Below, piece by piece: positions 1 to 64,000 of a DNA stretch of 64,000 nt. Positions within the stretch are counted from its first letter, which is position 1. The number at the start of each line of letters is the position of its first letter. Below the pieces are notes generated by a model. That model did no database searches and had not been told where the DNA came from. It worked only from the letters and a program-made list of their open reading frames with translations. The translations under genes were made by a program, and so were the position numbers. This DNA comes from an uncultured euryarchaeote (GTDB lineage Archaea > Thermoplasmatota > Poseidoniia > Poseidoniales > Poseidoniaceae): the NCBI GenBank assembly GCA_937899865.1, contig CALBRH010000055.1, forward strand, positions 1-64,000, in the 5' to 3' direction.

Positions 1-531
1 CTACAGTTTCAGAAGCATCGGTAGGGAATGCATCAGCATTATCGCCAACTCCATCTCCATCAGTATCTGCTGATTCTGTAGCATCATTTGGCGCCCAATC
101 TGAGTTGTCGCCAACACCATCTCCATCAGTATCTACAGTTTCAGAAGCATCGGTAGGGAATGCATCAGCATTATCGCCAACTCCATCACCATCAGTATCT
201 GCTGATTCTGTAGCATCATTTGGCGCCCAATCAGAGTTATCACCGACTCCATCTCCATCGGTATCTACAGTTTCAGAAGCATCATTTGGAAACTGGTCTG
301 TATTGTCTCCTACTCCGTCTCCATCAGAATCTGTTGTTTCGGAGGCATCATTAGGGAATGCATCAGCATTATCGCCAACTCCATCTCCATCAGTATCTTG
401 AGTTTCGCTTGAATCATTAGGGAATGCATCAGAATTATCTCCAACTCCATCTCCATCAGTATCTTCCCATTCATTTGGATCATTAGGGAATGCATCATTT
501 TGATCGCTATATCCATCTCCGTCAGTATCAA
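1..531 (-). repeat. Coding tandem repeat: 66-nt (22-aa) TSP3 units, with near-identical 132-nt doublets
   Basis: ctacagtttcagaagcatc recurs at 1, 133 and 265 (period 132). Units translate as D[TS]DGDGVGDNxDxxPxDxxE. Confidence 0.9.
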
Positions 532-1006
532 CAAATTCTGGAATCGAAACACTGACAGTATTCCATACATCGCCACCGGACCCAGCCCCGTTAGCATTTA
601 GTACTGCAATATTAACCGTTACCGCTCCACTTCCCAAGGCTGGTGGTGACCAGTCAAAGGTCCAAGATGTTGCTGATTTACTATTGTGAGTGATACTTAG
701 GCCGCTAATTTGTGAATTCGAATCGGGATTAGACAAAACTCCATCACTTATCTGTAACGAATATCCACCAAAAGACCCGACTCCGCCACCGGAAAATCCA
801 ATATTGATTGAATAAGTAGCTACCGATGAATCATATTCGGCAGGGAAATTGTGCGTTGGGGTAATACTGTTGGAAGAGCCTCCATGGCAGCCACATCCGC
901 TAGTTCCGGAATTGTGTTTTCCTGAAGGGTAACCATCTATTGCAGGAATCATTGTCAATAAAATCAGCGAACAAAATAACAAAACTAACTCTCTACGCTT
1001 AAACAT
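1..1006 (-). CDS. Secreted protein: signal peptide, Reeler/choice-of-anchor-V-like N-terminal domain, then thrombospondin type-3 (Ca-binding) repeats; 3' end runs off the window
   Basis: My translation from ATG at 1006: MFKRRELVLLFCSLILLTMIPAIDGYPSGKHNSGTSGCGCHGG...WTFDWSPPALGSGAVTVNIAVLNANGAGSGGDVW..., then repeated DTDGDGVGDNADAFPND units. Open to base 1. Missing from the ORF track because there is no stop in the window. Confidence 0.9.
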   Translation of the reverse strand, partial: MFKRRELVLLFCSLILLTMIPAIDGYPSGKHNSGTSGCGCHGGSSNSITPTHNFPAEYDSSVATYSINIGFSGGGVGSFGGYSLQISDGVLSNPDSNSQISGLSITHNSKSATSWTFDWSPPALGSGAVTVNIAVLNANGAGSGGDVWNTVSVSIPEFVDTDGDGYSDQNDAFPNDPNEWEDTDGDGVGDNSDAFPNDSSETQDTDGDGVGDNADAFPNDASETTDSDGDGVGDNTDQFPNDASETVDTDGDGVGDNSDWAPNDATESADTDGDGVGDNADAFPTDASETVDTDGDGVGDNSDWAPNDATESADTDGDGVGDNADAFPTDASETV

Positions 1007-1079
1007 AGTATCAATTATCCCTGTTTTGATTTTGTTATAGTGATTGTGGATTTAAGTTTAAATTCGAGATTGATTTACA

Positions 1080-1322
1080 TCATTTGGCTGAATTTAGAAT
1101 ATTTCCAAAGGAATCTCTTTTTACCTTTCGAATTTTGAGGACAGGTAGTTTATTCTTTTTTTGGCCTGAATGCAAAAAATGTCTCTCTGAGTATCCAACC
1201 AGTGGCTTAGACTTTCTAATACCAAATGGGCCTCGAGATTTCGGTTTTACTGATTGCCTTGATTTTCTAACTGGTGCTGGTAAATCGGGAGTAGTAATTT
1301 CGTCAATACTCCAGTCGACCAT
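1080..1322 (-). CDS. Small basic hypothetical protein (80 aa, MVDWSIDEITTPDLPAP...)
   Basis: Fills the gap between the GPx gene and the TSP3 gene in a genome with very short intergenic spaces. Lys/Arg-rich. Start moved from the track's 1397 to the ATG at 1322 to avoid overlapping GPx. Confidence 0.55.
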   Translation of the reverse strand: MVDWSIDEITTPDLPAPVRKSRQSVKPKSRGPFGIRKSKPLVGYSERHFLHSGQKKNKLPVLKIRKVKRDSFGNILNSAK

Positions 1323-1362
1323 GTTACTAAATTGAAGCACTTGGTATAAACGGTTGTTTAAC

Positions 1363-1818
1363 TCAAACGATTTCTTCTGCTGATGTTTGAGGTGCATAAC
1401 GAGTTATTTCACCTTCCAAATCGATAATGAATTTTTCAAAATTCCATCTTATTGGACCGACATAACCATCTAAATCAACTACTGCAGTCAAATGTTTGAA
1501 CAGTTCTGCTTGATTGCCACCATTAACTTCTATTTTTGCCATTAAGGAAAATGTAACTCCAAATTTATCACTGGTAAAATCACAAATTTCTTGATGAGTA
1601 CCTGGCTCTTGTGAACCAAATTGGTTACATGGAAATCCAACTACGGTTACGCCATTTTTTTCCGACACCTTTTGCAATCCAGTGTAATGCTTTGTCAATC
1701 CACAAGCACTAGCGACATTTACTACCAACCACTTCTTGGTATCTTCTGCTCCAAGACTCCTGAGAGTTTGGACATTATCATCCATGTCATTGAACTCAAC
1801 ATCTAGAATACTTGCCAT
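1363..1818 (-). CDS. gpx: Cys-type glutathione peroxidase family protein (probably thioredoxin-dependent)
   Basis: Motifs VNVASACG (peroxidatic Cys, TGT codon), GFPCNQFGSQEPG and WNFEKF; EICDF is a candidate resolving Cys. Confidence 0.92.
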   Translation of the reverse strand: MASILDVEFNDMDDNVQTLRSLGAEDTKKWLVVNVASACGLTKHYTGLQKVSEKNGVTVVGFPCNQFGSQEPGTHQEICDFTSDKFGVTFSLMAKIEVNGGNQAELFKHLTAVVDLDGYVGPIRWNFEKFIIDLEGEITRYAPQTSAEEIV

Positions 1819-1883
1819 GAAACAACGTAGATGTTCTGTTCCTTATAGTATCGTTTAGCATTAGCAATCATCATAGATGTCGA

Positions 1884-2645
1884 ATGTCTCGAATAATTAT
1901 GGCAGTTGACCGCATGCAGTGGGGTGCGGAAGAATGGCAATTTGCAGACTTATACATGCCTGACGATGATTCACCATTTGCTTCTGAACATGGAATACCT
2001 TGCATAATGCTAATCCATGGAGGTTTTTGGAAAACTAAATACGGTTTAGAATTGATGAAACCTATTGCTGAAGATTTAGCTGAAGCAGGTATTGCTGCTT
2101 GGAATATTGAATTCAAAAGATGGAGTGACAATGAAGAAGGTGTATGGATGGATACTCTATCGGATGTCTTACGTGCTTGGGGACAGTTAGCGCTACTTCC
2201 TCGAATCGATATTATGAGATCGATGGTGATGGGTCATTCTGCTGGAGGCCAATTGGCACTACTATTGGCTGCAAAAGCAGAGAGAAAACCATGGTTAGCA
2301 ATTGCTCAAGCTCCAATTACAGACTTAATTGGTGCAGATCATGCTAAACTATCAGACGAAGGGGATGCTGTTAGAAAATGGATAGGTTGTACTCCAGAGG
2401 AAGACACAAAACTTTGGTCAAACCTTAACCCAGTCGATAACATTCCTATTTCACCGGTTCTAATAATACATGGAGAAGAAGATGACGAAGTCCCTCTCTC
2501 CCAATCTGAAACCTATGCTAGAGTAATGAGTGCTAAAGGTGCTGATATCCAAAAAGTCTGGCTTCCCGGAGACCATTTCTCAATTATTGATGCCGCTAGC
2601 GATGATTGGTTGGTTCAACTCAATGCTATACTTGATTGGTTCTGA
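1884..2645 (+). CDS. Alpha/beta hydrolase, HSL/arylformamidase-like
   Basis: HGGFW oxyanion motif, GHSAGG nucleophile elbow, HGEEDDEVP (Asp), GDHF (His). Confidence 0.85.
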   Translation: MSRIIMAVDRMQWGAEEWQFADLYMPDDDSPFASEHGIPCIMLIHGGFWKTKYGLELMKPIAEDLAEAGIAAWNIEFKRWSDNEEGVWMDTLSDVLRAWGQLALLPRIDIMRSMVMGHSAGGQLALLLAAKAERKPWLAIAQAPITDLIGADHAKLSDEGDAVRKWIGCTPEEDTKLWSNLNPVDNIPISPVLIIHGEEDDEVPLSQSETYARVMSAKGADIQKVWLPGDHFSIIDAASDDWLVQLNAILDWF

Positions 2646-2683
2646 TGGAATAATAATATGTCATATGACCTATTGGCTCAATC

Positions 2684-3499
2684 ATGGACTTGCTCAATCA
2701 TAGTTTCCCATTTTCAAAAACTGCCCTTAATGGCAAGCATGCACTTATCTTCGGTGCAAGTAAAGGAATCGGGGCAGCGACTGCAAAAATGATGGCTATG
2801 GCTGGAGCAGATGTCACTTTGTGTGCTAGAAATTCTGAATCTCTAAAACGGGTAAAAGATGAGATTGAAACATTTGCAACAGGTAGAATTTCTTTTAGGA
2901 ATGTAGACTTAGAAGAGTTGTCAGTAATTGATGAAATCATTGATGAAATTACAACTAATTTAGGCCCTGTGCACATTCTAGTGAACAATTCGGGTGGCCC
3001 ACCTGGTGGCCCTTTACTAAAAAATTCAGTAGAAGATTTCGACGCACCATTTACTCGTCACTTACATGCTGCACATAAAATAACACAAAGATTAGTCCCC
3101 TTAATGGAATCTGAAGGCTTTGGTAGAATTATCCAAATTATTTCGACCTCTGTGAAGGAGCCAATCCCTAACCTTGGGTTATCAAATACCCTTAGAGGCG
3201 CTATGGCAAGTTGGTCCAAGTCATTATCAAGAGAATTACATCCTTGTATCACCATCAATAACGTCCTACCTGGTTTCACCGATACTGAAAGATTAGGCAG
3301 TTTAGCTGAATCAATTAATCAAAAAACTGGTAAATCAATCGATGAAATTCATGATGGATGGATGGGGCAAGTACCAATTGAGCGCCTGGTTGACCCACTT
3401 GAAACCGCTTCAGCAATTACTTTCCTTGCATTACCTTCCTCAGGAGCAATTAGAGGAGTATCATTAGCAGTAGATGGTGGCAGACTACGTAGTATCTAA
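2684..3499 (+). CDS. Short-chain dehydrogenase/reductase (SDR)
   Basis: GASKGIG Rossmann motif, NNSGGPP, STSVKEP, LSNTLR (atypical replacement of YxxxK), NNVLPG, VDGG. Confidence 0.9.
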   Translation: MDLLNHSFPFSKTALNGKHALIFGASKGIGAATAKMMAMAGADVTLCARNSESLKRVKDEIETFATGRISFRNVDLEELSVIDEIIDEITTNLGPVHILVNNSGGPPGGPLLKNSVEDFDAPFTRHLHAAHKITQRLVPLMESEGFGRIIQIISTSVKEPIPNLGLSNTLRGAMASWSKSLSRELHPCITINNVLPGFTDTERLGSLAESINQKTGKSIDEIHDGWMGQVPIERLVDPLETASAITFLALPSSGAIRGVSLAVDGGRLRSI

Positions 3500-4462
3500 T
3501 CACCGATACAAGTCAAACCATACAGGATAATGGTCAGAAACATCTGTATCATCAACCGAAGTATCAATACCCCACGAGCCCACTAATCGCCCGTTTAGAT
3601 CTCCAAGTGTAACGATTCTATCATAAGCACAATCTGTTGAGGAAACTGTTGTATCTGCAAGGTCATTAACCAACCAATTATATTGTGGTAGACGCATTGG
3701 TGACTCCCATAATTCTTGTGAGTTAGCATAACTGCAATCAGCGTTGAAATCTCCAAGAATAACTAAATCGGTTTCTGCTGAATTATTCTCGCGGTAACTC
3801 TCTACCACGTCATGTAGTGAATTTATCTCTTCAAGGGCTAGTGCAGGTTTGGTATGAACAGTAAACAAAGTAAAGTCGAATCCTGAACTATTACCACTCT
3901 CATTGAGTAATTCAAAAGTTGCAATATATGGCTCACGTTGGAAATAATCTCCTAGTGAATCATTGTATAACTGACCTTGACCGACTTCACGAAATACGGA
4001 TGTATTGTAGTAGTAAACATACTGCTCTTGTGATGATTGGTCATCTTCTTGAATCCCACTACGTGGACTCAAAGACATATTCCAAGTATTTTCTGAGACA
4101 TTATTAATCTCATCTAAGAAATCATAGGGCACTGTTTGATCAATATCTTTCACTTCTTGAACTGCGACCATATCATATTGCAAAACTGTATCAACTAATT
4201 GACTAACAACATCTGGTTTACCCATTTTTGTCTTGCCAAAAACCTTGATATTGAATGTAGCAATTCGAGCGACCTCTGAACGATTTAATTGTGGAATCTC
4301 CCTACCACCTAATTCATCTTCACCTTCGTCTTCTGATTCAGTCTCAACATAAATAAAAACAGTATTTTCCTCCTTGTGAACAATTAGGTGAATAGTCATT
4401 GGAGCGAGAATCAAAATCGCAACTAGACTCAATGCTTGGAGGTAGCCATCCATTGAACCCAT
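3500..4462 (-). CDS. Membrane-anchored DNase I-family endonuclease (EEP fold)
   Basis: N-terminal hydrophobic helix, then ATFNIKVFG, VQEVKD, FQREPY, VHTKP, GDFNADCSY, DCAYDRIV and SDHYPV, which together form the DNase I catalytic set. Confidence 0.9.
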   Translation of the reverse strand: MGSMDGYLQALSLVAILILAPMTIHLIVHKEENTVFIYVETESEDEGEDELGGREIPQLNRSEVARIATFNIKVFGKTKMGKPDVVSQLVDTVLQYDMVAVQEVKDIDQTVPYDFLDEINNVSENTWNMSLSPRSGIQEDDQSSQEQYVYYYNTSVFREVGQGQLYNDSLGDYFQREPYIATFELLNESGNSSGFDFTLFTVHTKPALALEEINSLHDVVESYRENNSAETDLVILGDFNADCSYANSQELWESPMRLPQYNWLVNDLADTTVSSTDCAYDRIVTLGDLNGRLVGSWGIDTSVDDTDVSDHYPVWFDLYR

Positions 4463-4547
4463 GACCAGTCGACTAATGATTGAGTTATCAAGATTTATTG
4501 TAAAACACCTTGGAAGAGGTTATTCATGAGTTACAAATGGCGCAGTC

Positions 4548-5384
4548 ATGAACGGAGAAGTCAGTCAAGAGCAGGCAGAGAAAATAATCGCCATGCTAAC
4601 TGAAGGTGGTGCAATAGAAAATGTCAATGCACCACTGGCGTTGAGGCTAATCCCTTTGGCTGAAGAATTAGATAACATGGAACTTGTTGAGAGATTACTT
4701 GAACATGCAAATTCATGTGCTGCTGACGAACTTGAATCAGGATGGGTTAAATTCGAGAGATTGCGATATGATAATTCATCAATTGACAACTTCGTTGAAT
4801 TGGCCGCTATAGCTGAGAAAATAACTGACGGTAGCCCACTTGCCGCGGCGGTTCTCCATCACGTAGGACTACTATACCTTGGTGCTGAACAATATGATGA
4901 TTGTCAAGTATTTACAACTCGTTCAATGCGAATTAGAGAAAAAATTGATGACAAAGCAGGTTTAGTTTACAGTTTGGCTGTTTTAGAAGCCTGTGACAAG
5001 CGACAAAATCAGCATGATTCTGCATTGATTCATGGAACTCGCAGGTTAGAGCTCTTGACGAATCTAAATGATCAAGAAGGTTTGATGGAGTCTCTTGCTG
5101 ATGTCGCCCATACCCAAGCAACATTGGGCTCATTTGATGCTGCAATTGATTTGTATACTCAATCTCTTGAGTTGTCAAATGAATTAGAAGATGTATCTGG
5201 CCAATTTGTCGCACGATGGGGCTTAGCTGACATATGTGAAATACAAGGTGATTACCAAACTGCTATGCTTCACCTATCCGATTGTCTACATTCATTCATC
5301 GCATTTGGCCTTCCAGCACCAATTCAAATTCGTCAACGTCTTGATGCTTTAACCAAATTAGAAGCCCCAAGTGAAGAAGAGTAA
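4548..5384 (+). CDS. Tetratricopeptide-repeat protein
   Basis: Repeated TPR-like helical pairs, e.g. ESLADVAHTQATLGSFDAAIDLYTQSLEL and ARWGLADICEIQGDYQTAMLHLSDCL. Confidence 0.7.
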   Translation: MNGEVSQEQAEKIIAMLTEGGAIENVNAPLALRLIPLAEELDNMELVERLLEHANSCAADELESGWVKFERLRYDNSSIDNFVELAAIAEKITDGSPLAAAVLHHVGLLYLGAEQYDDCQVFTTRSMRIREKIDDKAGLVYSLAVLEACDKRQNQHDSALIHGTRRLELLTNLNDQEGLMESLADVAHTQATLGSFDAAIDLYTQSLELSNELEDVSGQFVARWGLADICEIQGDYQTAMLHLSDCLHSFIAFGLPAPIQIRQRLDALTKLEAPSEEE

Positions 5385-5436
5385 TTATCCACAGCGATTA
5401 TGGTCTATGTACTACTCGCAGAAACAGTGGCAAGCC

Positions 5437-6684
5437 ATGAAGCATGACATTTTCTTCTCGATTAGTCAAACACCTGATGTTAATGGTGTTACTCCGACTG
5501 AGAGAAAAATGTTCGAAAACTATTTCCAACAACTCAAGCATGCAGACAAATTAGGATTTGGTGTTGGGTGGATTGCTCAAGCACACTTGTCTACTGAAAC
5601 TCAAAAATCAAATTCAATGCCAGTAGTACCGCATTGGCAAGGGGAAGTTGGCCTCTGTACTGATTTTCCTCAATTGGCTATGGAGAGTTTTCGTCAGACT
5701 CAAAACATTGATATCGGCTCAGCAGTCATTAGTATATTGGCTAGTGGCGGACCTATTGCACAAGCTGAAAGAATCGCAAATACTGTCCAATTTCTTTCGA
5801 TGTTAAATGACAACCGAAAGTTGCATGTTGGTTTTAGTGCCGGAAGATTTGAATTCATGGCAAGGCCTTATGGAATTTCACCAAGAAACTCTTGGGAAAG
5901 TGCAGCATGGAAAGCACTTAGAGGGCAAATCTTCCTTGAGGCAAGTGAAATCTTTCTTAGATTATTAAAAGGTGAAATAATCTCAAGTAGTCAAATTAGA
6001 AAGACCATTTTAACTAGAGAAAATTTTCGAAGTGATGAGGATTGGCAGGCAGTTCAAGAAGCATACCTTGCGGAAAATGATGAACAAAATATAACATCAA
6101 TTACAATTCCTAACAGATATAATTTCGAAGATATTTCCATCATACCTAAACAGTGGAATCGTTCACAACTACAACTTGTCGCTGGAACACATGACTCCAA
6201 AGCACAAGAATTCGTTAATACAATTTTGCCAGTTAGAGTTTTTAATCTCTCAATAACATCTCCTAAGATCATTGATGAAACCCACGAAAGAATGATGAAA
6301 AATTATCATTCCGATGGAGGAGAATGGGAGCGCAGTTATATGCCAAGAACTAGTTTTGTATTCATCAATGATGAAGAAGGTTTGACAAATGAACAACAAA
6401 GTCAAGCCGCTAATGTTGAAGCAAAGGAAGCATTACAAGCATATTGGAATGCATTAGAAGGAACTATCGATCCCGAAAAAGTTTCCAAAGCGGCTAATAA
6501 TGCGCTGATTGGCAATCCTGCTGAAGTAGCAAAACAAATTGTCGAAAGATTCCATCCCGATGACACGATAATGGCATGGTTTGATTTCTTCAATCATGAC
6601 TCTGAACGAGTTTGCCGCAATATGACTGCATACATGACAAAAGTTGTTCCAATGGTAGAAAAGATGCTGGAGGAGTTGATATGA
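5437..6684 (+). CDS. Luciferase-like (LLM class) flavin-dependent monooxygenase/oxidoreductase
   Basis: Start MKHDIFF resembles the typical LLM N-terminus. ADKLGFGVGWIAQAH, TQNIDIGSAV, LHVGFSAGRF and ALIGNPAEVAKQI match the bacterial luciferase fold. Confidence 0.8.
   Translation: MKHDIFFSISQTPDVNGVTPTERKMFENYFQQLKHADKLGFGVGWIAQAHLSTETQKSNSMPVVPHWQGEVGLCTDFPQLAMESFRQTQNIDIGSAVISILASGGPIAQAERIANTVQFLSMLNDNRKLHVGFSAGRFEFMARPYGISPRNSWESAAWKALRGQIFLEASEIFLRLLKGEIISSSQIRKTILTRENFRSDEDWQAVQEAYLAENDEQNITSITIPNRYNFEDISIIPKQWNRSQLQLVAGTHDSKAQEFVNTILPVRVFNLSITSPKIIDETHERMMKNYHSDGGEWERSYMPRTSFVFINDEEGLTNEQQSQAANVEAKEALQAYWNALEGTIDPEKVSKAANNALIGNPAEVAKQIVERFHPDDTIMAWFDFFNHDSERVCRNMTAYMTKVVPMVEKMLEELI
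6669..6673 (+). promoter_or_regulatory. Shine-Dalgarno GGAGG for the asparaginase-like gene
   Basis: GGAGG lies 7 nt before ATG 6681, which overlaps the LLM stop (ATGA). Confidence 0.6.
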
Positions 6685-7793
6685 GTTCAGAAAAAATACC
6701 CTCTGCAGTGCGTGAAGGCAAACCGGGAAGTTCAATGTATCCTGAATCATCGCTTGGAGAAGCGGTTGAAGGTATTCCTACTGGACGAGATGTCGATTGG
6801 GAGCCATTAGTTGATTATCGTCGAAATGGAGTTTCAGAAACTACAATTCATGGTGCAGTTGCCTGGGCGCATGGCGAAGAAGTAATACACTCATTTGGCG
6901 GCAATGTTCTTTGTTATGGAAGGTCCATGATGAAGCCATTTATGCTCAAAGCTTTCACTGAAGAGTTACAAGATGCGACTTGGGAGCAAAAAGCAATTGC
7001 AGTTGCATCACACAATGGTGATACTGAACACGTTGCTACTGCTCAATCTTTACTTTCAGAAGAAGAATGGCCTTTGATGTTGACTCCTCTTGATGTACCT
7101 TTAATTCAATTTGGCAGGCAAGTTCGCCGGCCAAGAAGATGGTATCACACATGCTCTGGAGAACACTCTGCCATCCTACATGGCTGTAGAAAAAAGGGCT
7201 GGAATCGCGCAGGTTATACATTGCCTAACCACCAAGTCTTCAAAGCTTATATGGAACAAATACGCACATATCTTGGAGATGACTGGAAGCCACTTCGAGT
7301 AGCAAAAGATGGTTGTGGCTTGCCTACTGTATCCAATACCGTCTCTGAACTTGCTCAAATCTATGCTGGTCTTGTTAGAGACAAAGATGATGATTGGATT
7401 TGGGAAGCGATGGTTAAACATCCAGATTTGGTAGGTGGGTTCAACCGTCTAGACTCAACTATATTGAAAGCAGGTGAAGGTAAGGTTATCGCTAAAGAAG
7501 GGGCTGATGGATTGCTTGGATTAGCTATTGAACACCCTGATTATCCAAAAGGATTGGGTGTTGTAATCAAGATTGCACATGGCTGGAATTCTCAAGCAAC
7601 ATGGTATATTGCAAGAGCTGTACTGGGCGTCCTTGGCATTGATTTGAGGAATCCATATCCTTTACACAGACAAAAGGCATTTATCGTGCCTGGTATTGTT
7701 CCACCAAAATATGTCAAATCACTAGGGGACATAGATACATGGGATGAATGGGATCCTGACCGTGATAGATGGACTTATGATATCGAGGTGTGA
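6681..7793 (+). CDS. Class 3 (Rhizobium-type, asparaginase II family) amidohydrolase with an altered Zn motif
   Basis: GRSMMKP (Arg-Ser-x-x-Lys), ASHNG, HTCSGEH (canonical NCSGKH), DGCGLP, HPDLVGG, AKEGADG. Confidence 0.85.
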   Translation: MSSEKIPSAVREGKPGSSMYPESSLGEAVEGIPTGRDVDWEPLVDYRRNGVSETTIHGAVAWAHGEEVIHSFGGNVLCYGRSMMKPFMLKAFTEELQDATWEQKAIAVASHNGDTEHVATAQSLLSEEEWPLMLTPLDVPLIQFGRQVRRPRRWYHTCSGEHSAILHGCRKKGWNRAGYTLPNHQVFKAYMEQIRTYLGDDWKPLRVAKDGCGLPTVSNTVSELAQIYAGLVRDKDDDWIWEAMVKHPDLVGGFNRLDSTILKAGEGKVIAKEGADGLLGLAIEHPDYPKGLGVVIKIAHGWNSQATWYIARAVLGVLGIDLRNPYPLHRQKAFIVPGIVPPKYVKSLGDIDTWDEWDPDRDRWTYDIEV

Positions 7794-9235
7794 GTTTGCA
7801 AATTGAAAATTTCATTGGTGGAGAATTCATAGCACCATTGAAAAAAAACTATCTCGAAAATCTTAATCCAGCTACTGGAAAAATCACATCAAAAATACCA
7901 AGTTCTACCAAAGAAGATGTAGAAATGGCAGTCAAGGCTGCTCAAAACGCCTTACCTAATTGGTCACAACTTTCGATTGACGAGCGAATCATTTGGCTAA
8001 GAAAAATTGCTAACGCCCTGGAATCACGCAAAGAAGATGTTGCCGCTTTAGAAAGCATGGACACAGGCAAACCAATTAGTCTCGCCAAGCGAGTAGATGC
8101 TGCACGTAGTGTAAGTAACTTCGAATTTTTTGCTGAACATGCTGAGAATCTAATTGAACTGAATTACAAAATGTCTGACGCAACTAATTATGTGACCAGA
8201 AAACCTGTTGGCGTTGTAGGTCTAATTACTCCTTGGAACCTTCCGCTATACTTGCTGACATGGAAAATTGCTCCTGCATTGGTAATGGGTAATACAATAG
8301 TGGCAAAACCAAGTGAAATGACTCCACTAACCGCTAACTTACTGTGCGAGATTCTAACATCAATAGAATTCCCAGAAGGAGTGATAAATATTGTTCATGG
8401 TCTTGGACCAAGTGCTGGTCAATCTATTTTAGAACATCCAAACATCAAGGCAATCTCATTTACTGGCGGTACTGCAACTGGAAAGATTGTTGCACAAACA
8501 GCTGCACCTATGTTCAAAAAATTATCACTTGAACTCGGTGGTAAAAATGCTACCATTATTCTTGATGATGCTGACTTGCCAAATGCAGCAAAAGGTGCTG
8601 CTAGAGCAGCATTTACGAATTCTGGCCAAGTATGTTTATGTGGTTCAAGAATTCTTGTTGCTGACAACATCTATGATGAATTTGTTACTTTATTGATTAA
8701 TGAAGTTGAATCCATGACAATTGGTAATCCAAGTGATGAAAACACTGACATCGGTTCTGTAATTTCATCTGAACACATGGAAAAGGTCCTCTCATACATT
8801 GAACTTGCCAAACAAGAAGGTGGGAAAATTTCTGTGGGAGGCTCCAAGTTAACACTACCTCCTCCTAATGCTGATGGCGCATTCATCGAACCTACTCTTA
8901 TCGAAGGTTTAGCAATTGATTCCCGATGTGCAACTGAAGAAATTTTTGGACCTGTAGCATCAATTCATCGATTCATTACTGACGATGAAGCAATTGAAAT
9001 GGCTAACATCACTGAATATGGTTTAGCAGGCTCGGTCTGGACTTCAAATCCTACTCGTGGCAAATCTGTCGCTGAGCGAATAGATAGTGGTATTTTGTGG
9101 GTAAATACATGGCTTCACCGTGACCTTAGAACTCCATTTGGTGGTGTCAAAAGTTCAGGAGTAGGTAGAGAAGGTGGCGACTGGTCACTGAATTTCTTCT
9201 CTGAACTCAGCAATATATGTGTAAAAGAAGAATGA
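7790..9235 (+). CDS. amnC: Aldehyde dehydrogenase of the 2-aminomuconate/2-hydroxymuconate semialdehyde dehydrogenase (ALDH8-like) type
   Basis: ITPWNLPL, FTGGTATG, LELGGKN (Glu), GQVCLCGSR (Cys), EEIFGPV. The two substrate-binding Arg contexts of this subfamily are present (AARSVSNFEFFA, WLHRDLRTPFGG). GTG start overlaps the upstream TGA; TTG at 7796 is an alternative start. Confidence 0.8.
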   Translation: MSLQIENFIGGEFIAPLKKNYLENLNPATGKITSKIPSSTKEDVEMAVKAAQNALPNWSQLSIDERIIWLRKIANALESRKEDVAALESMDTGKPISLAKRVDAARSVSNFEFFAEHAENLIELNYKMSDATNYVTRKPVGVVGLITPWNLPLYLLTWKIAPALVMGNTIVAKPSEMTPLTANLLCEILTSIEFPEGVINIVHGLGPSAGQSILEHPNIKAISFTGGTATGKIVAQTAAPMFKKLSLELGGKNATIILDDADLPNAAKGAARAAFTNSGQVCLCGSRILVADNIYDEFVTLLINEVESMTIGNPSDENTDIGSVISSEHMEKVLSYIELAKQEGGKISVGGSKLTLPPPNADGAFIEPTLIEGLAIDSRCATEEIFGPVASIHRFITDDEAIEMANITEYGLAGSVWTSNPTRGKSVAERIDSGILWVNTWLHRDLRTPFGGVKSSGVGREGGDWSLNFFSELSNICVKEE

Positions 9236-9271
9236 ACATATCTTGATAAGCAAATTCATTGAATTCACGCT

Positions 9272-9997
9272 ATGTCCGAGACTGGAACATTGCCATTGTT
9301 TGTTCTTCCAATGGTTCTTGTTCCAGGAGAGATACAAAGTCTGCGGATTTTTGAACCGCGATATAGGCAAATGCTCGATGACTGTCTGCTTGATGGCAAA
9401 CCATTTGGCATGATTATGACAGATCCTCTCGCATTCCATAATGGATGGAATGGGCCTCGAGCATTTGGATGTGAAGCAGAAATTATCAGTCATGAAACCA
9501 AAGGAAGTAATCACTTCATTGAATTTGTTGGCCGAAGACGGTTTAAAATCGACAGAGTAATCGAACCTGCTCTTCCACCTTTTGAGGATGAATCAATGGC
9601 TGATTTGATTACGGAAATTGGAATTCTTCCCGACTTAGAGACAATTCTTGAGAGAATTCCAGAAGATAGTGAACATTCGAAACTATATCTTTCAGCAGAT
9701 GTGACTTTCTTAGATGATGAACAAGAATTAACTGAATTTCAACAAACTGAATTAAGGTCTACACTTAATGGTATATTGGGTAAAATTGGTGGAATTTTGC
9801 AAATTGAAAAGGATACTTTAGAGGATTGGATTGAAGATAGAACTGCGACTGTTATTGATGAAAGTTCATCATCTATGTTTGCAGTTGCTGCATTAACTAT
9901 TAGTGACCCAGAAAATAAGTATCAATTATTATCATGTTCTGAACTGAAAGAGGTATTCCTAAAATTGACAAGATTTCTTGCAGAAATGGATGTTTAA
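9272..9997 (+). CDS. LON peptidase N-terminal (substrate-binding, PUA-like) domain protein
   Basis: LPLFVLPMVLVPGE...LRIFEPRYRQMLDDCL...FGMI and GRRRFKI. No ATPase or protease domain. Confidence 0.8.
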   Translation: MSETGTLPLFVLPMVLVPGEIQSLRIFEPRYRQMLDDCLLDGKPFGMIMTDPLAFHNGWNGPRAFGCEAEIISHETKGSNHFIEFVGRRRFKIDRVIEPALPPFEDESMADLITEIGILPDLETILERIPEDSEHSKLYLSADVTFLDDEQELTEFQQTELRSTLNGILGKIGGILQIEKDTLEDWIEDRTATVIDESSSSMFAVAALTISDPENKYQLLSCSELKEVFLKLTRFLAEMDV

Positions 9998-10049
9998 CTC
10001 AATAGATTGATAGCGTGACCTTCAAAACTCCAACGCCTGTGGTTTAACC

Positions 10050-10871
10050 ATGTCCGTTCACGGTCAAGCCAAGAAGGTCACAACTCATACGCTTCAAGAA
10101 ATGAAGCGTGCTGGTGAGAAAATCACTATGCTTACCGCATATGATTACTCACTAGCAAAATTGGTTGACAATGGCGGAGTGGATGTAATTCTTGTAGGAG
10201 ATTCGGCATCAAATGTAATGGCTGGGCAAGTTACTACAGTGCCGATGACTTTGGATCACATGATATACCACGCTCAATGTGTAAAGCGAGCTGTTGACAG
10301 AGCACTTATTGTAGTGGATATGCCGTTTGGAACCTATCAAGGTAATTCTGCAATTGCTCTTGAATCTGCTATTCGAATTATGAAAGAAGCAGAAGGTCAT
10401 GCTGTCAAGTTAGAAGGTGGGGCTGAAATTGTTGAGTCAATTAAGAGAATTCTAACTGCTGGTATTCCAGTAATGGGACATCTTGGACTTACTCCTCAAT
10501 CAATTTACAAATTTGGCACATACAGTGTTAGAGCAAAGGAAGATGATGAAGCGGCTAAGTTAATTGAAGATGCTAAAATCCTTGAAGAAGCTGGTTGTTT
10601 TGCAATTGTATTAGAAAAGATTCCCCGTGAACTAGCAAAGAAAGTAAGTGAGGCGATTAACATACCAACCATTGGAATCGGCGCTGGCCCTGATTGTGAT
10701 GGACAAGTATTGGTATTGCATGATTTGCTTGGCATAACTATGGACTTTTCACCAAGATTCCTTAGGAGATATCTAAATCTTGCAGAATCAATTGATGGTG
10801 CAGTAAAGCAATACTGCGAAGATGTTAGAACTGGCGATTTCCCTAATGATTCTGAGAGTTATACATCATAG
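10050..10871 (+). CDS. panB: 3-methyl-2-oxobutanoate hydroxymethyltransferase
   Basis: [50 protein letters not shown]. Confidence 0.97.
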
Positions 10872-11366
10872 GCCCATACTGTAAACTAGCAAAGCGCCAG
10901 AAAATGAGCCAATATCAACAGCAAATGCATGCCATACACCATACCTAAATGGTGGCAAATCATACCTTCCCCAAGAGGTAGAAATCCAAACCCATAGTAG
11001 CAAAGCACCATAGCCGCCACAAAATAATGCGCCCCATCCTGAGAACCAAACCACAAAGAAAATTACTCCAGGTAAAGCAATACCCATGCTGTACTCATAC
11101 CATCTTGATGCTTCTCCCCTTACCAGTATGAAATAAAGTAATGGAGAAAGAAGAATCGAAGTCAAAATTGCTCCTTGGGGTGGTGAAGGCCAACTATATT
11201 CGGGAGTGATATATTGCTGGAAGATAATTCCTACAATCATACCAAATAATGCTGGTGCGATAATGTGTCTTATTCCAGTATCAAAATCAATACCTCTTAC
11301 ACGGTCTAATTCTGATTCATTGGACGAGCTTGCATACTGAGATACCTCAATTTCTAACTCGTCCAT
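10866..11366 (-). CDS. Hypothetical multi-pass membrane protein
   Basis: 166-aa ORF with about 5 hydrophobic segments; its stop overlaps the panB stop region by 6 nt. Confidence 0.7.
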
Positions 11367-11453
11367 AATTCACCCAATCAGCGCTGGTGTTTGAGCCTTA
11401 GGGCGAGGATATTATCCGTTTATGATATAGGCAACCTACTCATAGCGTGCAAC

Positions 11454-12350
11454 ATGGCGCAGGGCGAGATTGTTGCGGGCTGTTTAGCACCGCACCCACC
11501 CCACTTGGTTTATGCTGAGAATCCAGAGCAGAATGAACCGGTTGCAGAAGGTGGCTGGGAACAGCTTAGATGGGGTTATGAACGACTTAGAGACTCGCTA
11601 AAGGGGATAGAATATGATGCGATAGTAATTCTATCGCCACACTGGCAAACCTATGTAGGAACTCATTTCCTTGGACTAGAAAATTTCCAAAGTCTTTCTG
11701 TAGATCCTATTTTTCCCAACCTATTTCGCTATCACTACGACATGAATGTTGATGTTGAACTTGCTCAACAGATTCATGACAAAGCCGACAAAGCAGGTTT
11801 GACAGTCAAGATGATGACTAATCCTGATTTTAGAGTAGATTATGGAACTATTACCACAGGCCACATGTTTAGACCACAATGGGATAAGCCATTAGTGGTA
11901 ATTTCCAGTAACCGCTCAAGTGCATACTATTCAGTTGAAGTTATGCAAGAAATGATGATAGAACTTGGTAAAGCAACACGTGAAGCGATTTTGGAAAGTG
12001 GAAAGAAAGTTGTTGTATTAGCAAGTAACTCATTATCTCATCGTCATTTCACCACTGAGTCAGATATTCCAGAAGATATGAGCAAAGAGCACATTACTAG
12101 TCATGCTATGCATTTGTGGGATATGCGAATTATTGACTACATGAAATCAGGTCAATGCCAGAGAATTATTGATGAAATGCCTGAATTTACCGAACAAGCG
12201 ATTGCTGAAACAGATGGTGGAGCATTTACTTGGTTGCTATCTACTCTGGAAGTCCCAAACTATCCAGCAATTCTCCACGGATACGGCACAATTATTGGCA
12301 CTGGTAATGCAATCGTTGAGTGGCCAGTCTACAAACATAAGGAGGCATGA
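11454..12350 (+). CDS. amnB: 2-aminophenol 1,6-dioxygenase catalytic (beta) subunit, LigB-type extradiol dioxygenase
   Basis: MAQGEIVAGCLAPHPPHLVYAENPEQNEP...GGWEQLRW, SPHW, SVDPIFPNLFRY, FRVDYGTITT, SNSLSHRHF, AETDGGAFTW and GYGTIIGTGNA closely follow AmnB/CnbC-beta as I recall it. The His/His/Glu iron ligands and catalytic His and Tyr positions are present. Confidence 0.9.
   Translation: MAQGEIVAGCLAPHPPHLVYAENPEQNEPVAEGGWEQLRWGYERLRDSLKGIEYDAIVILSPHWQTYVGTHFLGLENFQSLSVDPIFPNLFRYHYDMNVDVELAQQIHDKADKAGLTVKMMTNPDFRVDYGTITTGHMFRPQWDKPLVVISSNRSSAYYSVEVMQEMMIELGKATREAILESGKKVVVLASNSLSHRHFTTESDIPEDMSKEHITSHAMHLWDMRIIDYMKSGQCQRIIDEMPEFTEQAIAETDGGAFTWLLSTLEVPNYPAILHGYGTIIGTGNAIVEWPVYKHKEA
12341..12345 (+). 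promoter_or_regulatory. Shine-Dalgarno GGAGG for the alpha-subunit fusion gene
   Basis: GGAGG lies 7 nt before ATG 12353, which supports that start (MTNGEIV, parallel to MAQGEIV). Confidence 0.6.
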
Positions 12351-12352
12351 AA

Positions 12353-13744
12353 ATGACTAATGGTGAGATTGTTGAATCATTTGTTGTACCTGTTCATCCA
12401 CACACTGTGCTGGCACCTGAACAAAATGAGGGTTGGGGCAGATTAAGAAAAGCATATGATGATGCTGCAAAAATTATCCAAGATAGTGGTGCAGATTTAT
12501 TGATTATTTATTCAACCACTTGGCCAAGTATCATTGGCCATCAAATTATTTCAGACCCTAATCCTGAATGGGTGATGGTAGATCATGACTTCCATGAGTT
12601 AGGTTCAATTCATTACTCATTCAAGATTGATGTTGAATTTGCCGAGCAATGGAATGCAGAAAACAAATCACGTGGATTACAAAGTCGATGTGTGAACTAT
12701 CATGGTTTTCCGATTGATGTAGGTTCAGTAGTTGCACTTACTCTACTAAATCCAGAAAATAAAATACCAGCAATTATCGTTTCGTCTAATGTTTATGCCG
12801 ACAGGAGTGAAACTACAGTCCTAGCTAAAGCATGCCGAGATTTGGTAAAAAGAACTGGACGTAAAGCTGTAGCAATCACTGCAATGTCCCTTTCAAATAG
12901 AATGTTCACTGAACATATCGACCCTAAAGATGACCGTATCCATTCTTTGAAAGATGATGAATGGAATCAAAAGATATTGGAATTTTTATCTGAAGGTAGG
13001 CTTGAGGATGTTGGCCAACTCTCAAGAACTATTCAGCGACAGATACGTGTTCAAAAAGTGGTTAATTTCAAGCCAATGTGGTGGTTATCTGCAATGAATG
13101 ATAATCGAAATAATTTGACTGGTAATGTTCTAGCATATGAGGGAATTCACGGCGCAGGTTGTGCTGTGGTAAATCTCAATCCTACGCCCTCTGGATTTGG
13201 TGACAAAGAATATGATGAAGATGATGTTGAAATTTTTGCTGGTGAAAGGGGCGTATTGGACTCTAACACACAACAAGAAAGTAAGATAGAAACAGACGAT
13301 GGACCTGCTTTATGGGAGCCAACTAAGGCTGAAGGTTCAGTTAATACAGATGCTGCTCCAAAACCCGTTGGTGCATATCCGCATGCAAGAAGAGTTGGTG
13401 ACTTGATTTACTTGTCAGGAGTGGGTCCAAGGCAGCCTGGAACTAATGAGATTCCTGGTGGGCCAATTCATGACAATAGCGGTAAACCTCTCAACTATGA
13501 CATAAAAGAACAGACTCATGCTGTTGTCAATAACATCGCTAGAATTCTCGAAGAAGCTGGTTCATCACTTGACAAAGTTCTCGATGTGACTTCTTTTTTA
13601 GTAGATATGGATCGTGACTTTCAAGGTTACAATGAAGTTTGGGCAGAAACCCTTGGTAAAGTTGGACCTACTAGAACTACCTTAGCAATAAGGGCTTTAC
13701 CAACACCAATTGCCGTAGAGATGAAGGTTATCGCCAGTATTTGA
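12353..13744 (+). CDS. amnA: Fusion: 2-aminophenol 1,6-dioxygenase alpha subunit + acidic linker + RidA-family (2-aminomuconate deaminase-like) domain
   Basis: The N-terminal ~270 aa (ADLLIIYSTTW, VNYHGFPIDVGSV, IDPKDDRI...DDEWNQKIL, LAYEGIHGAGCAVV) match AmnA. The C-terminal APKPVGAYPHARRVGDLIYLSGVGPR...PTRTT...IAVEMKVIA is RidA with its catalytic Arg. One continuous frame. Confidence 0.88.
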   Translation: MTNGEIVESFVVPVHPHTVLAPEQNEGWGRLRKAYDDAAKIIQDSGADLLIIYSTTWPSIIGHQIISDPNPEWVMVDHDFHELGSIHYSFKIDVEFAEQWNAENKSRGLQSRCVNYHGFPIDVGSVVALTLLNPENKIPAIIVSSNVYADRSETTVLAKACRDLVKRTGRKAVAITAMSLSNRMFTEHIDPKDDRIHSLKDDEWNQKILEFLSEGRLEDVGQLSRTIQRQIRVQKVVNFKPMWWLSAMNDNRNNLTGNVLAYEGIHGAGCAVVNLNPTPSGFGDKEYDEDDVEIFAGERGVLDSNTQQESKIETDDGPALWEPTKAEGSVNTDAAPKPVGAYPHARRVGDLIYLSGVGPRQPGTNEIPGGPIHDNSGKPLNYDIKEQTHAVVNNIARILEEAGSSLDKVLDVTSFLVDMDRDFQGYNEVWAETLGKVGPTRTTLAIRALPTPIAVEMKVIASI

Positions 13745-13872
13745 ATTACCGGATTTCGGACATAATCCTTAGATTTCTTTAGTAATCAATAACTACCTTC
13801 GGTTGTTACCGCCCAATATTGATAGGTATTTGGTAGAAATACGGTAATTTACCAAAATGAGGTGAGATTTCA

Positions 13873-15291
13873 ATGGACATAAAATCAACCGCAGACAAAT
13901 TGCTGAAGGGTGATGTTTCGGGCGTTGTTGATGATGTTAAATCAACCATCAAAAGATCATTGACATTAGTTGGAGTAATTATTGTCACTGTAGCCGCAAG
14001 TATTGGCTCAGGGTTATTTGTCCTTCCTTCTTTTGCTGCCTCAGTAATGGGTCCAGGAATATGGTTGGCATTTTTACTGGCCGGAATCGTGTTTTTACCT
14101 GGTGCTTTGTCAAAATCAGAACTGGCTTCTGCAATGCCAGTAAATGGTGGTGCATATGTTTACCTCGAACGGTCATTCGGACCAATTATTGGAACCATTA
14201 GTGGTTTAGGATTATGGGCTTCATTTCTACTGAAATCTGCCTTTGCATTGATTGGTTTTTCCGCTTACATGTATGCGGTAACGAATTATCTTGACATATC
14301 TACTAACGCTACGTTTGTTATCATGTCTGCACTAGCATTGATTACTATACTCAATATCTTTGGTATTAAGAAAGTCAAAGCATTTCAAACACCAATCTTG
14401 GCATTAACTACAATATTGATTTTAGTCATATGTTTCATCCAATTATTCGATGCAAGTTTTGATTTTTCCCGCCCCATTGATGGAGCATTTGACGTTTCAA
14501 GAGATGACCCAGTATTGGTCGCAGAGGCTGCTGCGTTAGTCTTTGTCGCTTATGCAGGAATATACAAAGCAGGGGCTTTGGGTGGAGAAATTAAGGAACC
14601 AAAAAAGAATCTACCTGCTGGTATGCTATTATCTCTACTACTGATTACTTTGCTATATGTGGTTGTTACATTCATTATGATGGGGGCTGTAGAAGGCGAA
14701 TGGTGGGTTAATTCAGATGGTAGCCCAAGAGAAGATCCGATCTTTGCCTTCGTAGATGCTGTGGCATCGACTGAAATTGGCATTGCTATGGCGCTATTAG
14801 CTTTTCTTACAATGATTTCAGGTGCTCTATCAGGATTATTGGCTGCATCAAGATTCTTGTTTGCAATGGCCAAGGATTGTCTTTTACCAGATAATTTAAG
14901 TGAAACAAATGAGAAATTTGGTACTCCTCATTGGTCAATTATTATTACAGGTGTTGCAATGGGAATTTGCATCCTAACATTACCGGTCAAGGATGTTGCT
15001 AAATTAGCCTCAGGATTCCAAATTATGGTCATTGTAGCCTTGAATGCTTGTGTTATTATTCTAAGAAGAGAAAATCAAAAACACGAATGGTACCAACCAG
15101 AATTTAAATCTCCATTGTACCCATTTGTCCAGGTCTTTGGTATAATTGCGGGCGCAATTCTAGTCTACTTGATGGGTTCTAAAGCCATAATTGGAGCATT
15201 AGCCGCCATAGTTCTTGGACTTTCTACCTACAAAATTTATGGTGAAAAGAACTACAAGAATTTGGAAAATACAAGTTTGGAATCTGAATGA
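13873..15291 (+). CDS. APC-superfamily amino acid/amine permease
   Basis: About 12 TM helices; IGSGLFVLP, SELASAMPVNGGAYVYLERSFG, FVAYAG, GGEIKEPKKNLP, SRFLFAMAKD. Confidence 0.92.
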   Translation: MDIKSTADKLLKGDVSGVVDDVKSTIKRSLTLVGVIIVTVAASIGSGLFVLPSFAASVMGPGIWLAFLLAGIVFLPGALSKSELASAMPVNGGAYVYLERSFGPIIGTISGLGLWASFLLKSAFALIGFSAYMYAVTNYLDISTNATFVIMSALALITILNIFGIKKVKAFQTPILALTTILILVICFIQLFDASFDFSRPIDGAFDVSRDDPVLVAEAAALVFVAYAGIYKAGALGGEIKEPKKNLPAGMLLSLLLITLLYVVVTFIMMGAVEGEWWVNSDGSPREDPIFAFVDAVASTEIGIAMALLAFLTMISGALSGLLAASRFLFAMAKDCLLPDNLSETNEKFGTPHWSIIITGVAMGICILTLPVKDVAKLASGFQIMVIVALNACVIILRRENQKHEWYQPEFKSPLYPFVQVFGIIAGAILVYLMGSKAIIGALAAIVLGLSTYKIYGEKNYKNLENTSLESE

Positions 15292-15303
15292 ATTTCGAAA
15301 ATT

Positions 15304-17934
15304 TCACGAAACTCTAGTCCAAGAACCATCTGGACCAACATTCCAATATTGAATTTCACTACTGACATCAACGTACCAGCCGCTAGCACCTTGCTGGCTG
15401 GCATCTATTGCTTGCATAACTCCTAATCTACCAGCTTCAACTGCTAATCGTGTCTTTTCTTGAGGAGATAGTGTTGGCGCCATATTGGTATTCTGATTTG
15501 GTGGTGCTGATTGAGCAACTGCTGCTTCTTTTGGCTCCTCTTCGGAATAATCGTCTTCATCATCATCATAGTAGTCTTCATCATCATATTCGTCATCGTC
15601 AAACCAATCTCCATCTTCTGGTTCATAATTTGCTCTACGCACCAATACTACCATTGTTGTCAAAATCAAACCAAGCAATACTGCTGCAATTGTCATGGCA
15701 GTATTTGTCGAACCAATAGCTCCGCCAAGCAGAACAGACTCAACATCAAAGAATGCTTGAGTAACTAAACCATTCCAAGTAATGCTGCAAGATCGGTCTA
15801 AGCCAGATTTTGAAATTTCCAATTCCCAAGTATCAGATGTGATAAATTTGTCAGGACCAGAGGTACAACTAATGGTTGTGTTTTCAGGCTCAACTGGTAC
15901 TTTGTTATTGTTAATATCTACTCCATATACACGCAATAAAGCGATATCCCCTTGCTTGTAATCCTTACTCTCTATTTCACCAAACAATTGTATGGCTTGA
16001 CCTGGATTAACTATCAATGGAATAGTATGCTCTGCATTATCTTGAGAAATTGTCAAGCTATACTCTCCTGACACATTTCCGGTAAAAGTCCAGTATCCTC
16101 TACCTGCAATCGATGGAACAAATTCACCAATTGTTGAATTTAGGTTTGTTGATACTGATTCTGCAGGAGCAAGATTATTTCTTGAATCAGAAATTTGAAT
16201 GAAAATATCTGATTCTACTCCTGATTCAACTTCAAAGCCTGACTCTTGATTAGTGATTATTTGTCTAGCTTCGCCTGCAGAAACTGTTAGAGAGACTATA
16301 GAAAATACTCCGGCTGCATTAGCTTGAATCTCATGACTACCAATAGTTGTAGGAATCCAATTATAATCCAGTAAAGACATGCTCAATGTTTGATCTTCGC
16401 CATCGATTGTCCAATTAACAAATATATCACTAAGTTGATTACCATAAGAATCAAAGAACCGAGGATTCAAATCAAATGGGACATCAATAGGAATCTTTTG
16501 ACCTTGCCCATTCAATTCAATTACAGCTAGTTCTCCAAAACCTACTTGCTCGATAGATTGAGATTCGAATAAAATACCAGATGCCTCGTCAAACCAACTT
16601 CCTCTAACCGCAAATGCTCCAACTGAGTCTGGGATTAGAGTGTAGTAATCTTGTTGAGAAACTAATGTTGACTGATTACCAATCAAAACCTCTACCGAAC
16701 CATTAACGTTCCAAGTATTACCTGCTAAGTCATAGGCTTGAACTACAACTGTTGACTGTTGCCCAACTGCAAGGTTTTGAGGAGTCATTTTTATTCTTGT
16801 ATCTATTGCAAGACCGTGTTCAACTGTTACAGAAGTTGTTGAAATAAAACCTGAGTCATCCATAGAGATTGTTTGAACTCCCATAGTCATAGGAGTCCAA
16901 TACACTCTGCCATTTTCTTGACTTAATGTTCCGGAACTGACAGTGAAATTAGTAATTGGCGGAGTAATTAAGCCAGAGAAGCCAAGATTATCTGTACGGA
17001 AGGAAGCAAGTTCATACATCTCACCAGCATAATACACATCGTCATTAGGAATTATTGCCAATGAAGAGGCTGTAGCATCAGCAGGCACAACCCTAATTGT
17101 TCCAGTACCAGAGACAGGCCCTGCAGAAACTGTAACATTCCACACACCTGGATTTGAAGCATAGTAATAACCTGTATTGTTAATACTTCCATTCTCTACA
17201 AACCACAATTGTGAACCTGCAAGAGTTGTATCCATGGAATAGCCATTAACATCTACCAAATTTGGCTCCAACTGTAATGGTGAGCCGCTTCGAACCAAGA
17301 TATCATTGGCAAAAATGAATTCATAAGGCGATCCTGCGACAACTTCAACAGTTGAAGTAGCCTCCATTTGATATAACCTAGCAGTCAGTTGATAGCTTCC
17401 AATATCAAGTGGAATCCACACTGGATTGCCTTGACCAAAGTACTCTCCATCAATACTCCATGCTGCTTGATCAGTTGGATTTGGATTTCCTCTCGCATCT
17501 ATCAAATTTGCCGTAAGAATATTGTTTTGTAGAACTTGCCCAGTAGCAATTGAGATTTCAAGAGATTGTCCAATCCCAGGATTAACTGTGATGTTAAACT
17601 CATCCGTCAAATTAGTGTGCCTGGCTTGTATAGTAATTACTCCAGAGTTCCATGGATAGAAAGTACCTTCATCTGTAATTGTACCATTAGTGGAAGACCA
17701 TATTATGTTACCAGCAACTTCACTATTTACCGAATCATATAATTTAGCTGAAAAAGTAACTACTTCATCAGCGCTCATAATATATGTCGGTGATGTAATT
17801 TGAATTCTTACTGGGGAACTACTTGGCATAATTGTAGAATTATTTTCAGATAAATGGTCACTATCGAGATCAACTGGCATCGTGCTAAGTAGCATCAATA
17901 CAATGATAGAAATCGGCAGTAGTTTTCTAAACAC
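15304..17934 (-). CDS. Membrane-anchored surface protein (876 aa): signal peptide, ~8 Ig-like repeats, TM helix, acidic cytoplasmic tail
   Basis: Signal MFRKLLPISIIVLMLL; periodic D-x-x-G-N motifs every ~80-95 aa; TM AMTIAAVLLGLILTTMVVLV followed by RR and a D/E/Y-rich tail. Confidence 0.85.
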   Translation of the reverse strand: MFRKLLPISIIVLMLLSTMPVDLDSDHLSENNSTIMPSSSPVRIQITSPTYIMSADEVVTFSAKLYDSVNSEVAGNIIWSSTNGTITDEGTFYPWNSGVITIQARHTNLTDEFNITVNPGIGQSLEISIATGQVLQNNILTANLIDARGNPNPTDQAAWSIDGEYFGQGNPVWIPLDIGSYQLTARLYQMEATSTVEVVAGSPYEFIFANDILVRSGSPLQLEPNLVDVNGYSMDTTLAGSQLWFVENGSINNTGYYYASNPGVWNVTVSAGPVSGTGTIRVVPADATASSLAIIPNDDVYYAGEMYELASFRTDNLGFSGLITPPITNFTVSSGTLSQENGRVYWTPMTMGVQTISMDDSGFISTTSVTVEHGLAIDTRIKMTPQNLAVGQQSTVVVQAYDLAGNTWNVNGSVEVLIGNQSTLVSQQDYYTLIPDSVGAFAVRGSWFDEASGILFESQSIEQVGFGELAVIELNGQGQKIPIDVPFDLNPRFFDSYGNQLSDIFVNWTIDGEDQTLSMSLLDYNWIPTTIGSHEIQANAAGVFSIVSLTVSAGEARQIITNQESGFEVESGVESDIFIQISDSRNNLAPAESVSTNLNSTIGEFVPSIAGRGYWTFTGNVSGEYSLTISQDNAEHTIPLIVNPGQAIQLFGEIESKDYKQGDIALLRVYGVDINNNKVPVEPENTTISCTSGPDKFITSDTWELEISKSGLDRSCSITWNGLVTQAFFDVESVLLGGAIGSTNTAMTIAAVLLGLILTTMVVLVRRANYEPEDGDWFDDDEYDDEDYYDDDEDDYSEEEPKEAAVAQSAPPNQNTNMAPTLSPQEKTRLAVEAGRLGVMQAIDASQQGASGWYVDVSSEIQYWNVGPDGSWTRVS

Positions 17935-17948
17935 ATTTACACATCCTA

Positions 17949-20900
17949 TTACTCAGTCCATTCTATCCAATCATCGGATTCTACCTCGCGGTAATACCAA
18001 ACACCATCTTCGGTTTGACCCCATTCTGTACCATCTTCTTCAACACGATAATCAGCCATCCAACTTGTATCCTCTTCCTCAACTTCTTCCTCAACTTCTT
18101 CAACTTCTTGTTCTGGCTCCGTTTCTGGTGGTTGAGGTGGTGGTGTAGAAACTGTTGGTGCTTGACTAATTCTTGGTTGAGAGAAATCCCTTGAAATTGA
18201 TTCTTCATCATCTCTATAATAGTCTTCATCATCTTCGTCATCGTAGTAATCTTCATCGCCACGCACAAGTCGAATTACGAAAACAAGTAAAGCGACGGCA
18301 ATTAGACCGATTAAGCCTGCTCCAACATAATAAAGTGGGCCACCAGCAGCAAAGAATCCTGCTATATTCCCTTCAACATTGTAAATGAATGTCTCTGTAA
18401 TTGAACCGATTACGATTGTAGCCGAATGTTCTCCTTCATCAAGAGTTTCTAATTCCCAAACTCCGTTACCCAAATACTTCACTTTTCCTCTATCAGTAGA
18501 ATCAATTCTTGCGGAATCAGGCACAGCAATTCTATTCCAATACTCATCATAAGCTTCAACTTCAACTGTTATAGATTCTAATTGTTCTAACTCAGTAGTA
18601 CTAATATTGCTCTTTATATTCTTAACAACGCTCAATGAGAATACTTCGACATTAACCGATGAAGACAGAGTCAAATACTCTGCAGTCAATGTGTAATTTC
18701 CAGCAGATCTGCCGTTAAATTGGTACAATGCTTCAGTATCTGTTGCATTAATGTTGTATGCAGGACCATTATTTTCAAACCAAACTACAAGTTGAGGGAA
18801 TTGATTACCATCTGAGTCAGTTCCAGTCACTTGTAAATCAACAAAATTACCAGCATCTTGAGTTGTCACTGACTGTTCTAATGTCAAAGATACTGGCACG
18901 CCATGACTCACTGAAATATCAAAATTAGCAGTCAAATTAAAGCCTCTTTCATTTATCAAAAAGGCACTAATTTTCCAATCCCCAACTTCAGTAGCATGCC
19001 AAATAAGTGCATTTTGTAACATCTGATCTGAAATATCCTCAGAAGTTCCCGCTTCCAAATCATATAGAATCCATGCTGGTTGCATATTAGTAATCTGATT
19101 CAGATTTGTATCACTTGTAGAGAAGCTGAATTGAATAAATTCATCAGCAGTTATTTCATATGAGCCAACTGAACTGAATTCAACACCATTGCTATCAATT
19201 GAATCTACTACAAAATTTTCCAAGTCTCCAACTGACACATATACAACAAAATTATCAGAAATAACTACATCTAACTCTGTATGTTCGACATAAATAGTAT
19301 ATGGTGTAGAAGAAGACATAGTTGGTGAGAAAGTTATTTCTTGTGAATAATTACTACTCAAAACACTTTCATCTGCGAAATTCGGGTGGAAGAATGACCA
19401 ATTACCATCTATTAGCCATTGATTACCGTTGGAGTCTAAAGCTTTAATCGAAGCAGATATTTGCTCATCTGCAGTTATCATGAATACATCACCGTTGGAG
19501 ACTTCATCATAGATCAAAATGTCCATTTGGTTTATTTTACCCCTGGTTACGAATACTTGAATTGTTTCAGTAGAACCTTGATAAAATGCTGAAATCGATT
19601 TGGTACCTTGTAGAGTTGGCACCCATGATGCTGGAAGACCTGTTACAACTTGACCATCGGCAACCGAAGTCCAGTTTTCAATCGGTAAAATCACCGCTAA
19701 TCTATTACCTCTAACATCTATTCTTGTTGTGTTCAAATACAGAATTTCATCAGCTGATATTGAAGTTGAAGACGCTTCAAGTTCGAATGAAGCAAAAGCC
19801 CCATGAGTCACATCTACAAGAATACTATCCACCAAACTATTTTCTGATACAAAACTAATAGTTGATTGACCTACTAAATTCCCAGTATATTCACCGATTA
19901 ATACTTCTGTAGTAGGAGGTGATGTGTGTGGAGTTGGTGTACTGTATTCTATGATTTCACCGTCAGAGACACTTAATGTATAATCTCCTACATCATCAAA
20001 CCAAACTATATTTGAATATTGATCAAAAGCTGTGCCAAAAATATCACAACTAGTATCTGCGTGAATTATGTCGCCACATCCGGACAATTCTACAAGCACT
20101 GGCGCCCCTGGTAATACCTCAACTTGAAGAGTCTCTTGTAATGTGTTTGACGAACCAACCCATTCAGCAGTAACTGTATGAATACCCGCAGAATAGGGTG
20201 AAAATAGTCCGCTAGAATCTATTGAACCATTGCTTGAGAAAAAGGAAATTACTTCATTGGTGACTAAGTTTCCAAACTGATCTATTGCATATGCAGATAC
20301 TTGTAATGTATCATCTGCCGTTATTGTTGCAAAGTTAACATCCGAAGTTTGATTGAGAGATGCAAAAATTTGCATTGGCATTCCTGGTTCAATCATGATT
20401 GCATAGTCAGTACAGATTATTCCATAACAGGCTGAAACTACTTGCATTCCAGAAATAGTAGGAGAAAGTACAGCACTTTGAGTGGTCTGATTAGGTGTAA
20501 TTGACCCTGATGTAGTGCTCCATTCAATTTCTGCCATATTTGGGATACCTCCTGTTATAGCTTGACCATTTGAATCAAAGGCTTGAACGTCAAATGAATA
20601 TGAACCATCTGCATTGTAATTGACCGTTTGTGAAGTAATATTCAAAATTGAAACATTAGTATGTAAAATCTCTAATTTTGGTCTGAGATTAATATCAGAA
20701 TAATCGCTCGAGTAAACTGATACATAACCATCAAAATTACCGCCAGTACTTATTGGGGTACCCCGAATTAAGAATGTCAGTACATCACCAATTGATTGGC
20801 CGTACTCTCCTACATCAAAAGAAAACACAGTATCTAGAGAGTTATACGTTTTGACATCTAATGGTTGGGAAACAAAATCAACACCTGGCTGAGGCCCAGG

Positions 20901-23900
20901 GTTAATTCCAGTATTATTCCAAGTCAGCGTCATCTCATCCCAATTTGTGTACAAGAATTCATGGATCGAAAATTCAACTTGGTAAGCACCTCCAGTTAAA
21001 TCCCAAGATTCAACAAATAAATTAAGCACAATTGAATGAATAGATTGTGAATTACTGTCGAGGGGTATTTGGCTCGTATCTACTGATATAATTGCATCAC
21101 AAATTGAATTGATGGTATTTTGACACCCTCCACCAATTTCAAGATTATCTCCCACTCCATAATTAACATCAAGATTACTGTCAGTAATCCATGTGTCGTA
21201 AAAATTGATGTGGTTGAAGTCTAATATTTCGCTTGAATCTGAAAAGGCATAAGTTAGTGTTCCATCTTTATTGTCGAAGTTATCAGGATTTCCTAAGCCA
21301 AATATCCACTTTGGTGAGGGAGGCCCTGGTATTGATTGATTATAGCACTGAACCCACCACTCATAAGATTCACCGGGTGAAAATATCGAACTGGTGAATG
21401 TGTTGCCACTAAATCCACTATCTATTAATGAGTCAAAGACTAATAATCCAGATTCAGTATTAATGAATAATTTATACGATGTAGCAGAAGAAACCTGTGT
21501 CCATTCTAGTTGTACTGACTGGACTGAATTAATTGGTAAATTACTAACATCATACAAAATTTCACCGTCACTTGGAGATATTGGTAGCGGTTGACTCGGT
21601 GGCAAATATTGATTGATATTCTCAATATAGGTTAAATTAATTGTTGGCTTCATTCCATTTATTGATTCTGATGAATGGAATTCAATGAAATTATTTTGTC
21701 CAGAAACCGCAGTTAATTTAAACGACAATGTATCATTATTTGTGAAAAAGTTTGTCTGCCCAAGATATGTTAAATCCCAGGAAACTAAGTTACCACTAGT
21801 CCCAGTAATACTTGTTCTTGTAATTTCAGAAGTTGAACAAGTAGGAGTTGATTGATAACTAATCAATGATTCTTCGAAACCATCACAAGCATAAACAGAT
21901 ACTGCTATTGGTGATTGAGTTATCATATTTGAGATTACTTCCAATTCTAAAGTCATAGATATAGGTGTAGCAGTTGGAACGAAATACAATTCCGATAAAT
22001 TATATTCGAAATATGCTTCAAACACTCCTCCTGACGATGGATTTGTACCAACGCTAATTGTAGGGGATTGTCCCAAATTTAGGTTGTTAGATGAATCAGT
22101 AGAAGCATCAGATACCATCGGGTTATCTCCTGTAAGAGTAAAAACAGAACCTCGTGAAAGTTCAACTGTATAATTTTCGTAGCCGTCAAAAATAGCTTGG
22201 TTCTCTGGGATTCGATAATGATAAATTGGAGAGTAATGTCCAATTCTATGCTCTTGATCTACTCTAAATCTCCAATATTGCCATTGATCACCGGCATTTG
22301 ACTCAATTTCATCAATATCAGTATAATTGAATAAATTCAAGATTGAATCCCAGGAATAATTTTCGACATTACTAGTACTTTGAACACAATCTAGCCAGCG
22401 AATCTGAGTACCATGGCATAGATTTATTGTTGTATGATTTGAAACTGGTTGAGAAACTTCGAAAGAAATATTATCAGCACCAACTAATGATGGTGATGAT
22501 TCGTTCCATAAAGTTGAGCCGTTGGCCGGGCTAATTAGAGATACAGTTGGCGGCAACCATGATTCAACAGTTCGGTATTGGATAGATAATTTTGGTCGAA
22601 GTGAAATATTTGTATTTTCACTATCAGCAAAAATGTAACTGCCCTCAACAATCCCTGTTGGAGAATTAAACACCTCAGGTTGCAATAAAATCGATGCTAC
22701 ATCTTGATTAGATTCTACTGTTAACTGTAATATGCGGGTGACATTCCAAGAGAAAGTCCCAATTGAGTCAACATATACCATAGAGTCTGGTAAATCAGAA
22801 TCTGCGCCTCTTAATGCCCCACTATTTATCCACTGAACTCCTGAAGAGGAATTATCCCAAGTGGAATTTTCATCCCAGTTGGCTAAAATCCTAGATGCTG
22901 AGATATCAACTGCTCCAGAACCGTTGACTGCTGTTAATTCTAAATCTGCACTAATTATCTCATACACACTCGGTAGAGTAAGTGTGGACAAATTAAAACT
23001 AACAATAGATGTTATTGAGGATAAATTGCTATTCAAAATTGTGCTATTTCCAACTCTTATTCCTCCGGTATCATTGCTCTGATATGGATTTCCTTCATCA
23101 AGATAAATGTCTGAGGTAGCAGAAGGATAATTTGTTGGTGGGAATAAACTTCCATCTTGAATGTAAATAGTTGCGTCTGTCTGATTTATTTCTTGACCAA
23201 TTGAATTAGGTATAAAATACATTGATTGGTTACTACGTTGGCCTAACATTTCTTGTTCAATTGGTTGTACAGACCAATTTATTGAATTTCCAAAATTAAT
23301 ATCCTGATCCGGTGTAAAAGATAGTGTAACTAAATCGAACAACTCGGGATTCACTCTCGAATCAAACATTAAATCTCCTTCCATATCGTTGTTAGGGTCT
23401 AATTGGAAGAAAATCCGCCATGCATCTGGAGTTGATACACTACTTTGAGGCAAAGACCAGGTAAAGGTAGGCCTCAATTCAGGTAATATTGCATGGGAGG
23501 TTTGATTAAAGTAAATTTGTCCATCGAGCGGTAGAATAGTCTCAATGATATCAGAAGGAATTGTTCTCTGACCTTCGACCCATGTCATGTTTATTGTTGG
23601 TTTCGTGTTGGAGAAATCTGATGAATAGAAATACACCAACTGACCAGGCAAATCTGTATCTGAGTAAATCATCAAAGACAAACTTGTCCTACCTTCGGCC
23701 AGCGCTCTTTGAGCTATTTGTGTTATATTCCACACATTCTTCCCTACTTGAGACATTACTATGTCAAGAGGTTCAGAAACATCAGAACCTATTCCTCGCC
23801 CACCTAATTCACTCCAATTATTTGTTGAATTATATCTAAAGTTATTAGCGTTTAAATCCCAAGGAGTTAGAACTTCTCTAACAGCTAATCTAACATTAGC

Positions 23901-26900
23901 AGATGAAAGTGGAGTTGCCTCAAGAGAGAACATTGCCGAAGTTAGAGATGCATTTTCTGGATGCATTGCTAGTGGTATTGGTACAGAAATTAACATTGAA
24001 TTATTAGCACCATCAGCCAATCTTCCTACACTCAAAATTGATTCGGTTTCTCCATTGACAATATCTAATGTACTTCTGTCATTGATATGTAAATCTGCAA
24101 AATTTATCATTTGTTGATTGGAAAAAGCACTACCATGAGAATATTCAGTAGTAAATGAATTGTGTGTGAGTGGGTGGTAATTTAAATCCGGTAGGAAAAA
24201 TGTGAAACTTTGTGACCACTCGCCAAGTTGGAAGGTATTCGATAAACCTCTAACCCTCCAGTACCAGACCTTACCAATATCTAAGGAACTTTGCAACTCA
24301 TATTCGCATCCAGCAATATCAAATCCTGGGTCATTCCAAGAAGTAATTGAACGCTTGTCAATGGAATCAAAATTGCTGGATGAATCAATTTCAATCGCCC
24401 AGCCAACAATTGGCATCGGACTATTATTATTCCATGACAAATCTAAGTCTATGTCAGTTTCTAGGGTGGAATTATTTTTGAAAACCCATTCGCCATCAGC
24501 AGGACTTTGCGCAGTTGGAGGTGTAGGCTTTTGATTAGAACCTAAAGTAAAGATTATCTCTAGTTGGGGCTGATCTTGTGAGTCTTGGCTCAAAGGTGAA
24601 TTGAATATTGCAGTAGAACCGTAATAACCCGGCATAATTTCTAACATAAAATTAAGATTTTTTCCATCTCTCATCGAATTTTGGACTGAACTTGTCACAT
24701 TCCAAACAGTACAACAATTAGAGGCTACAGAGGAATTACTCAACAGATTAACTCGGTCTAAGGTTCCCGTTGCCCCAGGCGAATCCCATTGAATTCCACT
24801 AGATGATTCAATCCAAGTCACTTCTTGTTCGTTCCAATCATCTGACACTAATTCCCATACACCTACATTAGGAGAATTAGTTGATGAAACTGTAGTCATA
24901 GTTAGGTTAGATGAAATTACTGCATAACCCTGAGGTAGAAGATAACTTTGTAAATTAAGGCCTAACAGAGCATTATACTTTCCAAGTGACATTGTATCTG
25001 CGATAAATATGTTAGAATAACCGTAACTATTGGTGGTTGGAGAGTTACTGGCAATAGAACTAAACTTAAATCCAGGAATTGAATTTACATTTGAATCTAC
25101 TGAGTTATTTAGAATAAATCTAAACATATTGCCACCTAGCCATTCAGATTCAAGGGTAGAAATAAACAGTGAAGAAGCATTCCAATCCCCTATTCTACCA
25201 TCTCCGTCAACCTGCTTTATCCTCCAATGATAAATGTCTCCTTTAGACAATTGATTTGATGAAGTAAATGTGTAATTTTGTAAAGCTGTAAGAGATGTTA
25301 ATGATAGATCTCTACTATCTAAGTCTAAAATAACGTCTCTAAATAATGGATCGTTCGATACTTGCAAAAAGTAATCCATAAATACTCCATCTGAAGATTG
25401 CCATTCTAACTCAGGCGTTGTATCGCCGCTTAAATTGTCATTTTCAATTTCCCAAACAGGTTCTGTGTTTATTGGAGAAATTAGTTCTACATCTGGAATT
25501 GATTGATTCGCAGTCCATGAATATGTCAAACTCACACTTGGTGTATTTCCAGAAACTCCTTGAAATTCGGACGAAGCAAATTTAATTTCTTCCAGTTGAG
25601 ATGGTGGCGAATCATCTGGTAAAAATCCAGTTAATACATAACTCAAAGGAACATTAGAAGATTCATCTAGATGTTTTTGAAGTGAATTTTGGATATCAAA
25701 ATCAAATGTATTTGAGGCTGAATTAGAATCAATATTTGATTGTTCAGATGACCCAATTTGATTTAGCCCCCCATTAGCCCATTGTTGACCAATTTTACCA
25801 TAGTTCCAAGTAGCCTCAGACTCACTCCACAAGGAATGCTCAATTGGGTGTAAAGAAAGAGTTGGCCCTTGAGAAGTAACTGTTTGTCTGTCCAATTCCA
25901 GTGATGCAGAAACTATAGTCGCATTGCTATGAATGCCTAGCATATTAAAATTGATTTTCAACAAACTTATTTTATTATCATTCACATCGTTAGACACATA
26001 CAAATATTGTTCCTCACCGTGTCCTTGAATTGCCGAAGTATCAATGTACGTATCTTCAATAAAATCAGTGCCCATCAAATTAAAATCGTTTTGCCCCAAG
26101 GTTATTGTTGCTGTACCATCTGAATTGTTTACGGTATTGTAATCTGGCAACAAAAAGTATCCTTCAGACCAATCCGATATTTTTGAGGTGTTATCAATGG
26201 ACCTAATTCTATGGTGAATTATTGACCCTAGTGGAAATGATTCAGAATTAGGAATATTGTAATATCCAGCAGCACCAGAAGTTGTAAACTGGTTGCTTAA
26301 TGTTGAATAAATCCAAGTCAAGTCTGTGATGTTTCTAAAATCACTTGATAATGAAAATTGGAACTCTACATCGGTTCCTACAAGGTTATCAAAACTAATC
26401 CTAGGATTTATGTCAGCAGCCATAATAAAATCGTTTTTCATTAACGGAACACCGTCAACAGCAAAATTTTGTTCAACTGAACCACCGTCGCTATGAAAAC
26501 CAGATGAATGTGAAATAATTAGTTCAGGATGATAAGATGTAGTAACATTGTTGCCTTTAGCACAGGCAATATTACCTCCGAGGCCAGAAATAATGATATC
26601 AAATGTACTCCTTCCCAAGTGTAAACTGGTTTGAACTAATTTAGTAACATTAAGATTGTACTCATAAATATTTGAAGTAATAGAGGCACTTGAAGATGGT
26701 ACATCCCAATCTTTTCTATCAAATTCTCCATCAACACCAGGTTTCTGCCATGCTATTGAATTGGCAATACTATTCCAAGTAACTTCAGAAGGTGCAAAGT
26801 TCCCATATATTGTTGCAGGGTAGAGAACGGGTAATTGACTAGGAGTTTGCTGATACAAGACCTCGCATGTAAGTCTAAGTTCAGCATCTAAAATAAGATC

Positions 26901-27200
26901 AGAGGATTTGCTCAGATTGTTTGAAAATTTGTATAGAGCCCGCTCTTCACCACCTAATTGATTAATACCAACATTATTCTCTGAATTGCTGTTATAGTTA
27001 AAATCTGGAAACTCAGACGAAATATGCACTTCTGAATTTGGTGAGTAAGAATAGATGGAGTATGAAGGATTATGATCATTCAATTCTAAATTGTAGTCAT
27101 TTTCAGCAACCAAAATTTCGCTAAAAATAAACAAAAAAACAATGAAAATCGCAGTTAATGCTTGACGTTTTTCGGACGCGTAAGGCATGGGACTCATCAC
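17949..27200 (-). CDS. Giant surface protein (3083 aa): ~7 DNRLRE/CBM96-like modules alternating with FnIII-like modules, ~8 Ig-like stalk repeats, TM helix, acidic tail
   Basis: Recurring DT[YW]I...W.E...TW...W..PG...P.L.I.Y units at ~325-aa spacing; spacer motifs L.SP.[DN]G...W...Y.WR[VI]; C-terminal TM LYYVGAGLIGLIAVALLVFVI. Confidence 0.85.
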   Translation of the reverse strand: MMSPMPYASEKRQALTAIFIVFLFIFSEILVAENDYNLELNDHNPSYSIYSYSPNSEVHISSEFPDFNYNSNSENNVGINQLGGEERALYKFSNNLSKSSDLILDAELRLTCEVLYQQTPSQLPVLYPATIYGNFAPSEVTWNSIANSIAWQKPGVDGEFDRKDWDVPSSSASITSNIYEYNLNVTKLVQTSLHLGRSTFDIIISGLGGNIACAKGNNVTTSYHPELIISHSSGFHSDGGSVEQNFAVDGVPLMKNDFIMAADINPRISFDNLVGTDVEFQFSLSSDFRNITDLTWIYSTLSNQFTTSGAAGYYNIPNSESFPLGSIIHHRIRSIDNTSKISDWSEGYFLLPDYNTVNNSDGTATITLGQNDFNLMGTDFIEDTYIDTSAIQGHGEEQYLYVSNDVNDNKISLLKINFNMLGIHSNATIVSASLELDRQTVTSQGPTLSLHPIEHSLWSESEATWNYGKIGQQWANGGLNQIGSSEQSNIDSNSASNTFDFDIQNSLQKHLDESSNVPLSYVLTGFLPDDSPPSQLEEIKFASSEFQGVSGNTPSVSLTYSWTANQSIPDVELISPINTEPVWEIENDNLSGDTTPELEWQSSDGVFMDYFLQVSNDPLFRDVILDLDSRDLSLTSLTALQNYTFTSSNQLSKGDIYHWRIKQVDGDGRIGDWNASSLFISTLESEWLGGNMFRFILNNSVDSNVNSIPGFKFSSIASNSPTTNSYGYSNIFIADTMSLGKYNALLGLNLQSYLLPQGYAVISSNLTMTTVSSTNSPNVGVWELVSDDWNEQEVTWIESSSGIQWDSPGATGTLDRVNLLSNSSVASNCCTVWNVTSSVQNSMRDGKNLNFMLEIMPGYYGSTAIFNSPLSQDSQDQPQLEIIFTLGSNQKPTPPTAQSPADGEWVFKNNSTLETDIDLDLSWNNNSPMPIVGWAIEIDSSSNFDSIDKRSITSWNDPGFDIAGCEYELQSSLDIGKVWYWRVRGLSNTFQLGEWSQSFTFFLPDLNYHPLTHNSFTTEYSHGSAFSNQQMINFADLHINDRSTLDIVNGETESILSVGRLADGANNSMLISVPIPLAMHPENASLTSAMFSLEATPLSSANVRLAVREVLTPWDLNANNFRYNSTNNWSELGGRGIGSDVSEPLDIVMSQVGKNVWNITQIAQRALAEGRTSLSLMIYSDTDLPGQLVYFYSSDFSNTKPTINMTWVEGQRTIPSDIIETILPLDGQIYFNQTSHAILPELRPTFTWSLPQSSVSTPDAWRIFFQLDPNNDMEGDLMFDSRVNPELFDLVTLSFTPDQDINFGNSINWSVQPIEQEMLGQRSNQSMYFIPNSIGQEINQTDATIYIQDGSLFPPTNYPSATSDIYLDEGNPYQSNDTGGIRVGNSTILNSNLSSITSIVSFNLSTLTLPSVYEIISADLELTAVNGSGAVDISASRILANWDENSTWDNSSSGVQWINSGALRGADSDLPDSMVYVDSIGTFSWNVTRILQLTVESNQDVASILLQPEVFNSPTGIVEGSYIFADSENTNISLRPKLSIQYRTVESWLPPTVSLISPANGSTLWNESSPSLVGADNISFEVSQPVSNHTTINLCHGTQIRWLDCVQSTSNVENYSWDSILNLFNYTDIDEIESNAGDQWQYWRFRVDQEHRIGHYSPIYHYRIPENQAIFDGYENYTVELSRGSVFTLTGDNPMVSDASTDSSNNLNLGQSPTISVGTNPSSGGVFEAYFEYNLSELYFVPTATPISMTLELEVISNMITQSPIAVSVYACDGFEESLISYQSTPTCSTSEITRTSITGTSGNLVSWDLTYLGQTNFFTNNDTLSFKLTAVSGQNNFIEFHSSESINGMKPTINLTYIENINQYLPPSQPLPISPSDGEILYDVSNLPINSVQSVQLEWTQVSSATSYKLFINTESGLLVFDSLIDSGFSGNTFTSSIFSPGESYEWWVQCYNQSIPGPPSPKWIFGLGNPDNFDNKDGTLTYAFSDSSEILDFNHINFYDTWITDSNLDVNYGVGDNLEIGGGCQNTINSICDAIISVDTSQIPLDSNSQSIHSIVLNLFVESWDLTGGAYQVEFSIHEFLYTNWDEMTLTWNNTGINPGPQPGVDFVSQPLDVKTYNSLDTVFSFDVGEYGQSIGDVLTFLIRGTPISTGGNFDGYVSVYSSDYSDINLRPKLEILHTNVSILNITSQTVNYNADGSYSFDVQAFDSNGQAITGGIPNMAEIEWSTTSGSITPNQTTQSAVLSPTISGMQVVSACYGIICTDYAIMIEPGMPMQIFASLNQTSDVNFATITADDTLQVSAYAIDQFGNLVTNEVISFFSSNGSIDSSGLFSPYSAGIHTVTAEWVGSSNTLQETLQVEVLPGAPVLVELSGCGDIIHADTSCDIFGTAFDQYSNIVWFDDVGDYTLSVSDGEIIEYSTPTPHTSPPTTEVLIGEYTGNLVGQSTISFVSENSLVDSILVDVTHGAFASFELEASSTSISADEILYLNTTRIDVRGNRLAVILPIENWTSVADGQVVTGLPASWVPTLQGTKSISAFYQGSTETIQVFVTRGKINQMDILIYDEVSNGDVFMITADEQISASIKALDSNGNQWLIDGNWSFFHPNFADESVLSSNYSQEITFSPTMSSSTPYTIYVEHTELDVVISDNFVVYVSVGDLENFVVDSIDSNGVEFSSVGSYEITADEFIQFSFSTSDTNLNQITNMQPAWILYDLEAGTSEDISDQMLQNALIWHATEVGDWKISAFLINERGFNLTANFDISVSHGVPVSLTLEQSVTTQDAGNFVDLQVTGTDSDGNQFPQLVVWFENNGPAYNINATDTEALYQFNGRSAGNYTLTAEYLTLSSSVNVEVFSLSVVKNIKSNISTTELEQLESITVEVEAYDEYWNRIAVPDSARIDSTDRGKVKYLGNGVWELETLDEGEHSATIVIGSITETFIYNVEGNIAGFFAAGGPLYYVGAGLIGLIAVALLVFVIRLVRGDEDYYDDEDDEDYYRDDEESISRDFSQPRISQAPTVSTPPPQPPETEPEQEVEEVEEEVEEEDTSWMADYRVEEDGTEWGQTEDGVWYYREVESDDWIEWTE

Positions 27201-27331
27201 TGAGACATAGTCTCCTTTTACTGTCTTTTCCCTTGATTGTATTTGTATATTAAGAGAAGTGAGAATTTAGCCGATAAAATATAGCGCTTTTTATCATAAT
27301 GTTGAAGGGCGTTCGCCATCTTCATCAACCC

Positions 27332-28288
27332 ATGAGCGAGTTATGGGTTGAGAAACACAGACCTCGCTCTGTCAGTGAGATTAGAGGACAACCAGCAGTA
27401 GTCCAACGTTTGACTATTTATGCAGAAAAAAAACAGTTTCCTCACTTACTTTTTGCTGGCCCTCCTGGTACTGGAAAAACCACTGCCGCCATGGCATTAA
27501 CCAAGGATGTTTTCGGAGAAAATTATAGAGAAAATTTGTTAGAAATGAACGCATCTGACGAAAGAAAACTTGAGAGTATTAGAACAAAAGTCAAGCAATT
27601 TGCTCGCACTAGTCCTTATGGAGGCGCTGCCTTCAAGATTATCTTCCTTGACGAGGCTGATGCATTAACTAACGATGCACAAGGTGCGCTTAGAAGAATA
27701 ATGGAGCAATATGCCGAAACTTGTCGATTCATTCTTTCCTGCAATTATTCCTCGAAAATAATTGAACCAATTCAATCTCGATGTGCTGTGTTTAGATTTA
27801 GACCTCTTGCTGATTCAGATGTCAATCAGCAAGTTCACCATGTTGCTAAAATTGAGAAAGTGAATCTTGACGATGATGCCGCTGAAGCTCTAACAAGAAT
27901 TAGTCAAGGCGATTTGAGAAAGGCATTAACTGCTCTGCAAGTATCAGCGGCTCTAAGTAGCGATGTGACGCGTGAATTGATCTATGAAACTTCAGCAACA
28001 GCACCTCCAGAAAGTCTACATCAATATCTCAAAGCATGCCGTGATGATGGTTTCCATTCTGCTAGAAGAAGGCTTAGAGAATTACTTGACAAATATGGAC
28101 TTGCAGGAACAGATTTTGTCAACCAACTTCACCGTGAATTGTACTCTGCTGATTTCCTGAGTGAAGAATCCAAACTTGATTTGACAGAATGGATGGCGGA
28201 AGTTGACTACAGATTAGTAGAAGGTGGAGGGGAACAAATCCAGTTAGATGCACTAACTGCAAGATTAGTAACTCATCTCAAACAATAA
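27332..28288 (+). CDS. rfcS: Replication factor C small subunit
   Basis: LWVEKHRP, GPPGTGKT, LEMNASDER, IFLDEAD, AQGALRR, SRC, GDLRKA. No intein. Confidence 0.97.
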   Translation: MSELWVEKHRPRSVSEIRGQPAVVQRLTIYAEKKQFPHLLFAGPPGTGKTTAAMALTKDVFGENYRENLLEMNASDERKLESIRTKVKQFARTSPYGGAAFKIIFLDEADALTNDAQGALRRIMEQYAETCRFILSCNYSSKIIEPIQSRCAVFRFRPLADSDVNQQVHHVAKIEKVNLDDDAAEALTRISQGDLRKALTALQVSAALSSDVTRELIYETSATAPPESLHQYLKACRDDGFHSARRRLRELLDKYGLAGTDFVNQLHRELYSADFLSEESKLDLTEWMAEVDYRLVEGGGEQIQLDALTARLVTHLKQ

Positions 28289-28321
28289 TCACTTTCACTT
28301 TCACCTTACCCGTTAGAAAAA

Positions 28322-28525
28322 GTGACTACTACCTCAAACCTTTCAATTGATTTGATGAGAACTGATGGGTTACTTAATGCACTATGCTGGACACCGCTTG
28401 CTGGGCCAATAAGAGCTATTCGTAAGCAAAGAATAAACAGAATTTCAAGAGAGAATTATGACAAAAGGAAAATTGATTCAATTATCAACCAAATTGTCTC
28501 AAATCACGGCGATTTATTATCATGA
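28322..28525 (+). CDS. Small hypothetical protein (56-67 aa)
   Basis: Fills a ~230-nt gap and ends with the same 6-nt convergent stop overlap seen at 10866-10871. Start uncertain. Confidence 0.4.
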   Translation: MTTTSNLSIDLMRTDGLLNALCWTPLAGPIRAIRKQRINRISRENYDKRKIDSIINQIVSNHGDLLS

Positions 28526-29437
28526 ATCACTTGATTCAACCGCTTCTACGACTACGAGTTTCCAATTATACTCTCTCTCGTTTTCCCAAGGATCGCCATC
28601 CTCTTTGATAGTGACTAGAATGTCATGAGTACCAACAGCTAAATCATTACCGAGATTAATAGCAAATGGTTGATCTTTTTCGTGAGGTACTAAATTAGGT
28701 GCAGAAGAATTATCTGTTTTGGTTCCATTAGCAATTCTATCTGAATTATTTGCCCAAAAATATTCATCGCTATTCAATTCTGTTACAACTGACTGGTGAG
28801 TTAATTCAACGATCACCTCTGCACCATCAGAATTGACGTTATCTGCTAATGCGAACAATAGCCACACTTCACCATCTAGTCTGCCATCGTTTTCAACTAC
28901 CCATTCAATGACTCCATCTTTGCTCGAATCTTCATTGAACAACAACACTTCACCATCATCAGTAGCAATGGCCCAATGGCTGGCAAGTTTGGGTGCAACG
29001 ATATCTCCCATTGGCGGATTGACCAACAAAAATGACATCGCTAAGAAAGTAAATGTGTGCAAGAATCCAGCCTTAAACCATGTTCCTTTGCCATAAAACT
29101 CTTGGAATGATTTTGGCATAACCATTCGATGAATTTGAGGAATCAATATTATTGCACTAAGTGGCATCAGATATAGAATATCTGACTTTTCTGGCGAAGT
29201 ATTTGGCATCAAAACATAACGCATCATCAATGTGACAATGATAGAAAAACTGATCACTAGCCACATTGAAGCAGTATCAGCTTTTTCTTTTTTCACGTGT
29301 TTTACTGGGTCGAACGGTTCGATTCCTAAATTCGGTCCGCTTCTTCGGACCCTCCTTTCCTCGCTAGCAGCACCAGCACGCTGTTTGCGCTCCGCAGCAG
29401 CAGCAGCCATCGCTGTTTGAAGGTCGACCATGACCAC
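28520..29437 (-). CDS. Hypothetical membrane protein (3 TM helices followed by a soluble C-terminal domain)
   Basis: 305-aa ORF with a charged N-terminus, three hydrophobic helices and an acidic beta-rich C-terminus. Confidence 0.75.
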   Translation of the reverse strand: MVMVDLQTAMAAAAAERKQRAGAASEERRVRRSGPNLGIEPFDPVKHVKKEKADTASMWLVISFSIIVTLMMRYVLMPNTSPEKSDILYLMPLSAIILIPQIHRMVMPKSFQEFYGKGTWFKAGFLHTFTFLAMSFLLVNPPMGDIVAPKLASHWAIATDDGEVLLFNEDSSKDGVIEWVVENDGRLDGEVWLLFALADNVNSDGAEVIVELTHQSVVTELNSDEYFWANNSDRIANGTKTDNSSAPNLVPHEKDQPFAINLGNDLAVGTHDILVTIKEDGDPWENEREYNWKLVVVEAVESSDS

Positions 29438-29551
29438 TGGGAAAACTGAGAGTGCATGAATGCTACGGATGAATTATACCATTGATTTCAATATTTTACT
29501 AACATATTTCATCCGCATTATTCAAAGAGTCTATCCTTCACGACCGAATAA

Positions 29552-29679
29552 GCCGGGGTGGCGTAGTTGGTGGCGCGTCGGACTCATAGGGCAGCCTACA
29601 AGGCAATCGTATGACGTGCAACCCTTGCGGTGTCTGAGACATCCGAAGGTCGCGGGTTCAAGCCCCGCTCCCGGCACCA
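29552..29679 (+). tRNA. tRNA-Met(CAT), elongator-type, with a 52-nt intron (29589-29640) at canonical position 37/38; CCA encoded
   Basis: GCCGGGG acceptor pairs with CCCGGC; anticodon arm TCGGA-CTCATA|A-TCCGA; T-loop GGTTCAAGCC. Bulge-helix-bulge: CTCA/TGAG 4-bp helix with TAG and ACA bulges. Confidence 0.93.
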
Positions 29680-29786
29680 TTGTTATTCGATTTTTTGTTG
29701 TTAGACTATTTTCATACCATGAACTTATATTCAACCTCCATTAGGTTCAATTAACCATCGACTGAGTTACATCGGATTGTGAGACT

Positions 29787-30467
29787 ATGGCTAAATTATT
29801 GAAAATGGAAAATATTCAACGCTACTATGAAACTCCTGCTGGAGTAGTTAAAGCGCTTGACGGAATTGATATTGAAATTCATGAAGGAGAAAGAGTGATC
29901 TTACTTGGCCCCTCTGGTTCAGGAAAAACTACTCTTTTGAATTGCTTATCGGCTCTCGATAGCCCAACTGACGGCGATTATATTTTCTTAGATGAACATG
30001 TACCGAGAGATAATTCAGAAAAAATGACATCCTTTAGAAGATTAAACATTGGATATGTATTTCAATTCTTCAATCTTTTACAAGATTTAACTGTTCTTGA
30101 AAACATACTGCTTATTCAAGAATTGTCTGGTAAAAAAGACCCAGACAGAGCAAAACAATTACTAAAGTTGGTTGGCCTAGAAAAGGAAGTTGACCGATTT
30201 CCTGGAGAAATTAGTGGAGGGCAACAGCAAAGGGTAGCCATTGCAAGAAGTATTGCCAAGAAACCAACCCTATTACTAGGGGATGAATTAACAGGAAATT
30301 TGGATACTGAAACTTCACAAAAAGTAATGACTGTGCTGGTAAAAGCTTGTGAGCAAGAAAATATTACTGCAGTTTTTGTTACCCATGATGAGGGATTAGT
30401 ACAGTATGCAACTAGAGTTATTCGAATCGATAGCGGCAAGATAATTTCGGATGAACAAGTCAATTAG
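29787..30467 (+). CDS. ABC transporter ATP-binding protein (LolD/MacB type)
   Basis: GPSGSGKT, YVFQFFNLL, ISGGQQQRVAIAR, LLGDELTGNLD, VTHD. Confidence 0.95.
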   Translation: MAKLLKMENIQRYYETPAGVVKALDGIDIEIHEGERVILLGPSGSGKTTLLNCLSALDSPTDGDYIFLDEHVPRDNSEKMTSFRRLNIGYVFQFFNLLQDLTVLENILLIQELSGKKDPDRAKQLLKLVGLEKEVDRFPGEISGGQQQRVAIARSIAKKPTLLLGDELTGNLDTETSQKVMTVLVKACEQENITAVFVTHDEGLVQYATRVIRIDSGKIISDEQVN

Positions 30468-30492
30468 GATGAAAAAAAACTGAGGCCAAGAT

Positions 30493-32934
30493 ATGTCTAG
30501 TCTACTAAACAAACGACTTGCGCGTAGTCTATGGCGCACGAAATTGCGGCTATTTGCTGTTATTTTCATGGTCTCAGTCGGTGTTTTTGCCGGATTAACC
30601 TTCGGTGGCTATTCTCACAACCTAAGTGGTATGTATGATACTATGCATGATGATAATGATACGGGTGCCAATCTAGCAGATTTATGGATTGATAATCGCA
30701 GTACAACTTGGAGTTCTGAGGAAGTAACAGAATTCTGCACCAATTTAGCCTCTAATTGGGACTATGATGACTTTGGCTTGGATTCATGTGAGGGAAGAAA
30801 TATTGTCCCAGGTGCCATGTTTTACAACAATAGTGGCGATGAAAAAATTATCAATTCTCTTTGGCATGGAATCTCACCAGATGCAAATACAAACCGAATT
30901 TGGATGCCAGAAGGTCATTCAGACGGTCGCTTAGCAGCATCTGCCGATGAGATTGTAATCGATGCTCACGTTGTCGAACCACTAGATTTAGAGCTTGGTG
31001 ATGTCATCACAATCGGTGCTGGTGCATCAAGTGCAGACTTTACCATCGTCGGCTATGGTTATCATCCAGTACACATTTTCATGGCGCCAGAAGGTTCAGT
31101 ATTTCCGCCTGAAGCAGGAGAATATGTAGTAGGCTACCTCAGTGAACTTGGGATGGCTAGGCTAACTGGTAACGAAATCGGTGCAAGCAATACAATTTTG
31201 CTCGATGTAGAAGGCACTCCCTCATTTGATTATCCTGATACCAAAGAATTCGAAGGGGAAGAGATTGATTTGGTAAAATCAATGGTTGATGATTCCTTGA
31301 ACGCCAGCCAACTTGACGCTAGAGTGAGAGACAGGGGCCAAAGCGAACAGGTCGAAATAATGCGGCAAGATTTAGAGGCATCAAAAAGGATGTCAACCCC
31401 CTTCACTGTAATGATCGCTGCTATTGCATCAATTACAATTATTCTCAGTTTACAGAGATTGGTACAAAGCCAAGCAAAGGAAATTGCGGTCTTGAGAACA
31501 TTAGGGGTAAAGCGAAAATCTTTGTTGACTGGCTACCTTTACTCACCGGCAATAATAGGTTCAATTGGTTGTTTGGTAGGTTGCCTGATTGGACCATACG
31601 GCATGAATGCAATGTTGGATTTCTATCAAAGTATAATTGGTGTACCAATCATCGAAAGAGAAATTCCTTTTTCGCTGTACGCAGCGGTTGTAACTCCGAC
31701 AATGATAGTAGTATTTCTATCCGGTATTTTACCTGCTCTAAAGGCTAGTAGACTAGACCCCCTAAGTATTCTGAGTGGTCAAAACAAAATTAGAGTTGGT
31801 TCTAACCTACTCAGAAAATTGACTTCATGGATGCCAACAACTCTTGGGCTATCAGTACGTTCTAGTGTTAGAAGACCAATTCGTTTGACTATGACATTCT
31901 TCGCAGTAGGGATTTCCTTGATGTTATTTGGTTCAATCCAAATGATGTCTGCTGGCATAGAGGACACATTAGTCGGTGGAATTGAAGATGACCAAAGTTG
32001 GGATGCTCAAGTTTATGTTGGTACTGATGGAGAGTTTGCAGTATTAGATTGGGCGGAAAACTACAGTGCAGAAGCAGAATTGTTAATCGAGATGCCTGTC
32101 GGTTCAGTAACTGATCCTGATGAAATAGAGAGACTCTTTACTGTTATAGGACTCGACACATATACCCAAGGAATGCGTTCAGTGAACCTGTTAGATGGAA
32201 ATAAACCAACATTAGAAGGAGGTATTCCACAAGTTATGATGGACGAAGGGTCATTGATTTTCCTAAATTGGGAAGTCAACGATATTCAAACTGTTGCAAT
32301 TAACGGCGTTTCACAAGAGGTTGAGATTGTCGGTTCTACTAGAGGAGACTTTATCCGAACCATGTATTTTTTACGATCTGACTTAAGTCAGATTACTGGC
32401 GTAAATGCTACTTCAGTATATCTTAGCCTACCCGAGGGAGTAGAAGTAAATACAGAATTAGGGGAGATTTCTGTTGGCATAGTTGAGAGACAGAGTTTAA
32501 TTGATGGCATTGAAAGCCTGATTGAACAACAAACTCAAATTTTCCAGGCAATAATGTATCTTGGACTATTATTCACAATAGCAGTCATGCTTAATACCAT
32601 GATAATGAATGTAGCAGAACGGGACTTTGAATTGGCAACACTGCGAGTTTTAGGTGCATCAACCAAACGCTTGGGAGGAATGCTTCTATTTGAGAGTTTA
32701 TTGATAGGTATAATCGGTGGAATTGTTGGGGTCGCATTTGCTTATGGTGGCGCAATAGGACTTGCAGCATCATTCTCATCTTGGCAATTCTATGTTCCTA
32801 TTGTCGTTGTGCCAAGTGTTGCTTACCAGTTGATGGGTGGAGTAATCATAATTGCTATTGCAATGACTCCGATTGGCATCTGGCGACTCCGTCGTATGGA
32901 CCTGGTTGAAAAAGTCAAAGACCTCTCTCAGTGA
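30493..32934 (+). CDS. ABC transporter permease, FtsX/MacB family, with two permease halves
   Basis: Two FtsX-type blocks (QAKEIAVLRTLG; RDFELATLRVLG) with large extracytoplasmic loops; adjacent to the ATPase. Confidence 0.9.
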   Translation: MSSLLNKRLARSLWRTKLRLFAVIFMVSVGVFAGLTFGGYSHNLSGMYDTMHDDNDTGANLADLWIDNRSTTWSSEEVTEFCTNLASNWDYDDFGLDSCEGRNIVPGAMFYNNSGDEKIINSLWHGISPDANTNRIWMPEGHSDGRLAASADEIVIDAHVVEPLDLELGDVITIGAGASSADFTIVGYGYHPVHIFMAPEGSVFPPEAGEYVVGYLSELGMARLTGNEIGASNTILLDVEGTPSFDYPDTKEFEGEEIDLVKSMVDDSLNASQLDARVRDRGQSEQVEIMRQDLEASKRMSTPFTVMIAAIASITIILSLQRLVQSQAKEIAVLRTLGVKRKSLLTGYLYSPAIIGSIGCLVGCLIGPYGMNAMLDFYQSIIGVPIIEREIPFSLYAAVVTPTMIVVFLSGILPALKASRLDPLSILSGQNKIRVGSNLLRKLTSWMPTTLGLSVRSSVRRPIRLTMTFFAVGISLMLFGSIQMMSAGIEDTLVGGIEDDQSWDAQVYVGTDGEFAVLDWAENYSAEAELLIEMPVGSVTDPDEIERLFTVIGLDTYTQGMRSVNLLDGNKPTLEGGIPQVMMDEGSLIFLNWEVNDIQTVAINGVSQEVEIVGSTRGDFIRTMYFLRSDLSQITGVNATSVYLSLPEGVEVNTELGEISVGIVERQSLIDGIESLIEQQTQIFQAIMYLGLLFTIAVMLNTMIMNVAERDFELATLRVLGASTKRLGGMLLFESLLIGIIGGIVGVAFAYGGAIGLAASFSSWQFYVPIVVVPSVAYQLMGGVIIIAIAMTPIGIWRLRRMDLVEKVKDLSQ

Positions 32935-32972
32935 AGCGAACTCTTGATGAGCCGTCAATTCTTGGCAACATC

Positions 32973-34325
32973 ATGGTCGATATACCTGATATTGGACAAA
33001 AAGTCCAAATTGAAGTTGATGGCCATAATGGAAAAGCCATTCACCAAGGTGTTATTCTTCATCCTGCCGCCTCAAATCATGTGACAATAAAACTTGATAA
33101 TGGATATAATGCAAGTTACACTATTGATGAAATAGTTTCAATTCAAGTGATTGGGAAAATCGAAGAAGAATCTGTAGGAACATACAGTGAATTAGAATTT
33201 AATGATCAATTGCCACGTGTTAGAATAATTCACACTGGTGGGACCATTGCTTCAAAGGTTGATTACAAGACTGGTGCAGTGATTGCAAAATTTGAACCTG
33301 AAGAGTTAGTAAATACAATCCCTGAATTAGCTCAAATTGCTAATATTGATGCAGTAAAACTTGGCAATATGTTCAGTGATGACATAAGATGCCAACACTG
33401 GAACAAGATGATCGATGCCACTAAACAAGCCTTTGATGATGGATGTAATGGCGTAGTAATCACCCATGGAACAGACACATTACACATAACTTCAGCAGCA
33501 ATGTGCTTTGCTTGGTCTGGTGAAGGTAAAGCACCACCTGGTAGAATCGCTTTAGTCGGTTCACAACGGTCTTCTGATAGAGGTTCTTCTGACGCTTCCG
33601 AGAACTTGATTTCAGCAGTCTATTGGGCTGCTAATGGACCAAACCCTGGAGCTGTAAGGGGTGATTCAGCTGTTGTAGTAATGCACACATCAAGTCATGA
33701 TGGTACATGTTCAATCCAGCCGGGAACTGGGGTAAGAAAATTACATTCAACTAGAAGAGATGCTTTTAGAAATGTCAATAGTCAACCTTTAGCATATGTC
33801 AACATAGTTGGTGGAAAACCGAGTATTGTGATGGACAGTGTATATCAATATGAACTGGAAAAAAGTAATACTGAAGTGACAAAATCTCCAAGAAAATACT
33901 CTGAATCTGTTCGAATTGCGCAGTTTGTCGCCGGACCATATCTGCATGAAGAAGAAATTGAAGCAATTGTAGCAACTGGTCCACAAGCAATCGTCATCCA
34001 TGGAACTGGTCTTGGTCATTTACCAATCGATGACCCCGGTAAAGATGCTCCAGAGAATACTAAAGTTTGGCGTGCACTAACACGTTGCATAAATCGTAAT
34101 ATCCCAGTTGTTGTAACTTCACAATGTTTGCATGGGCCAATCGATATGAATGTATATTCCAAGGGTAGAAAGCAACAAGAGATGGGTTTGCTAGGCCATG
34201 GAAGCGTTACTTCACCTGATTCAACAATAGTCAAAATTCACTATGCTCTATCAAATAACAAAAAGATCGAAGACATACTTGCAAAGAACCTATGTGGAGA
34301 AAATCATAATGTTCTAAGAGAGTGA
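32973..34325 (+). CDS. gatD: Glutamyl-tRNA(Gln) amidotransferase subunit D
   Basis: N-terminal VTIKLDNGYN domain; HTGGTIASKVDYKTGAV, HGTDT, GSQRSSDRGSSD, LHSTRRDAF. Confidence 0.93.
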   Translation: MVDIPDIGQKVQIEVDGHNGKAIHQGVILHPAASNHVTIKLDNGYNASYTIDEIVSIQVIGKIEEESVGTYSELEFNDQLPRVRIIHTGGTIASKVDYKTGAVIAKFEPEELVNTIPELAQIANIDAVKLGNMFSDDIRCQHWNKMIDATKQAFDDGCNGVVITHGTDTLHITSAAMCFAWSGEGKAPPGRIALVGSQRSSDRGSSDASENLISAVYWAANGPNPGAVRGDSAVVVMHTSSHDGTCSIQPGTGVRKLHSTRRDAFRNVNSQPLAYVNIVGGKPSIVMDSVYQYELEKSNTEVTKSPRKYSESVRIAQFVAGPYLHEEEIEAIVATGPQAIVIHGTGLGHLPIDDPGKDAPENTKVWRALTRCINRNIPVVVTSQCLHGPIDMNVYSKGRKQQEMGLLGHGSVTSPDSTIVKIHYALSNNKKIEDILAKNLCGENHNVLRE

Positions 34326-35893
34326 TAATCATGAAAAGTAAATCCAATCAAAAACTCGATGAGTTACGCCAAAAGCGAGATGAGGCGAGATTGGGTGGGG
34401 GTTTGAAAAAACAAGAAGCGATTAGAAAAACTGGTCGCGCAACTGCTCGTGAGCGAATAAATATGTTACTTGATGAGGATTCATTTATTGAAATTGACTC
34501 ATTTGTTACGCACAGAACTGTTGACCACAACATGTTTCTTCATCAGACTTTAGGCGATGGTGTTGTTGCAGGGCATGGCACAATAGATGGACGTCGAGTT
34601 TACTGCTTCGCACAAGATTTCAGCGTACATGGCGGCAGCATGGGTGAAACGCATGCAAAGAAAATCTCTAAAATTGTTGAAATGGCTGAACGAGCAAAAG
34701 TTCCCATTATAGGAATGTGGGATGGAGGTGGACAAAGAGCACATGATGGAATATCTGGGCTTGCTGGAACCGGCGAGTTGCTTGATAGACTAGTTCAATG
34801 TAGTGGACGAGTACCAATAATCAGTCTTGTTTTGGGACCAGTGGTTGGTGTTTCTTCATTGGCAGCAAGTCTTGCTGATTTCACAATTCTTGGAGAAGAT
34901 CATGGCCAGTTATTCCTATCATCACCATTAGAAACTCCTGAAGTAATTGAAGGAGAGATAGATGCTTCCGGACTTGGCGGTGCTAACTTACATGCCTCTC
35001 GCTCAGGTATTGCTTGTTTAATTGCCGATGATGATGAAGACGCATGCGAAATGGCAACCGAGATTCTTGGCTTTTTACCTGACCATAATGGCGCAATAGC
35101 ACCATTTGTAGAGAGTGCAGACCCTATCGACAGACTTAATCCAGACTTAGAATCGTTAGTCCCAGACAATCCAAACAGACCATATGATATGGTCAAAGTT
35201 GTAGAGGAAATTGTTGATGACGGACATTTCATGGAACTTTTCGAAGCATATGCTGATAATATCATCATTGGTTTTGCTCGTCTTGGTGGAAGAACTGTTG
35301 GAGTTATTGGAAATCAACCAAAGGTTTTAGCTGGTTGTTTAGATATTGATGCATCAATAAAAGCAGCTCGATTTATTAGAACATGTGATGCGTTTAATGT
35401 CCCTCTACTGACTATGGAAGATGTTCCTGGTTTCCTTCCTGGAGTAGTTCAAGAATGGGGTGGAATCATTAGGCATGGTGCAAAACTATTGTTTGCCTAT
35501 GCTGAAGCAACAGTGCCAAAATTAACATTAGTAACAAGAAAAGCCTACGGCGGTGCATATCTTGCAATGTCCTGCAAACATTTGCGCAGCGATTACAACA
35601 TTGCATGGCCAACCGCAGAACTTGCTGTAATGGGTGCTGAAGGTGCCGTTAACATTATTCATCGAAGAGAGATTAACGCAGCAGAAGATGGTGAAAAGGA
35701 AAATGTTAGAGCCAAGTTAGTCGATGAATACAAGGCCAAATTTGGCGACCCATATGTTGCTGCTAGAAACGGTTGGCTTGATGATGTAATCGAGCCAAGT
35801 GAGTCGAGAATTCGATTGATTCGTGCCCTCAATATTCTACGGTCTAAACGTGAATGGAGCCCACCTAAGAAGCATGGAAATATTCCATTATGA
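34322..35893 (+). CDS. Acyl-CoA carboxylase carboxyltransferase (PccB/AccD family)
   Basis: TARERINMLLD, GDGVVAGHG, QDFSVHGGS, NQPKVLAG, DVPGFLPG, RKAYGGAY, WPTAELAVMGAEGA, PPKKHGNIPL. Confidence 0.92.
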   Translation: MIIMKSKSNQKLDELRQKRDEARLGGGLKKQEAIRKTGRATARERINMLLDEDSFIEIDSFVTHRTVDHNMFLHQTLGDGVVAGHGTIDGRRVYCFAQDFSVHGGSMGETHAKKISKIVEMAERAKVPIIGMWDGGGQRAHDGISGLAGTGELLDRLVQCSGRVPIISLVLGPVVGVSSLAASLADFTILGEDHGQLFLSSPLETPEVIEGEIDASGLGGANLHASRSGIACLIADDDEDACEMATEILGFLPDHNGAIAPFVESADPIDRLNPDLESLVPDNPNRPYDMVKVVEEIVDDGHFMELFEAYADNIIIGFARLGGRTVGVIGNQPKVLAGCLDIDASIKAARFIRTCDAFNVPLLTMEDVPGFLPGVVQEWGGIIRHGAKLLFAYAEATVPKLTLVTRKAYGGAYLAMSCKHLRSDYNIAWPTAELAVMGAEGAVNIIHRREINAAEDGEKENVRAKLVDEYKAKFGDPYVAARNGWLDDVIEPSESRIRLIRALNILRSKREWSPPKKHGNIPL

Positions 35894-38686
35894 TTACTTA
35901 TTTTTATTAATTCTAGAAAGTAATCCTGTCTCTGACAAACTAACTCCAAGTTCTTCTTCGACAACATCTACTTCAGTCTCAATCATTAATGGATTAGTAT
36001 TGATCGGCTCACTACGCATTGTTCTAAGAACAATAATCAATACAAGAACCATGATAATTAGTCCTAAAACACCTGAAACTATCAATGTATTAGATACTTT
36101 AAATCCGTCATCTTCATCTGTTTTATCTTCAGCAATTGGAACTGTTGAATTGAAATCTATAATGGTATATTCTACTACTTCTGATGTGAATTCTGAGTCA
36201 AAAATAGCCACTCTAACCTCTACTGTTTCACTGCGGTTCACCGGAACTTCAAGCATTGTAACACATTCTTTTGAGTTCCCTGAATCATCAATAATACATG
36301 ATGGTTGAAGATTATCTTGCGGTACTCCATCAAGAGAAATTTCCAAACCATGTTCACTCGCCCCATCATTATCAAAAACTGACCAAGCAAGTGTCGCTGC
36401 TGTATCATCAATAATATTGACATTCATCAATGTCAGAATTGGAATATCTGGTACACTTGTAACTTCAATGCTCAATAACTGAGAATAATTTGTAGTTCCA
36501 TCTGTCACATTGAGCCATTCGTTATTGATTGTTCCAAAATAGTCATTTTGTGGTGAAATAATCAATTGTGAACCAGAAATTATTGCTACATTGGCGCTAG
36601 AAGAATCAGACTCGATGGTCCAAGAAAGCGTATCACCATCGATATCATAGGCAAAATCAGACAAACTCAATGATATTGATTCGTCCTCTTGCATTGAAAT
36701 CTGCCACATCGAATTATTAGCAATTACTGGGTCATCAACTGGAGCAACCTGTATTGGAATATCCAAATCAACAGGTTCGGTAACACCATCCGTAACTCTA
36801 ACATGTAAAACAGTAGCACCATTTGCATTTGGAACAGGATTCAAAGTTAATACTCCATTATAGTAAGAAAACTCAACAGGTCCTGCGATTCCTTGAGTCT
36901 CATCATTGATTGAAGCAAGTAATGGTTCGCCCTCTGGGTCATAAGCATACTCAGTAATATTTACTGAAACTGATGGACCGTCTTCAATTAGAGTTTGCAT
37001 TACAATGTCATCTGTTTTTACTACTGGGTCATTGTATGGTATAACCACAATTTCCAACATAGTTAATGCTTCATCAATCACTCCCAAGCCATCAGATCTA
37101 AGCAAAATGTCAACTTCAGCACCTAAGATATATTCTTCAGTAACGATGTGAGTTACCGTTAATCCCCGATAATCATTATCGATTTGTATAGAGAAATTAC
37201 TGATTTGACCTCCACTTAATGTTGCTTCAACAATAAACAATTCTTGGCCATCTGGGTCAATACCAATGTCGCTTGCTAAAATATACCCTTCACCGCGTTC
37301 AGGAACTTGGATTACTGGTGCTGGTACTGTTAATGAGATGGGAGAATCTGTTCGTAAAAATTGGTGCTCAATAGTTGAGGGAGCACCTTCAACCATCACA
37401 GTCAAGAATGCGGTGTGGTTTCCAGGCGCTAAATCTTCGACTGCATAATCACATTGTACCGTTCCGTTATCGTGTACCAAGCCAATAACTGTCACTATTT
37501 TGTTAAATCCGCATTCTACATCAATTTGCCAATTAGAATCGATTTCTCCATAGCGGTCTCCATTTCTAAGTGTCCAATTACTAGATAGTGAAAATGTATC
37601 ATATCTACCAAACTCATTGACCTGACTTGGAGACTTAGTTATATTTTCAATCAGCAAAAATTCTGATTCAAACAAATTCTCCTCGGTATATGAGTCGCTA
37701 TCACTGGCGGAATTTGGCGATGCCTCACGATTGAATGCTGGTCTAAATTCATCATGAACTCCTCTAAGTGTTAAATCTAAATACGGCACAATATGGGATA
37801 TTGCGTAATCTATTTGCTCGGTTTGAGAAATTGATGCATCGCCATCGCCACGGTCATCGCCGAAAAAGATTCCATCATCTATTTCATCTTGGAATTGATA
37901 ATGATCAGCGCCAAGAACATGCATCCACTGCCAAGCTAGAGCATCGGTAGCGCTAATTATTGGTAAATTATCTTGACCTTTGGCAATTTCATCAACGGTT
38001 CCAGTCATGAATAGCCCAGTACCCGGGCTAGCAGGGTCAATTTGCCATTCGCTAGGTTTGATATTTTGCCAACCATCCCCGCTATTCCAACCGGAAAAAT
38101 CAATTCCTAAGCCGAAGATAGACCTGGGTGGTTGAATTTCAACTGACAGATTTGATTCTGGCCAAAATGGATAAACTGAGTAGGCAATTGCAGCTCCAGT
38201 ACCATGGCCTGAAACACCCCAATGATGCAAATCAATATTACCAAATGCAGCAGGAATTAGACTATTAGTAGCATTGGTTTGATTCATCAAATCAATTATC
38301 GATTCTAATAACAACAATGAAGATTCAACATTTGTAGTATCATCGCTATCAAAACCATTGGTTAGAACAACTATAGTTCCACGTTTAACTATTTCACTTG
38401 AAAAAATTCCGTAGTCAGAAGTATCCTCTCCTTCATCACAAAAGAACACCGTGAACGGAAACGGGCCATTTCCAGCCATTGCTTCGTCTTCACCGTCATT
38501 CATTGCTGGATAAATTACTCTCACTGATTTACCATTTGCAGTCAAATCAGCAAAGCCAACTGGAAAATCAACACCAGTGTGTTGGTTTTTGAATTCTTTT
38601 GATTCAGGAGGGTGAGCAACTGATGGTGCGATAGCAAAGATACTGGCACACAAAAGGCCAATCAATATCCAAGCGTTACCCTTCAA
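35894..38686 (-). CDS. Membrane-anchored surface protein (930 aa): alpha/beta-hydrolase-like domain lacking the catalytic Ser + cadherin/Ig-like repeats + TM helix
   Basis: TTG start and signal peptide; VRVIYPA...GNGPFP, HWGVSGHGTGAA, TGTVDEIA, GADHYQFQD; then VAPVDDPVI- and IPYNDPVV-type repeats; TM LIVSGVLGLIIMVLVLIIVL. Confidence 0.8.
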   Translation of the reverse strand: MKGNAWILIGLLCASIFAIAPSVAHPPESKEFKNQHTGVDFPVGFADLTANGKSVRVIYPAMNDGEDEAMAGNGPFPFTVFFCDEGEDTSDYGIFSSEIVKRGTIVVLTNGFDSDDTTNVESSLLLLESIIDLMNQTNATNSLIPAAFGNIDLHHWGVSGHGTGAAIAYSVYPFWPESNLSVEIQPPRSIFGLGIDFSGWNSGDGWQNIKPSEWQIDPASPGTGLFMTGTVDEIAKGQDNLPIISATDALAWQWMHVLGADHYQFQDEIDDGIFFGDDRGDGDASISQTEQIDYAISHIVPYLDLTLRGVHDEFRPAFNREASPNSASDSDSYTEENLFESEFLLIENITKSPSQVNEFGRYDTFSLSSNWTLRNGDRYGEIDSNWQIDVECGFNKIVTVIGLVHDNGTVQCDYAVEDLAPGNHTAFLTVMVEGAPSTIEHQFLRTDSPISLTVPAPVIQVPERGEGYILASDIGIDPDGQELFIVEATLSGGQISNFSIQIDNDYRGLTVTHIVTEEYILGAEVDILLRSDGLGVIDEALTMLEIVVIPYNDPVVKTDDIVMQTLIEDGPSVSVNITEYAYDPEGEPLLASINDETQGIAGPVEFSYYNGVLTLNPVPNANGATVLHVRVTDGVTEPVDLDIPIQVAPVDDPVIANNSMWQISMQEDESISLSLSDFAYDIDGDTLSWTIESDSSSANVAIISGSQLIISPQNDYFGTINNEWLNVTDGTTNYSQLLSIEVTSVPDIPILTLMNVNIIDDTAATLAWSVFDNDGASEHGLEISLDGVPQDNLQPSCIIDDSGNSKECVTMLEVPVNRSETVEVRVAIFDSEFTSEVVEYTIIDFNSTVPIAEDKTDEDDGFKVSNTLIVSGVLGLIIMVLVLIIVLRTMRSEPINTNPLMIETEVDVVEEELGVSLSETGLLSRINKNK

Positions 38687-38741
38687 TTAGACCACCCCAA
38701 TAAGTCGAATGACAACTACGTTCTATTTTGTAATTAGTATC

Positions 38742-39758
38742 TTATGAGTATGACGCAAGTACTGATTCTGCAGTAATTAGCATTGAGACTAACAAATCAA
38801 GTGTCGGTAACTGGTCGGTAATTTGTGGCGCCCACAATTGAGACCAGCATTCAAGATGTTGAGCCGCAAGTAGCCATCTACCATCGACAACTTCGTTAGT
38901 GATTGCTGCAATTCTATCTTCATGTTCGCCATCGATTCCATGATATTGTGACCGAATTACTAAACTTGAGACTTGAACATCATCTGGAAGTGTATCATCA
39001 TCGAAATTAATGAAAACATCACATGTTCTAGATTCTGCAACCTCGCCACTAAACCAATCATATTCATCCATGTCTCGTTTGCCGCCCAAAATCATAACTT
39101 TACCACCCAATTTCTGCCAAGTATGAGCGGTTGAACGTGCTGCACCACCACCACCAATTATTCCAATGGTCGAACCTTTGGAGATATCTATGCCAAAATA
39201 TTCGGCAACTCTTGCAACACCTGAACCATCCACATTCGATGACCACCAGCCGAAACCATCCCAACGAAGAGCATTAACAGATTCGATCAGTGATGAATCA
39301 TTAAAATCAACAACTGCTTGTGACTTTAATTGATGCTTCAAAGGAGATGTTAAATTCAACCAAACCTCTTCGCGAAATGATTTTGTTGGTAAATCAATTT
39401 TGACGTTAAACGGAAGACTAGCGGAATTCTTACTGAACTTCTCTCGGCTTAATCCATCGATAGAATCGGTAATTTCAGCAGTTGCTTCAAGCACTTTTTG
39501 CATCAACGCCTTGTTACGGAATTTTCCAAATGGAGCTCCAGTCAAATTCCAATTAACCACATCTGGAATAAATTTTACATGCCCCCATGCCAGTGCATCT
39601 TGAATAAATTTAACATCAACTAAATCTGTTTGTAGTAGATTAAATCTTAGTGAAGGTTTAACCTGATTAGAAACATGTTGAGCGACGATATTAATCAATA
39701 CAGGAGACAGAGAATGATTGACAGGATGGCCTGCAACTGCATAGTAGACATCCGCCAT
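38742..39758 (-). CDS. Divergent shikimate dehydrogenase (AroE)-like protein
   Basis: YAVAGHPVNHSLSP, LNLTSPLK, SVNAL...SNVDG, GGGGAARS, VDGRWLLAAQ; long insertion in the substrate-binding domain. Confidence 0.7.
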   Translation of the reverse strand: MADVYYAVAGHPVNHSLSPVLINIVAQHVSNQVKPSLRFNLLQTDLVDVKFIQDALAWGHVKFIPDVVNWNLTGAPFGKFRNKALMQKVLEATAEITDSIDGLSREKFSKNSASLPFNVKIDLPTKSFREEVWLNLTSPLKHQLKSQAVVDFNDSSLIESVNALRWDGFGWWSSNVDGSGVARVAEYFGIDISKGSTIGIIGGGGAARSTAHTWQKLGGKVMILGGKRDMDEYDWFSGEVAESRTCDVFINFDDDTLPDDVQVSSLVIRSQYHGIDGEHEDRIAAITNEVVDGRWLLAAQHLECWSQLWAPQITDQLPTLDLLVSMLITAESVLASYS

Positions 39759-39849
39759 GAAAAACCGTCTTTTTCATTGTTTTTGAATTAAACCTTTTAT
39801 CCAAACTCGTAGGAAAAACCTTTGAAAACCATAACCCTGTGGTACATCC

Positions 39850-40236
39850 ATGGCAGGAGTTGGGTTCATCAGCAATCAAACAGCAGGCAAGGGAGCAATT
39901 GCTGCGTTAACAGGTTTATTGGGGCTGTATATGACTGCGGCTATGTGGGTTGAATTCAATGAAGCACTCGGAGCATTCTTTGGACCGAGTCTTGGCGTAA
40001 TTGTTGGAACTCTAATTTTCCTAATTTACCAAGATAGAAAGAATGTTAAAGAATTCTCAGCAAATAAGAATTATAGTACATCTGAAAGAACAACTTTAGT
40101 AAAGGGTGCTGATGGAAGATATACTCAAATTGACTCAAACATAGAAAGTGGTCGAAACCCAGTATTATTTATTGCAATGCTGTATTTCACTATAGTGCTA
40201 ATTAGTGAAATCTCATGGTCTGATTTAATTCTTTGA
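39850..40236 (+). CDS. Hypothetical membrane protein (3 TM helices)
   Basis: 128-aa ORF with three hydrophobic helices; first gene of the run leading to nfeD/flotillin. Confidence 0.65.
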   Translation: MAGVGFISNQTAGKGAIAALTGLLGLYMTAAMWVEFNEALGAFFGPSLGVIVGTLIFLIYQDRKNVKEFSANKNYSTSERTTLVKGADGRYTQIDSNIESGRNPVLFIAMLYFTIVLISEISWSDLIL

Positions 40237-40245
40237 GGTATTTTT

Positions 40246-40503
40246 TTGTCAACATTGATGGATATCTTTCTAATGAAAGATAACCTAAACAAAATAGACC
40301 AAGATGCTAGAACTGTTTATTGGATTATTCTAGAAAAGTTATCTATTGTTCTTTGCTTAGTTATCGTTTTTGCTGGCGCCTTAGCATTAAATCTACCTTG
40401 GTGGGCCGTTGGAACAATTCTTGGATTCTCATTAGGACCTATCGTCTATGGTCATTATTATTTCATTTACATACGCCCAATACTGAAAAGACGGGAAGAT
40501 TGA
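40246..40503 (+). CDS. Small hypothetical membrane protein (2 TM helices)
   Basis: 85-aa ORF; GAGGT lies 6 nt upstream of the TTG; two hydrophobic helices and a basic C-terminus. Confidence 0.6.
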   Translation: MSTLMDIFLMKDNLNKIDQDARTVYWIILEKLSIVLCLVIVFAGALALNLPWWAVGTILGFSLGPIVYGHYYFIYIRPILKRRED

Positions 40504-40538
40504 TGTGGGAAAGGTTGCTGTGAGTGTTAGGTGAAGAC

Positions 40539-41135
40539 ATGGGTTTGTTCGGAGATTTTCTTGATTTAATTGGCTTAGGAGGAATTACTGGAGTTGATGT
40601 TCTATTTGCTGCAATGGCGATTGTAGGAACATTTTTGTTCATAATTTACTTTCTACTAATCTTGATCGGTGATTTCACAGGTGGGATGTTTGACTTCGAA
40701 ATGGATGCAGATGGAATTTTCCATCTATTTACAATCCAAGGTTTACTTAGTTTCATAATGATGTTTGGTATTTTTGGACTATCCGTTTCACAGGCTGATC
40801 AAAATGCCTTCATAGCAATCATTGCTGGAACGATTGCTGGAACCTTTTCTATGTATATAGTTGGCAAGGTATTCCAAATGATGGCGAGTTTGGAGAAGGA
40901 CAATACTGTTGAGCATGCACAAGCAATTGGCGCAAGAGGCACAGTATACCGAACCATACATCCAGGAAAGATGGGAGAAGTACAGGTTGAATACCAAGGT
41001 GCACTCCGAACAGAGTCAGCTGTAGCAAAAGATGAAACTTTGAAACTTGAAACTGGTAAATTCGTTGAAGTTGTTGATGTAATAACTGAAAGATTGATTG
41101 TTATCCCACTAGATATCAATGGAAATGACGAATGA
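40539..41135 (+). CDS. NfeD-like membrane protein (hydrophobic N-terminus, C-terminal OB-fold)
   Basis: AGGTGA SD before ATG 40539; IGARGTVYRTI...GEVQV...G...VEVVDV NfeD-C pattern; directly upstream of flotillin. Confidence 0.8.
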   Translation: MGLFGDFLDLIGLGGITGVDVLFAAMAIVGTFLFIIYFLLILIGDFTGGMFDFEMDADGIFHLFTIQGLLSFIMMFGIFGLSVSQADQNAFIAIIAGTIAGTFSMYIVGKVFQMMASLEKDNTVEHAQAIGARGTVYRTIHPGKMGEVQVEYQGALRTESAVAKDETLKLETGKFVEVVDVITERLIVIPLDINGNDE

Positions 41136-41201
41136 TTTGGCTAAATTTCGCGCAAATAATGTGGGGTGAATCCTCTTATAGGGGTTTGATTTGGTAATGC
41201 C

Positions 41202-42587
41202 ATGGTCGCAGAAGCGTTAGCATTGATTGGAATTGCATTATTGGTATTTGTACTGTTAGTAACTATTTATGTTGCAACATCTAGATATAAATTAGCCCCA
41301 TCAGATCAAATCCTTGTAGTATATGGTAATGTCAAGGACAAAGGTTCAGCCGCTTGTTATCACGGTGGTGGTAAAATTGTTTGGCCTTTGATACAACATT
41401 TTGCCTATCTTGATTTGAAACCAATGACCATTTCAATTGACTTGGAACACGCTCTATCTCAACAAAACATCAGAATTAATGTACCATCTACCTTTACCAT
41501 CGGTATCTCAACTCAACCATCTGTAATGCAAAATGCAGCAGAGCGTCTTCTTGGATTAGGACAAGCCCAAATTGAAGACATGGCAAAAGAAATCATCTTT
41601 GGTCAACTACGTTTGACTGTTGCATCTTTGACCATTGAGCAAATCAACCAAGACAGAGAAGCGTTCTTGGAAAGAGTTTCAACCAACGTGGATACTGAAT
41701 TGCACAAGATTGGTCTTTACCTAATCAACGTTAACATCACTGATATTACTGATGAAGCCGACTATATCGCATCTATCGGTGCTAAGGCTGCTGCAGTTGC
41801 TATTGCAGATGCTACCGTCGACAGAGCAGAGGCTGCTCGTGATGGTGCTGTAGGTAAGGCTGCTGCTGACAGAGATCGAGAGATTGAAGTCGCTAAGGCA
41901 GAAGCTGAAGCATCCAAGGGTCAAAAAGCTGCAGAAGCAGATAAGCGTGTTTTCGTACAACAACAAGAAGCATTAGCGGTTGAGGGTGAAAACGTATCAC
42001 GTGCTGACATTGCAGCATACAATGCTGATTTAGCAGAGAAAGAAGCAGAAGCACTACAACGTTCTGAAGTTGCTAAGCGTAAGGCTCAATCGGAAATTGA
42101 AAGAGCCCAGTATGAACTTGAGGGTGAAAGACTCCGTGCTGAAGAAATTGCTCGTGAAGAAGTATCTAAGCAACAAATCGAGATTGCTGCAGAAGCAGAG
42201 GCTGAGCGCCAACGCAGAATTGCTAAGGGTCAAGCAGACGCTATCCTTGCTCGCTATAACGCTGAAGCGGAAGGTACCAAAGCAGTTCTTGAAGCAAAGG
42301 CTGCTGGTTATCAATCACTGGTCAAGAGTGCAGGTGGCGATGCAAAGGCAGCTGCTACACTACTAATGGTTGAGAAGATTGAAGAAATCGTTGCTCGCCA
42401 AACTGAGGCTATCTCCAACCTAAAGATAGACAAGATTACCGTTTGGGATTCAGGCAATGGTGGCGAAGGTGGCAGTACTGCAAACTTCGTCTCTTCCCTA
42501 ATCAAGTCTCTACCGCCAGTGCACGATGTTGCTAAGATGGCTGGTGTTGACTTGCCTGACTACCTTGGTAGCATGAAAGAAGAGTGA
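41202..42587 (+). CDS. Flotillin-family SPFH protein
   Basis: N-terminal TM; SPFH domain (GQLRLTVASLTIEQINQDREAF; LINVNITDITD); AEA-rich coiled coil; IDKITVWD. Confidence 0.92.
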   Translation: MVAEALALIGIALLVFVLLVTIYVATSRYKLAPSDQILVVYGNVKDKGSAACYHGGGKIVWPLIQHFAYLDLKPMTISIDLEHALSQQNIRINVPSTFTIGISTQPSVMQNAAERLLGLGQAQIEDMAKEIIFGQLRLTVASLTIEQINQDREAFLERVSTNVDTELHKIGLYLINVNITDITDEADYIASIGAKAAAVAIADATVDRAEAARDGAVGKAAADRDREIEVAKAEAEASKGQKAAEADKRVFVQQQEALAVEGENVSRADIAAYNADLAEKEAEALQRSEVAKRKAQSEIERAQYELEGERLRAEEIAREEVSKQQIEIAAEAEAERQRRIAKGQADAILARYNAEAEGTKAVLEAKAAGYQSLVKSAGGDAKAAATLLMVEKIEEIVARQTEAISNLKIDKITVWDSGNGGEGGSTANFVSSLIKSLPPVHDVAKMAGVDLPDYLGSMKEE

Positions 42588-42676
42588 ATCGGGTATTGGC
42601 CAAAGGTGGGCTAATTGCCCAACATAGTGTCGAATAGACCGTATGCTTCAAAGACTAAAGCACATGCACTTCGGAT

Positions 42677-44392
42677 ATGCCTACCGATCTCGAGATTGCT
42701 AATGCAGCTACTCTTGAACCAATTGAAGCGATAGCCTGGAAATTAGGAATCTCTTCAACTGAGATTATGCCGATGGGTCGCAATGTAGCAAAAATCACTT
42801 GGGATGCTTTGAAATCAAGAATGAATAAGCCCCAAGGTAGTCTTGTACTGGTAACCTCTGTTAACCCTACACCATTTGGTGAAGGAAAAACTGTTACAAC
42901 AATCGGGCTGACTCAGGCATTATGCCGTATTGGTCAATCTGCAACTTGTGTAATTAGAGAACCATCAATGGGCCCAGTATTTGGGATTAAAGGCGGTGCT
43001 GCTGGCGGAGGATATTCTCAGGTTCTACCAATGGAAGATATCAATTTACACTTTACAGGAGATTTACATGCAGTAACTTCAGCACACAATCTACTATCTG
43101 CATTGATAGATAACCACATTAAACATGGTAATGAGTGCAGATTAGATTCTACAAAAATTAGTTGGCCAAGAGTCATTGATATGAATGATAGAGCACTTCG
43201 AGATGTCGTCATTGGAATGGGTGGACCAGCAAATGGCCACCTAAGACAAGACCGTTTTGATATTACAGCTGCTAGTGAAGTTATGGCAATACTAGTTCTG
43301 GCTGCTGATTATGCTGATCTAAAGAAGCGCCTTGGCGAGATTGTAATCGGTCAATCACTTGATGGAAATCCTGTCAAAGTTTCAGAGATTGACGCACAGG
43401 GTGCAATGTCATTGCTTTTGAGAAATGCATTCTTACCAAACCTAGTCCAAACTTTGGAAGGCAATCCTGCTTTCATTCATGGCGGACCATTTGCTAATAT
43501 TGCTCACGGCAATTCAAGTATTATTGCTGATAAATTAGCGCTTAGTGCAGCGGATATCGTAGTTACTGAAGCCGGATTTGGCTCTGACATGGGTGCAGAG
43601 AAATTTATGCATATCAAAGCAGCAACTTCTGGTAAAGGTCCCGACTGTGTGGTAATGAATGTCACTATTCGTTCAATGAAGTTGCACGGTGGCGCTTTCG
43701 GTAGCCGAGGTGGATACCGTCCAAGCAAAGAAGAACTTGAAACGGAAAATGTTGATGCTGTTGCTACTGGTGCTGCTACAAACCTTGACCGTCATATCCG
43801 TAATATGGCAGGTTTTGGAGTTCCAGTTATTGTCTCAATAAACAAATTCACTTCTGATACCGACGCTGAAATAAAGGTTCTTTCTGATGCTGCTCATGCC
43901 AGTGGAGCAATAGCAGTAACTATCACTGAAGTTCACGCTAAAGGCGGTGAAGGTGGTGAAGATTTGGCTAAGGCAGTTGTAAAAGCAGTACAAGACCATG
44001 TGGCTGCAGGTAGACCATTCACTCCATTATTTGTCAACGATGCTCCTGTCATGGATAAAATCACAGCTATCGCTACAAGAATGTACAAAGCAAAAGATGT
44101 TTATTTGGAAACTACTGCTAAAAAACAACTGGAGAAGATTGTCTCTTGGGGCTATGGAAACCTACCAGTTTGTATGGCCAAAACACAGTATTCATTCTCA
44201 CATGATGCAAGTAAATTAGGCGCTCCAAGTGATTTCACATTACCAATTAGAGAATTTAGATTAAATTCTGGTGCTGGATTTATTGTTGCAGTACTTGGCA
44301 ACATGATGACAATGCCTGGCTTACCCAAGCGCCCTGCAGCAATCGACATGGATATGGACGATGACGGACACCAGACTGGTGTCTTCGGGTGA
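42677..44392 (+). CDS. fhs: Formate--tetrahydrofolate ligase
   Basis: PTPFGEGKT, REPSMGP, GIKGGAAGGG, HGGPFANIAHG, VTEAGFG, CMAKTQYS, MTMPGLPK. Confidence 0.97.
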   Translation: MPTDLEIANAATLEPIEAIAWKLGISSTEIMPMGRNVAKITWDALKSRMNKPQGSLVLVTSVNPTPFGEGKTVTTIGLTQALCRIGQSATCVIREPSMGPVFGIKGGAAGGGYSQVLPMEDINLHFTGDLHAVTSAHNLLSALIDNHIKHGNECRLDSTKISWPRVIDMNDRALRDVVIGMGGPANGHLRQDRFDITAASEVMAILVLAADYADLKKRLGEIVIGQSLDGNPVKVSEIDAQGAMSLLLRNAFLPNLVQTLEGNPAFIHGGPFANIAHGNSSIIADKLALSAADIVVTEAGFGSDMGAEKFMHIKAATSGKGPDCVVMNVTIRSMKLHGGAFGSRGGYRPSKEELETENVDAVATGAATNLDRHIRNMAGFGVPVIVSINKFTSDTDAEIKVLSDAAHASGAIAVTITEVHAKGGEGGEDLAKAVVKAVQDHVAAGRPFTPLFVNDAPVMDKITAIATRMYKAKDVYLETTAKKQLEKIVSWGYGNLPVCMAKTQYSFSHDASKLGAPSDFTLPIREFRLNSGAGFIVAVLGNMMTMPGLPKRPAAIDMDMDDDGHQTGVFG

Positions 44393-44396
44393 GTTA

Positions 44397-45461
44397 ATGC
44401 AGATTTTGAAACGCGAATCGATGCTTTGGCGATTGCGTATAAACACAGATGATGACCTATGGTCACTAGCAAGATTAGCACGTAAAGGCATGTCACTTGC
44501 TATGCTCGGTGAACGTCGAGACCAAACTACTGGAGGCGAAGAAGGTGGAAGAGCAAAGTCTGCTGAACGGAAAAGAATGTGGATCAAATTGCGCATTGAA
44601 ACTACTGAATATCAATCATTTAGTGAATTTCTTCGTGTTCATGGAATAATTGAAGAAGCAAAATTTGACATTGGGAGCCATCACACTCACAATATTACTA
44701 CTGGTGACGAGATAGAATTAACTTGTCTAACACCCTTTTTAGAAACCGATAATCAATTACTTAAGCAAGCCATTGAGGCTGCAAAACAAGTACAAATCGC
44801 ACTCATTGTAGTGGAGAATGATGAAGTAATACTATTCCATATAACGCCTCGAGGTCTTAGAGAATCGACTACTTGGACAATGCGAGGTGGTGGAAAACGA
44901 GTTGATATTAGAGAATCAACTGGTGTTGCTAAGGGTTTTCGTGAAAAGGTAATCAGCGAATTAACTGCATCACTGGATGATGAAACACCACTGATTTTGT
45001 GTGGTCCTGGCCATGCTAGAGAGATCTTGTTGAACGAATTAAAAGCATCTGGCCAAACTAGATTTATGTCATCTTTGGCTACTTCGATGTCAGGAAGAGC
45101 TGGTGCTAACGAAGTTTTGCGAGAAGGATTAGCTGGAAACTTGCTAGAAGATTATGCAATTTCCAAAGAGATTGCCCTTCTTGAAGAAGCATGGAAACGA
45201 ATCTCAACTAATGGAAATATTGCTTATGGCAAGCAAGAACTAAACAGAGCACTCAATGAAGGAGCAATAGAAACATTGCTGATTTCTGCTGACTTATTAC
45301 GCGATGAAGAGTCTACTATCAATGGGCTTAGTTGGCAAAACTGGTGCCAAAAATTAACTGAATTTGGTGGAGAAATGGTTCAATGCTCAACCGACCATGA
45401 TTCCGGACAGCAATTGCTTGGTATTGGTGGAGCAATTGCCTTATTACGGTTCAAAATTTAG
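44397..45461 (+). CDS. pelA: Archaeal pelota (mRNA surveillance / ribosome rescue)
   Basis: DDLWSL, RRD...ERKRMWIKL, LRVHGII, GSHHT, LCGPG, AYG, GAIETLLISADL, GQQLLGIGGAIALLRF. Confidence 0.9.
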   Translation: MQILKRESMLWRLRINTDDDLWSLARLARKGMSLAMLGERRDQTTGGEEGGRAKSAERKRMWIKLRIETTEYQSFSEFLRVHGIIEEAKFDIGSHHTHNITTGDEIELTCLTPFLETDNQLLKQAIEAAKQVQIALIVVENDEVILFHITPRGLRESTTWTMRGGGKRVDIRESTGVAKGFREKVISELTASLDDETPLILCGPGHAREILLNELKASGQTRFMSSLATSMSGRAGANEVLREGLAGNLLEDYAISKEIALLEEAWKRISTNGNIAYGKQELNRALNEGAIETLLISADLLRDEESTINGLSWQNWCQKLTEFGGEMVQCSTDHDSGQQLLGIGGAIALLRFKI

Positions 45462-45469
45462 GTGTTAAT

Positions 45470-45787
45470 GTGAAGATTGTACACTTTTCTGAATTTCAAA
45501 AGGTTGAGGATTTAGCAATCCTTGATGGTGCCAGGTGGTTATTGATTAATCATCAAGACTTAGATGACGCTGCTGCTGTAATATTTCACAGTGAGTTACT
45601 CGATATCTTAGTAGGTGTAGATCACAGAGGTGCCAAAATTAGCGATGGCTTGTGGCAAAGAGCGGTCCATCTTATCCTAGTTGATGGTAACTTTGAACAG
45701 GCTACTGAAGAGGAATTGTGCCAAAGAACCGGGATAACAAAAGTTATTGTTGATGCTTTAGATGATATTGAATCATATTGCTATTAG
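45470..45787 (+). CDS. Hypothetical protein (105 aa)
   Basis: GTG start 8 nt after the pelota stop, with an AGGTG SD-like site; ends 2 nt before the tRNA-Val 3' end. Confidence 0.6.
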   Translation: MKIVHFSEFQKVEDLAILDGARWLLINHQDLDDAAAVIFHSELLDILVGVDHRGAKISDGLWQRAVHLILVDGNFEQATEEELCQRTGITKVIVDALDDIESYCY

Positions 45788-45789
45788 TA

Positions 45790-45866
45790 TGGTGGGTCCG
45801 GAGGGAATTGAACCCTCGATCTTCGCCTTGTAAGGGCGACGTCATAAACCCCTAGACCACAGACCC
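45790..45866 (-). tRNA. tRNA-Val(TAC), CCA encoded, no intron
   Basis: Reverse complement is GGGTCTGTGGTCTAGGGGTTTATGACGTCGCCCTTACAAGGCGAAGATCGAGGGTTCAATTCCCTCCGGACCCACCA; anticodon arm TCGCC-CTTACAA-GGCGA. Confidence 0.95.
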
Positions 45867-45944
45867 AGCCTTCCGTGTGGACTCTCATTATTGAATGCAA
45901 CGCATGCGTTAACCTCAAAACCAAGTGACTCGACGGGGTATTGA

Positions 45945-46631
45945 ATGGATGAAGATATCCAAGCAGCGGCAGCCAGGCTGGTTAGACGGCTGAAAGAAGG
46001 TGGTCACACTATTACTGTGGCGGAATCATGCACTGGTGGCTTACTTGCCAGTGCGTTTACCGATATTGCAGGTGCAAGTAATTGGTTTAACCAGTCTTGG
46101 GTAACATATTCCAATGATGCAAAAGTGTCTGAACTAAATGTGGAACAAGAGACTTTGGAAAAGCATGGTGCTGTTTCGGCTAAAGTAGCTATTGAAATGG
46201 CTAAAGGTGCTCTTGAACAATCTAATGCAGATATGGCTATCTCAATTACTGGTATCGCTGGACCTGGTAACGATAGTACAACCAAGAAAGTCGGTACGGT
46301 TTATGTCGGAATCGCTTCAAATACTTGGGCAAATGCGGTATCTACTCAAATTGGAGGTAATCGTTCAGAAAACAAAATTGGTTTTGTTCACTTCGCGTTA
46401 TTGTCTGCAATCGAACTTTGGGATGATGCAATGGAAAAGGCAGAGGCAAATCGTAAGAAATTAGCCGAAATTGAAGCGGAAAAGGAACAGGCAAGAGCCG
46501 CTTTTGAAGTTGAACGTGCTAAGCGAGAAGCTGCAGCAAAGCAATCTGCACCTTGGCAAGATGAATCATGGAGTGGAGATTTACCAGAAGGTGAGGATGA
46601 ATCAATTGGTGAAGAAGTAGAGTGGAATTAA
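45945..46631 (+). CDS. pncC: CinA C-terminal / PncC nicotinamide-nucleotide amidohydrolase with a C-terminal coiled-coil and acidic extension
   Basis: TITVAESCTGG, VTYSNDAK, HGAVS, SITGIAGPG, GTVYVG. Confidence 0.88.
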   Translation: MDEDIQAAAARLVRRLKEGGHTITVAESCTGGLLASAFTDIAGASNWFNQSWVTYSNDAKVSELNVEQETLEKHGAVSAKVAIEMAKGALEQSNADMAISITGIAGPGNDSTTKKVGTVYVGIASNTWANAVSTQIGGNRSENKIGFVHFALLSAIELWDDAMEKAEANRKKLAEIEAEKEQARAAFEVERAKREAAAKQSAPWQDESWSGDLPEGEDESIGEEVEWN

Positions 46632-46659
46632 ACACAATTTCAACCGATTTGCTTTTGGA

Positions 46660-48288
46660 GTGACGACTTTACCAAAATCTATGGCAGCGACATCTGAAGA
46701 TATTGTCAATCTGTTGCGCCAAAGAAGAATCATCGCTTCCAGTCAAATTGTCGATAGTTTACGTGAACATTCAGATCCTACTAAGTTATTGGACTTGGGT
46801 TCTCAAATCGATTTTCATAGAGGTGTTCTAACCCAAGAAATATTTGAAAAATTAACCGCATTATTCCCACAAGATAATCAAAAGACTAATTTGACCTCAA
46901 CACCAAAACTAAGCTCCAGTGAATCTCCAACTGATTTAGGTAGAATAATTGCACCAATTGCAGCACCTGAACCATTGGATATTGAATTTAGAAATAATCT
47001 ACCAGATTGGGACGAATCCGACTATAGTTGTCTAGCAGTAGATGCTCCTACAGATATCACTGTTCACTATGACATTACTGGAAAGAGTACAACTGAAGGA
47101 AAAATGAACGATATTACTGCATGTTTCTCAGATAGATTGAACAAGATTAGGGAAATGATTGTCAAAAACTCAAAATTACCACGCCGACCTACTGAAGTAT
47201 CTCGTCTATTAAGAGAGAAACATAGGTACCAAGGTTATGATAACAAAGCCGTAGCAATTGGTTTAGTTAACGAACCAAGATATACCAAAAACGGACATCT
47301 AATGTGGAGTTTAGAGGATGAAACCGGTGAATTACGGTGCATGTTATACAAACCTAATAGTGAAAATCGTGATAAACATCAAGAGCAAATAATAGAGGCT
47401 GGATTAATGCCAGATGACGTAATTGGGGTATCTGGAAACTTCAATCAATCTGGAGAAATATTTGTCGTTGATGACTTGCATTTCCCAATGAAGGAGAGAC
47501 ATCAAAAAGCGTCCTCACCATTTGGCATTAGTGTCGCATTTTTATCTGATGTACATGTTGGTTCGAAGACCTTCTTAGAGGCTCAATGGCACAAAATGGT
47601 TAGATGGTTCCATAGTGATCCTTTAGCCAAGACCATCAAGTATCTGGTTTTATCAGGTGATTGCGTTGATGGAGTAGGAATATATCCAGGTCAAGATAAG
47701 GAATTATCAATTCCAGATTTGTTTGCCCAATACTCTGAATTTGCTCGATTGCTGGAGTTACTACCTGATTGGGTAGAGTGCATAATGTTGCCAGGCAATC
47801 ACGATGCAGTAAGACCTGCTGAACCTCAGCCAACCTTTGAAAAAGATATTCAGCAAGATTACAATACAACCACATTTGTTGGTAATCCTTGTGATTTTTC
47901 CTTACATGGTGTAAGATTATTATCCTATCATGGTAAATCGATTGATGACTTTGTTGCCGGTCTCAAAACTGTAACTTATTCAGACCCTGTTGAAGCTATG
48001 CGACAAATGCTGAGAAGAAGACATCTTGCTCCTCAATGGGGGGGTAAAACCCCATTATCTCCAGAACCTGAAGACGGTTTGGTAATCAATGAAGTACCAG
48101 ACATATTTGTTACTGGTCACGTTCACGGTCACGCTTGTGTTGATTACAAAGGTACAACACTTGTTTGTTCAAGCACTTGGCAAGATCAAACATCATACCA
48201 AAGAATGCTAGGTTTCCAACCAAAGCCATGTATGTTGACTATTGTAAATCTACAGAGCCATGCCACAACTTCAATTCCGTTTGTGTGA
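46660..48288 (+). CDS. polB: DNA polymerase D small (proofreading) subunit DP1
   Basis: OB-fold (LEDETGE) plus calcineurin-like phosphoesterase motifs SDVHVGS, GDCVDG, PGNHD, YHG, GHVH, HLAP. Confidence 0.95.
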   Translation: MTTLPKSMAATSEDIVNLLRQRRIIASSQIVDSLREHSDPTKLLDLGSQIDFHRGVLTQEIFEKLTALFPQDNQKTNLTSTPKLSSSESPTDLGRIIAPIAAPEPLDIEFRNNLPDWDESDYSCLAVDAPTDITVHYDITGKSTTEGKMNDITACFSDRLNKIREMIVKNSKLPRRPTEVSRLLREKHRYQGYDNKAVAIGLVNEPRYTKNGHLMWSLEDETGELRCMLYKPNSENRDKHQEQIIEAGLMPDDVIGVSGNFNQSGEIFVVDDLHFPMKERHQKASSPFGISVAFLSDVHVGSKTFLEAQWHKMVRWFHSDPLAKTIKYLVLSGDCVDGVGIYPGQDKELSIPDLFAQYSEFARLLELLPDWVECIMLPGNHDAVRPAEPQPTFEKDIQQDYNTTTFVGNPCDFSLHGVRLLSYHGKSIDDFVAGLKTVTYSDPVEAMRQMLRRRHLAPQWGGKTPLSPEPEDGLVINEVPDIFVTGHVHGHACVDYKGTTLVCSSTWQDQTSYQRMLGFQPKPCMLTIVNLQSHATTSIPFV

Positions 48289-48289
48289 T

Positions 48290-48955
48290 TTAGTTTAGCC
48301 CTAAATGTGGCTTAAGTTTGAGTAAATTCTTTTCAAAAACAATAGGAACGCCAGCATCTTGGAATGCCGATAAAGATGATTCCCTTGATGGGTTAAAACC
48401 GATGAATCGACTTCCTTCGACCTGCATAGAGAGGTCCATTTCAGAGTCTCCAACAGAAACACAGTCTTTGGCATCAAAACCTTGCATATTGAGTATTTTG
48501 TCAATGATTACGTCTTTTTTACTGGCATGTAGGCGACAAATTCCTTCATCAGAAAGTGTATCATCGTCATTGAACTTGAAACCGTTTGCAATCCAGTCAT
48601 CGACCTTCAGCATTGCTGCTATTGATGAAACAAATAAATCAACACCTGCACTAACTATGGCAACGAATATTCCTGCTTCTTTCAACTCTTGAATCAATTC
48701 TTTAGCACCTGGCATTATCTTGACACCAGAATATGAACGAAATAATTCATCTCGAAAAATCGGATCTTTGATTTCCTTCCACATTTGTATATCTGAACGC
48801 ATGAATTCAACGTCTGTCAATTCACCATTAATGAAACGCTGCAGATTGAGAGAATTATCTGTACCAAAATAATCGTGTAATGTTTTCCAAGAGCTAACTG
48901 AGTCAACAAGAACTCCATCACAATCGAACACTACCACTTTTGGTACATCAACCAT
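48290..48955 (-). CDS. HAD-superfamily hydrolase, phosphoserine phosphatase-like
   Basis: VFDCDGVL (motif I), IVSAG (II), K (III), VGDSEMD (IV). Confidence 0.88.
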   Translation of the reverse strand: MVDVPKVVVFDCDGVLVDSVSSWKTLHDYFGTDNSLNLQRFINGELTDVEFMRSDIQMWKEIKDPIFRDELFRSYSGVKIMPGAKELIQELKEAGIFVAIVSAGVDLFVSSIAAMLKVDDWIANGFKFNDDDTLSDEGICRLHASKKDVIIDKILNMQGFDAKDCVSVGDSEMDLSMQVEGSRFIGFNPSRESSLSAFQDAGVPIVFEKNLLKLKPHLGLN

Positions 48956-49037
48956 GTACGCTACCAGAAGTTACAATACAAAAACACTCGTCATATACCG
49001 CAATAGTTGGCACTGAATAAACGTCAGGTCAAGTACG

Positions 49038-49065
49038 CAGTGAGAGGGCCGAAACCCTCCCACTG
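49038..49065 (-). terminator. GC-rich hairpin 30 nt downstream of the giant gene (terminator or 3'-stabilising stem-loop)
   Basis: Minus strand reads CAGTGGGAGGG-TTTCGG-CCCTCTCACTG: an 11-bp stem with one G-U pair that forms only on the minus strand, and a U(UUCG)G loop. Confidence 0.6.
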
Positions 49066-49094
49066 TCGTCTTGTCTTTATCTCTATTAGTCAAT

Positions 49095-52000
49095 TCAGAC
49101 TGGTTGGTTCCAAGTTAGACCAGTGTAGGTCTTCAAGACAGCACCTTGTGTATCTCCACTTGGTGAGTAGACGATCCTAACAGTTGCATCAACTAGTTTG
49201 TGACCATCAGCAGTTTGAGTCTTGACGTAGATGTCATCTCCTGTACTAAAGGAAGAGATTGTCTCATCTTCATCAATTGTAACTACATCACCAAAGGTTA
49301 CCAAAGAATCGCTGTTGAACGGAGAGAATCCGTAAACATGGTCTGTGGAAGCAAGGTTAGTTGTTTCTGAAACTATCTGACCACTTGCATCTTCATAGAT
49401 TACTGTTACTTCAACAGCTTGTGTTGCCAATACAGTTTGTGCTTGACCAACGGTAATCTTCCAGTGATCTGTTGCAGCACTACCTGTATCAACATTCTCA
49501 GCTGAGAAAGTCACTCTTGGTACACCCTTAGTATCTGTGTCAGCAAGTTGAGCTGCCCAAACATATACAACACCGGATAGAACAACAGTGATCGCAACCA
49601 TCAAGATAGTTGCAATAACTGGGCTCACAGCAGCATCATCATCTGAAATTTGCTTCTCAACAAATTCTTCTTCATCATCATCTCTGCGTCCAGCAAGGAC
49701 AAGAGCGCTAACAAACAAGCCAGTTAGAGCAACTGCAATGATACTTGGTGCGAATGAAGCAACTGATAGAGCACCGATTGTTGTCACCGTAACTGGTAGA
49801 GCAACATCAGCAGTTTGCCAGTCTTCAGCAAATGCGCCATTGTATCCTTGTTCTGTGTGTTGACATGCGGAAGATTCACTCCATGCAACTTCATTACCGC
49901 CGTTAGTAGACATCATGTTGTTACACCAGTTCTTATCTTCAAATGCTGGTCTTCTGTTAGATTGTTGACCATTAGCATCTTCACCGATTCTACCAGGTTC
50001 AGACCACTTTCCGAATACTTGATTGCTTGAAACAGCATTGTGTGATTCAGGGTTGTCAGTTTGAACTTCGTTAACAGTACAGAGATCAGCTGCATTTGGA
50101 GTACAGGTAACTACATCAACTTCTACCCAAACCTCAGTGGTCATGTCAGTGATGTAAACTTCCCAGTTCTCAATATCCAGTGATTCACCGAATGCAGGTG
50201 GTGTGAAGTATTGTGGTAGTTCAATCTCAGTGTGTCCGTCAGAATGCAGAGATACAACCAATAGATGATCGTATGTGTAGTCACCGTTGTCGCCACCAGC
50301 ATAGATGCTGAAGTCAACAGGTACATATGTTCCAGGCATTACATTATTGACGCCGTTGAAGTCAAATCCTTCATTCTCGTCAAGGTAGTAATCTGGTACA
50401 TTCTCAGCAACGTTGTCAACTTCTACAGACAGAGTTACTGATACAGACTCTTGTTGGTAGTTGTTTGGCGCATAGCCTTGTTGTTCTAACAATTCGTAGT
50501 TAGGCATGTAGCTTGGTGGATTCTCAGAATCTAATAGTGTCAATGTCATCTCACAACGTCCGTTAGCTGTTCTTGTTTGATGAATACCGTTGTTGTTCAG
50601 CATATCAACTTCCCAAGGTTCAGCATTTGTTGTAGCGTCCTTAATCAGAGTGAATTCTAGAATATCACCATTGATTTGAGTTGTGTAGTAGTTAGATGAA
50701 TCACAGGTATTAGTATCTTCTAGAGTCCATGACAGGTCTGCATCTAGATGGTCGATATCGGACTTAATGCTAGATAGATCGAAAGTCAATGCATTTGCAT
50801 CTATTGTATCCTCTACAAGGTCTAATCTGTAGTCGCTAGTTCCTGGAACACCCTGGAAAGAGTTGCTACCATCTGCGGAGTCAACAACTCCTTCAGAAGC
50901 GATTACTGGCACATCATTAACTGGTGCAACAGCGAACTGTACTACTACAGGTGTTGCATCGGTATTTTCAGCACCATCATCAGATAGTGTTAGTGTAATG
51001 TCACAAACACCACCATATTCCCAATTGGTGTTCTCAGTAATGACAATCTCATCGACTCCATTGACATTGGTCTGTAGAGCAACACTGATTTGATCACAAG
51101 TAGCAGTAGCGCCCCATGTGTAAACTTGGTTTACAGGGTATTGCTCATTTGCCATATCTCTGATAAACGAATTCATTGTATCGTTAGCAAGTTTACCTAG
51201 AGGCTTACTGTAACTTGCGAATCCTTCGTCTCTAGAGTTGTATCTTTCACCAGCAGCATCAACGTATAGATATAAATCGCCGTTGTCACAATCTGGGTCT
51301 ACAGAAGTTCTAGCATCACAGATTACAGGTGCATCGTTGATATTCTTTACAGTGTAAGTAATTGTCTTTGCTGCAGTCTGTCCGTGAGTGTCGACAACTT
51401 CGAAAGTCAAATCAAATGTACCGAATTGGTCATTGATCGGAGTTAACGATAGTGTTCCTGTTGTACCAGATACGTCGCTAAAGTCTGTCAGTATGTTTGC
51501 AAATGCATCCATATTGCTTTCAGTGACTTCCCATTCCATGTCTTCTTCAACATCTTGCTCATCATCAACAAATGTCGACAAGTCAAGGTCAAGTTGTGCA
51601 GAGTCTTCGCTAACCAATATGTCATCAAGCGCAGAGGTAATCTCTGGACATGCTCTGAGGATGTTAAAGGATAGAGAAGTGGTTGAATCCATTACAACAT
51701 TTGCTTCAGTATGCCAATCATAGTCACATGTATGTCTGATTTCAGCAGGTGTCTTAGCCATGATATTATAGTTGTGAGGTGTAGTAGGTGGGTTGCCAAA
51801 CTCGAATGAACGATGAAGTAGAACTTCATTAGTCATTGTACCGTCAGATAGATCTAACTTGTTAAGAGCTAATTCGTATGCACTATCAAAGGTTTCAGCA
51901 CCGGTTCCAACAATTGTACCTTGGTCTGGGCTTGCTGAGTTAACATTATCAGTTCCAGCATCTTGAATCGATGCTACGATATTCATTGCATCAACAGAAC

Positions 52001-55000
52001 CACCAATTGAAGCGAGTGGTACACTAACTTCTAGATATTGTCCTTGAGCAGATACTGCACTTGCACCTGGGTCTAATACCCAATTAGGAGCATTGTAGTA
52101 GTAGACATCCACGCCAGCAGAAGTCACGACAATTGCGAAGTCTGCATCATATGGTAGAGTGTGTACATTATTGTATCCGGTTGAACTACCAGCCATATCA
52201 TTGCTGTCTACATAAACGTAGACATCGCTTGCAGATGTGTCAACACTGTCAAATCCTAAGACAAGTGAACCCGAATCTGTTGTCACATACATTGGTCCAC
52301 CAACAAGACCTGGCATAGCATAGCCAGATGGATTTAGAGCATTGCCACCAACCCAATCATCACTATTACCATCTACAACCATTGTTGTAGTGAAAGTTGG
52401 TGATGAATAAGCCGAGTAATCTTCATCCGAGACGATTGATAAACCAACTTGTGCAGTTGGTTCGCCGCCAAGGTGATCTGCATCGATATTCAACCAGTTT
52501 GCCTCATCAACAATTGATGTTGCATCTGTTGAAACCTTAGCCGCATCAAGAGCCCAATCAATAACTGTCAATCGAGTATTGTCACGCGCATCAATCCAAG
52601 TGGTTGAACTTGCTGATTTTGCTGCAGATGCAGGACTGCTTGAACCGCCGGCAGGATCTGTTAATGATTGTACAGTTCCCTTGACATTTTCAGCAATCAT
52701 GATAGTATCAGCGTCAGCCTGACCAGCATCCCATAGAACTTCTGAATTCTTGGCATGGAAACCAACATTGCCAGTTACATCCATTGGATATAGCCAAGCA
52801 TAGTTGCTGTCCTCAACCATCAAACCAGTTCCAGTAGAGCCACCATCGAAAGTAGCACCGATTACTGAAACTTCAATGTCTTCGGTGTGAACACCAATTC
52901 CATTGTCACCAGCAGTGAAGGAAGCATCGCCAGTAATTGTCAAAATACCGCCACCTGTCTTGTGGATACCAGTCTCGAATCCAGACATAGTTGTACCATC
53001 AAGGTTTATGTCGAAGCCGAATGTATTATCATCATCAAATCCAACTGAACCAGACTGATCGCTACCAGTAATGACTGAGTTTTTATCATTCCAAATACAT
53101 CCATCATTAACAATTGCATTCTGTCCGATGTTGATTGTGTTCGCTTCGGTAAGAACCGCATACGACGAAACATCACAATTGGACAGTTGTATTCCAACTC
53201 CAAGCGGATTATTGTTTACGCTATCAAAGGTAATGGTATTATCCTTAATTGTTGGACCAACCCATGAGTTATCCTCTGGCATGGCTTCTTGCCATTGTAG
53301 AGCAGCTTCTCCACAGTAAGAACCACAGAATAGTCTAAATCTCATTTCATATCCTGGATCAAGAGTGACCTTGAGTACATCACTCTCTTGTCCAGAAGTA
53401 AATGGTATAGATGGATAAGCAGAGCTTATACAGTTGATTCTACCAGCCCATGTACCAAATGGTCCACCATAGTTGGTACTACTTGGCGCAGGTGCACCAG
53501 TAGTTGTTACCGCCCATGTACCTGCTGGTGCTACTTGCATACCTATGTTGGTATTACAGTTAGAACCAAATCCGTCACCATATTGGTCAATTCCAACAAA
53601 GTCATATGTTACTGGATCGTTACCTAGATTCTGTAGTAGTACTCCGTCCATAGTGTTAGAGTACGCTGTTGGGTAGTATGGGTTAGACGAATATCCGAGG
53701 TAAGGACCACGGTATCCTGGTCGAGTGTTCTGTATTCCAGCAACTCCAGGATCCCAGTAGTACATTGGGTTTGTATTAGGTCCAGAAGAAGTAGAAGCCC
53801 ATGTTCCAGTTTCACCTTGAACAATTTCGAATCCTCCACCGTTTGGACCATCACCATATGTGTCTAACAGATAGAACACGTATGTTCCTACTTGGTCCAA
53901 AACAATGTTTGGATTTCCGCTGTTCCAAGATTCTTCACCATCTTGTCCGAAGTTACCTGTTGCAGGATCCCAAACAGTCACAGTATTATCAGGTGCTGTG
54001 ATGTAAACTCTCAATTCAGAGGCCCATGTACCTGCGATTAAGCGAATAATCATTTCTTGTCCTACATCGTTTGTTGCATAAACGTCAGGAGAGACACAGG
54101 ATCTCCACCATGTAGGGAATGGACATGGATCACCAAATCCACCCCACTGTACGAATTGACCTGGAACGTTAGGGAAATCAGTGTTCACACCAGCAACAAC
54201 TTCAGTCACGAATTCAGTAGGTTTGGTTAACGAATCAGCAAGGATAGCATATTGACCTGGGTCAGTAATATCGTTACCTTCAACATTGAAATCACCGCCA
54301 ACAGCACTTATTGCAAAGTCTGATTGGTAATTGAAGTCATTATCGTTGATGTTCACTCTTTGAACTCCATCAGTACTTACACCATATGCTCCACCATTGA
54401 ATACGTTGGAGTCAATTAGAGCATTGAAAGATGTGTCGTCTTGGAATCTAACGTGTGAACAAGTTGAACATGTCATTACGTTGTTAGATAATACCATACC
54501 ATTGGTATCAGAATCAGCCCATCCCATGACATTTAGTCCTACAGTATCTACGAAAGTATTGCCATCGATAACAACATTGTTAGAACCAACAACTGTGTGA
54601 GCTGTTGATGATGTTCCATCATAGTATGAATCAATGAATGCTACACTCAGTACACAATTTGCGAATGTATTACCAGAAATTGTCGCTGAATCTATACCAC
54701 CAAGTCTCAAACAGTAGTCAGCATCTGAGAATAATGTAGGAGTAATTCCTAGATCTCTGTAGTAATAGATGAAGCTGTTCTTAACCTCGACAGTTGAAGG
54801 CACGTAAGTATTGAATGAACCGAAACTGGAGGAGTCTCTGTCACCAGTACCAGTTGCAAGACCGATGATGTTGTTGAAAGTTACACCATCAATGTCAAGA
54901 TTCAACGGGTTCTCATTGGTTCCTTGTAGACCACCAATTACCAGACCAACAACATCACCATTTGCAGTCTTAGGGTAAAGTCCGTTGACTTCACCACCAT

Positions 55001-58000
55001 GCATCTTTAGTGTTGTTCCGTATGGGTAATCAGAAATCCATTGTGCGATTCCAGTTCCATATTCAGTAGTATAACCAGTATCGAAAACAATTGCGTTATC
55101 CAATGTGTATGTTACACCATCTCTTAGTTCTAGAGTACCTGAGTCGATCATAATGGCTTTTCCAGACAAGTCCATGGAGGAAGTTCCATCCCACAAACCT
55201 TCGTCATCGCCATATTCTACCATTCCTGTATCATAGGTTCTCGATCCGGATGCTGAGAAAGATGTTCCTGCACACGGTGAAACCATGACATAGTTTGAAT
55301 CTGTACCACATACTCTCACATCAATTTGATCAGTTAAACTGTATTGATCGAAATTTGTCGCAGTAGCCGAATCATATGGTGCGTCTGCCAAGTTAGGCGT
55401 TGCTTGTAAGTAACGGAAATCTCCAGAGTTAGTAGTCGAGTCAGTCCATGAATAATCAACTTCTGCTACGCTTGAAATTTTGTATGTGCTGAAGTAGGCA
55501 GAGTAATCTGTCACTCCGCTTGCATCAACATCATAGATCGAGAATGACAATCCGGATGTTAATCCGTTTGCATCTGTAGATCCTGTTGAAGTTGTAGCAG
55601 CAGCTTGGCTAGACATCACAACATTGGCATCAGCTAGAGGTGTTCCGTCAGCATCAAGTTCGGCGAAATAACTTCTATCTCTGTTGAACTTTCCTGTTGA
55701 ACTTGAACCTATAGTAACTTTACTTTGGTCAACTATACCATCTAAGAACGAGACAGCGCTTGAATCAGCAATTTCAACATCTACTGTATTACTTCCAACA
55801 ATGTCTACATCGTTCATGGATATATCTCCAACTCCCTCAAAGGACATTGCGGTATTGACGTTAGAAATTGACATTGTGTCAACCATGTGGTTAGCGCTAC
55901 TTTGAGATCCAACTCTAAATCCAACATTACCGTTGGAAATAGTTGCGTCAGCTACAAGAGTTTCAACATCATTGTTTAGATATATGGCAGTACCCAATCC
56001 ATTAAAGTTAGAATTGGTTATTTCTTGAATTCCTGCACTTGTAGATGGTGCATAGAATCCATAGTTGTTGTTTGCTCCTAATCCAGAGTCATCTACATCC
56101 ATATTATCCAAATAAACGCTGTTTGTACCAGATGTTCTAACACCGTATTGAACAGGGTCATCGATATCTAGACCGTTGATGTTGGCTAAAGTTCCACCTT
56201 GTAGATCAATTCCTACGTTTGCATCAGTAATTTGTGCGTTATTCAAGATAACACCCTTTCCAATTACTGCTTCGGAATAATCTCCAAATGCTGCTGGGTT
56301 GGAACCAGATCTTGTAAGCAGTTCTACACTATCTCTGTTCATGTTTGCCCAGTGACCAAGCGAACTACCGAGGTATCTGTGCATCATGTCGAATTTCAAC
56401 TCGACCTTCGCAATCGAGGAATCTGTCAAATCAATAGTTGGCCAACTCAAAAGCATGTTCGAACCAATGGTTGTTCTGAAGGTAGGAGACCTTGCATTAC
56501 ATGCTTCATAGTTTGGTGAACCCCATGTTCCAGCCAAACTAGAGCGTGTTTCACCAATTGTTGTGTCATGCCAGTTTCCAAGGTTGGAAATAATGGTTGA
56601 ATAACCGAATGCACCACCTGTTCCCATTCCGTAGCGTCCAGTAATTGGGTCATCGAATCCCCAGTTAAATTCTGGGTAAGAAGATACACTGATTGGTTCA
56701 GGAACGGTTCCTTCAGAAATTCTAAATCCGAATTGTTCAGGATATAATGGAGATGTAGTTACTCCATACAAGTCTCCAATGTTAGGAGTACTAGAGTACC
56801 AATAGTAGTTGTCTAGGCGCTCTCCCCATCTCCATGGATTTGGTGATTCTCCACCATAGTTACAATCCCAGAATGGCGCACCACCGGCTCCTCCAAGGTA
56901 GCTTAATCCACCGTTAGTTACGGCAGGATCATTTTGGCTGTATGGATAATATCCTACATCGTTTTCGTCTTGAATTAGGTATGATGCTCCAGAGTTATCA
57001 GTTACTTCAATTACTAAGTTGTCCATTGTCACATATGGTACGGACCAAGATGTTACACCATAGCCACCTACAGTATATCTGTATGTGTATGTACCACCGT
57101 AATTAATCATCATTGCAGGTTGTAGATAATCTGCTTGCCCAACCCAACTGGTTAGATCAACTGTGTATTCTTCCCACTCGAAACAGCCGAATCTGTGGAA
57201 GAACCAACAGTTATCCATGTTTGGAAGTTCTCTTGCATTAAAACCAGTTCCAATGTTGGATGGGTAATTTTGTGCAAGGCCTTGTAATACCGCACTTGAA
57301 TACATAGTTGGTAGTTTAGGACCATCTTTTGCGACAATTCCATTAGTATTTCCGTTTGATGTGTAGCCATCTAGATTCATTGAACCGCCGTCGGAGTTAA
57401 TTCCTACAGCCATGTTGGATATAGTTAAACCGTCACCAACAACTTCACCACCATTGGTAAGTTCAATACCTACACCTAGGTTTGATGAACCTGCTAAAGT
57501 GGCAGCAGAGGAAACTGTTACCAATCCACCATCGACATCAATCATTGGGTAAGAGTTTGAAGCAACTGCAGTAGCAGTCAAATATGCTCCTCCACCGAGT
57601 TTTAGTTCTGCGCCGCTTGGAACTTCCAATTGTCCGCTCTTTGAAGAATCGAACAATAGGTTACTAATGGTACCAGATTGCATATCCAAAACACCGCCGG
57701 ATTCAATCGCAAGGTCAACTGCATTTAGTAAACCTTCACCGTAAATCTTTGGTATGTCACCAGTTCCTGTATCGGTCATCATAATCAATTTACCACCATT
57801 ACCAATAGTCAAAGTTGGATTGTCTAGTGCATCCTCTCTAAATGTAATTTGTGAACCTTCAAGTACAACAGTACATCCATCGATTAGCAAGTCATCTGCG
57901 AGCACCATTGTAGCACCCTTGAACTCGTAAGTACCATCACCATCTGGATCTGTATTGAGGAAGGTTTCGTTAGTTGCCATCCACGCACAGTCCATGAAAC

Positions 58001-61000
58001 TGACATTGTCAAGTGTCACAGGAGGTGAAACAAGTCTAATGTCAGCATAACTTCCGATTGTGTAAGTACCAAAGTCAGCCAATGGAACTCCAGTTTGTAG
58101 AACTCCATCTTCGAATAGAACTTCAGTAGCAGGGGTACCATCAACCAATGCTGGATTAGCCTGGCCTGCTCCAGCAGACCCACTAGCTCGTACGACATGA
58201 GTGTTGTAAGTTGTTGGCGTGTGATCTCCAGTAATTACTGCAACATCGCTCGCTCTTCCATCGTTTCCAGTTGTTGCTCTGTGAATTACCTTGTTCGGGA
58301 ACAATTCAGCGCCGGTTGAGTCAAGAACAGATGCAGTAATAGTAACTCCTGCCTCTGGTATTTGTTCTGGAAGGCCTGTATTAGCGTCAACTCCCAATCT
58401 GTAGGCAAGTGAATTGGCAAATCCACCATAATAGACTTCTGGGATTGCAGTAGGTTGAACATTGGTATTGCCGTCAATTGATGTGTGACAATCTGTAGTC
58501 TTTCCATTGGAATCTGCACAATCATTACCATTCAAAGTAACATCGATTAAGAATCCATCAGAAGATAGACCGCCAAAATACAGATATGGACCAAATTCAG
58601 ATACTGTTGTACTGGTCACATCTACATCAACAAAGATACCTTCTGTTGCATGCATGTAAATTGCTGAGTCAGAACTACTGTGAGACATTGTAGATGATAC
58701 CATCTGAATAGTACTCGTACCTCCAGGTGTGTTACATTCTGAACTGAGTTGTCCAAGTGCTGAGTTAACAATCTTAATGTTTGCACCACAGCCGAATGAT
58801 CTGTACAGCCCAACATCCATGTTAGTGAACTCTAACATATCATTTGAACCACCAGTAACACCAAGTTCTTGAATTGAGAATTCATTAGCGACGGTGATTT
58901 GATCAGCTGTTCCAGGGAAAGTCCTGTACATTGTCATATCAGGTGCTGTAACTCCGTCAAATACTGAGTTAGCACCCATTGAACCTGGTACGTTGGTTGT
59001 AGCACCACAATATGGATTGATATCGAATCGATGTTGTCCGGTAGGCATGAAACCTGTACCAAGGTCGACATTGGTCAATGAAACCTTACTTGCTGCGCAA
59101 ATCCAACCTTGTGCATAGTTTGGTGCGTTGAAGTTAGTTACTGTAACCTCGGAATTAGCGCCATGACTCAAACCAAGGCTTACACCAGTGTTTTCCCAAG
59201 TCCAACCATTGTTATTCCATCTCCATTGGTCGTTAATGGTAGGCGTAGTTGCAGTTACATCACTAATAGTAATGGTTTGAAGATCTGTTCGAATTAGCGT
59301 AACCTTAGAGTCTACAATGTTTACATACTCCATGGTCAAAGAACCAGAATTACTTCCTGAAACATCAGATGCGATAGCACCTGCCCAATCGTAATTGTTG
59401 GTGTTACATCGAGTCATAGTAGATGGGTTGCCTGCTGTACCTGTTAGTGTAGCAACTGTGTTTTGAGCAAAGTTGAAACAAGAACTTCTTGAGTCAGTAA
59501 TTGCGAAGTTAGACATTGTAACAACTGTTCCTTGTCCGCTACCATGAGCGAATGCAGAATCTACATTTGAGTAAGATACATCAGATAGAGTAAATTCTCC
59601 TACGTCACAATCTTGGGTAGCAGTTCCACATCCTTGGAAACTTGAATCAGCTGGTCTACTACCTGCAGTTATTGCCGCATGGTTAGTATTGCTGATAGAA
59701 ACATGTTGCATTACATGTCTGTCTTCAACAGTTGTACCTGCACAGTCACTAGTAAATGCCAATCCATGCCATAGAGCATTTGAATTGACACTTCTGTCTG
59801 CGTTAAAGGTGATTGGGTCAGTCGAAGTTCCCATTGCTGTGAACTTTGAACATGTACCGTCAGCCTTGACGCCACCATCGAATGAGATACCTTTGTTCTC
59901 TCCGATAATAACTTCAACGCCTGGTTCAATTGTCAAGTCAGCATCAATACTTAGGTAACCGCTTGGATCTGATGGGTTAACCTTAATCGGGCTATCGATT
60001 AGATACCATGTAGTATCATCTGTAATATCTGCAGTAACTGTCTTACCTTGGCCATCGAATGGAAGTGTTCTGAACCATACACCTTGACAGGATGTAGTGC
60101 CAGTTGAGCCACAATAGTCAACTGTTTCACGTGACCAATATGGTGCCATCATGTGCAATTTACCGCTTAGGACGTTGTTTGCGCCGCCACAGGTAGTCCA
60201 GAAGTTTGCACGGAATGCACCTGATGTTGGCCAGCATCCTGTAGAGGAAGATGAACTTTCGATTCTAATGGTGTTTGTACTACCATCATCAACAAAGTGC
60301 AAGAATCCGCTTCCAGTTGCTTGGATTCTGTTAAGAGGATCGCTACCGTCATAAGACTGGCCATAGAACTCAAAGTTAAAGTCGTCTGGTATGTCAAAGT
60401 TTCCTGCACAGTATACGCCATATTGACTCCAATCAGAGTTTGAGTCACATCTGTCGTCATTACTGAATGTGAATGAACTTACAGGCACGGTCTGAGTCGA
60501 TGATACAAGAGGTAGTGGAGTCATTCCAAGTTCGAATGTTTCTACAAGATAGTCTCCAGTATCAGACAGAGTAAATCTCAAGTTGTTAGTATGAGGGTTT
60601 CCGTAAACAAAGTAGTCCCAATTGCCAACTTCCATGAAGTTGCTTCGGTCTTCTCTGATAGCAGTGACGCCTACCTTCTCATTGTTGTAACAGTCCTCGT
60701 CATAATGGAACTCAAACTCATTGGTAACATCATACATGATAACTTGCATGCTACATCCGTCATTGTTAGATGTGTAAGAATTCTCTTTGTACTCAACCCA
60801 TTCAACAATCAATGTGTTGGTAGGATTAGCAACTTCAAAGGTGTAAGTGTCGCCTTGCATAGAGTTAGCAGGAGGCGCTTGTGGGCTTGGTTGAATGTCT
60901 CTTGTTGTCATGTGATAGGAAACGGTATCTCCTCTGGTTAATCCAGTGAATTGATAAGTCCATTCACACTCTGAGTAAGTACAGATATTTCTCTTATCCG

Positions 61001-64000
61001 CATCAGTCTCATAGATGAAAGATGTTGTACCATCTGAGGTTGGAACCAAAGCAGCATCACCAGTTGAGGTTACGACGCCCTGGTCGGAGGTAATTGTATA
61101 GTGAATAGTCGGTCCAACATTTGGTACAGGACTGGTATCTACACCTTGATCTGCATATCGGTTATCGGAAATTGTATAGGTCACAGTTCTATCAAGAGCA
61201 TGTGAATCGCCAATTTGTCCACCAGTAACCAATGGTGCGGAACTATCTGGATCTGGTTCTACATTTCTAATCTGCCAAAGCAGACCGTCGTCACGTATGT
61301 CTTCTCCAGTCTTGGTAGCACCTATTGCAAATCCTTGCCAGCTACCGCCTGCACTTGTTTCAGTTGCATCAGGTGTACAATCTGATGAAGTTTCCATGAA
61401 CATAACGTGCCCTGCTGTTGTTAAACAGATCTTACTGAATTCCCCAGTTCCGGTACCGAATGGCACTCCACCAAATCCTGTGTTTGTTCCAAGTGATGGT
61501 GTATTTGAATCTGCTAGGTCAATCACGAATGATTCAGCAGTGTAGCCATCAGTGTACAAAGAGTTGATGTCGTAAGGAGTGACAGCGCCAGATGGCCATG
61601 CATTTCCAGTGTATGACTCTACTGTCAACTTTGTGTCAGTATAATCTCCATATCCTGGATCGGTAGTAATGAAGTCCCAAGTACCTGCACCCAAGATTCC
61701 ACCGTTAGGAATGTCGTGTAAGTTTTGGTTCATCGTGTTGGAAACGTGAATCGAGTTCGATGATAAGGAACCAAATGTGTAACCCATATTGTAGGAATCA
61801 GTACCTCCATGAGGTACATTGGTTATTTCCATGTTTTGTTCGTAACACCAACTGTAACATTGGTAGATAACTCTCGCAACATCTCCTTGAGGAACTGTGA
61901 CTGTTGCCATTGTTGTTGGCAAGCTATAGTCCCTATTTCGGCCCGAGTCAGCGTATAGAGTGTTGATTGTAATCTGCGGTGTAAACATGTTAGGTGTGTA
62001 GGCTTCTGCAACTACATCCGGCAAACTGGCATCAAGTCTGTTATCGATGTTATCGGAGCGTAAGACAATCGAAGAACCTGTTGCTGCAATAGCCCATTCA
62101 TTGCTATTAGAATCGTAAACCATCATGAAATTTTGAGTTCCGTATCGACTGATATCGAGAATTCCTCCAAATGCAGAGTCGAGTTCAAGGGTGTTAGTTG
62201 GTGCGCCGGTACATCCAGTCGCTCCTGGGTTACAGTCGGTAGCGACTCCTTCCCAGTTGATATCCCAGTGACCCAAAGAATGATCGCCAGATGAATGGAC
62301 ATCGTCGTCCCAGAAACACGTATCGTCGATATTCCAAGATGATGTGTAGAATGAACCACAGTCAGTAAAGTCAAATTCAAAGTAGAATTCTCCACTACCT
62401 GCATAGTAAGTTATCTGTCTATCAAATACATCTTGTGTCTCTTGGTATGAACCGCCTGGTTGATAATCTGGCCCTTTAACATCCTCGAATAAGGCTGTGA
62501 GTTTTTTGCTTGTAGCTTGGTAGACATCTTCAACGGTGAACGTCAAATCAGCAGCACCAACTGCAGGGAAACGACCTGCATTTGGTGACTGTGGTGGAAC
62601 CTTAGAGTTGTCTACTGCTGCAGCATCACTGAAAGTCCAATAATAATCTACAGTTGTTCCAGCATTTATGTCCCCGGTTGTTGCGGAGAAGGTACAAACT
62701 TGATTCTTGGTAGCACATGTAGTTAGCAATGTTGAGTCAACATCAGTATATGAGTTGCCGCCATCAGTGCTGTACCACAATTTTGGACCACCAACAGCAG
62801 TTGTATCTACTGGGTTTCTAGCATCCATGATTGATAGGAATAGAGTTCTTGAGCCTTCAACATATGATGTAACACCAGTGTAGTGTCCATCGTATTCAAC
62901 TGTTGGTGCAACGTCATCTGGTGTGTTATCTTCAAGTTCTACAATTAGGTAGAAGTTGGAGAAATCTGCACCACCGTCCCAATTATTGGTGTTTGCACCG
63001 CCAATTGAGTTAAGGGCATTAGGGAATCCGACACCAAATTCGATGTAGCCGCCGTTTGCAGCATTATTGTATACGTCTGCAAACATTGCCATAGTTCCAG
63101 AAGAACATGCTGTAACACTGCCACAAATCGAAACTGTTTGAGGTGTGTTAAGACTTATGTCAATTGGCATTCTAGCTATCTGTTCAGAACTAATCAATGA
63201 GTTTAGTCTCTGAAGAGATGGTGATGCTAGAACAACACCTGATGAGCCACCGGCTGTATCGAATCTTACTTCTCCTCCGGAGCCTGGCCCAGAGCCATCT
63301 CCTGCAGTATCCCAAACCAATGCCTCATAGTTTCCAGGAGTTTGGATGAACACACTGTCTTCAGAGGTATAATCGGTTGCAGCGGTACAAGGTGGTGTTG
63401 AAGCAGGGTTGAAACTGCATAAATCCCAGTAGTTAGTCCATCCAGTTGTACCAGCTTGGCGGTAGTAAATCTCTGTGTGATCTGCATCACCAGGATTAGA
63501 ACCTGTCCTGTACATGAAATATGCTTCTTGTCCGGTCAGTACTGTGAAAGTTGTATCTGCAGGTTCGCTACCTGTCGGTGAACCTCCTGCACCAGGACCT
63601 ATTGCTGGAAGTACTGGAGGAGCAGGTGCTTGCTTTACAGTTGCGGAGTTTTCACTTGGCCAGCAACCTGAGGTTGGACAGTTGTAAGCAATTCTCATCT
63701 CATCTCCAGCATTTACTGTGAAGTATCTTGGAACCTCATATCCGTCATCTTCAGCATCGTGAGCAGCACCGGTAAAATCTCCAACGGTAACTAAGTCTGT
63801 CCATGCTGCATTAGATGCACCAATTGTTCTTGTTTGGAAATAAACTGCTGCGTTAGAGTTAAGTCCATCACCGTAAGAATCGGTTACGATGTATTCATAA
63901 CTACCAGCATCAAAAATTCCATTGCTCTCAAACGATGATGATCCGCTAACGAAATCAACTGAGCTTCCATCGCATGTAGTCATATCAGAGGTCATTGAAT
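49095..64000 (-). CDS. Giant adhesin-like surface protein (>=4966 aa, 5' end outside the window) with a C-terminal TM helix and a fused archaeal type IV pilin domain
   Basis: One open frame; the codon upstream of the track's ATG (63995) is TCA and no signal peptide is present, so the true start is beyond base 64000. Contains D[ST]YGDG modules, NIDO-like segments, beta-helix repeats, a CBM9/DOMON-like domain, cadherin-like repeats, a TM helix and [29 protein letters not shown]. Confidence 0.9.
   Translation of the reverse strand, partial: [4967 protein letters not shown]
49098..49628 (-). other. Archaeal type IV pilin/archaellin-like domain (177 aa) embedded at the C-terminus of the giant ORF
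   Basis: [25 protein letters not shown] matches the conserved hydrophobic N-terminus of archaeal pilins (compare DDA|[20 protein letters not shown]), followed by a ~150-aa beta-rich globular domain. Confidence 0.85.

Follow-up and report, generated by a model that had tools for sequence, protein, structure and literature searches.

Among known systems, one of those closest to the genes analyzed here is the 2-aminophenol meta-cleavage pathway encoded by the amn, cnb, and nbz gene clusters, which we take to be those of Pseudomonas sp. AP-3, P. pseudoalcaligenes JS45, and Comamonas sp. CNB-1 (solved entries compared in this work: 8ihg, 3vsg, 7txy, and 6izh). The Amn-type ring-opening enzymes characterized so far come mainly from bacterial degraders of nitroaromatic or chloronitroaromatic compounds. 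In the catabolism of 4-hydroxyacetophenone by Pseudomonas fluorescens ACB, the Baeyer-Villiger monooxygenase HAPMO is followed by an aryl-ester hydrolase and next by a ring-cleavage dioxygenase. Carbonyls are also attacked by the flavin peroxides of luciferase-like monooxygenases (LLM), as in luciferase, the diketocamphane monooxygenases, and RutA. The classical kynurenine pathway, as in Burkholderia cenocepacia, consists of TDO (tryptophan 2,3-dioxygenase), KynB/AFMID, KMO, kynureninase, HAO, ACMSD, AMSDH (2-aminomuconate-6-semialdehyde dehydrogenase), and 2-aminomuconate deaminase (bioRxiv 10.64898/2026.06.05.730449). The class 3 L-asparaginases ReAV and ReAIV of Rhizobium etli (PF06089; PMC12292245, PMC8602277) carry two tandems, Ser48-Lys51 and Ser80-Lys263, and Arg47 binds the substrate alpha-carboxylate (PMC12292245).

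The DNA analyzed here, a stretch of 64,000 nucleotides (the window), belongs to a Poseidoniaceae (MGIIa) archaeon of Marine Group II with a genome that is 91% complete. Judged from its genes, the window probably carries the greater part of a tryptophan catabolic pathway that does without kynureninase and in which kynurenine would be converted to aspartate and 2-aminophenol. As in the amn/cnb/nbz clusters, there is a LigB-type dioxygenase of two subunits, of which beta is catalytic and alpha is not, an AMSDH-type aldehyde dehydrogenase (ALDH), and a RidA-type 2-aminomuconate deaminase. Unlike in those clusters, genes for 4-oxalocrotonate decarboxylase, hydratase, aldolase, and acetaldehyde dehydrogenase are lacking, deaminase and alpha subunit form a single protein, AmnB has Arg in place of W196, and TDO, KynB, LLM, an asparaginase-II-like protein (AspII-like), and a short-chain dehydrogenase (SDR) go together with the module, which is part of the core genes of an archaeal order and not a xenobiotic island. 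With the classical kynurenine pathway the set shares TDO as the first enzyme, the KynB formamidase (in bacterial operons), and AMSDH and 2-aminomuconate deaminase as the last ones, whereas KMO, kynureninase, HAO, and ACMSD would be replaced by LLM, the AspII-like hydrolase, and AmnBA; the proposed by-product is aspartate, not alanine, and no quinolinate/NAD branch would be possible. The proposed logic resembles, by analogy only, that of 4-hydroxyacetophenone catabolism (an aryl ketone becomes an aryl ester and then a phenol, whose ring is cleaved), but HAPMO is a type I FAD/NADPH enzyme and the LLM here a luciferase-like (type II-like) flavin enzyme, the hydrolase is asparaginase-like, and the phenol would be an aminophenol.

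Gene organization of the window

The genes between positions 1884 and 15291 are as follows:

1884-2645, + strand: alpha/beta hydrolase (Pfam BD-FAE and Peptidase_S9)
2684-3499, + strand: classical SDR oxidoreductase (adh_short, 126 bits)
3500-4462, minus strand: DNase-I-like EEP nuclease
4548-5384, + strand: TPR protein (TPR_12), between SDR and LLM
5437-6684, + strand: LLM, luciferase-like flavin monooxygenase of a narrow subfamily (PF00296 sub-threshold, fold confirmed on a predicted model)
6681-7793, + strand: AspII-like, Asparaginase_II family, class-3-asparaginase-like (PF06089, 164 bits)
7790-9235, + strand: ALDH of AMSDH type (closest solved relative AMSDH)
9272-9997: Lon-N, interrupting the set
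10050-10871: PanB, interrupting the set
10866-11366, minus strand: ORF without annotation
11454-12350, + strand: AmnB-like catalytic beta subunit, LigB family (5e-114 to 8ihg_A)
12347-13744, + strand: AmnA-like subunit fused to RidA (matches to 3vsg_A and 6izh)
13873-15291, + strand: APC-family amino-acid permease (AA_permease_2, 139 bits)

The nine genes named in the first-pass annotation are all present at about the positions given there, and the classical and xenobiotic-route genes that it had reported as absent are indeed absent from the window. Its description of the genes as all lying on the + strand needs correction, two ORFs (the 3500-4462 nuclease and 10866-11366) being on the minus strand, and the set is broken up by unrelated or unassigned genes that it had omitted (the nuclease, TPR, Lon-N, PanB, and the 10866-11366 ORF). 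The core consists of two conserved modules, SDR–LLM–AspII-like–ALDH and AmnB–AmnA::RidA. The LLM/AspII-like and AmnB/AmnA junctions are ATGA overlaps (the latter between 11454-12350 and 12347-13744), the start of ALDH overlaps the stop of AspII-like, and the AspII/ALDH and AmnB/AmnA junctions are spanned by RNA-library contigs from close relatives. The grouping is not due to chance, since the same genes co-occur and co-locate across archaea and many bacterial phyla.

Sequence and fold of the encoded proteins

AmnB matches 8ihg_A (5e-114) and 3vsg_B (3e-109) over the full length and is 60-68% identical to characterized beta subunits. In the numbering of 3vsg_B (CnbC structure), the Fe(II) ligands are presumably His13, His62, and Glu251, and the catalytic base His195; H13, H62, E251, and H195 are kept (APHPPH, SPHW, SH(R)HF, and AE in the alignment), and these motifs are invariant in archaeal and bacterial orthologues where the alignments cover them, with TPHW for SPHW in nine archaeal sequences. 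W196, next to the catalytic His, is replaced by Arg in all 15 archaeal orthologues and in 27 of the 28 bacterial ones, which could mean a carboxylated substrate instead of plain 2-aminophenol and in that respect counts against the pathway proposed here. The AmnA part (residues 8-276 against 3vsg_A, 6e-42, ending at about 13180) is a non-catalytic alpha subunit, with STTW where the beta subunit has SPHW and no Glu at the equivalent of E251. An acidic linker joins it in a single frame to the RidA domain (about 13325-13744; PF01042, 86 bits), which carries the motifs PTRTT (with the conserved Arg) and VEMK; its closest solved relative is the 2-aminomuconate deaminase 6izh (3e-25, 92.5 bits), followed by a generic RidA protein at 70 bits. 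AmnA and RidA are two overlapping genes in streamlined MGIIb genomes and are fused in most bacterial loci. AmnBA is predicted to be a LigB-family extradiol dioxygenase of the 2-aminophenol 1,6-dioxygenase type, for which we infer 2-aminophenol as the substrate.

The ALDH is closest to the AMSDH entries 4i1w and 4npi (4e-139, 467 bits). Of the AMSDH residues in 4i1w numbering that we take to be catalytic (Cys302, Glu268, and Asn169) or to bind the substrate carboxylate (Arg120 and Arg464), all five are identical in the alignment (R120, N169, E268, C302, and R464). The score against TIGR03216 (564 bits) is under the cut-off of 693, so that amino and hydroxy substrates (AMSDH/HMSDH) cannot be told apart.

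The LLM scores below the gathering threshold of PF00296 (19.7 bits vs 27.9) and below the cut-off of TIGR04027 (27.9 against 412.9). A TIM-barrel LLM fold for 5437-6684 is nevertheless confirmed on its AlphaFold model (pLDDT 92.9, pTM 0.92), for which the best Foldseek matches are luciferases, RslO1, and 3,6-diketocamphane monooxygenase (3,6-DKCMO) with probability 1.00 and TM 0.56-0.63, and for which comparison with the ESM Atlas gives 0.98-0.99 to LLM clusters. The subfamily is narrow, with 311 cluster representatives at E<=1e-3 among 1.8 billion. We propose that it is a Baeyer-Villiger monooxygenase acting on kynurenine (or N-formylkynurenine). A PF01613 flavin reductase gene lies directly upstream in one MGIIb genus, and Fre-type reductase genes lie upstream in four Bdellovibrionales loci, both points in favour of this; a tblastn search of this genome with the MGIIb PF01613 protein gave no match, which counts against the proposed pathway. 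The SDR gene lies beside or close to LLM in every Poseidoniales locus examined and in 56/80 bacterial loci, and its solved relatives are generic and ketoreductase-like; the most constant neighbour of LLM is outside the seven steps proposed below, and this also counts against the proposal.

The AspII-like protein shares the fold family of ReAV and ReAIV, and in alignment with ReAV keeps Arg47, Ser48, Lys51, Ser80, Lys263, Cys135, Cys189, Asp187, and Tyr156. Across 54 archaeal and bacterial orthologues, R47, S48, K51, S80, and K263 are invariant and the motifs GRSMMKP, (A/S)SH, and KEGADG are kept apart from single substitutions in GRSMMKP and KEGADG, none of them at a catalytic position. The Zn site (Cys135-Lys138-Cys189) is altered: Lys138 is Glu (CSGEH) in 16/16 archaeal and most bacterial orthologues, and both Cys are lost in ten bacterial orthologues of one subgroup; for these reasons an assignment as asparaginase was rejected. 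Cys249 of the ReAV-type enzymes is Asp. The AspII-like protein further differs from ReAV/ReAIV in its aromatic-catabolism gene context and in its strong conservation (63-77% identity between archaeal and bacterial orthologues). We propose that it is a Ser-Lys hydrolase of beta-aspartyl-(2-aminophenyl) or 2-hydroxyanilide compounds, releasing L-aspartate.

The 1884-2645 hydrolase contains an HGGFW oxyanion motif and a GHSAGG nucleophile elbow, with Asp and His further on. Among solved structures its closest relative is a carboxylesterase (5e-17), and no known formamidase is matched at E<=0.01. It is found in 19/19 MGIIa and 1/19 MGIIb genomes, and the slot between AspRS and SDR is occupied by this alpha/beta hydrolase in MGIIa and by a Formyl_trans_N-like gene in MGIIb, while KynB (cyclase, PF04199) was not found in 41 Poseidoniales. 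From its operon slot it is a candidate N-formylkynurenine formamidase of MGIIa; the earlier label "formamidase-like" finds support in genomic context and not in similarity to known formamidases.

Distribution and linkage of the gene set

Both modules are near-universal in Poseidoniales (AspII-like in 197/201 and AmnB in 193/201 genomes) and belong to the core of streamlined genomes of 1.3-2 Mb; TDO is near-universal as well (60/61). The phylogenetic profiling proposed in the first-pass annotation gave a shared pattern: among 101 Thermoplasmatota genomes, LLM and AspII are confined to one and the same set of 15, AmnB is present in these and in one more, and each of the 16 AmnB carriers has TDO. 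SDR, LLM, AspII, and ALDH stand in that order on one strand in most of 21 Poseidoniales loci, SDR and LLM being directly adjacent in MGIIb and separated by TPR, or by TPR and the nuclease, in MGIIa. This module stands beside AmnBA in MGIIa and some MGIIb, and in streamlined MGIIb the two are >100 kb apart. That distance counts against a single pathway, as does the fact that TDO is unlinked to the other genes in Poseidoniales; moreover, synteny inside one order can be inherited and not selected.

In bacteria, operons on one strand read TDO–SDR–LLM–AspII–ALDH–AmnB–AmnA::RidA–KynB (e.g., locus L113; less complete in L112, L076, L089, and L093) and were found in Bdellovibrionota, Planctomycetota, Acidobacteriota, and Myxococcota. 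TDO and KynB are operon mates in 17/80 and 19/80 bacterial loci, respectively, which ties the set to tryptophan and kynurenine. Where operons are split, AspII stays with AmnBA (5/5 genomes), and 10/10 LLM-bearing bacterial genomes tested also have an AspII orthologue. In split archaeal genomes the AMSDH-type ALDH is always with LLM-AspII and never with AmnBA, and this ties the two modules together. On the evidence of comparative genomics, TDO, formamidase, SDR, LLM, AspII-like, ALDH, AmnB, AmnA, and RidA form one functional set, with TDO on a separate contig in this genome.

The genome-wide search called for earlier located that TDO gene (G000:C63:51566-52693 on contig C63; PF03301, 198 bits) and found no KMO, 3-HAO, Amidohydro_2/ACMSD, KynB, or DmpH-type gene, and no kynureninase above cut-off, in the 91%-complete genome. 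Kynureninase is above cut-off in only 1/41 Poseidoniales and 3-HAO in 2/41, the second match just 0.5 bit over the cut-off; one genome (G035) has both, so the searches are able to detect them. The first-pass idea of a non-canonical tryptophan/kynurenine route with a LigB-type dioxygenase instead of HAO and ACMSD is supported by the bacterial operons with TDO and KynB, by the shared phyletic pattern of LLM, AspII-like, and AmnB with TDO in every carrier, and by the missing classical genes, here and in 40/41 sampled Poseidoniales; "algal aminoaromatics" as a source found no support. Genes of the DmpH/DmpE type (4-oxalocrotonate decarboxylase and 2-oxopent-4-enoate hydratase) were not found in the genome, in which the sole FAA_hydrolase is a YcgM-like protein of 211 aa beside rpS8e; none of the annotated gene clusters common to several of the 80 bacterial loci is in the FAA_hydrolase family. 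The proposed route would therefore leave 4-oxalocrotonate with no onward step, a point against it.

Proposed route and alternative explanations

In the proposed route, with the substrates of LLM, AspII-like, SDR, and AmnBA all deduced from the genes, TDO would open the tryptophan ring to give N-formylkynurenine (step 1), and the formyl group would be removed by a formamidase (step 2): KynB in bacteria, probably the 1884-2645 hydrolase here, and the Formyl_trans_N-like protein in MGIIb. LLM, with reduced flavin and O2, would place an oxygen atom between the ketone of kynurenine and its aryl ring in a Baeyer-Villiger reaction (step 3), giving a beta-ester of aspartate with 2-aminophenol that may rearrange to N4-(2-hydroxyphenyl)asparagine, and the Ser-Lys AspII-like hydrolase would release L-aspartate and 2-aminophenol (step 4). 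AmnBA would convert 2-aminophenol to 2-aminomuconic semialdehyde (step 5), ALDH would oxidize this to 2-aminomuconate (step 6), and the RidA domain on AmnA would deaminate the latter to 4-oxalocrotonate (2-oxohex-3-enedioate; step 7), which SDR may reduce towards 2-oxoadipate. The PLP-free cleavage of kynurenine at its centre, by a Baeyer-Villiger LLM and an AspII-like aryl ester/anilide hydrolase to L-aspartate and 2-aminophenol, is put forward tentatively and with less than even confidence.

The same genes could serve a pathway with other chemistry, in which LLM is a KMO analogue hydroxylating C3, ring cleavage by AmnBA takes place on 3-hydroxykynurenine itself, the opened product goes to ALDH and RidA, and AspII-like frees aspartate last by hydrolysing a C-C bond of a beta-diketone. 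3-Hydroxykynurenine, too, is an o-aminophenol, the Arg at W196 of AmnB could bind a substrate carboxylate, AspII-like keeps the Arg for the aspartyl alpha-carboxylate, and the position of AspII next to AmnBA in split operons fits a step before or after ring cleavage. We consider this scheme unlikely: the enzymes to which AmnB is 60-68% identical act on small unsubstituted substrates, the substrate-binding residues of ALDH are all as in small-substrate enzymes, and a substrate with a bulky acyl group should call for a pocket altered to a greater extent; in addition, aromatic hydroxylation is atypical of LLM chemistry, and we know of no precedent for C-C cleavage by a serine hydrolase of the AspII fold.

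It is less probable still that two unrelated modules happen to be neighbours, Amn/ALDH/RidA scavenging free natural or xenobiotic aminophenols and SDR-LLM-AspII acting on an unrelated amide. Such a division would suit the distance between the modules in streamlined MGIIb, their separation in the window by Lon-N and PanB, and the origin of the characterized Amn enzymes in nitroaromatic degraders (in part from molecule names), but not the ALDH that moves with LLM-AspII, the one-strand bacterial operons that unite all genes with TDO and KynB, the near-identical phyletic patterns of LLM, AspII, and AmnB, or the fact that all of these genes are core in streamlined genomes. A biosynthetic role, such as the formation of picolinate or a different pyridine from 2-aminomuconic semialdehyde or a contribution to NAD synthesis, is very improbable. 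The semialdehyde does cyclize spontaneously to picolinate, and the genes are core in small genomes like housekeeping genes; however, a dedicated AMSDH, together with a 2-aminomuconate deaminase in one chain with a dioxygenase subunit, would draw flux off cyclization, and 2-aminophenol as substrate would leave no carboxyl for quinolinate.

A tryptophan route through 2-aminophenol, as favoured here, is not described in the literature searched. If the PLP-free cleavage of kynurenine is real, tryptophan catabolism would gain one more distinct route, with two enzyme activities that are new. This route would belong to the core of Marine Group II archaea and be common among predatory bacteria and others from the environment, and the xenobiotic amn/cnb aminophenol genes might originally have been taken from it.

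Two further genes of the window were without a match in the 80 bacterial loci, the TPR gene (by tblastn) and the APC permease gene. In MGIIa loci, and in a single MGIIb locus (L038), TPR likewise stands between SDR and LLM, and it is an archaeal-lineage accessory possibly outside the pathway. The permease gene lies within a few kb of AmnA in 11/14 Poseidoniales Amn loci (those with an APC match, in MGIIa and MGIIb), a weak link by which it is a possible importer of tryptophan or kynurenine.

Gene content and conservation of the probable catabolic gene set

Genes in the window were called from an ORF listing and family scans; the source genome (2.01 Mb, 91% complete) belongs to the Poseidoniaceae (Marine Group II a, MGIIa). 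The gene list of the first-pass annotation for positions 1884-15291 is correct and all named genes are present, while its statement that everything there lies "on the + strand" is wrong: it omitted intervening genes, among them a nuclease and an ORF on the − strand.

Genes of the window between 1884 and 15291
1884-2645, + strand, alpha/beta hydrolase
2684-3499, + strand, oxidoreductase (SDR)
3500-4462, − strand, DNase-I-like EEP nuclease
4548-5384, + strand, TPR protein
5437-6684, + strand, luciferase-like flavin monooxygenase (LLM)
6681-7793, + strand, Asparaginase_II family protein (AspII-like hydrolase)
7790-9235, + strand, aldehyde dehydrogenase (ALDH)
9272-9997, + strand, Lon N-domain protein (Lon-N)
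10050-10871, + strand, PanB
10866-11366, − strand, ORF without family assignment
11454-12350, + strand, AmnB-like (catalytic beta subunit, 2-aminophenol 1,6-dioxygenase type)
12347-13744, + strand, AmnA-like (non-catalytic alpha subunit) fused to RidA (AmnA::RidA)
13873-15291, + strand, APC permease

ATGA- or GTGA-type overlaps are found at three junctions (LLM/AspII, AspII/ALDH and AmnB/AmnA), and GGAGG Shine-Dalgarno-like motifs are located just upstream at the LLM/AspII and AmnB/AmnA overlaps. In one marine metatranscriptomic run, contigs 90-99% identical to the window were found for SDR, AspII, PanB, AmnB and AmnA, and they bridge the AspII/ALDH and AmnB/AmnA junctions. This single run contained only 7% of the sampled words as contigs of relatives, and it indicates that the genes occur in an RNA library but gives neither expression levels nor the ends of transcripts; since DNA can occur in such a library, the contigs are weak evidence of expression.

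AmnB was detected in 193 of 201 Poseidoniales genomes and the AspII-like protein in 197 of 201, each spanning all 24 genera and three families of the order, and tryptophan 2,3-dioxygenase (TDO) was present in 60 of 61. In most of the 21 Poseidoniales loci compared, SDR, LLM, AspII and ALDH are arranged in this order on one strand; the four genes directly adjoin one another in the MGIIb subgroup, whereas TPR is located between SDR and LLM in MGIIa (plus the nuclease in the genus of the window). The SDR-LLM-AspII-ALDH unit is found beside AmnB-AmnA::RidA in MGIIa and some MGIIb genera, and one Poseidoniales locus (L038) contains SDR-TPR-LLM-AspII-ALDH-AmnB-AmnA::RidA on one strand with short gaps between matches. 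Over 100 kb separates the two modules in streamlined MGIIb genomes, where RidA is encoded by its own, overlapping gene. The ALDH, which is of the 2-aminomuconate-6-semialdehyde dehydrogenase (AMSDH) type, always accompanies LLM-AspII, and the two modules are therefore functionally tied.

Phyletic profiling, a check proposed in the first-pass annotation, gave coinciding patterns: LLM and AspII share the same 15 of 101 Thermoplasmatota genomes, AmnB is present in those 15 and one more (where the AmnB locus runs to the contig end), and TDO is present in 16 of the 16 AmnB carriers. The genes are also clustered in the two carriers outside Poseidoniales, in one of which TDO adjoins LLM.

Three minor observations concern the surroundings of these genes. 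Among the loci compared, the EEP nuclease (3500-4462) is present between SDR and TPR elsewhere only in L032, a locus of the same genus, and it is apparently an unrelated gene that became inserted in the operon. The genes immediately downstream of the permease, on the − strand at 15304-27200, are an adjoining pair that encodes surface-type proteins of very large size, 876 and 3083 aa; in 8 of 14 Amn loci compared, a relative of the 876-aa protein likewise lies near the Amn module. In MGIIb loci L040-L046, the next gene after ALDH, on its strand, encodes a FabH-like 3-oxoacyl-ACP synthase III; the source genome has no close homologue.

Bacterial operons and the classical kynurenine genes

An alignment of distant LLM relatives retrieved at least 586 loci of species genomes, in Bdellovibrionota, Planctomycetota, Acidobacteriota, Myxococcota, Sericytochromatia and others. 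Among the best 80, which were compared, matches were found to SDR (56), ALDH (54), AspII (46), AmnB (41) and AmnA::RidA (36); clustering of the remaining ORFs revealed TDO in 17/80 and a PF04199 cyclase-family protein, i.e. the family of the kynurenine formamidase KynB, in 19/80. The bacterial locus L113 carries TDO-SDR-LLM-AspII-ALDH-AmnB-AmnA::RidA-KynB on one strand, and the same set, less complete, is found in L112, L076, L089 and L093. In genomes with split operons (TDO-SDR-LLM-ALDH-RidA), AmnB, AmnA and AspII are located together elsewhere (5/5 checked), and an AspII orthologue is present in five of five further LLM-bearing genomes (Silvanigrellaceae and relatives, Sericytochromatia). 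The carrier genomes are partly related and the counts are thus not independent; the pattern still recurs in several archaeal lineages and many bacterial phyla. Synteny of the APC permease, TPR, PanB and Lon-N genes is limited to the archaeal order. The genes constitute one TDO- and KynB-linked set ending in Amn, AMSDH and deaminase enzymes, and it is probably a tryptophan/kynurenine catabolic gene set. As a side observation, KynB is divergent from LLM-SDR-GNAT acetyltransferase in L050 and L052-L054 (Silvanigrellaceae and related MAGs), with AspII encoded at another site; acetylation of the aminophenol is a possible role of the GNAT.

The first-pass annotation had seen no cupin 3-hydroxyanthranilate dioxygenase, ACMS decarboxylase, kynureninase or TDO in the window, and apart from TDO this was upheld across the source genome (91% complete). 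A whole-genome profile search detected TDO on contig C63 (198 bits) among unrelated genes, and found in the same genome no 3-hydroxyanthranilate dioxygenase (3-HAO), no kynureninase above cut-off, no Amidohydro_2/ACMSD, no KMO and no KynB, the last being absent as well from every Poseidoniales genome sampled. FAD_binding_3 matches were rejected as KMO candidates, the best being a geranylgeranyl reductase. The proposed genome-wide search for dmpH-like genes was also carried out: DmpH/DmpE-type enzymes were not found in the source genome, where the sole FAA_hydrolase is YcgM-like. Across 41 Poseidoniales, kynureninase was above cut-off in one genome and 3-HAO in two, the second 3-HAO match by just 0.5 bit. 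G035 (genus g19) is the only Poseidoniales genome sampled in which kynureninase (426 bits, C29:6106-7323) and 3-HAO (162 bits, C44:106547-106987) are both genuine; it serves as a positive control, as recovery of its 3-HAO indicates that the search model works. The two routes may coexist in this genome; contamination is the other possibility.

Enzyme identities and a proposed cleavage of kynurenine

The AmnB-like protein matches solved 2-aminophenol 1,6-dioxygenase beta subunits over their full length (8ihg_A, 5e-114; 3vsg_B, 3e-109), and His13, His62, Glu251 and His195 are retained in the alignment. The Trp of the solved enzymes at position 196 is Arg (W196R) in 15/15 archaeal and 27/28 bacterial orthologues. 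The AmnA part of AmnA::RidA matches alpha subunits (3vsg_A, 6e-42), is without the second His and Glu, and is joined by an acidic linker to a C-terminal RidA domain nearest to a solved 2-aminomuconate deaminase (6izh, 3e-25), with PTRTT and VEMK motifs present. The ALDH is nearest to AMSDH (4e-139) and keeps Arg120, Asn169, Glu268, Cys302 and Arg464.

The AspII-like protein, aligned to the asparaginase ReAV, keeps Arg47, Ser48, Lys51, Ser80 and Lys263, all essential in ReAV by mutagenesis (PMC12292245), while the zinc ligand Lys138 is changed to Glu. In a quick AspII tree the Poseidoniales group together (SH-aLRT 87). Residues of the metal site change in concert: the majority of orthologues combine C-S-G-E-H with D-G-C, and about ten bacterial ones (e.g., L084, L092, L099, L119) have S-S-G-H/Q-H with D-G-D, both cysteines being lost together.

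LLM scores below the Pfam cut-off, and its subfamily is narrow, with 311 representatives among 1.8 billion at E<=1e-3. Its predicted model is confident (pLDDT 92.9), and a fold search with the model placed it nearest to luciferases, RslO1 and the type II Baeyer-Villiger 3,6-diketocamphane monooxygenase. Assignment of LLM as an F420-dependent reductase was considered and rejected: F420-dependent enzymes rank below these types in the fold search, and flavin reductases are encoded nearby in some lineages. One MGIIb genus has a PF01613 flavin reductase gene immediately upstream, in the slot between AspRS and SDR, and four Bdellovibrionales loci contain Fre-type reductases; both fit a two-component monooxygenase. 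A eukaryotic gene model of Andalucia godoyi (P0123, 1501 aa) combines an LLM that belongs to this subfamily, with 45% identity across its first 212 residues, with GATase and ApbE FAD:protein FMN transferase domains; no AspII domain was found in this fusion. For SDR, the solved relatives are generic only.

Kynurenine is an aryl ketone, and flavin peroxides of LLM enzymes act as nucleophiles on carbonyls (luciferase, diketocamphane monooxygenases, RutA). We propose that LLM would catalyze Baeyer-Villiger insertion into kynurenine with aryl migration, giving the 2-aminophenyl beta-ester of aspartate, which could shift to N4-(2-hydroxyphenyl)asparagine; the AspII-like enzyme would hydrolyse the ester or anilide to L-aspartate and 2-aminophenol, the AmnBA substrate. 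With its beta-acyl-enzyme apparatus and alpha-carboxylate Arg intact and its leaving-group/metal site altered, the AspII-like protein is the hydrolase to be expected here. This scheme assigns a step to each conserved gene except SDR and would make kynureninase, KMO, HAO and ACMSD dispensable. The specific chemistry, Baeyer-Villiger oxidation and then AspII-like hydrolysis, is offered tentatively, as the middle of the route is what we infer, and we judge it possible at somewhat below even chance. The 2-oxoadipate named by the first-pass annotation is a plausible, putative fate of 4-oxalocrotonate.

The slot between AspRS and SDR is occupied by the alpha/beta hydrolase (motifs HGGFW and GHSAGG) in the window genome and other MGIIa, and by a Formyl_trans_N-like gene in MGIIb (L042:5942-7407, L044:6607-7380 and other loci) and one MGIIa genus. 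A formamidase call on sequence grounds was rejected: the hydrolase has no match among solved kynurenine formamidases, and it is found in 19/19 MGIIa versus 1/19 MGIIb genomes. The in-place replacement, i.e. genomic context, suggests that both gene types handle the formyl group; for a formyltransferase-like enzyme, activity on N-formylkynurenine would be new in itself.

Implications for tryptophan catabolism

Tryptophan catabolism is textbook metabolism, and 2-aminophenol dioxygenases have been studied mostly in nitroaromatic or chloronitroaromatic degraders. The system is probably a kynurenine-type catabolic pathway with potentially new enzymology: if true, it would be a new branch bypassing KMO, kynureninase, HAO and ACMSD and yielding aspartate, with two new enzyme reactions, and would provide a natural function for 2-aminophenol dioxygenases. 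Poseidoniales count among the most abundant archaea of the plankton, and since the genes are near-universal in them, the route would bear on surface-ocean recycling, i.e. the turnover of dissolved protein and of tryptophan carbon and nitrogen. No published account of the proposed route was found in the literature searched, subscription journals being outside its coverage. A 2026 preprint (bioRxiv 10.64898/2026.06.05.730449) confirms that the fate beyond 2-aminomuconate in eukaryotes is only now being settled, and it also names the bacterial deaminase step. Among the bacterial carriers is the cultured Sulfidibacter corallicola M133, with a complete genome, and the route is therefore directly testable.

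Follow-up and report, generated by a model that had tools for sequence, protein, structure and literature searches.

The window, the whole 64,000-nucleotide stretch of DNA analyzed here, comes from an uncultured euryarchaeote of the Poseidoniaceae and carries two genes whose products resemble the beta and alpha subunits of bacterial aminophenol dioxygenases, together with the neighbors listed below. Family labels are those of our phylum survey, in which f4 is the sister order and f28 and f30 are two more distant Thermoplasmatota families.

1884..2645, + strand: alpha/beta hydrolase upstream of the SDR gene (Pfam BD-FAE / Peptidase_S9; syntenic in f1 only)
2684..3499, + strand: SDR oxidoreductase travelling with the cluster (Pfam adh_short 1.3e-36; in the operon of the sister order and of f28/f30)
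5437..6684, + strand: divergent luciferase-like (LLM) flavin monooxygenase (weak Pfam and NCBIfam LLM matches; the listed ORF begins at GTG 5371)
6612..7793, + strand: Class 3 (Rhizobium etli type) asparaginase-II-like amidohydrolase (Pfam PF06089 5.6e-48; PDB 7os3 1.2e-15)
7790..9235, + strand: 2-aminomuconate-6-semialdehyde dehydrogenase (AMSDH)-like ALDH of the AmnC/NbaE type (PDB 4i1w/4npi, CnbD)
9272..11366, no strand assigned to the whole: LON N-domain protein, PanB and small membrane ORF (- strand) between ALDH and beta (Pfam)
11454..12350, + strand: AmnB/CnbCb-type catalytic beta subunit, LigB superfamily (phmmer against PDB, conserved residues, Pfam LigB 1.8e-22)
12347..13201, + strand: AmnA/CnbCa-type non-catalytic alpha domain, residues 1 to about 285 (3vsg_A 5.7e-42, 7txy_A 2.9e-36)
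13202..13324, + strand: acidic low-complexity linker from the alpha domain to the RidA domain (without Pfam match)
13325..13744, + strand: RidA/YjgF domain fused to alpha, candidate 2-aminomuconate deaminase (Pfam PF01042, 6izh_A)
13873..15291, + strand: APC-family amino acid permease, directly downstream, candidate importer (Pfam AA_permease_2 2e-40)

The beta ORF (11454-12350, + strand) encodes 298 amino acids counted from its ATG, and the alpha ORF (12347-13744, + strand) encodes a 465-aa protein. The two genes are joined by an ATGA overlap, in which the alpha ATG (12347-12349) shares bases with the beta TGA (12348-12350), and an AAGGAGG stretch lies just upstream of this overlap. The beta start at 11454 is backed by end-to-end alignment with bacterial AmnB; the TTG at 11391, which would lengthen the protein, is unnecessary as a start. 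An archaeal replication factor C subunit is also encoded in the window.

A phmmer search of the PDB with the beta protein returned 8ihg_A (4e-114) and 3vsg_B (2e-109) as the best matches over residues 1-294, followed by 7txy_B (3e-88); HpaD (8iq8, 1.8e-7) was the sole other LigB enzyme in the list. The protein is 56% identical to CnbCb (tblastn) and 54-58% identical to AmnB/CnbC-type betas. Alignment with Comamonas CnbCb/CnbCa revealed that H14, H63, E252 and H196 of the window beta correspond to CnbCb H13, H62, E251 and H195, of which the first three are the iron ligands and the last the catalytic histidine in the 3VSG-3VSJ work. These columns did not vary among 30 archaeal and 5 bacterial betas, and archaeal and proteobacterial betas differed at only 6 clade-specific positions, with no obvious charge change and no new basic residue. 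The beta protein did not reach the NCBIfam threshold for HpaD (TIGR02298 HpaD_Fe, 82 bits, cut-off 316), which was nevertheless its top match in that collection, where no AmnB model exists.

The best PDB matches of the alpha protein were alpha subunits (3vsg_A, 6e-42; 7txy_A, 2.9e-36), and its metal and base columns are occupied by V, T, Q and N, where CnbCa has G, Q, D and G. The C-terminus of alpha carries a RidA/L-PSP domain (Pfam PF01042, about 2e-24, residues 335-464), whose best PDB match is the 2-aminomuconate deaminase AmnE (6izh_A, 2.7e-25); this domain is 43% identical to the product of the Ensifer RidA gene adjoining amnB and retains the Arg conserved in the R-T motif. Fusion of alpha with RidA is seen in f1, f2, f28, f30 and some f3 genera, and elsewhere the two are adjacent overlapping genes, the split lying near the linker in many f3 genera and in the sister order; in bacterial loci, the RidA gene is kept immediately upstream of amnB. 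The fusion of alpha to the deaminase, a natural Rosetta-stone link, suggests that unstable 2-aminomuconate intermediates may be channelled, although this is an inference. In the search for protein homologues with the fusion, near-identical Marine Group II (MGII) proteins annotated only as 'Rid family hydrolase' saturated the list, and non-archaeal fusions could not be viewed.

A preliminary description, made from sequence alone, had reported adjacent, overlapping beta-like and alpha-like genes, the beta motifs APHPPH, SPHW, DYG, SHRH and AE, and an alpha devoid of the catalytic positions, with STTW in place of SPHW, all of which held. Its end point for the pair, 13170, failed, since the LigB-like domain alone ends there and the alpha ORF reaches 13744. 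It had further named best matches to HpaD/DODA-type LigB enzymes as an outcome that would refute the assignment; this check was run, AmnB/CnbCb and the alpha subunits came out best, and there was no refutation. The pair is likely a genuine AmnB/AmnA (CnbCb/CnbCa)-type extradiol dioxygenase with beta as the Fe(II) 2-His-1-carboxylate subunit, a conclusion based on homology, with activity and alpha2beta2 assembly inferred. The claim of a two-subunit 2-aminophenol 1,6-dioxygenase in a marine archaeon is upheld at the level of sequence, with activity and substrate likewise inferred.

Analysis of the neighboring genes showed that the best PDB matches of the ALDH are the AMSDH structures 4i1w/4npi (4e-139), above other ALDHs, and that R120, E268, C302 and R464 of 4i1w are all identical in it, the substrate arginines being retained; the protein is 45% identical to CnbD. 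Its gene is start/stop-overlapped with that of the asparaginase-II-like hydrolase, in which the S-x-x-K motif and both Cys positions align with 7os3, and wherever an operon carries these genes, the asparaginase-like gene adjoins those for LLM and ALDH. The AF2 model of the LLM protein (pLDDT 86.7) gave Foldseek matches between 1e-13 and 6e-11 to luciferases, RslO1 and the type II Baeyer-Villiger monooxygenase 4uwm, with RutA ranking only 50 among the fold matches. Most of an Atlas neighbour cluster of this protein is bacterial, Bdellovibrionota being the commonest phylum. A RutA/RutB-style opening of a heterocycle was considered and not adopted, though not excluded; the RidA domain scores 2.7e-25 as AmnE/Rid and 3.9e-5 as RutC. 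In most of the Poseidoniales loci examined, the permease gene comes after the dioxygenase genes. The alpha/beta hydrolase at 1884-2645, tried as a kynurenine formamidase, had only generic esterase matches in PDB and NCBIfam and remains a weak, unsupported candidate. The genes at 9272-11366 are an insertion in the window's family that is probably unrelated to the cluster; they are missing from the contiguous operons of the sister order and f28/f30, in which ALDH abuts beta.

The beta gene was present in 193 of the 201 sampled Poseidoniales genomes, including 60 of 61 high-quality ones, and also in the sister order and the two more distant Thermoplasmatota families. Counts in the phylum survey were 35/35 in f1, 17/18 in f3, 5/8 in f4, 8/8 in f28 and 1/1 in f30, and beta was not found in any other Thermoplasmatota family sampled there. 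The archaeal betas form one clade (support 100/99) that tracks taxonomy and stands apart from five proteobacterial sequences, and synteny is conserved alongside archaeal housekeeping genes, PanB and RFC among them. In Poseidoniia and certain other Thermoplasmatota, the dioxygenase module is ancient and has been inherited vertically. The small bacterial side of the tree, comprising the five proteobacterial sequences and two representatives, leaves the direction and age of any inter-domain transfer unresolved; a representative search for family diversity contributed little to the tree, as it gave only 36 clusters at E <= 1e-30 and most of these were fragments. In metatranscriptome runs X1 and X2, contigs 97% alike cross the beta/alpha junction and others 95-97% alike cover parts of the cluster; contigs from RNA libraries may contain DNA. 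These data comprised small word shares and contigs only, and uncovered bins are uninformative.

The link to tryptophan comes from the operons of relatives. The outgroup operon contains, as one tight unit, genes for tryptophan 2,3-dioxygenase (TDO), SDR, LLM, asparaginase-II-like hydrolase, dehydrogenase, beta, alpha and RidA, in that order, and both f28 and the sister order have the ALDH, dioxygenase and RidA genes side by side. In four f4 genomes, TDO belongs to this overlapping operon and lies directly upstream; in three f28 genomes it adjoins the LLM gene, and a kynurenine formamidase gene (arylformamidase TIGR03035; 209.5 bits, just below the cut-off of 223) is located inside the f28 operon. 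The window's own genome also encodes TDO (PF03301, 1.4e-58), but on another contig (C63), so that for the window's family the operon tie to TDO is borrowed from its relatives by analogy. All families bearing AmnB carry TDO, and within f4 both genes are present in five genomes and both are absent from two, which are 97% and 91% complete; TDO was found as well in Thermoplasmatota families without AmnB. The cyclase-type formamidase was not found in MGII or sister-order genomes.

Among the further canonical kynurenine enzymes, kynureninase was not found in 5 genomes, two of them single-contig (22-51 bits at most, cut-off 246), and no ACMS decarboxylase (Amidohydro_2) turned up in MGII and sister-order genomes that are closed or nearly complete. 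A genome search for cupin HAO gave no match, but its positive control gave none either. KMO was sought among the FAD_binding_3 matches, the best of those checked being a geranylgeranyl reductase. A role in NAD biosynthesis is not needed, because NadA and quinolinate phosphoribosyltransferase (QRPTase) are present. Of the lower meta-cleavage pathway, 4-oxalocrotonate decarboxylase and hydratase were not found with Comamonas queries, pCNB DmpH, DmpE and 4-OT having no tblastn match at 1e-3 in the 91%-complete genome, and the sole FAA_hydrolase protein is YcgM-like (211 aa) and encoded beside ribosomal genes; the fate of the product is therefore left open. In the literature searched, no paper ties aminophenol or kynurenine to Poseidoniales/Marine Group II, and none ties kynurenine to Baeyer-Villiger chemistry yielding aminophenol.

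Homology and gene context make it likely that the locus encodes an AmnBA-type aminophenol dioxygenase acting in a non-canonical tryptophan/kynurenine catabolic route, with enzyme activity and substrate inferred. In the proposed sequence, the AmnBA-type enzyme would open an ortho-aminophenol ring adjacent to the hydroxyl, the nearby AMSDH-like dehydrogenase would oxidize the resulting aminomuconate semialdehyde, and the fused RidA domain would free ammonia to leave 2-oxohex-3-enedioate. The predicted physiological role is catabolism of tryptophan via kynurenine, with LLM, asparaginase-like hydrolase and SDR replacing canonical enzymes. The cleaved substrate would most simply be 2-aminophenol itself, which is possible but has not been shown.

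A bolder reading, which we offer tentatively as its mechanism is inferred from gene content and the LLM fold, is that tryptophan is broken down in Poseidoniia and certain other Thermoplasmatota along an undescribed route via free 2-aminophenol. TDO and formamidase would yield kynurenine, and the LLM monooxygenase would insert oxygen into its aryl ketone in a Baeyer-Villiger reaction to give the 2-aminophenol beta-aspartyl ester, which may shift readily to N4-(2-hydroxyphenyl)-asparagine. The asparaginase-II-like hydrolase would then release L-aspartate and 2-aminophenol, and AmnBA, AMSDH and the fused RidA would carry the ring to 2-oxohex-3-enedioate and ammonia. If true, this reading would account for the failure to find kynureninase, KMO, HAO and ACMSD, as well as for asparaginase-type and LLM enzymes locked in the operon across three classes, and would give the AmnBA family its natural substrate.

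The rival that survives best, though we consider it unlikely, is that the pair is a non-cupin analogue of HAO (3-hydroxyanthranilate 3,4-dioxygenase) or cleaves 3-hydroxykynurenine directly, with LLM as a kynurenine or anthranilate 3-hydroxylase and a substrate bearing a carboxyl or ketoacyl group. The regiochemistry of the two enzymes is the same, with cleavage beside the OH and distal to the NH2. The operon contains TDO and kynurenine formamidase, and cupin HAO is unmatched in the genome, albeit in the search without a working control. However, with kynureninase and ACMS decarboxylase not found, 3-hydroxyanthranilate would be unmade and ACMS would go unprocessed before an AMSDH with canonical substrate arginines; the few clade-specific differences from the 2-aminophenol-active bacterial betas include no new basic residue for a carboxylate, and NAD can be made via NadA and QRPTase. 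The Pseudomonas JS45 enzyme, moreover, reportedly did not accept 3-hydroxyanthranilate.

It is very unlikely that a catechol-type LigB extradiol dioxygenase (HpaD-like or protocatechuate-like) has been mistaken for an aminophenol enzyme. In favor of this are the top NCBIfam match to HpaD_Fe, in a collection lacking AmnB, and the turnover of catechol by AmnAB enzymes (PMC10470539). Against it, AmnB leads HpaD by about 100 orders of magnitude in the PDB comparison, and the pathway marker fused to alpha is a 2-aminomuconate deaminase, not a tautomerase, with no 4-OT match; the gene for this deaminase was used in PMC10470539 to distinguish the aminophenol from the catechol pathway. That the pair is a xenobiotic degradation cassette, for nitroarenes or aniline, recently acquired from bacteria, or that the MAG is contaminated with bacterial DNA, is all but excluded: characterized relatives do reside on conjugative IncP plasmids of pollutant degraders, but beta is near-universal in the sampled Poseidoniales with conserved synteny, the archaeal clade is monophyletic and follows taxonomy, GC content near the gene pair is the same as in the rest of the window, the partial pCNB nitroreductase had no match, and the flanking ORFs examined showed no transposase.

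The preferred reading, an aminophenol dioxygenase in tryptophan catabolism, bears on an enzyme so far treated as one of pollutant degradation, with an unclear natural substrate. The preliminary description placed this enzyme in nitrobenzene- and chloronitrobenzene-degrading Pseudomonas and Comamonas, which holds in part; the family is not confined to nitroarene degraders, and occurs also in Burkholderia xenovorans LB400 (PMC3790839) and in an actinobacterial microcompartment (PMC10470539). It knew of no characterized archaeal example, and activity data are lacking for all archaeal members. Its inference that these archaea cleave aminoaromatic rings, hinting at the family's natural substrate, is strengthened because the pair is inherited vertically as a core gene and is operon-linked to TDO and kynurenine formamidase in relatives; activity is still inferred. 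In Marine Group II, among the most abundant surface-ocean heterotrophs, the dioxygenase pair is a core gene and not part of a pollutant island, which gives the enzyme family a testable physiological role, tryptophan breakdown, and predicts a tryptophan/kynurenine sink in the ocean. It also brings to light a gap on the way from kynurenine to the ring-cleavage substrate, where three unassigned enzymes stand and no known step of the kynurenine pathway.

Comparison with known systems offers, by analogy only, a chemical logic for this gap. In the 4-hydroxyacetophenone pathway of Pseudomonas fluorescens ACB, a Baeyer-Villiger monooxygenase and an esterase yield hydroquinone. Oxygen insertion followed by hydrolysis would likewise lead from an aryl ketone (kynurenine) to a phenol (2-aminophenol), although the monooxygenase is a type I FAD enzyme there and LLM-type here, the hydrolase differs, and there is no evidence that the archaeal enzymes follow such logic. 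The canonical kynurenine lower branch (HAO, ACMSD, AMSDH and 2-aminomuconate deaminase; Burkholderia cenocepacia, P. fluorescens nba, fungi; bioRxiv 10.64898/2026.06.05.730449) shares with the archaeal route TDO and formamidase as first enzymes and AMSDH and a RidA-family 2-aminomuconate deaminase as the last, leading to 2-oxohex-3-enedioate. In the archaea, by contrast, ring cleavage is assigned to a LigB-type heteromer and not a cupin, no kynureninase, ACMSD or HAO match was found (the HAO control having failed), and no KMO candidate emerged among the FAD_binding_3 matches checked.

The AmnBA/CnbCaCb systems of Pseudomonas sp. AP-3, P. pseudoalcaligenes JS45 and Comamonas CNB-1 (3VSG-3VSJ, 8IHG) are alike in having paralogous LigB-type subunits encoded by adjacent genes with beta first, identical beta metal and base residues that alpha has lost, and a RidA deaminase and an AMSDH-type dehydrogenase encoded alongside. 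They differ in that the archaeal pair is a chromosomal core gene of an archaeal host and not plasmid cargo, that its alpha is fused to the deaminase, which in the bacteria is a separate gene upstream of beta, that the searches in the archaea yielded no lower amn genes (4-OD, hydratase), and that the archaeal upper pathway comprises TDO, LLM and an asparaginase-like hydrolase where the bacteria have a nitroreductase and a mutase. The 2-aminophenol dioxygenase of the ARO microcompartment (Micromonospora rosaria, 7TXY; PMC10470539), whose AmnBA subunits are insoluble if expressed alone, likewise belongs to an early module of AmnBA, aldehyde dehydrogenase and deaminase in non-pollutant organisms. 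The archaeal locus lacks microcompartment shell genes, and the window beta matches 7txy_B (3e-88) less well than it matches the proteobacterial enzymes. Whereas the authors of that study concluded in favor of an upstream precursor of 2-aminophenol as the true inducer, the archaeal operon points to a candidate for such a precursor, tryptophan.

A search of solved structures aligned the putative beta subunit end to end with the beta subunits of 2-aminophenol 1,6-dioxygenases, namely AmnB (8ihg_A, E 4e-114), Comamonas CnbCb (3vsg_B, 2e-109) and a Micromonospora protein (7txy_B, 3e-88), whereas the next enzyme class, HpaD, reached only 1.8e-7 (8iq8_A). Thus the comparison of best matches proposed in the preliminary description (AmnAB/CnbC versus HpaD) placed AmnB/CnbCb far ahead; every motif quoted there was also found, but its end coordinate failed, since it cut the alpha gene short at about 275 aa. 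NCBIfam contains no model for this family, and its top match, HpaD_Fe, falls short of the cut-off (82 versus 316 bits). The genes concerned are the following.

11454-12350, plus strand: beta ORF, 298 aa counted from the ATG at 11454
12347-13744, plus strand: alpha-RidA ORF, 465 aa
7790-9235: aldehyde dehydrogenase (ALDH), closest to 2-aminomuconate-6-semialdehyde dehydrogenase (4i1w/4npi, 4e-139), with generic aldehyde dehydrogenases behind

The TGA stop of beta and the ATG start of alpha share an ATGA overlap, with AAGGAGG directly upstream. Parts of the cluster are matched, at 95-97% similarity, by contigs from one marine metatranscriptome study, and a 517-nt contig among them bridges the beta/alpha junction (11895-12408), a weak hint that the two genes may be co-transcribed in a close relative. 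The alpha match is confined to residues 1-285 of the second protein (3vsg_A, 6e-42). Alignment with CnbCb and CnbCa of plasmid pCNB, in which we take H13, H62 and E251 of CnbCb to be the iron ligands and H195 the catalytic base, revealed that beta H14, H63, E252 and H196 are invariant among 30 archaeal and 5 bacterial betas, and that alpha carries V, T, Q and N, respectively, in these columns.

Downstream of an acidic linker, the alpha ORF ends in a RidA/L-PSP domain (Pfam 2e-24), whose closest solved relative is the 2-aminomuconate deaminase AmnE of Pseudomonas sp. AP-3 (6izh, 2.7e-25; PMC6742747) and which keeps the conserved Arg-Thr motif. The ALDH has identical residues at 4i1w R120, E268, C302 and R464. 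A deaminase has been used to tell aminophenol loci from catechol loci (PMC10470539), and this pathway-specific deaminase, together with the strong sequence evidence, makes assignment to the AmnBA-type family very probable, although activity is inferred from homology. The public annotation of the fusion protein is 'Rid family hydrolase'. On the Pseudomonas veronii and Ensifer plasmid loci, RefSeq labels clear amnB and amnA 'tRNA U-34 5-methylaminomethyl-2-thiouridine biosynthesis protein', probably a misannotation that makes the family hard to find in public databases.

The survey of Poseidoniales proposed in the preliminary description detected beta in 193 of 201 sampled genomes, covering all 24 of 24 genera and 60 of 61 high-quality genomes; the window's own genome (2.0 Mb) has a completeness of 91%, and the gene is also present in CM001443, a closed MG-II genome of 2012. 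In a phylum-wide sample of 251 genomes, beta occurred in the window's family f1 (35/35), in f3 (17/18), in f4 (5/8; same class, other order, genomes of 1.0-1.4 Mb, which we infer to be Marine Group III) and in the distant families f28 (8/8) and f30 (1/1), but was not found in about 40 other families. In a maximum-likelihood tree the 30 archaeal betas were monophyletic (100/99), with subclades that track taxonomy, and the five proteobacterial sequences stood apart (99/98). Beta is thus almost certainly an old, vertically inherited gene and not part of a pollutant island; this bacterial sample is too thin to tell which domain had it first.

The conserved gene order in f1 is alpha/beta hydrolase, SDR, TPR protein, luciferase-like monooxygenase (LLM), asparaginase-II-like hydrolase, ALDH, (LON-N protein), PanB, a small membrane ORF on the minus strand, beta, alpha-RidA and APC permease. 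The genes inserted in f1 are absent from f4 and f28/f30, where SDR, LLM, asparaginase-like, ALDH, beta, alpha and RidA form a run of overlapping genes; the TPR gene (4548-5384, plus strand), between SDR and LLM, is restricted to f1 and missing from these compact operons. The window also contains a 320-aa endonuclease/exonuclease/phosphatase-family protein (3500-4462, minus strand; Pfam 3e-8) and very large minus-strand ORFs (15304-27200 and 49095-63998), whose lengths are 876, 3083 and at least 4967 aa. In many Poseidoniales loci the cluster is flanked by paralogues of the smallest, the 876-aa protein.

Pfam searches for tryptophan 2,3-dioxygenase (TDO) placed it directly upstream of SDR, in the same overlapping run, in four f4 genomes and next to the LLM gene in three f28 genomes. 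At one f28 locus (L129:3784-4911, plus strand), a 375-aa ORF without Pfam or NCBIfam match lies between TDO and LLM. The f28 ORF after alpha-RidA is an arylformamidase (kynurenine formamidase), though just below the model's cut-off (TIGR03035, 209.5 versus 223 bits); its f4 counterpart, the last operon gene, overlapping RidA, encodes a formyltransferase-fold protein (Formyl_trans_N; L122:6751-7560, minus strand, 8e-9; L123:4036-4752, minus strand, 1e-11) that could conceivably handle the formyl group of N-formylkynurenine. TDO is present in every family that has beta; within f4, five genomes contain both genes, and another two, with 97% and 91% completeness, lack both. The window's own genome carries TDO by itself on another contig, C63. 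From the relatives' operon structure and this co-distribution, without activity data, we infer that the physiological role is probably tryptophan catabolism via kynurenine. A quinolinate route via NadA is present, so NAD supply would not need this pathway.

In the main rival reading, which we consider unlikely, the AmnBA-type enzyme replaces HAO and acts on 3-hydroxyanthranilate or 3-hydroxykynurenine. Cupin HAO gave no match, in a search without a working positive control; a flavoprotein hydroxylase search (FAD_binding_3) of the window's genome returned geranylgeranyl reductase as top match; and kynureninase, for which no score exceeded 51 bits (cut-off 246), was not found in five genomes from across the clades, including two that are a single contig each. 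The simplest substrate is 2-aminophenol itself, because the substrate-binding residues of the semialdehyde dehydrogenase are kept, the ACMS decarboxylase family (Amidohydro_2) was not found in Marine Group II or the sister order, and just six clade-specific positions separate archaeal from 2-aminophenol-active bacterial betas; this is an inference made without an assay. With 2-aminophenol as substrate, three conserved unassigned enzymes must convert kynurenine to it. We propose that LLM would insert oxygen into kynurenine in a Baeyer-Villiger reaction, and the asparaginase-like enzyme would hydrolyse the resulting beta-aspartyl aminophenol. The LLM model (pLDDT 86.7) has as fold neighbours luciferases, RslO1 and 3,6-diketocamphane monooxygenase, a type II Baeyer-Villiger enzyme; this untested route fits the model fold and gene content, and remains only a possibility. 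Downstream, Comamonas queries for 4-oxalocrotonate decarboxylase, hydratase and tautomerase had no match in the window's genome. Its sole FAA_hydrolase-family protein, YcgM-like and 211 aa (C65:29545-30096; L014:1462-2097), adjoins ribosomal protein S8e and SRP19, and is the only candidate, a tentative one, for a 4-oxalocrotonate decarboxylase-like step.

In the bacterial loci examined, a separate RidA gene lies upstream of amnB, and the archaeal domain is 43% identical to the one directly upstream of amnB on the Ensifer plasmid. Archaeal loci carry RidA downstream of alpha, and since it is fused in some archaea and a separate overlapping gene in others, we argue that alpha and RidA act together. 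A full-text literature search found no link of aminophenol or kynurenine metabolism to Poseidoniales/Marine Group II. The enzyme kind itself is already known; what is new is its core-gene status in an archaeal order, the alpha-deaminase fusion and the non-canonical tryptophan context.

Follow-up and report, generated by a model that had tools for sequence, protein, structure and literature searches.

A giant surface protein of Marine Group II archaea ends in a transmembrane helix, an acidic loop, and a complete type IV pilin

A giant open reading frame with a pilin at its end

In a 64,000-nucleotide stretch of an uncultured Poseidoniaceae genome (the window), we found that one minus-strand gene encodes a Sec-exported surface protein that ends in a transmembrane helix (TM1), an acidic loop, and a complete type IV pilin. 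This fusion is genuine and is conserved across Marine Group II (MGII; Ca. Poseidoniales). The in-window part of the gene covers positions 49095 to 64000, and the gene extends past the window edge to C55:65639, in a frame that stays open to C55:65643. The full-length protein of 5,514 aa (∼590 kDa when intact) starts with MKELRNRNVKSVFGG and carries an N-terminal Sec-type signal. Searches of its ectodomain against Pfam gave only sub-threshold matches (CBM_56, PKD, and Cadherin_5). A hydropathy scan detected three hydrophobic segments only, at residues 11 to 29, 5299 to 5317 (TM1), and 5341 to 5359 (the pilin helix).

At the junction, the chain reads ...SFAPSIIAVALTGLFVSALVLAG-RRDDDEEEFVEKQISDDDAA-VSPVIATILMVAITVVLSGVVYVWA..., followed by ∼140 residues and then by the TGA stop codon (49095-49097); within the uncut protein, the junction stretch is QISDDDAAVSPVIA. 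The features described hereafter all lie on the minus strand. The last extracellular domain (RRPxxED.NWCNN ... LPxVV.TIGA; 49764-50453) is followed by an S-F-A-P motif (49746-49757), of which S, F, and P are invariant among orthologs, and immediately thereafter by the stop-transfer helix TM1, SIIAVALTGLFVSALVLAG (49689-49745). The cytoplasmic loop RRDDDEEEFVEKQISDDDAA (49629-49688) counts 20 aa, with Arg-Arg beside TM1 and an acidic remainder that ends in DDAA. A candidate class III signal peptidase site, Ala(-1)/Val(+1) with codons GCT GTG (49626-49631), separates the loop from the type IV pilin N-terminal helix VSPVIATILMVAITVVLSGVVYVWA (49554-49628), and the pilin globular beta-sandwich occupies positions 49098 to 49529.

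A preliminary description of this DNA had claimed that TM1, the loop, and the pilin share one frame without a stop and that the loop lacks a start codon. Both points were borne out, since the minus-strand translation of window positions 49098 to 63998 contained zero stops and no in-frame ATG, GTG, or TTG was present among the 20 loop codons (49629-49688), the +1 Val itself being encoded by GTG (49626-49628). The assignment of the A/V site to the cytoplasmic face also agrees with the predicted topology. As for the internal class III-type pilin signal, its position behind a TM helix and an acidic loop stands, but the candidate site lies after residue 5,337 and not ∼4,800 residues into the frame, so that the pilin motif begins at residue 5,338 of 5,514. 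We also considered the S-F-A-P motif, TM1, and Arg-Arg as an archaeosortase-type (PGF-CTERM) sorting signal and rejected this assignment, since 197 residues follow TM1 and the combination is therefore not C-terminal. Only two loosely similar anchors were found elsewhere in the genome; a true PGF-CTERM end is present on contig C3.

Within the genus, 34 of 36 genomes had an unbroken TM1-loop-pilin match, and the open frames holding it measured 4,500 to 5,500 aa. The fused layout was present in 130 of 140 Poseidoniaceae genomes and also in six genera of the sister family (Thalassarchaeaceae), plus f2. A split form, with a stop between TM1 and the pilin, was not seen in a class-wide genome search. 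We examined whether mis-assembly, a frameshift, or a lost stop could have joined the giant gene to a separate downstream pilin gene, given that the genome assembly is in 65 contigs and that the pilin helix recurs in five further genes of the same genome. However, the identical in-frame junction occurs in >160 other independently assembled genomes, and the helices of the paralogs share 73 to 82% nucleotide identity, which leaves no long identical repeat for mis-joining. An apparent internal TGA in genus g14 (four rows), a candidate split form, proved to be the true stop at the protein end. Moreover, RNA-library contigs of another study carry the junction without differences: X4 record 10 spans 49538-50057 with 0 differences, X5 record 17 corresponds to 49384-49679, and X6 record 20 to 49384-49667, with no insertions or deletions reported for X4 to X6. 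With these contigs bridging the junction and no stop in relatives, the continuity on which the preliminary description relied is confirmed; the DNA run X3, whose contigs have a gap at 49606-49829, has no bearing on it. The artefact explanation is already refuted, and we give it a negligible probability.

Pilin homology and conservation of the candidate cleavage site

Pilin homology covers the helix as well as the globular domain. The C-terminal module was matched by Pilin_N (PF07790) with 34.5 to 35 bits (cut-off, 25.2) and by TIGR02537 with 36 to 38.5 bits (cut-off, 20). Its AF2 model has a helix at 63 to 89 and then beta strands, and the top PDB fold matches obtained with Foldseek were the Haloferax volcanii type IV pilus (8fj5_A; E value, 1.2e-5), archaellins, and the Cuniculiplasma filament. 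That the C-terminal part would model as an archaeal pilin, as proposed earlier, was thereby verified. When the globular domain was searched alone by phmmer, free pilins remained unmatched, save for one weak match (P0137); in a profile comparison with hhalign, it aligned to the globular domains of free pilins with 91.5% probability (E value, 8.5e-7).

The module shares PF07790 and TIGR02537, a small residue before VSPVI, a hydrophobic helix, and a beta-sandwich with the H. volcanii pilins PilA1-6, which are PibD substrates (Pilin_N/DUF1628; 8fj5). The -1 residue, small in pilins (Gly/Ala/Ser class), is Ala here. Ordinary archaeal adhesion pilins have a leader of ∼10 to 30 aa and a signal at the extreme N terminus, whereas 5,337 residues, including a Sec signal and a TM helix, precede the site in the giant protein. 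Five ordinary pilins with short leaders are encoded in the same genome. In the giant protein and in all of its orthologs, the signal is internal and does not follow a short charged leader at the N terminus. Position -2, usually uncharged, and the globular domain, which is conserved and has the preceding domain as its predicted partner, are two further differences from ordinary pilins. To our knowledge, all characterized class III signals are N-terminal, and we know of no peptidase that accepts a TM-tethered leader. An internal class III signal peptide, retained through the whole history of an order, would depart from the N-terminal position by which these signals are defined and would widen the presumed range of prepilin peptidases, and predictors such as FlaFind would overlook it.

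The motif A|VSPVIATIL was invariant across 20 orthologs, down to 35% identity. Ala(-1) was found in all 42 fused sequences examined, Asp(-4) in 22 of 22 representatives, and Asp or Glu at -3 in 21 of 22. Within the same proteins, mean pairwise identity among orthologs reached 93% for the pilin helix (18 of 25 columns invariant) versus 53% for TM1. Between paralogs, 9 to 19 of the codons for the ∼25 identical helix residues differ synonymously, which points to selection and not to gene conversion; the same divergence rules out that the helix identity stems from a repeat-driven chimera.

A review of archaeal class III cleavage names -2, -1, and +1 as key positions (PMC3387779); the charged residue expected at -2 is replaced by Ala in this protein. 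The caveat raised earlier about this residue holds and extends to most orthologs, as a charged -2 was seen in no more than 4 of the 22 representatives and 5 of the 20 orthologs. In contrast, 87 of the 96 free pilins of the lineage have a charged -2, and 8 of the 9 with an uncharged -2 have an acidic residue at -3, which suggests that an uncharged -2 can be tolerated. Cleavage after the invariant Ala is plausible, and we consider the chances that it occurs to be evenly balanced.

Pilus machinery in the genome and a predicted docking partner

The preliminary description proposed that a prepilin peptidase, a pilus ATPase, and platform genes be located, and all of these were found in the genome. 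The peptidase gene (C47:16569-17564) is not on the contig of the giant; its product is a divergent, FlaK-like member of the A24 family and contains the motifs AAWMDHKERRV and HGGADAK. It scored 31.3 bits with the Pfam family Arc_PepC_II (cut-off, 29.9), its best PDB match by sequence was FlaK (3s0x; E value, 5.7e-7), and conserved counterparts of ∼340 aa, both Asp motifs included, occur in relatives. PF01478 (Peptidase_A24) gave no match in this genome and only sub-threshold matches in relatives; we rejected the absence of a peptidase that this blank might suggest, as the weak matches in relatives led to the C47 protein. Two pilus systems with ATPase and platform genes are present on contigs C1 and C63. 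Such genes also occur on C25, which carries the archaellum locus, far from the giant gene.

The giant protein, Pilin_N pilins, and both pilus ATPase types were all found in genera g1, g2, g3, g4, g9, g11, and g12, and none of them in g5 to g8 or g10 among the genomes searched. This co-occurrence may reflect one or two losses in streamlined genera. The archaellum ATPase follows a different genus pattern, the ArlI type not being found in g3, g4, and g12, where the giant is present. No pilus genes adjoin the giant gene. Its upstream neighbors, encoded in the same orientation both in this genome and in five other genera, are an ABC ATPase, a MacB/FtsX-like permease (1,529 aa), and a ∼1,000-aa surface protein.

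Complex prediction placed the pilin beta-sandwich on the last extracellular domain of the giant (49764-50453) with a score of 0.83, while the best of three controls scored 0.00. Of 80 solved complexes, 58 attained this mark, as did 2 of 110 mismatched pairs. The runs agreed in at least 90% of contacts and the partner pLDDT was 91, for a model built on our own alignments of two parts of one polypeptide. The residues best conserved in each of the two domains lie at the predicted interface, among them LATQA, VYGFxPxNS, and ISSF of the beta-sandwich. Paralogs without the hairpin, in which the same two domains are joined directly through a short acidic linker, are consistent with this docking; the last ectodomain is homologous to residues 81 to 285 of one of them (P0037). 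Of the 140 genomes of the family, 4 have such hairpin-less paralogs, each alongside the giant. We had considered that they might replace the giant in pilus-free genera and discarded this idea, as no hairpin-less form was found in genera without pili. The predicted docking implies that the two products of a cut would probably stay together, which makes an adaptor more likely than a pilin set free. The docking of a pilin's globular part on the base of an adhesin would represent a novel kind of link between adhesins and type IV filaments.

A possible coupling to pili, its alternatives, and related systems

We propose the following mechanism as a tentative one, whose probability as a whole we place just short of even. 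Sec would export the giant, TM1 would stop the transfer and leave the loop in the cytoplasm, and the pilin helix and beta-sandwich would emerge outside, where the beta-sandwich is predicted to fold back onto the last extracellular domain. The FlaK/PibD-type A24 peptidase of the cell would cut behind the invariant Ala of the loop, so that a single translated chain would give, at 1:1, a giant anchored by TM1 and a mature pilin of 177 aa, already docked to each other. With its helix freed, the pilin might allow the adaptor to act as a minor or priming pilin that engages the filament or the machinery of the type IV pilus, and the giant adhesin would thereby be coupled to the pili of the cell. In a more specific form, a prepilin peptidase would cut the internal site 5,337 residues in, and the pilin, still docked on the base of the giant, would prime a type IV pilus or form its tip and so mount the adhesin of 5,300 residues there; this form is possible but rather doubtful. 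Several points speak against the mechanism: TM1 would keep the giant membrane-held after the cut, the travel of a docked pilin into a filament is a difficulty, position -2 is uncharged in most orthologs, and no pilus gene stands beside the giant gene.

Part of this evidence would also fit a loop that is never cut, with the helix and beta-sandwich serving as a permanent second anchor that binds pilins or the platform sideways or clamps the base of the giant. The uncharged -2 of most fused proteins, compared with the charge kept in free pilins, could mean relaxed selection for cutting, and the giant would stay membrane-bound through TM1 in any case. The predicted partner of the beta-sandwich is an ectodomain of the giant itself, and hairpin-less paralogs use the beta-sandwich as an ordinary ectodomain without helix or cleavage. 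The model for such an anchor is ArlF and ArlG (FlaF/FlaG), which have an archaellin-like N-terminal helix and a beta-sandwich and are envelope-anchoring parts, not filament subunits. The giant's module resembles them in having a pilin/archaellin-like helix and a beta-sandwich that would stay at the membrane and bind an envelope component; the FlaF soluble domain (4p94) is among its fold matches, and IMG names the orthologs "FlaG/FlaF family flagellin." However, ArlF and ArlG belong to the archaellum operon, whereas the module lies outside it, scores with Pilin_N, and occurs in genera without a detected archaellum ATPase; neither membership of that operon nor an archaellum-bound distribution was thus found. 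Moreover, a permanently uncut loop would have no obvious need for the invariant Ala(-1) and Asp(-4) and the acidic -3 on the cytoplasmic side, nor for 18 invariant helix residues out of 25 while TM1 drifts. We consider this explanation unlikely, though not to be neglected. The pilin may instead have been fused long ago and now act as a plain two-helix anchor with no pilus link, the partner machine, if any, being the MacB/FtsX-type ABC neighbor. The lack of pilus genes near the giant, the upstream ABC ATPase, permease, and ∼1,000-aa surface protein conserved on the same strand, and the hairpin-less paralogs, in which the domain pair works without a pilin helix, agree with such an anchor, and the giant could have been lost together with pili simply as a by-product of genome streamlining. 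Yet the pilin helix is near letter-identical to true pilins across the order while synonymous sites have diverged, the flank of the cleavage site is invariant, and the genus distribution matches those of pilins and pilus ATPases exactly in the genomes searched. The plain anchor is, in our opinion, improbable.

Marine Group II archaea are uncultured but belong to the most common archaea of surface seawater, and attaching to particles and algae holds a central place in the ecology inferred for them. Among their conserved surface proteins, the giant is the largest and the only one to have a pilin link built in, and it therefore offers a concrete handle on attachment. If the more specific form of the mechanism, with the docked pilin as priming or tip subunit, were real, it would provide the first internal site of prepilin processing and the first polyprotein of adhesin and pilin, in very abundant ocean archaea. 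Our literature search returned no paper with this giant-plus-pilin layout and none linking MGII with pilins. A 2026 survey of archaeal type IV filament systems (PMC13705601) yielded no relevant passage on fused, internal, or giant pilins or on Poseidoniales.

The favored adaptor would share with the PilY1-minor pilin tip complex of bacterial type IV pili and with the GspK-I-J tip of type II secretion a large non-pilin adhesin that is kept on a pilus by docking noncovalently to a minor pilin. Those components are encoded by separate genes and the adhesin has no membrane anchor, whereas here one chain is made and the adhesin keeps TM1; we found no sequence relationship between the giant and PilY1 or GspK-I-J. 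Solute binders with class III signals are likewise non-filament surface proteins placed by pilus-like machinery, but they are small and their signals are N-terminal, unlike the internal signal of the giant. Streptococcus sanguinis PilB and PilC, modular type IV pilins with adhesin modules grafted onto a pilin module, also combine a pilin module and large adhesive modules in one polypeptide. In modular pilins, the adhesin follows the pilin and no extra membrane passage is needed, whereas the order is reversed in the giant, a hairpin is required, and cleavage would separate the parts. The same genome also encodes the modular type, with N-terminal pilin helices on open reading frames of ∼500, 510, and 1,080 aa (contigs C60, C28, and C65, respectively).

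The giant reading frame and its C-terminal module

The frame encoding the giant protein ends at a stop codon at 49095-49097 (minus strand), stays open across the entire window and continues to C55:65643 on the same contig. The resulting protein has 5,514 residues and the N-terminus MKELRNRNVKSVFGGIGIASLL..., and a hydropathy scan found only three hydrophobic segments in it: an N-terminal signal (residues 11-29), TM1 (5299-5317) and a pilin helix (5341-5359). In the minus-strand translation, S-F-A-P leads into TM1 (49689-49745), which is followed by the loop RRDDDEEEFVEKQISDDDAA (49629-49688), the pilin helix VSPVIATILMVAITVVLSGVVYVWA (49554-49628; a Pilin_N and TIGR02537 match) and ∼140 residues reaching to the C terminus. 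The last 216 residues read as in the preliminary description, and the loop indeed contains zero in-frame ATG, GTG or TTG codons. The internal pilin signal announced there is real, but its position, put at ∼4,800 residues, was too low because the window cuts the gene; the candidate A|V site lies after residue 5,337.

In the genome (2.0 Mb, 65 contigs, 91% complete), five ordinary Pilin_N genes are present, all with a short leader at the N terminus that ends [E/K/D]-A|VSPVIAT..., so a repeat-driven chimera had to be considered. An unbroken TM1-loop-pilin junction, in open frames of 4,500 to 5,500 aa, occurs in 34 of the 36 genomes of the genus and also in other families of the order; a profile search for the junction retrieved it from 130 of the family's 140 genomes, from 6 genera of the sister family and from f2. 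Paralogous pilin helices share a nucleotide identity of only 73 to 82%, and 9 to 19 of ∼25 codons for identical residues differ synonymously. Continuity over the junction, as originally read, is borne out by metatranscriptome contigs from a different study that tile 49384-50057 with no differences, insertions or deletions; such libraries can hold DNA, and their contigs are no proof of a single transcript. Together, these results exclude a chimera, and an artefact as the source of the fusion has a negligible probability. An apparent internal TGA in the giants of genus g14 (one each) proved to be the true stop codon.

The helix region scored 34.5 to 35 bits against Pfam Pilin_N (curated cut-off, 25.2) and 36 to 38.5 bits against TIGR02537 (curated cut-off, 20). 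An AF2 model of the C-terminal module (20 orthologs; mean pLDDT, 70) ran from the TM1 helix through the loop into a further helix and then a beta-sandwich. Its best PDB fold match was the Haloferax volcanii type IV pilus (8fj5_A; E, 1.2e-5), and several archaellins, a Cuniculiplasma filament and Natrinema PilA were further top matches; the C-terminal part therefore models as a pilin, as had been anticipated. In an exhaustive HMMER search, all strong full-length matches mapped to the C-terminal end of a long protein or of a fragment of one, and the weaker matches were free pilins of 150 to 200 aa. Profile comparison matched the globular domain to those of free pilins (91.5% probability; E, 8.5e-7; 95 columns). 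Helix and globular domain both match pilins, and the module is therefore a whole pilin. This layout fits an old fusion in which a pilin gene was joined to the end of a TM-anchored giant.

By sequence and fold, the module belongs to the Pilin_N family, but it departs from the family's positional definition (an N-terminal signal) and from its usual -2 rule. In annotation pipelines, orthologs go by [quoted passage not shown] or "flagellin-like." Its nearest functional counterparts are modular pilins and PilY1-type tip adhesins, from both of which the giant differs by a reversed order of parts and an added membrane hairpin. Three ordinary modular pilins of this genome (C65:32912-36160, a 508-aa frame on C28, and C60:663-2159) start with a class III signal and the same helix, and ectodomains of ∼450 to 1,050 aa come after these, so the lineage also has the usual pilin-first order. 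Our literature search found no paper describing a giant with a hairpin and a C-terminal pilin.

Conservation of the candidate site and the putative processing machinery

In 20 orthologs with identity down to 35%, A|VSPVIATIL is invariant, as are the S, F and P preceding TM1. Mean pairwise identity is 93% in the pilin helix (18 of 25 columns invariant), compared to 53% in TM1 (2 of 18), 54% in the loop (1 of 20) and 44% in the globular domain (7 of 140). Thus, the second helix is constrained as strongly as in true pilins, whereas TM1 drifts like a common anchor.

Among fused representatives, A(-1) and D(-4) are each found in 22 of 22 and D/E(-3) in 21 of 22. The uncharged -2 residue, already remarked on in this protein, extends beyond it: the position varies among the 22, of which just 4 have a charge there. 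According to a review, positions -2, -1 and +1 weigh most in archaeal class III cleavage (PMC3387779); the site's sequence therefore conforms at -1 and +1 but departs from the usual charge at -2. In the family's free pilins, -1 is A, G or S, and 87 of 96 carry a charged -2; of the 9 uncharged at -2, 8 have an acidic -3. Some leeway at -2 thus exists among the free pilins of this lineage as well.

A Pfam PF01478 search of this genome gave zero matches. Sub-threshold matches in relatives led to a conserved ∼340-aa protein, whose ortholog here (C47:16569-17564; 331 aa) carries the motifs AAWMDHKERRV and HGGADAK. This product passes only the C-terminal Pfam model Arc_PepC_II (31.3 bits; cut-off, 29.9). 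Sequence comparison with the PDB gave the preflagellin peptidase FlaK as its top match (3s0x; E, 5.7e-7), with the GGGD/GGAD motif aligned, and we predict that it is the lineage's divergent class III signal peptidase. Automated surveys could wrongly score Marine Group II as lacking a prepilin peptidase because the protein is too divergent for PF01478. The machinery invoked in the preliminary description was thus located: this A24-type peptidase on C47 and, on C1 and C63, two systems of the pilus type. An archaellum locus lies on C25, and none of the archaellum and pilus-type loci is close to the giant.

Distribution, predicted docking and proposed fate of the hairpin

Across 61 relatives, the giant is present in genera g1 to g4, g9, g11 and g12, whereas genera g5 to g8 and g10 (14 genomes, 89 to 97% complete) yielded no copy. 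Pilin_N pilins, the C1-type ATPase (identity of at least 81%) and the C63-type ATPase (∼413 aa) show the same presences and absences. In contrast, the archaellum-type ATPase occurs in g10, which lacks the giant, and was not found in g3, g4 and g12, which have it. The giant's distribution therefore tracks pili and not the archaellum; as the genera are related, the pattern may reflect just one or two losses.

Among the proteins retrieved by the representative search were short ones of 416 to 707 aa with a Sec signal (P0030, P0036, P0037, P0038 and P0042; loci L063-L068 and L096-L098). They consist of the giant's last ectodomain (RRPxLED.NWCNN ... LPNVV), a ∼20-aa acidic linker and the same beta-sandwich, without TM1, loop and pilin helix and with a new C-terminal TM anchor. 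Used as queries in relatives, they match giants only, as two pieces either side of the hairpin. Of 140 Poseidoniaceae genomes, 4 encode a genuine short form, and all 4 also have the giant; they look like derived partial duplicates.

The direct joining of the two domains in the short forms suggested that they touch. Complex prediction for the last ectodomain and the beta-sandwich, two parts of one chain entered as separate partners with alignments made for this analysis, scored 0.83 (best of 3 controls, 0.00), a mark that 58 of 80 solved complexes attain, compared to 2 of 110 mismatched pairs. Runs agreed in at least 90% of contacts, with a partner pLDDT of 91. The predicted interface is formed by the most conserved residues of both domains: LATQA, VYGFxPxNS and ISSF on the pilin side, and G..N.MPGTYVP and the strand VTVTTIGAL, 8 residues ahead of TM1, on the giant side. 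The model thus predicts that the pilin beta-sandwich docks on the giant's last ectodomain.

Under standard membrane-insertion rules, the Sec signal would carry the ectodomain out, TM1 would stop transfer with Arg-Arg on the inner side, and the pilin helix would re-insert N-in/C-out, so that the beta-sandwich would emerge and dock at the base of the giant. In this topology, the A|V site would be turned to the cytoplasm, the face proposed for it initially and, to our knowledge, the one on which the cleavage site lies in every prepilin. Cleavage by the FlaK-like peptidase would then leave a docked giant-pilin pair, with the freed pilin helix able to engage a pilus system. We tentatively favor this course, at just short of an even chance, because the -1, -3 and -4 residues are invariant, the helix is conserved to the degree seen in pilins, the genome encodes the peptidase and the giant co-occurs with pili. 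The strongest competitor, an uncut hairpin serving as an ArlF/ArlG-like handle, draws support from the uncharged -2 residue and from TM1, which would keep the giant in the membrane, cut or not; we regard it as possible but less likely. A plain anchor with no pilus link would be consistent with the conserved neighborhood of an ABC ATPase, a permease and a surface protein upstream of the giant, here and in 5 other genera, and we consider it improbable.

Gene neighborhood and other surface proteins

That neighborhood lies beyond the window's high end, on the giant's strand (C55:65868-74524; locus L056:1868-10524), and comprises genes for three proteins: an ABC ATPase, a TM-anchored surface protein of 1,026 aa that contains PKD, and a MacB/FtsX-like permease of 1,529 aa whose extracytoplasmic part is very large. 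In 5 other genera from 3 families, the giant's upstream same-strand neighbor is likewise the permease. The cluster looks conserved and may be an ABC machine dedicated to these surface proteins. On its downstream side, the giant is directly adjoined by a HAD-family hydrolase gene (48290-48955, minus strand); in genus g14, too, the giant is followed by a protein whose N terminus has this hydrolase's DxDGV motif, so this neighbor is conserved as well.

The genome has more than 60 open frames of at least 1,000 aa, many of them surface proteins, and one exceeds the giant (C62:11958-36977; 8,339 aa; C-terminal TM anchor). Many large TM-anchored surface proteins across the genome (e.g., C51:58230-61784, C25:36320-39904, C39:6539-10147 and C47:9211-12738) have a cytoplasmic tail with a recurring LP.GWT[IM]EQW.YYG..[WY]L, which looks like an intracellular C-terminal domain common to them. 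A 1,049-aa frame at C3:5902-9051 ends ...PGFGAIAGIVALLGAALLARRD, a classic PGF-CTERM archaeosortase signal.
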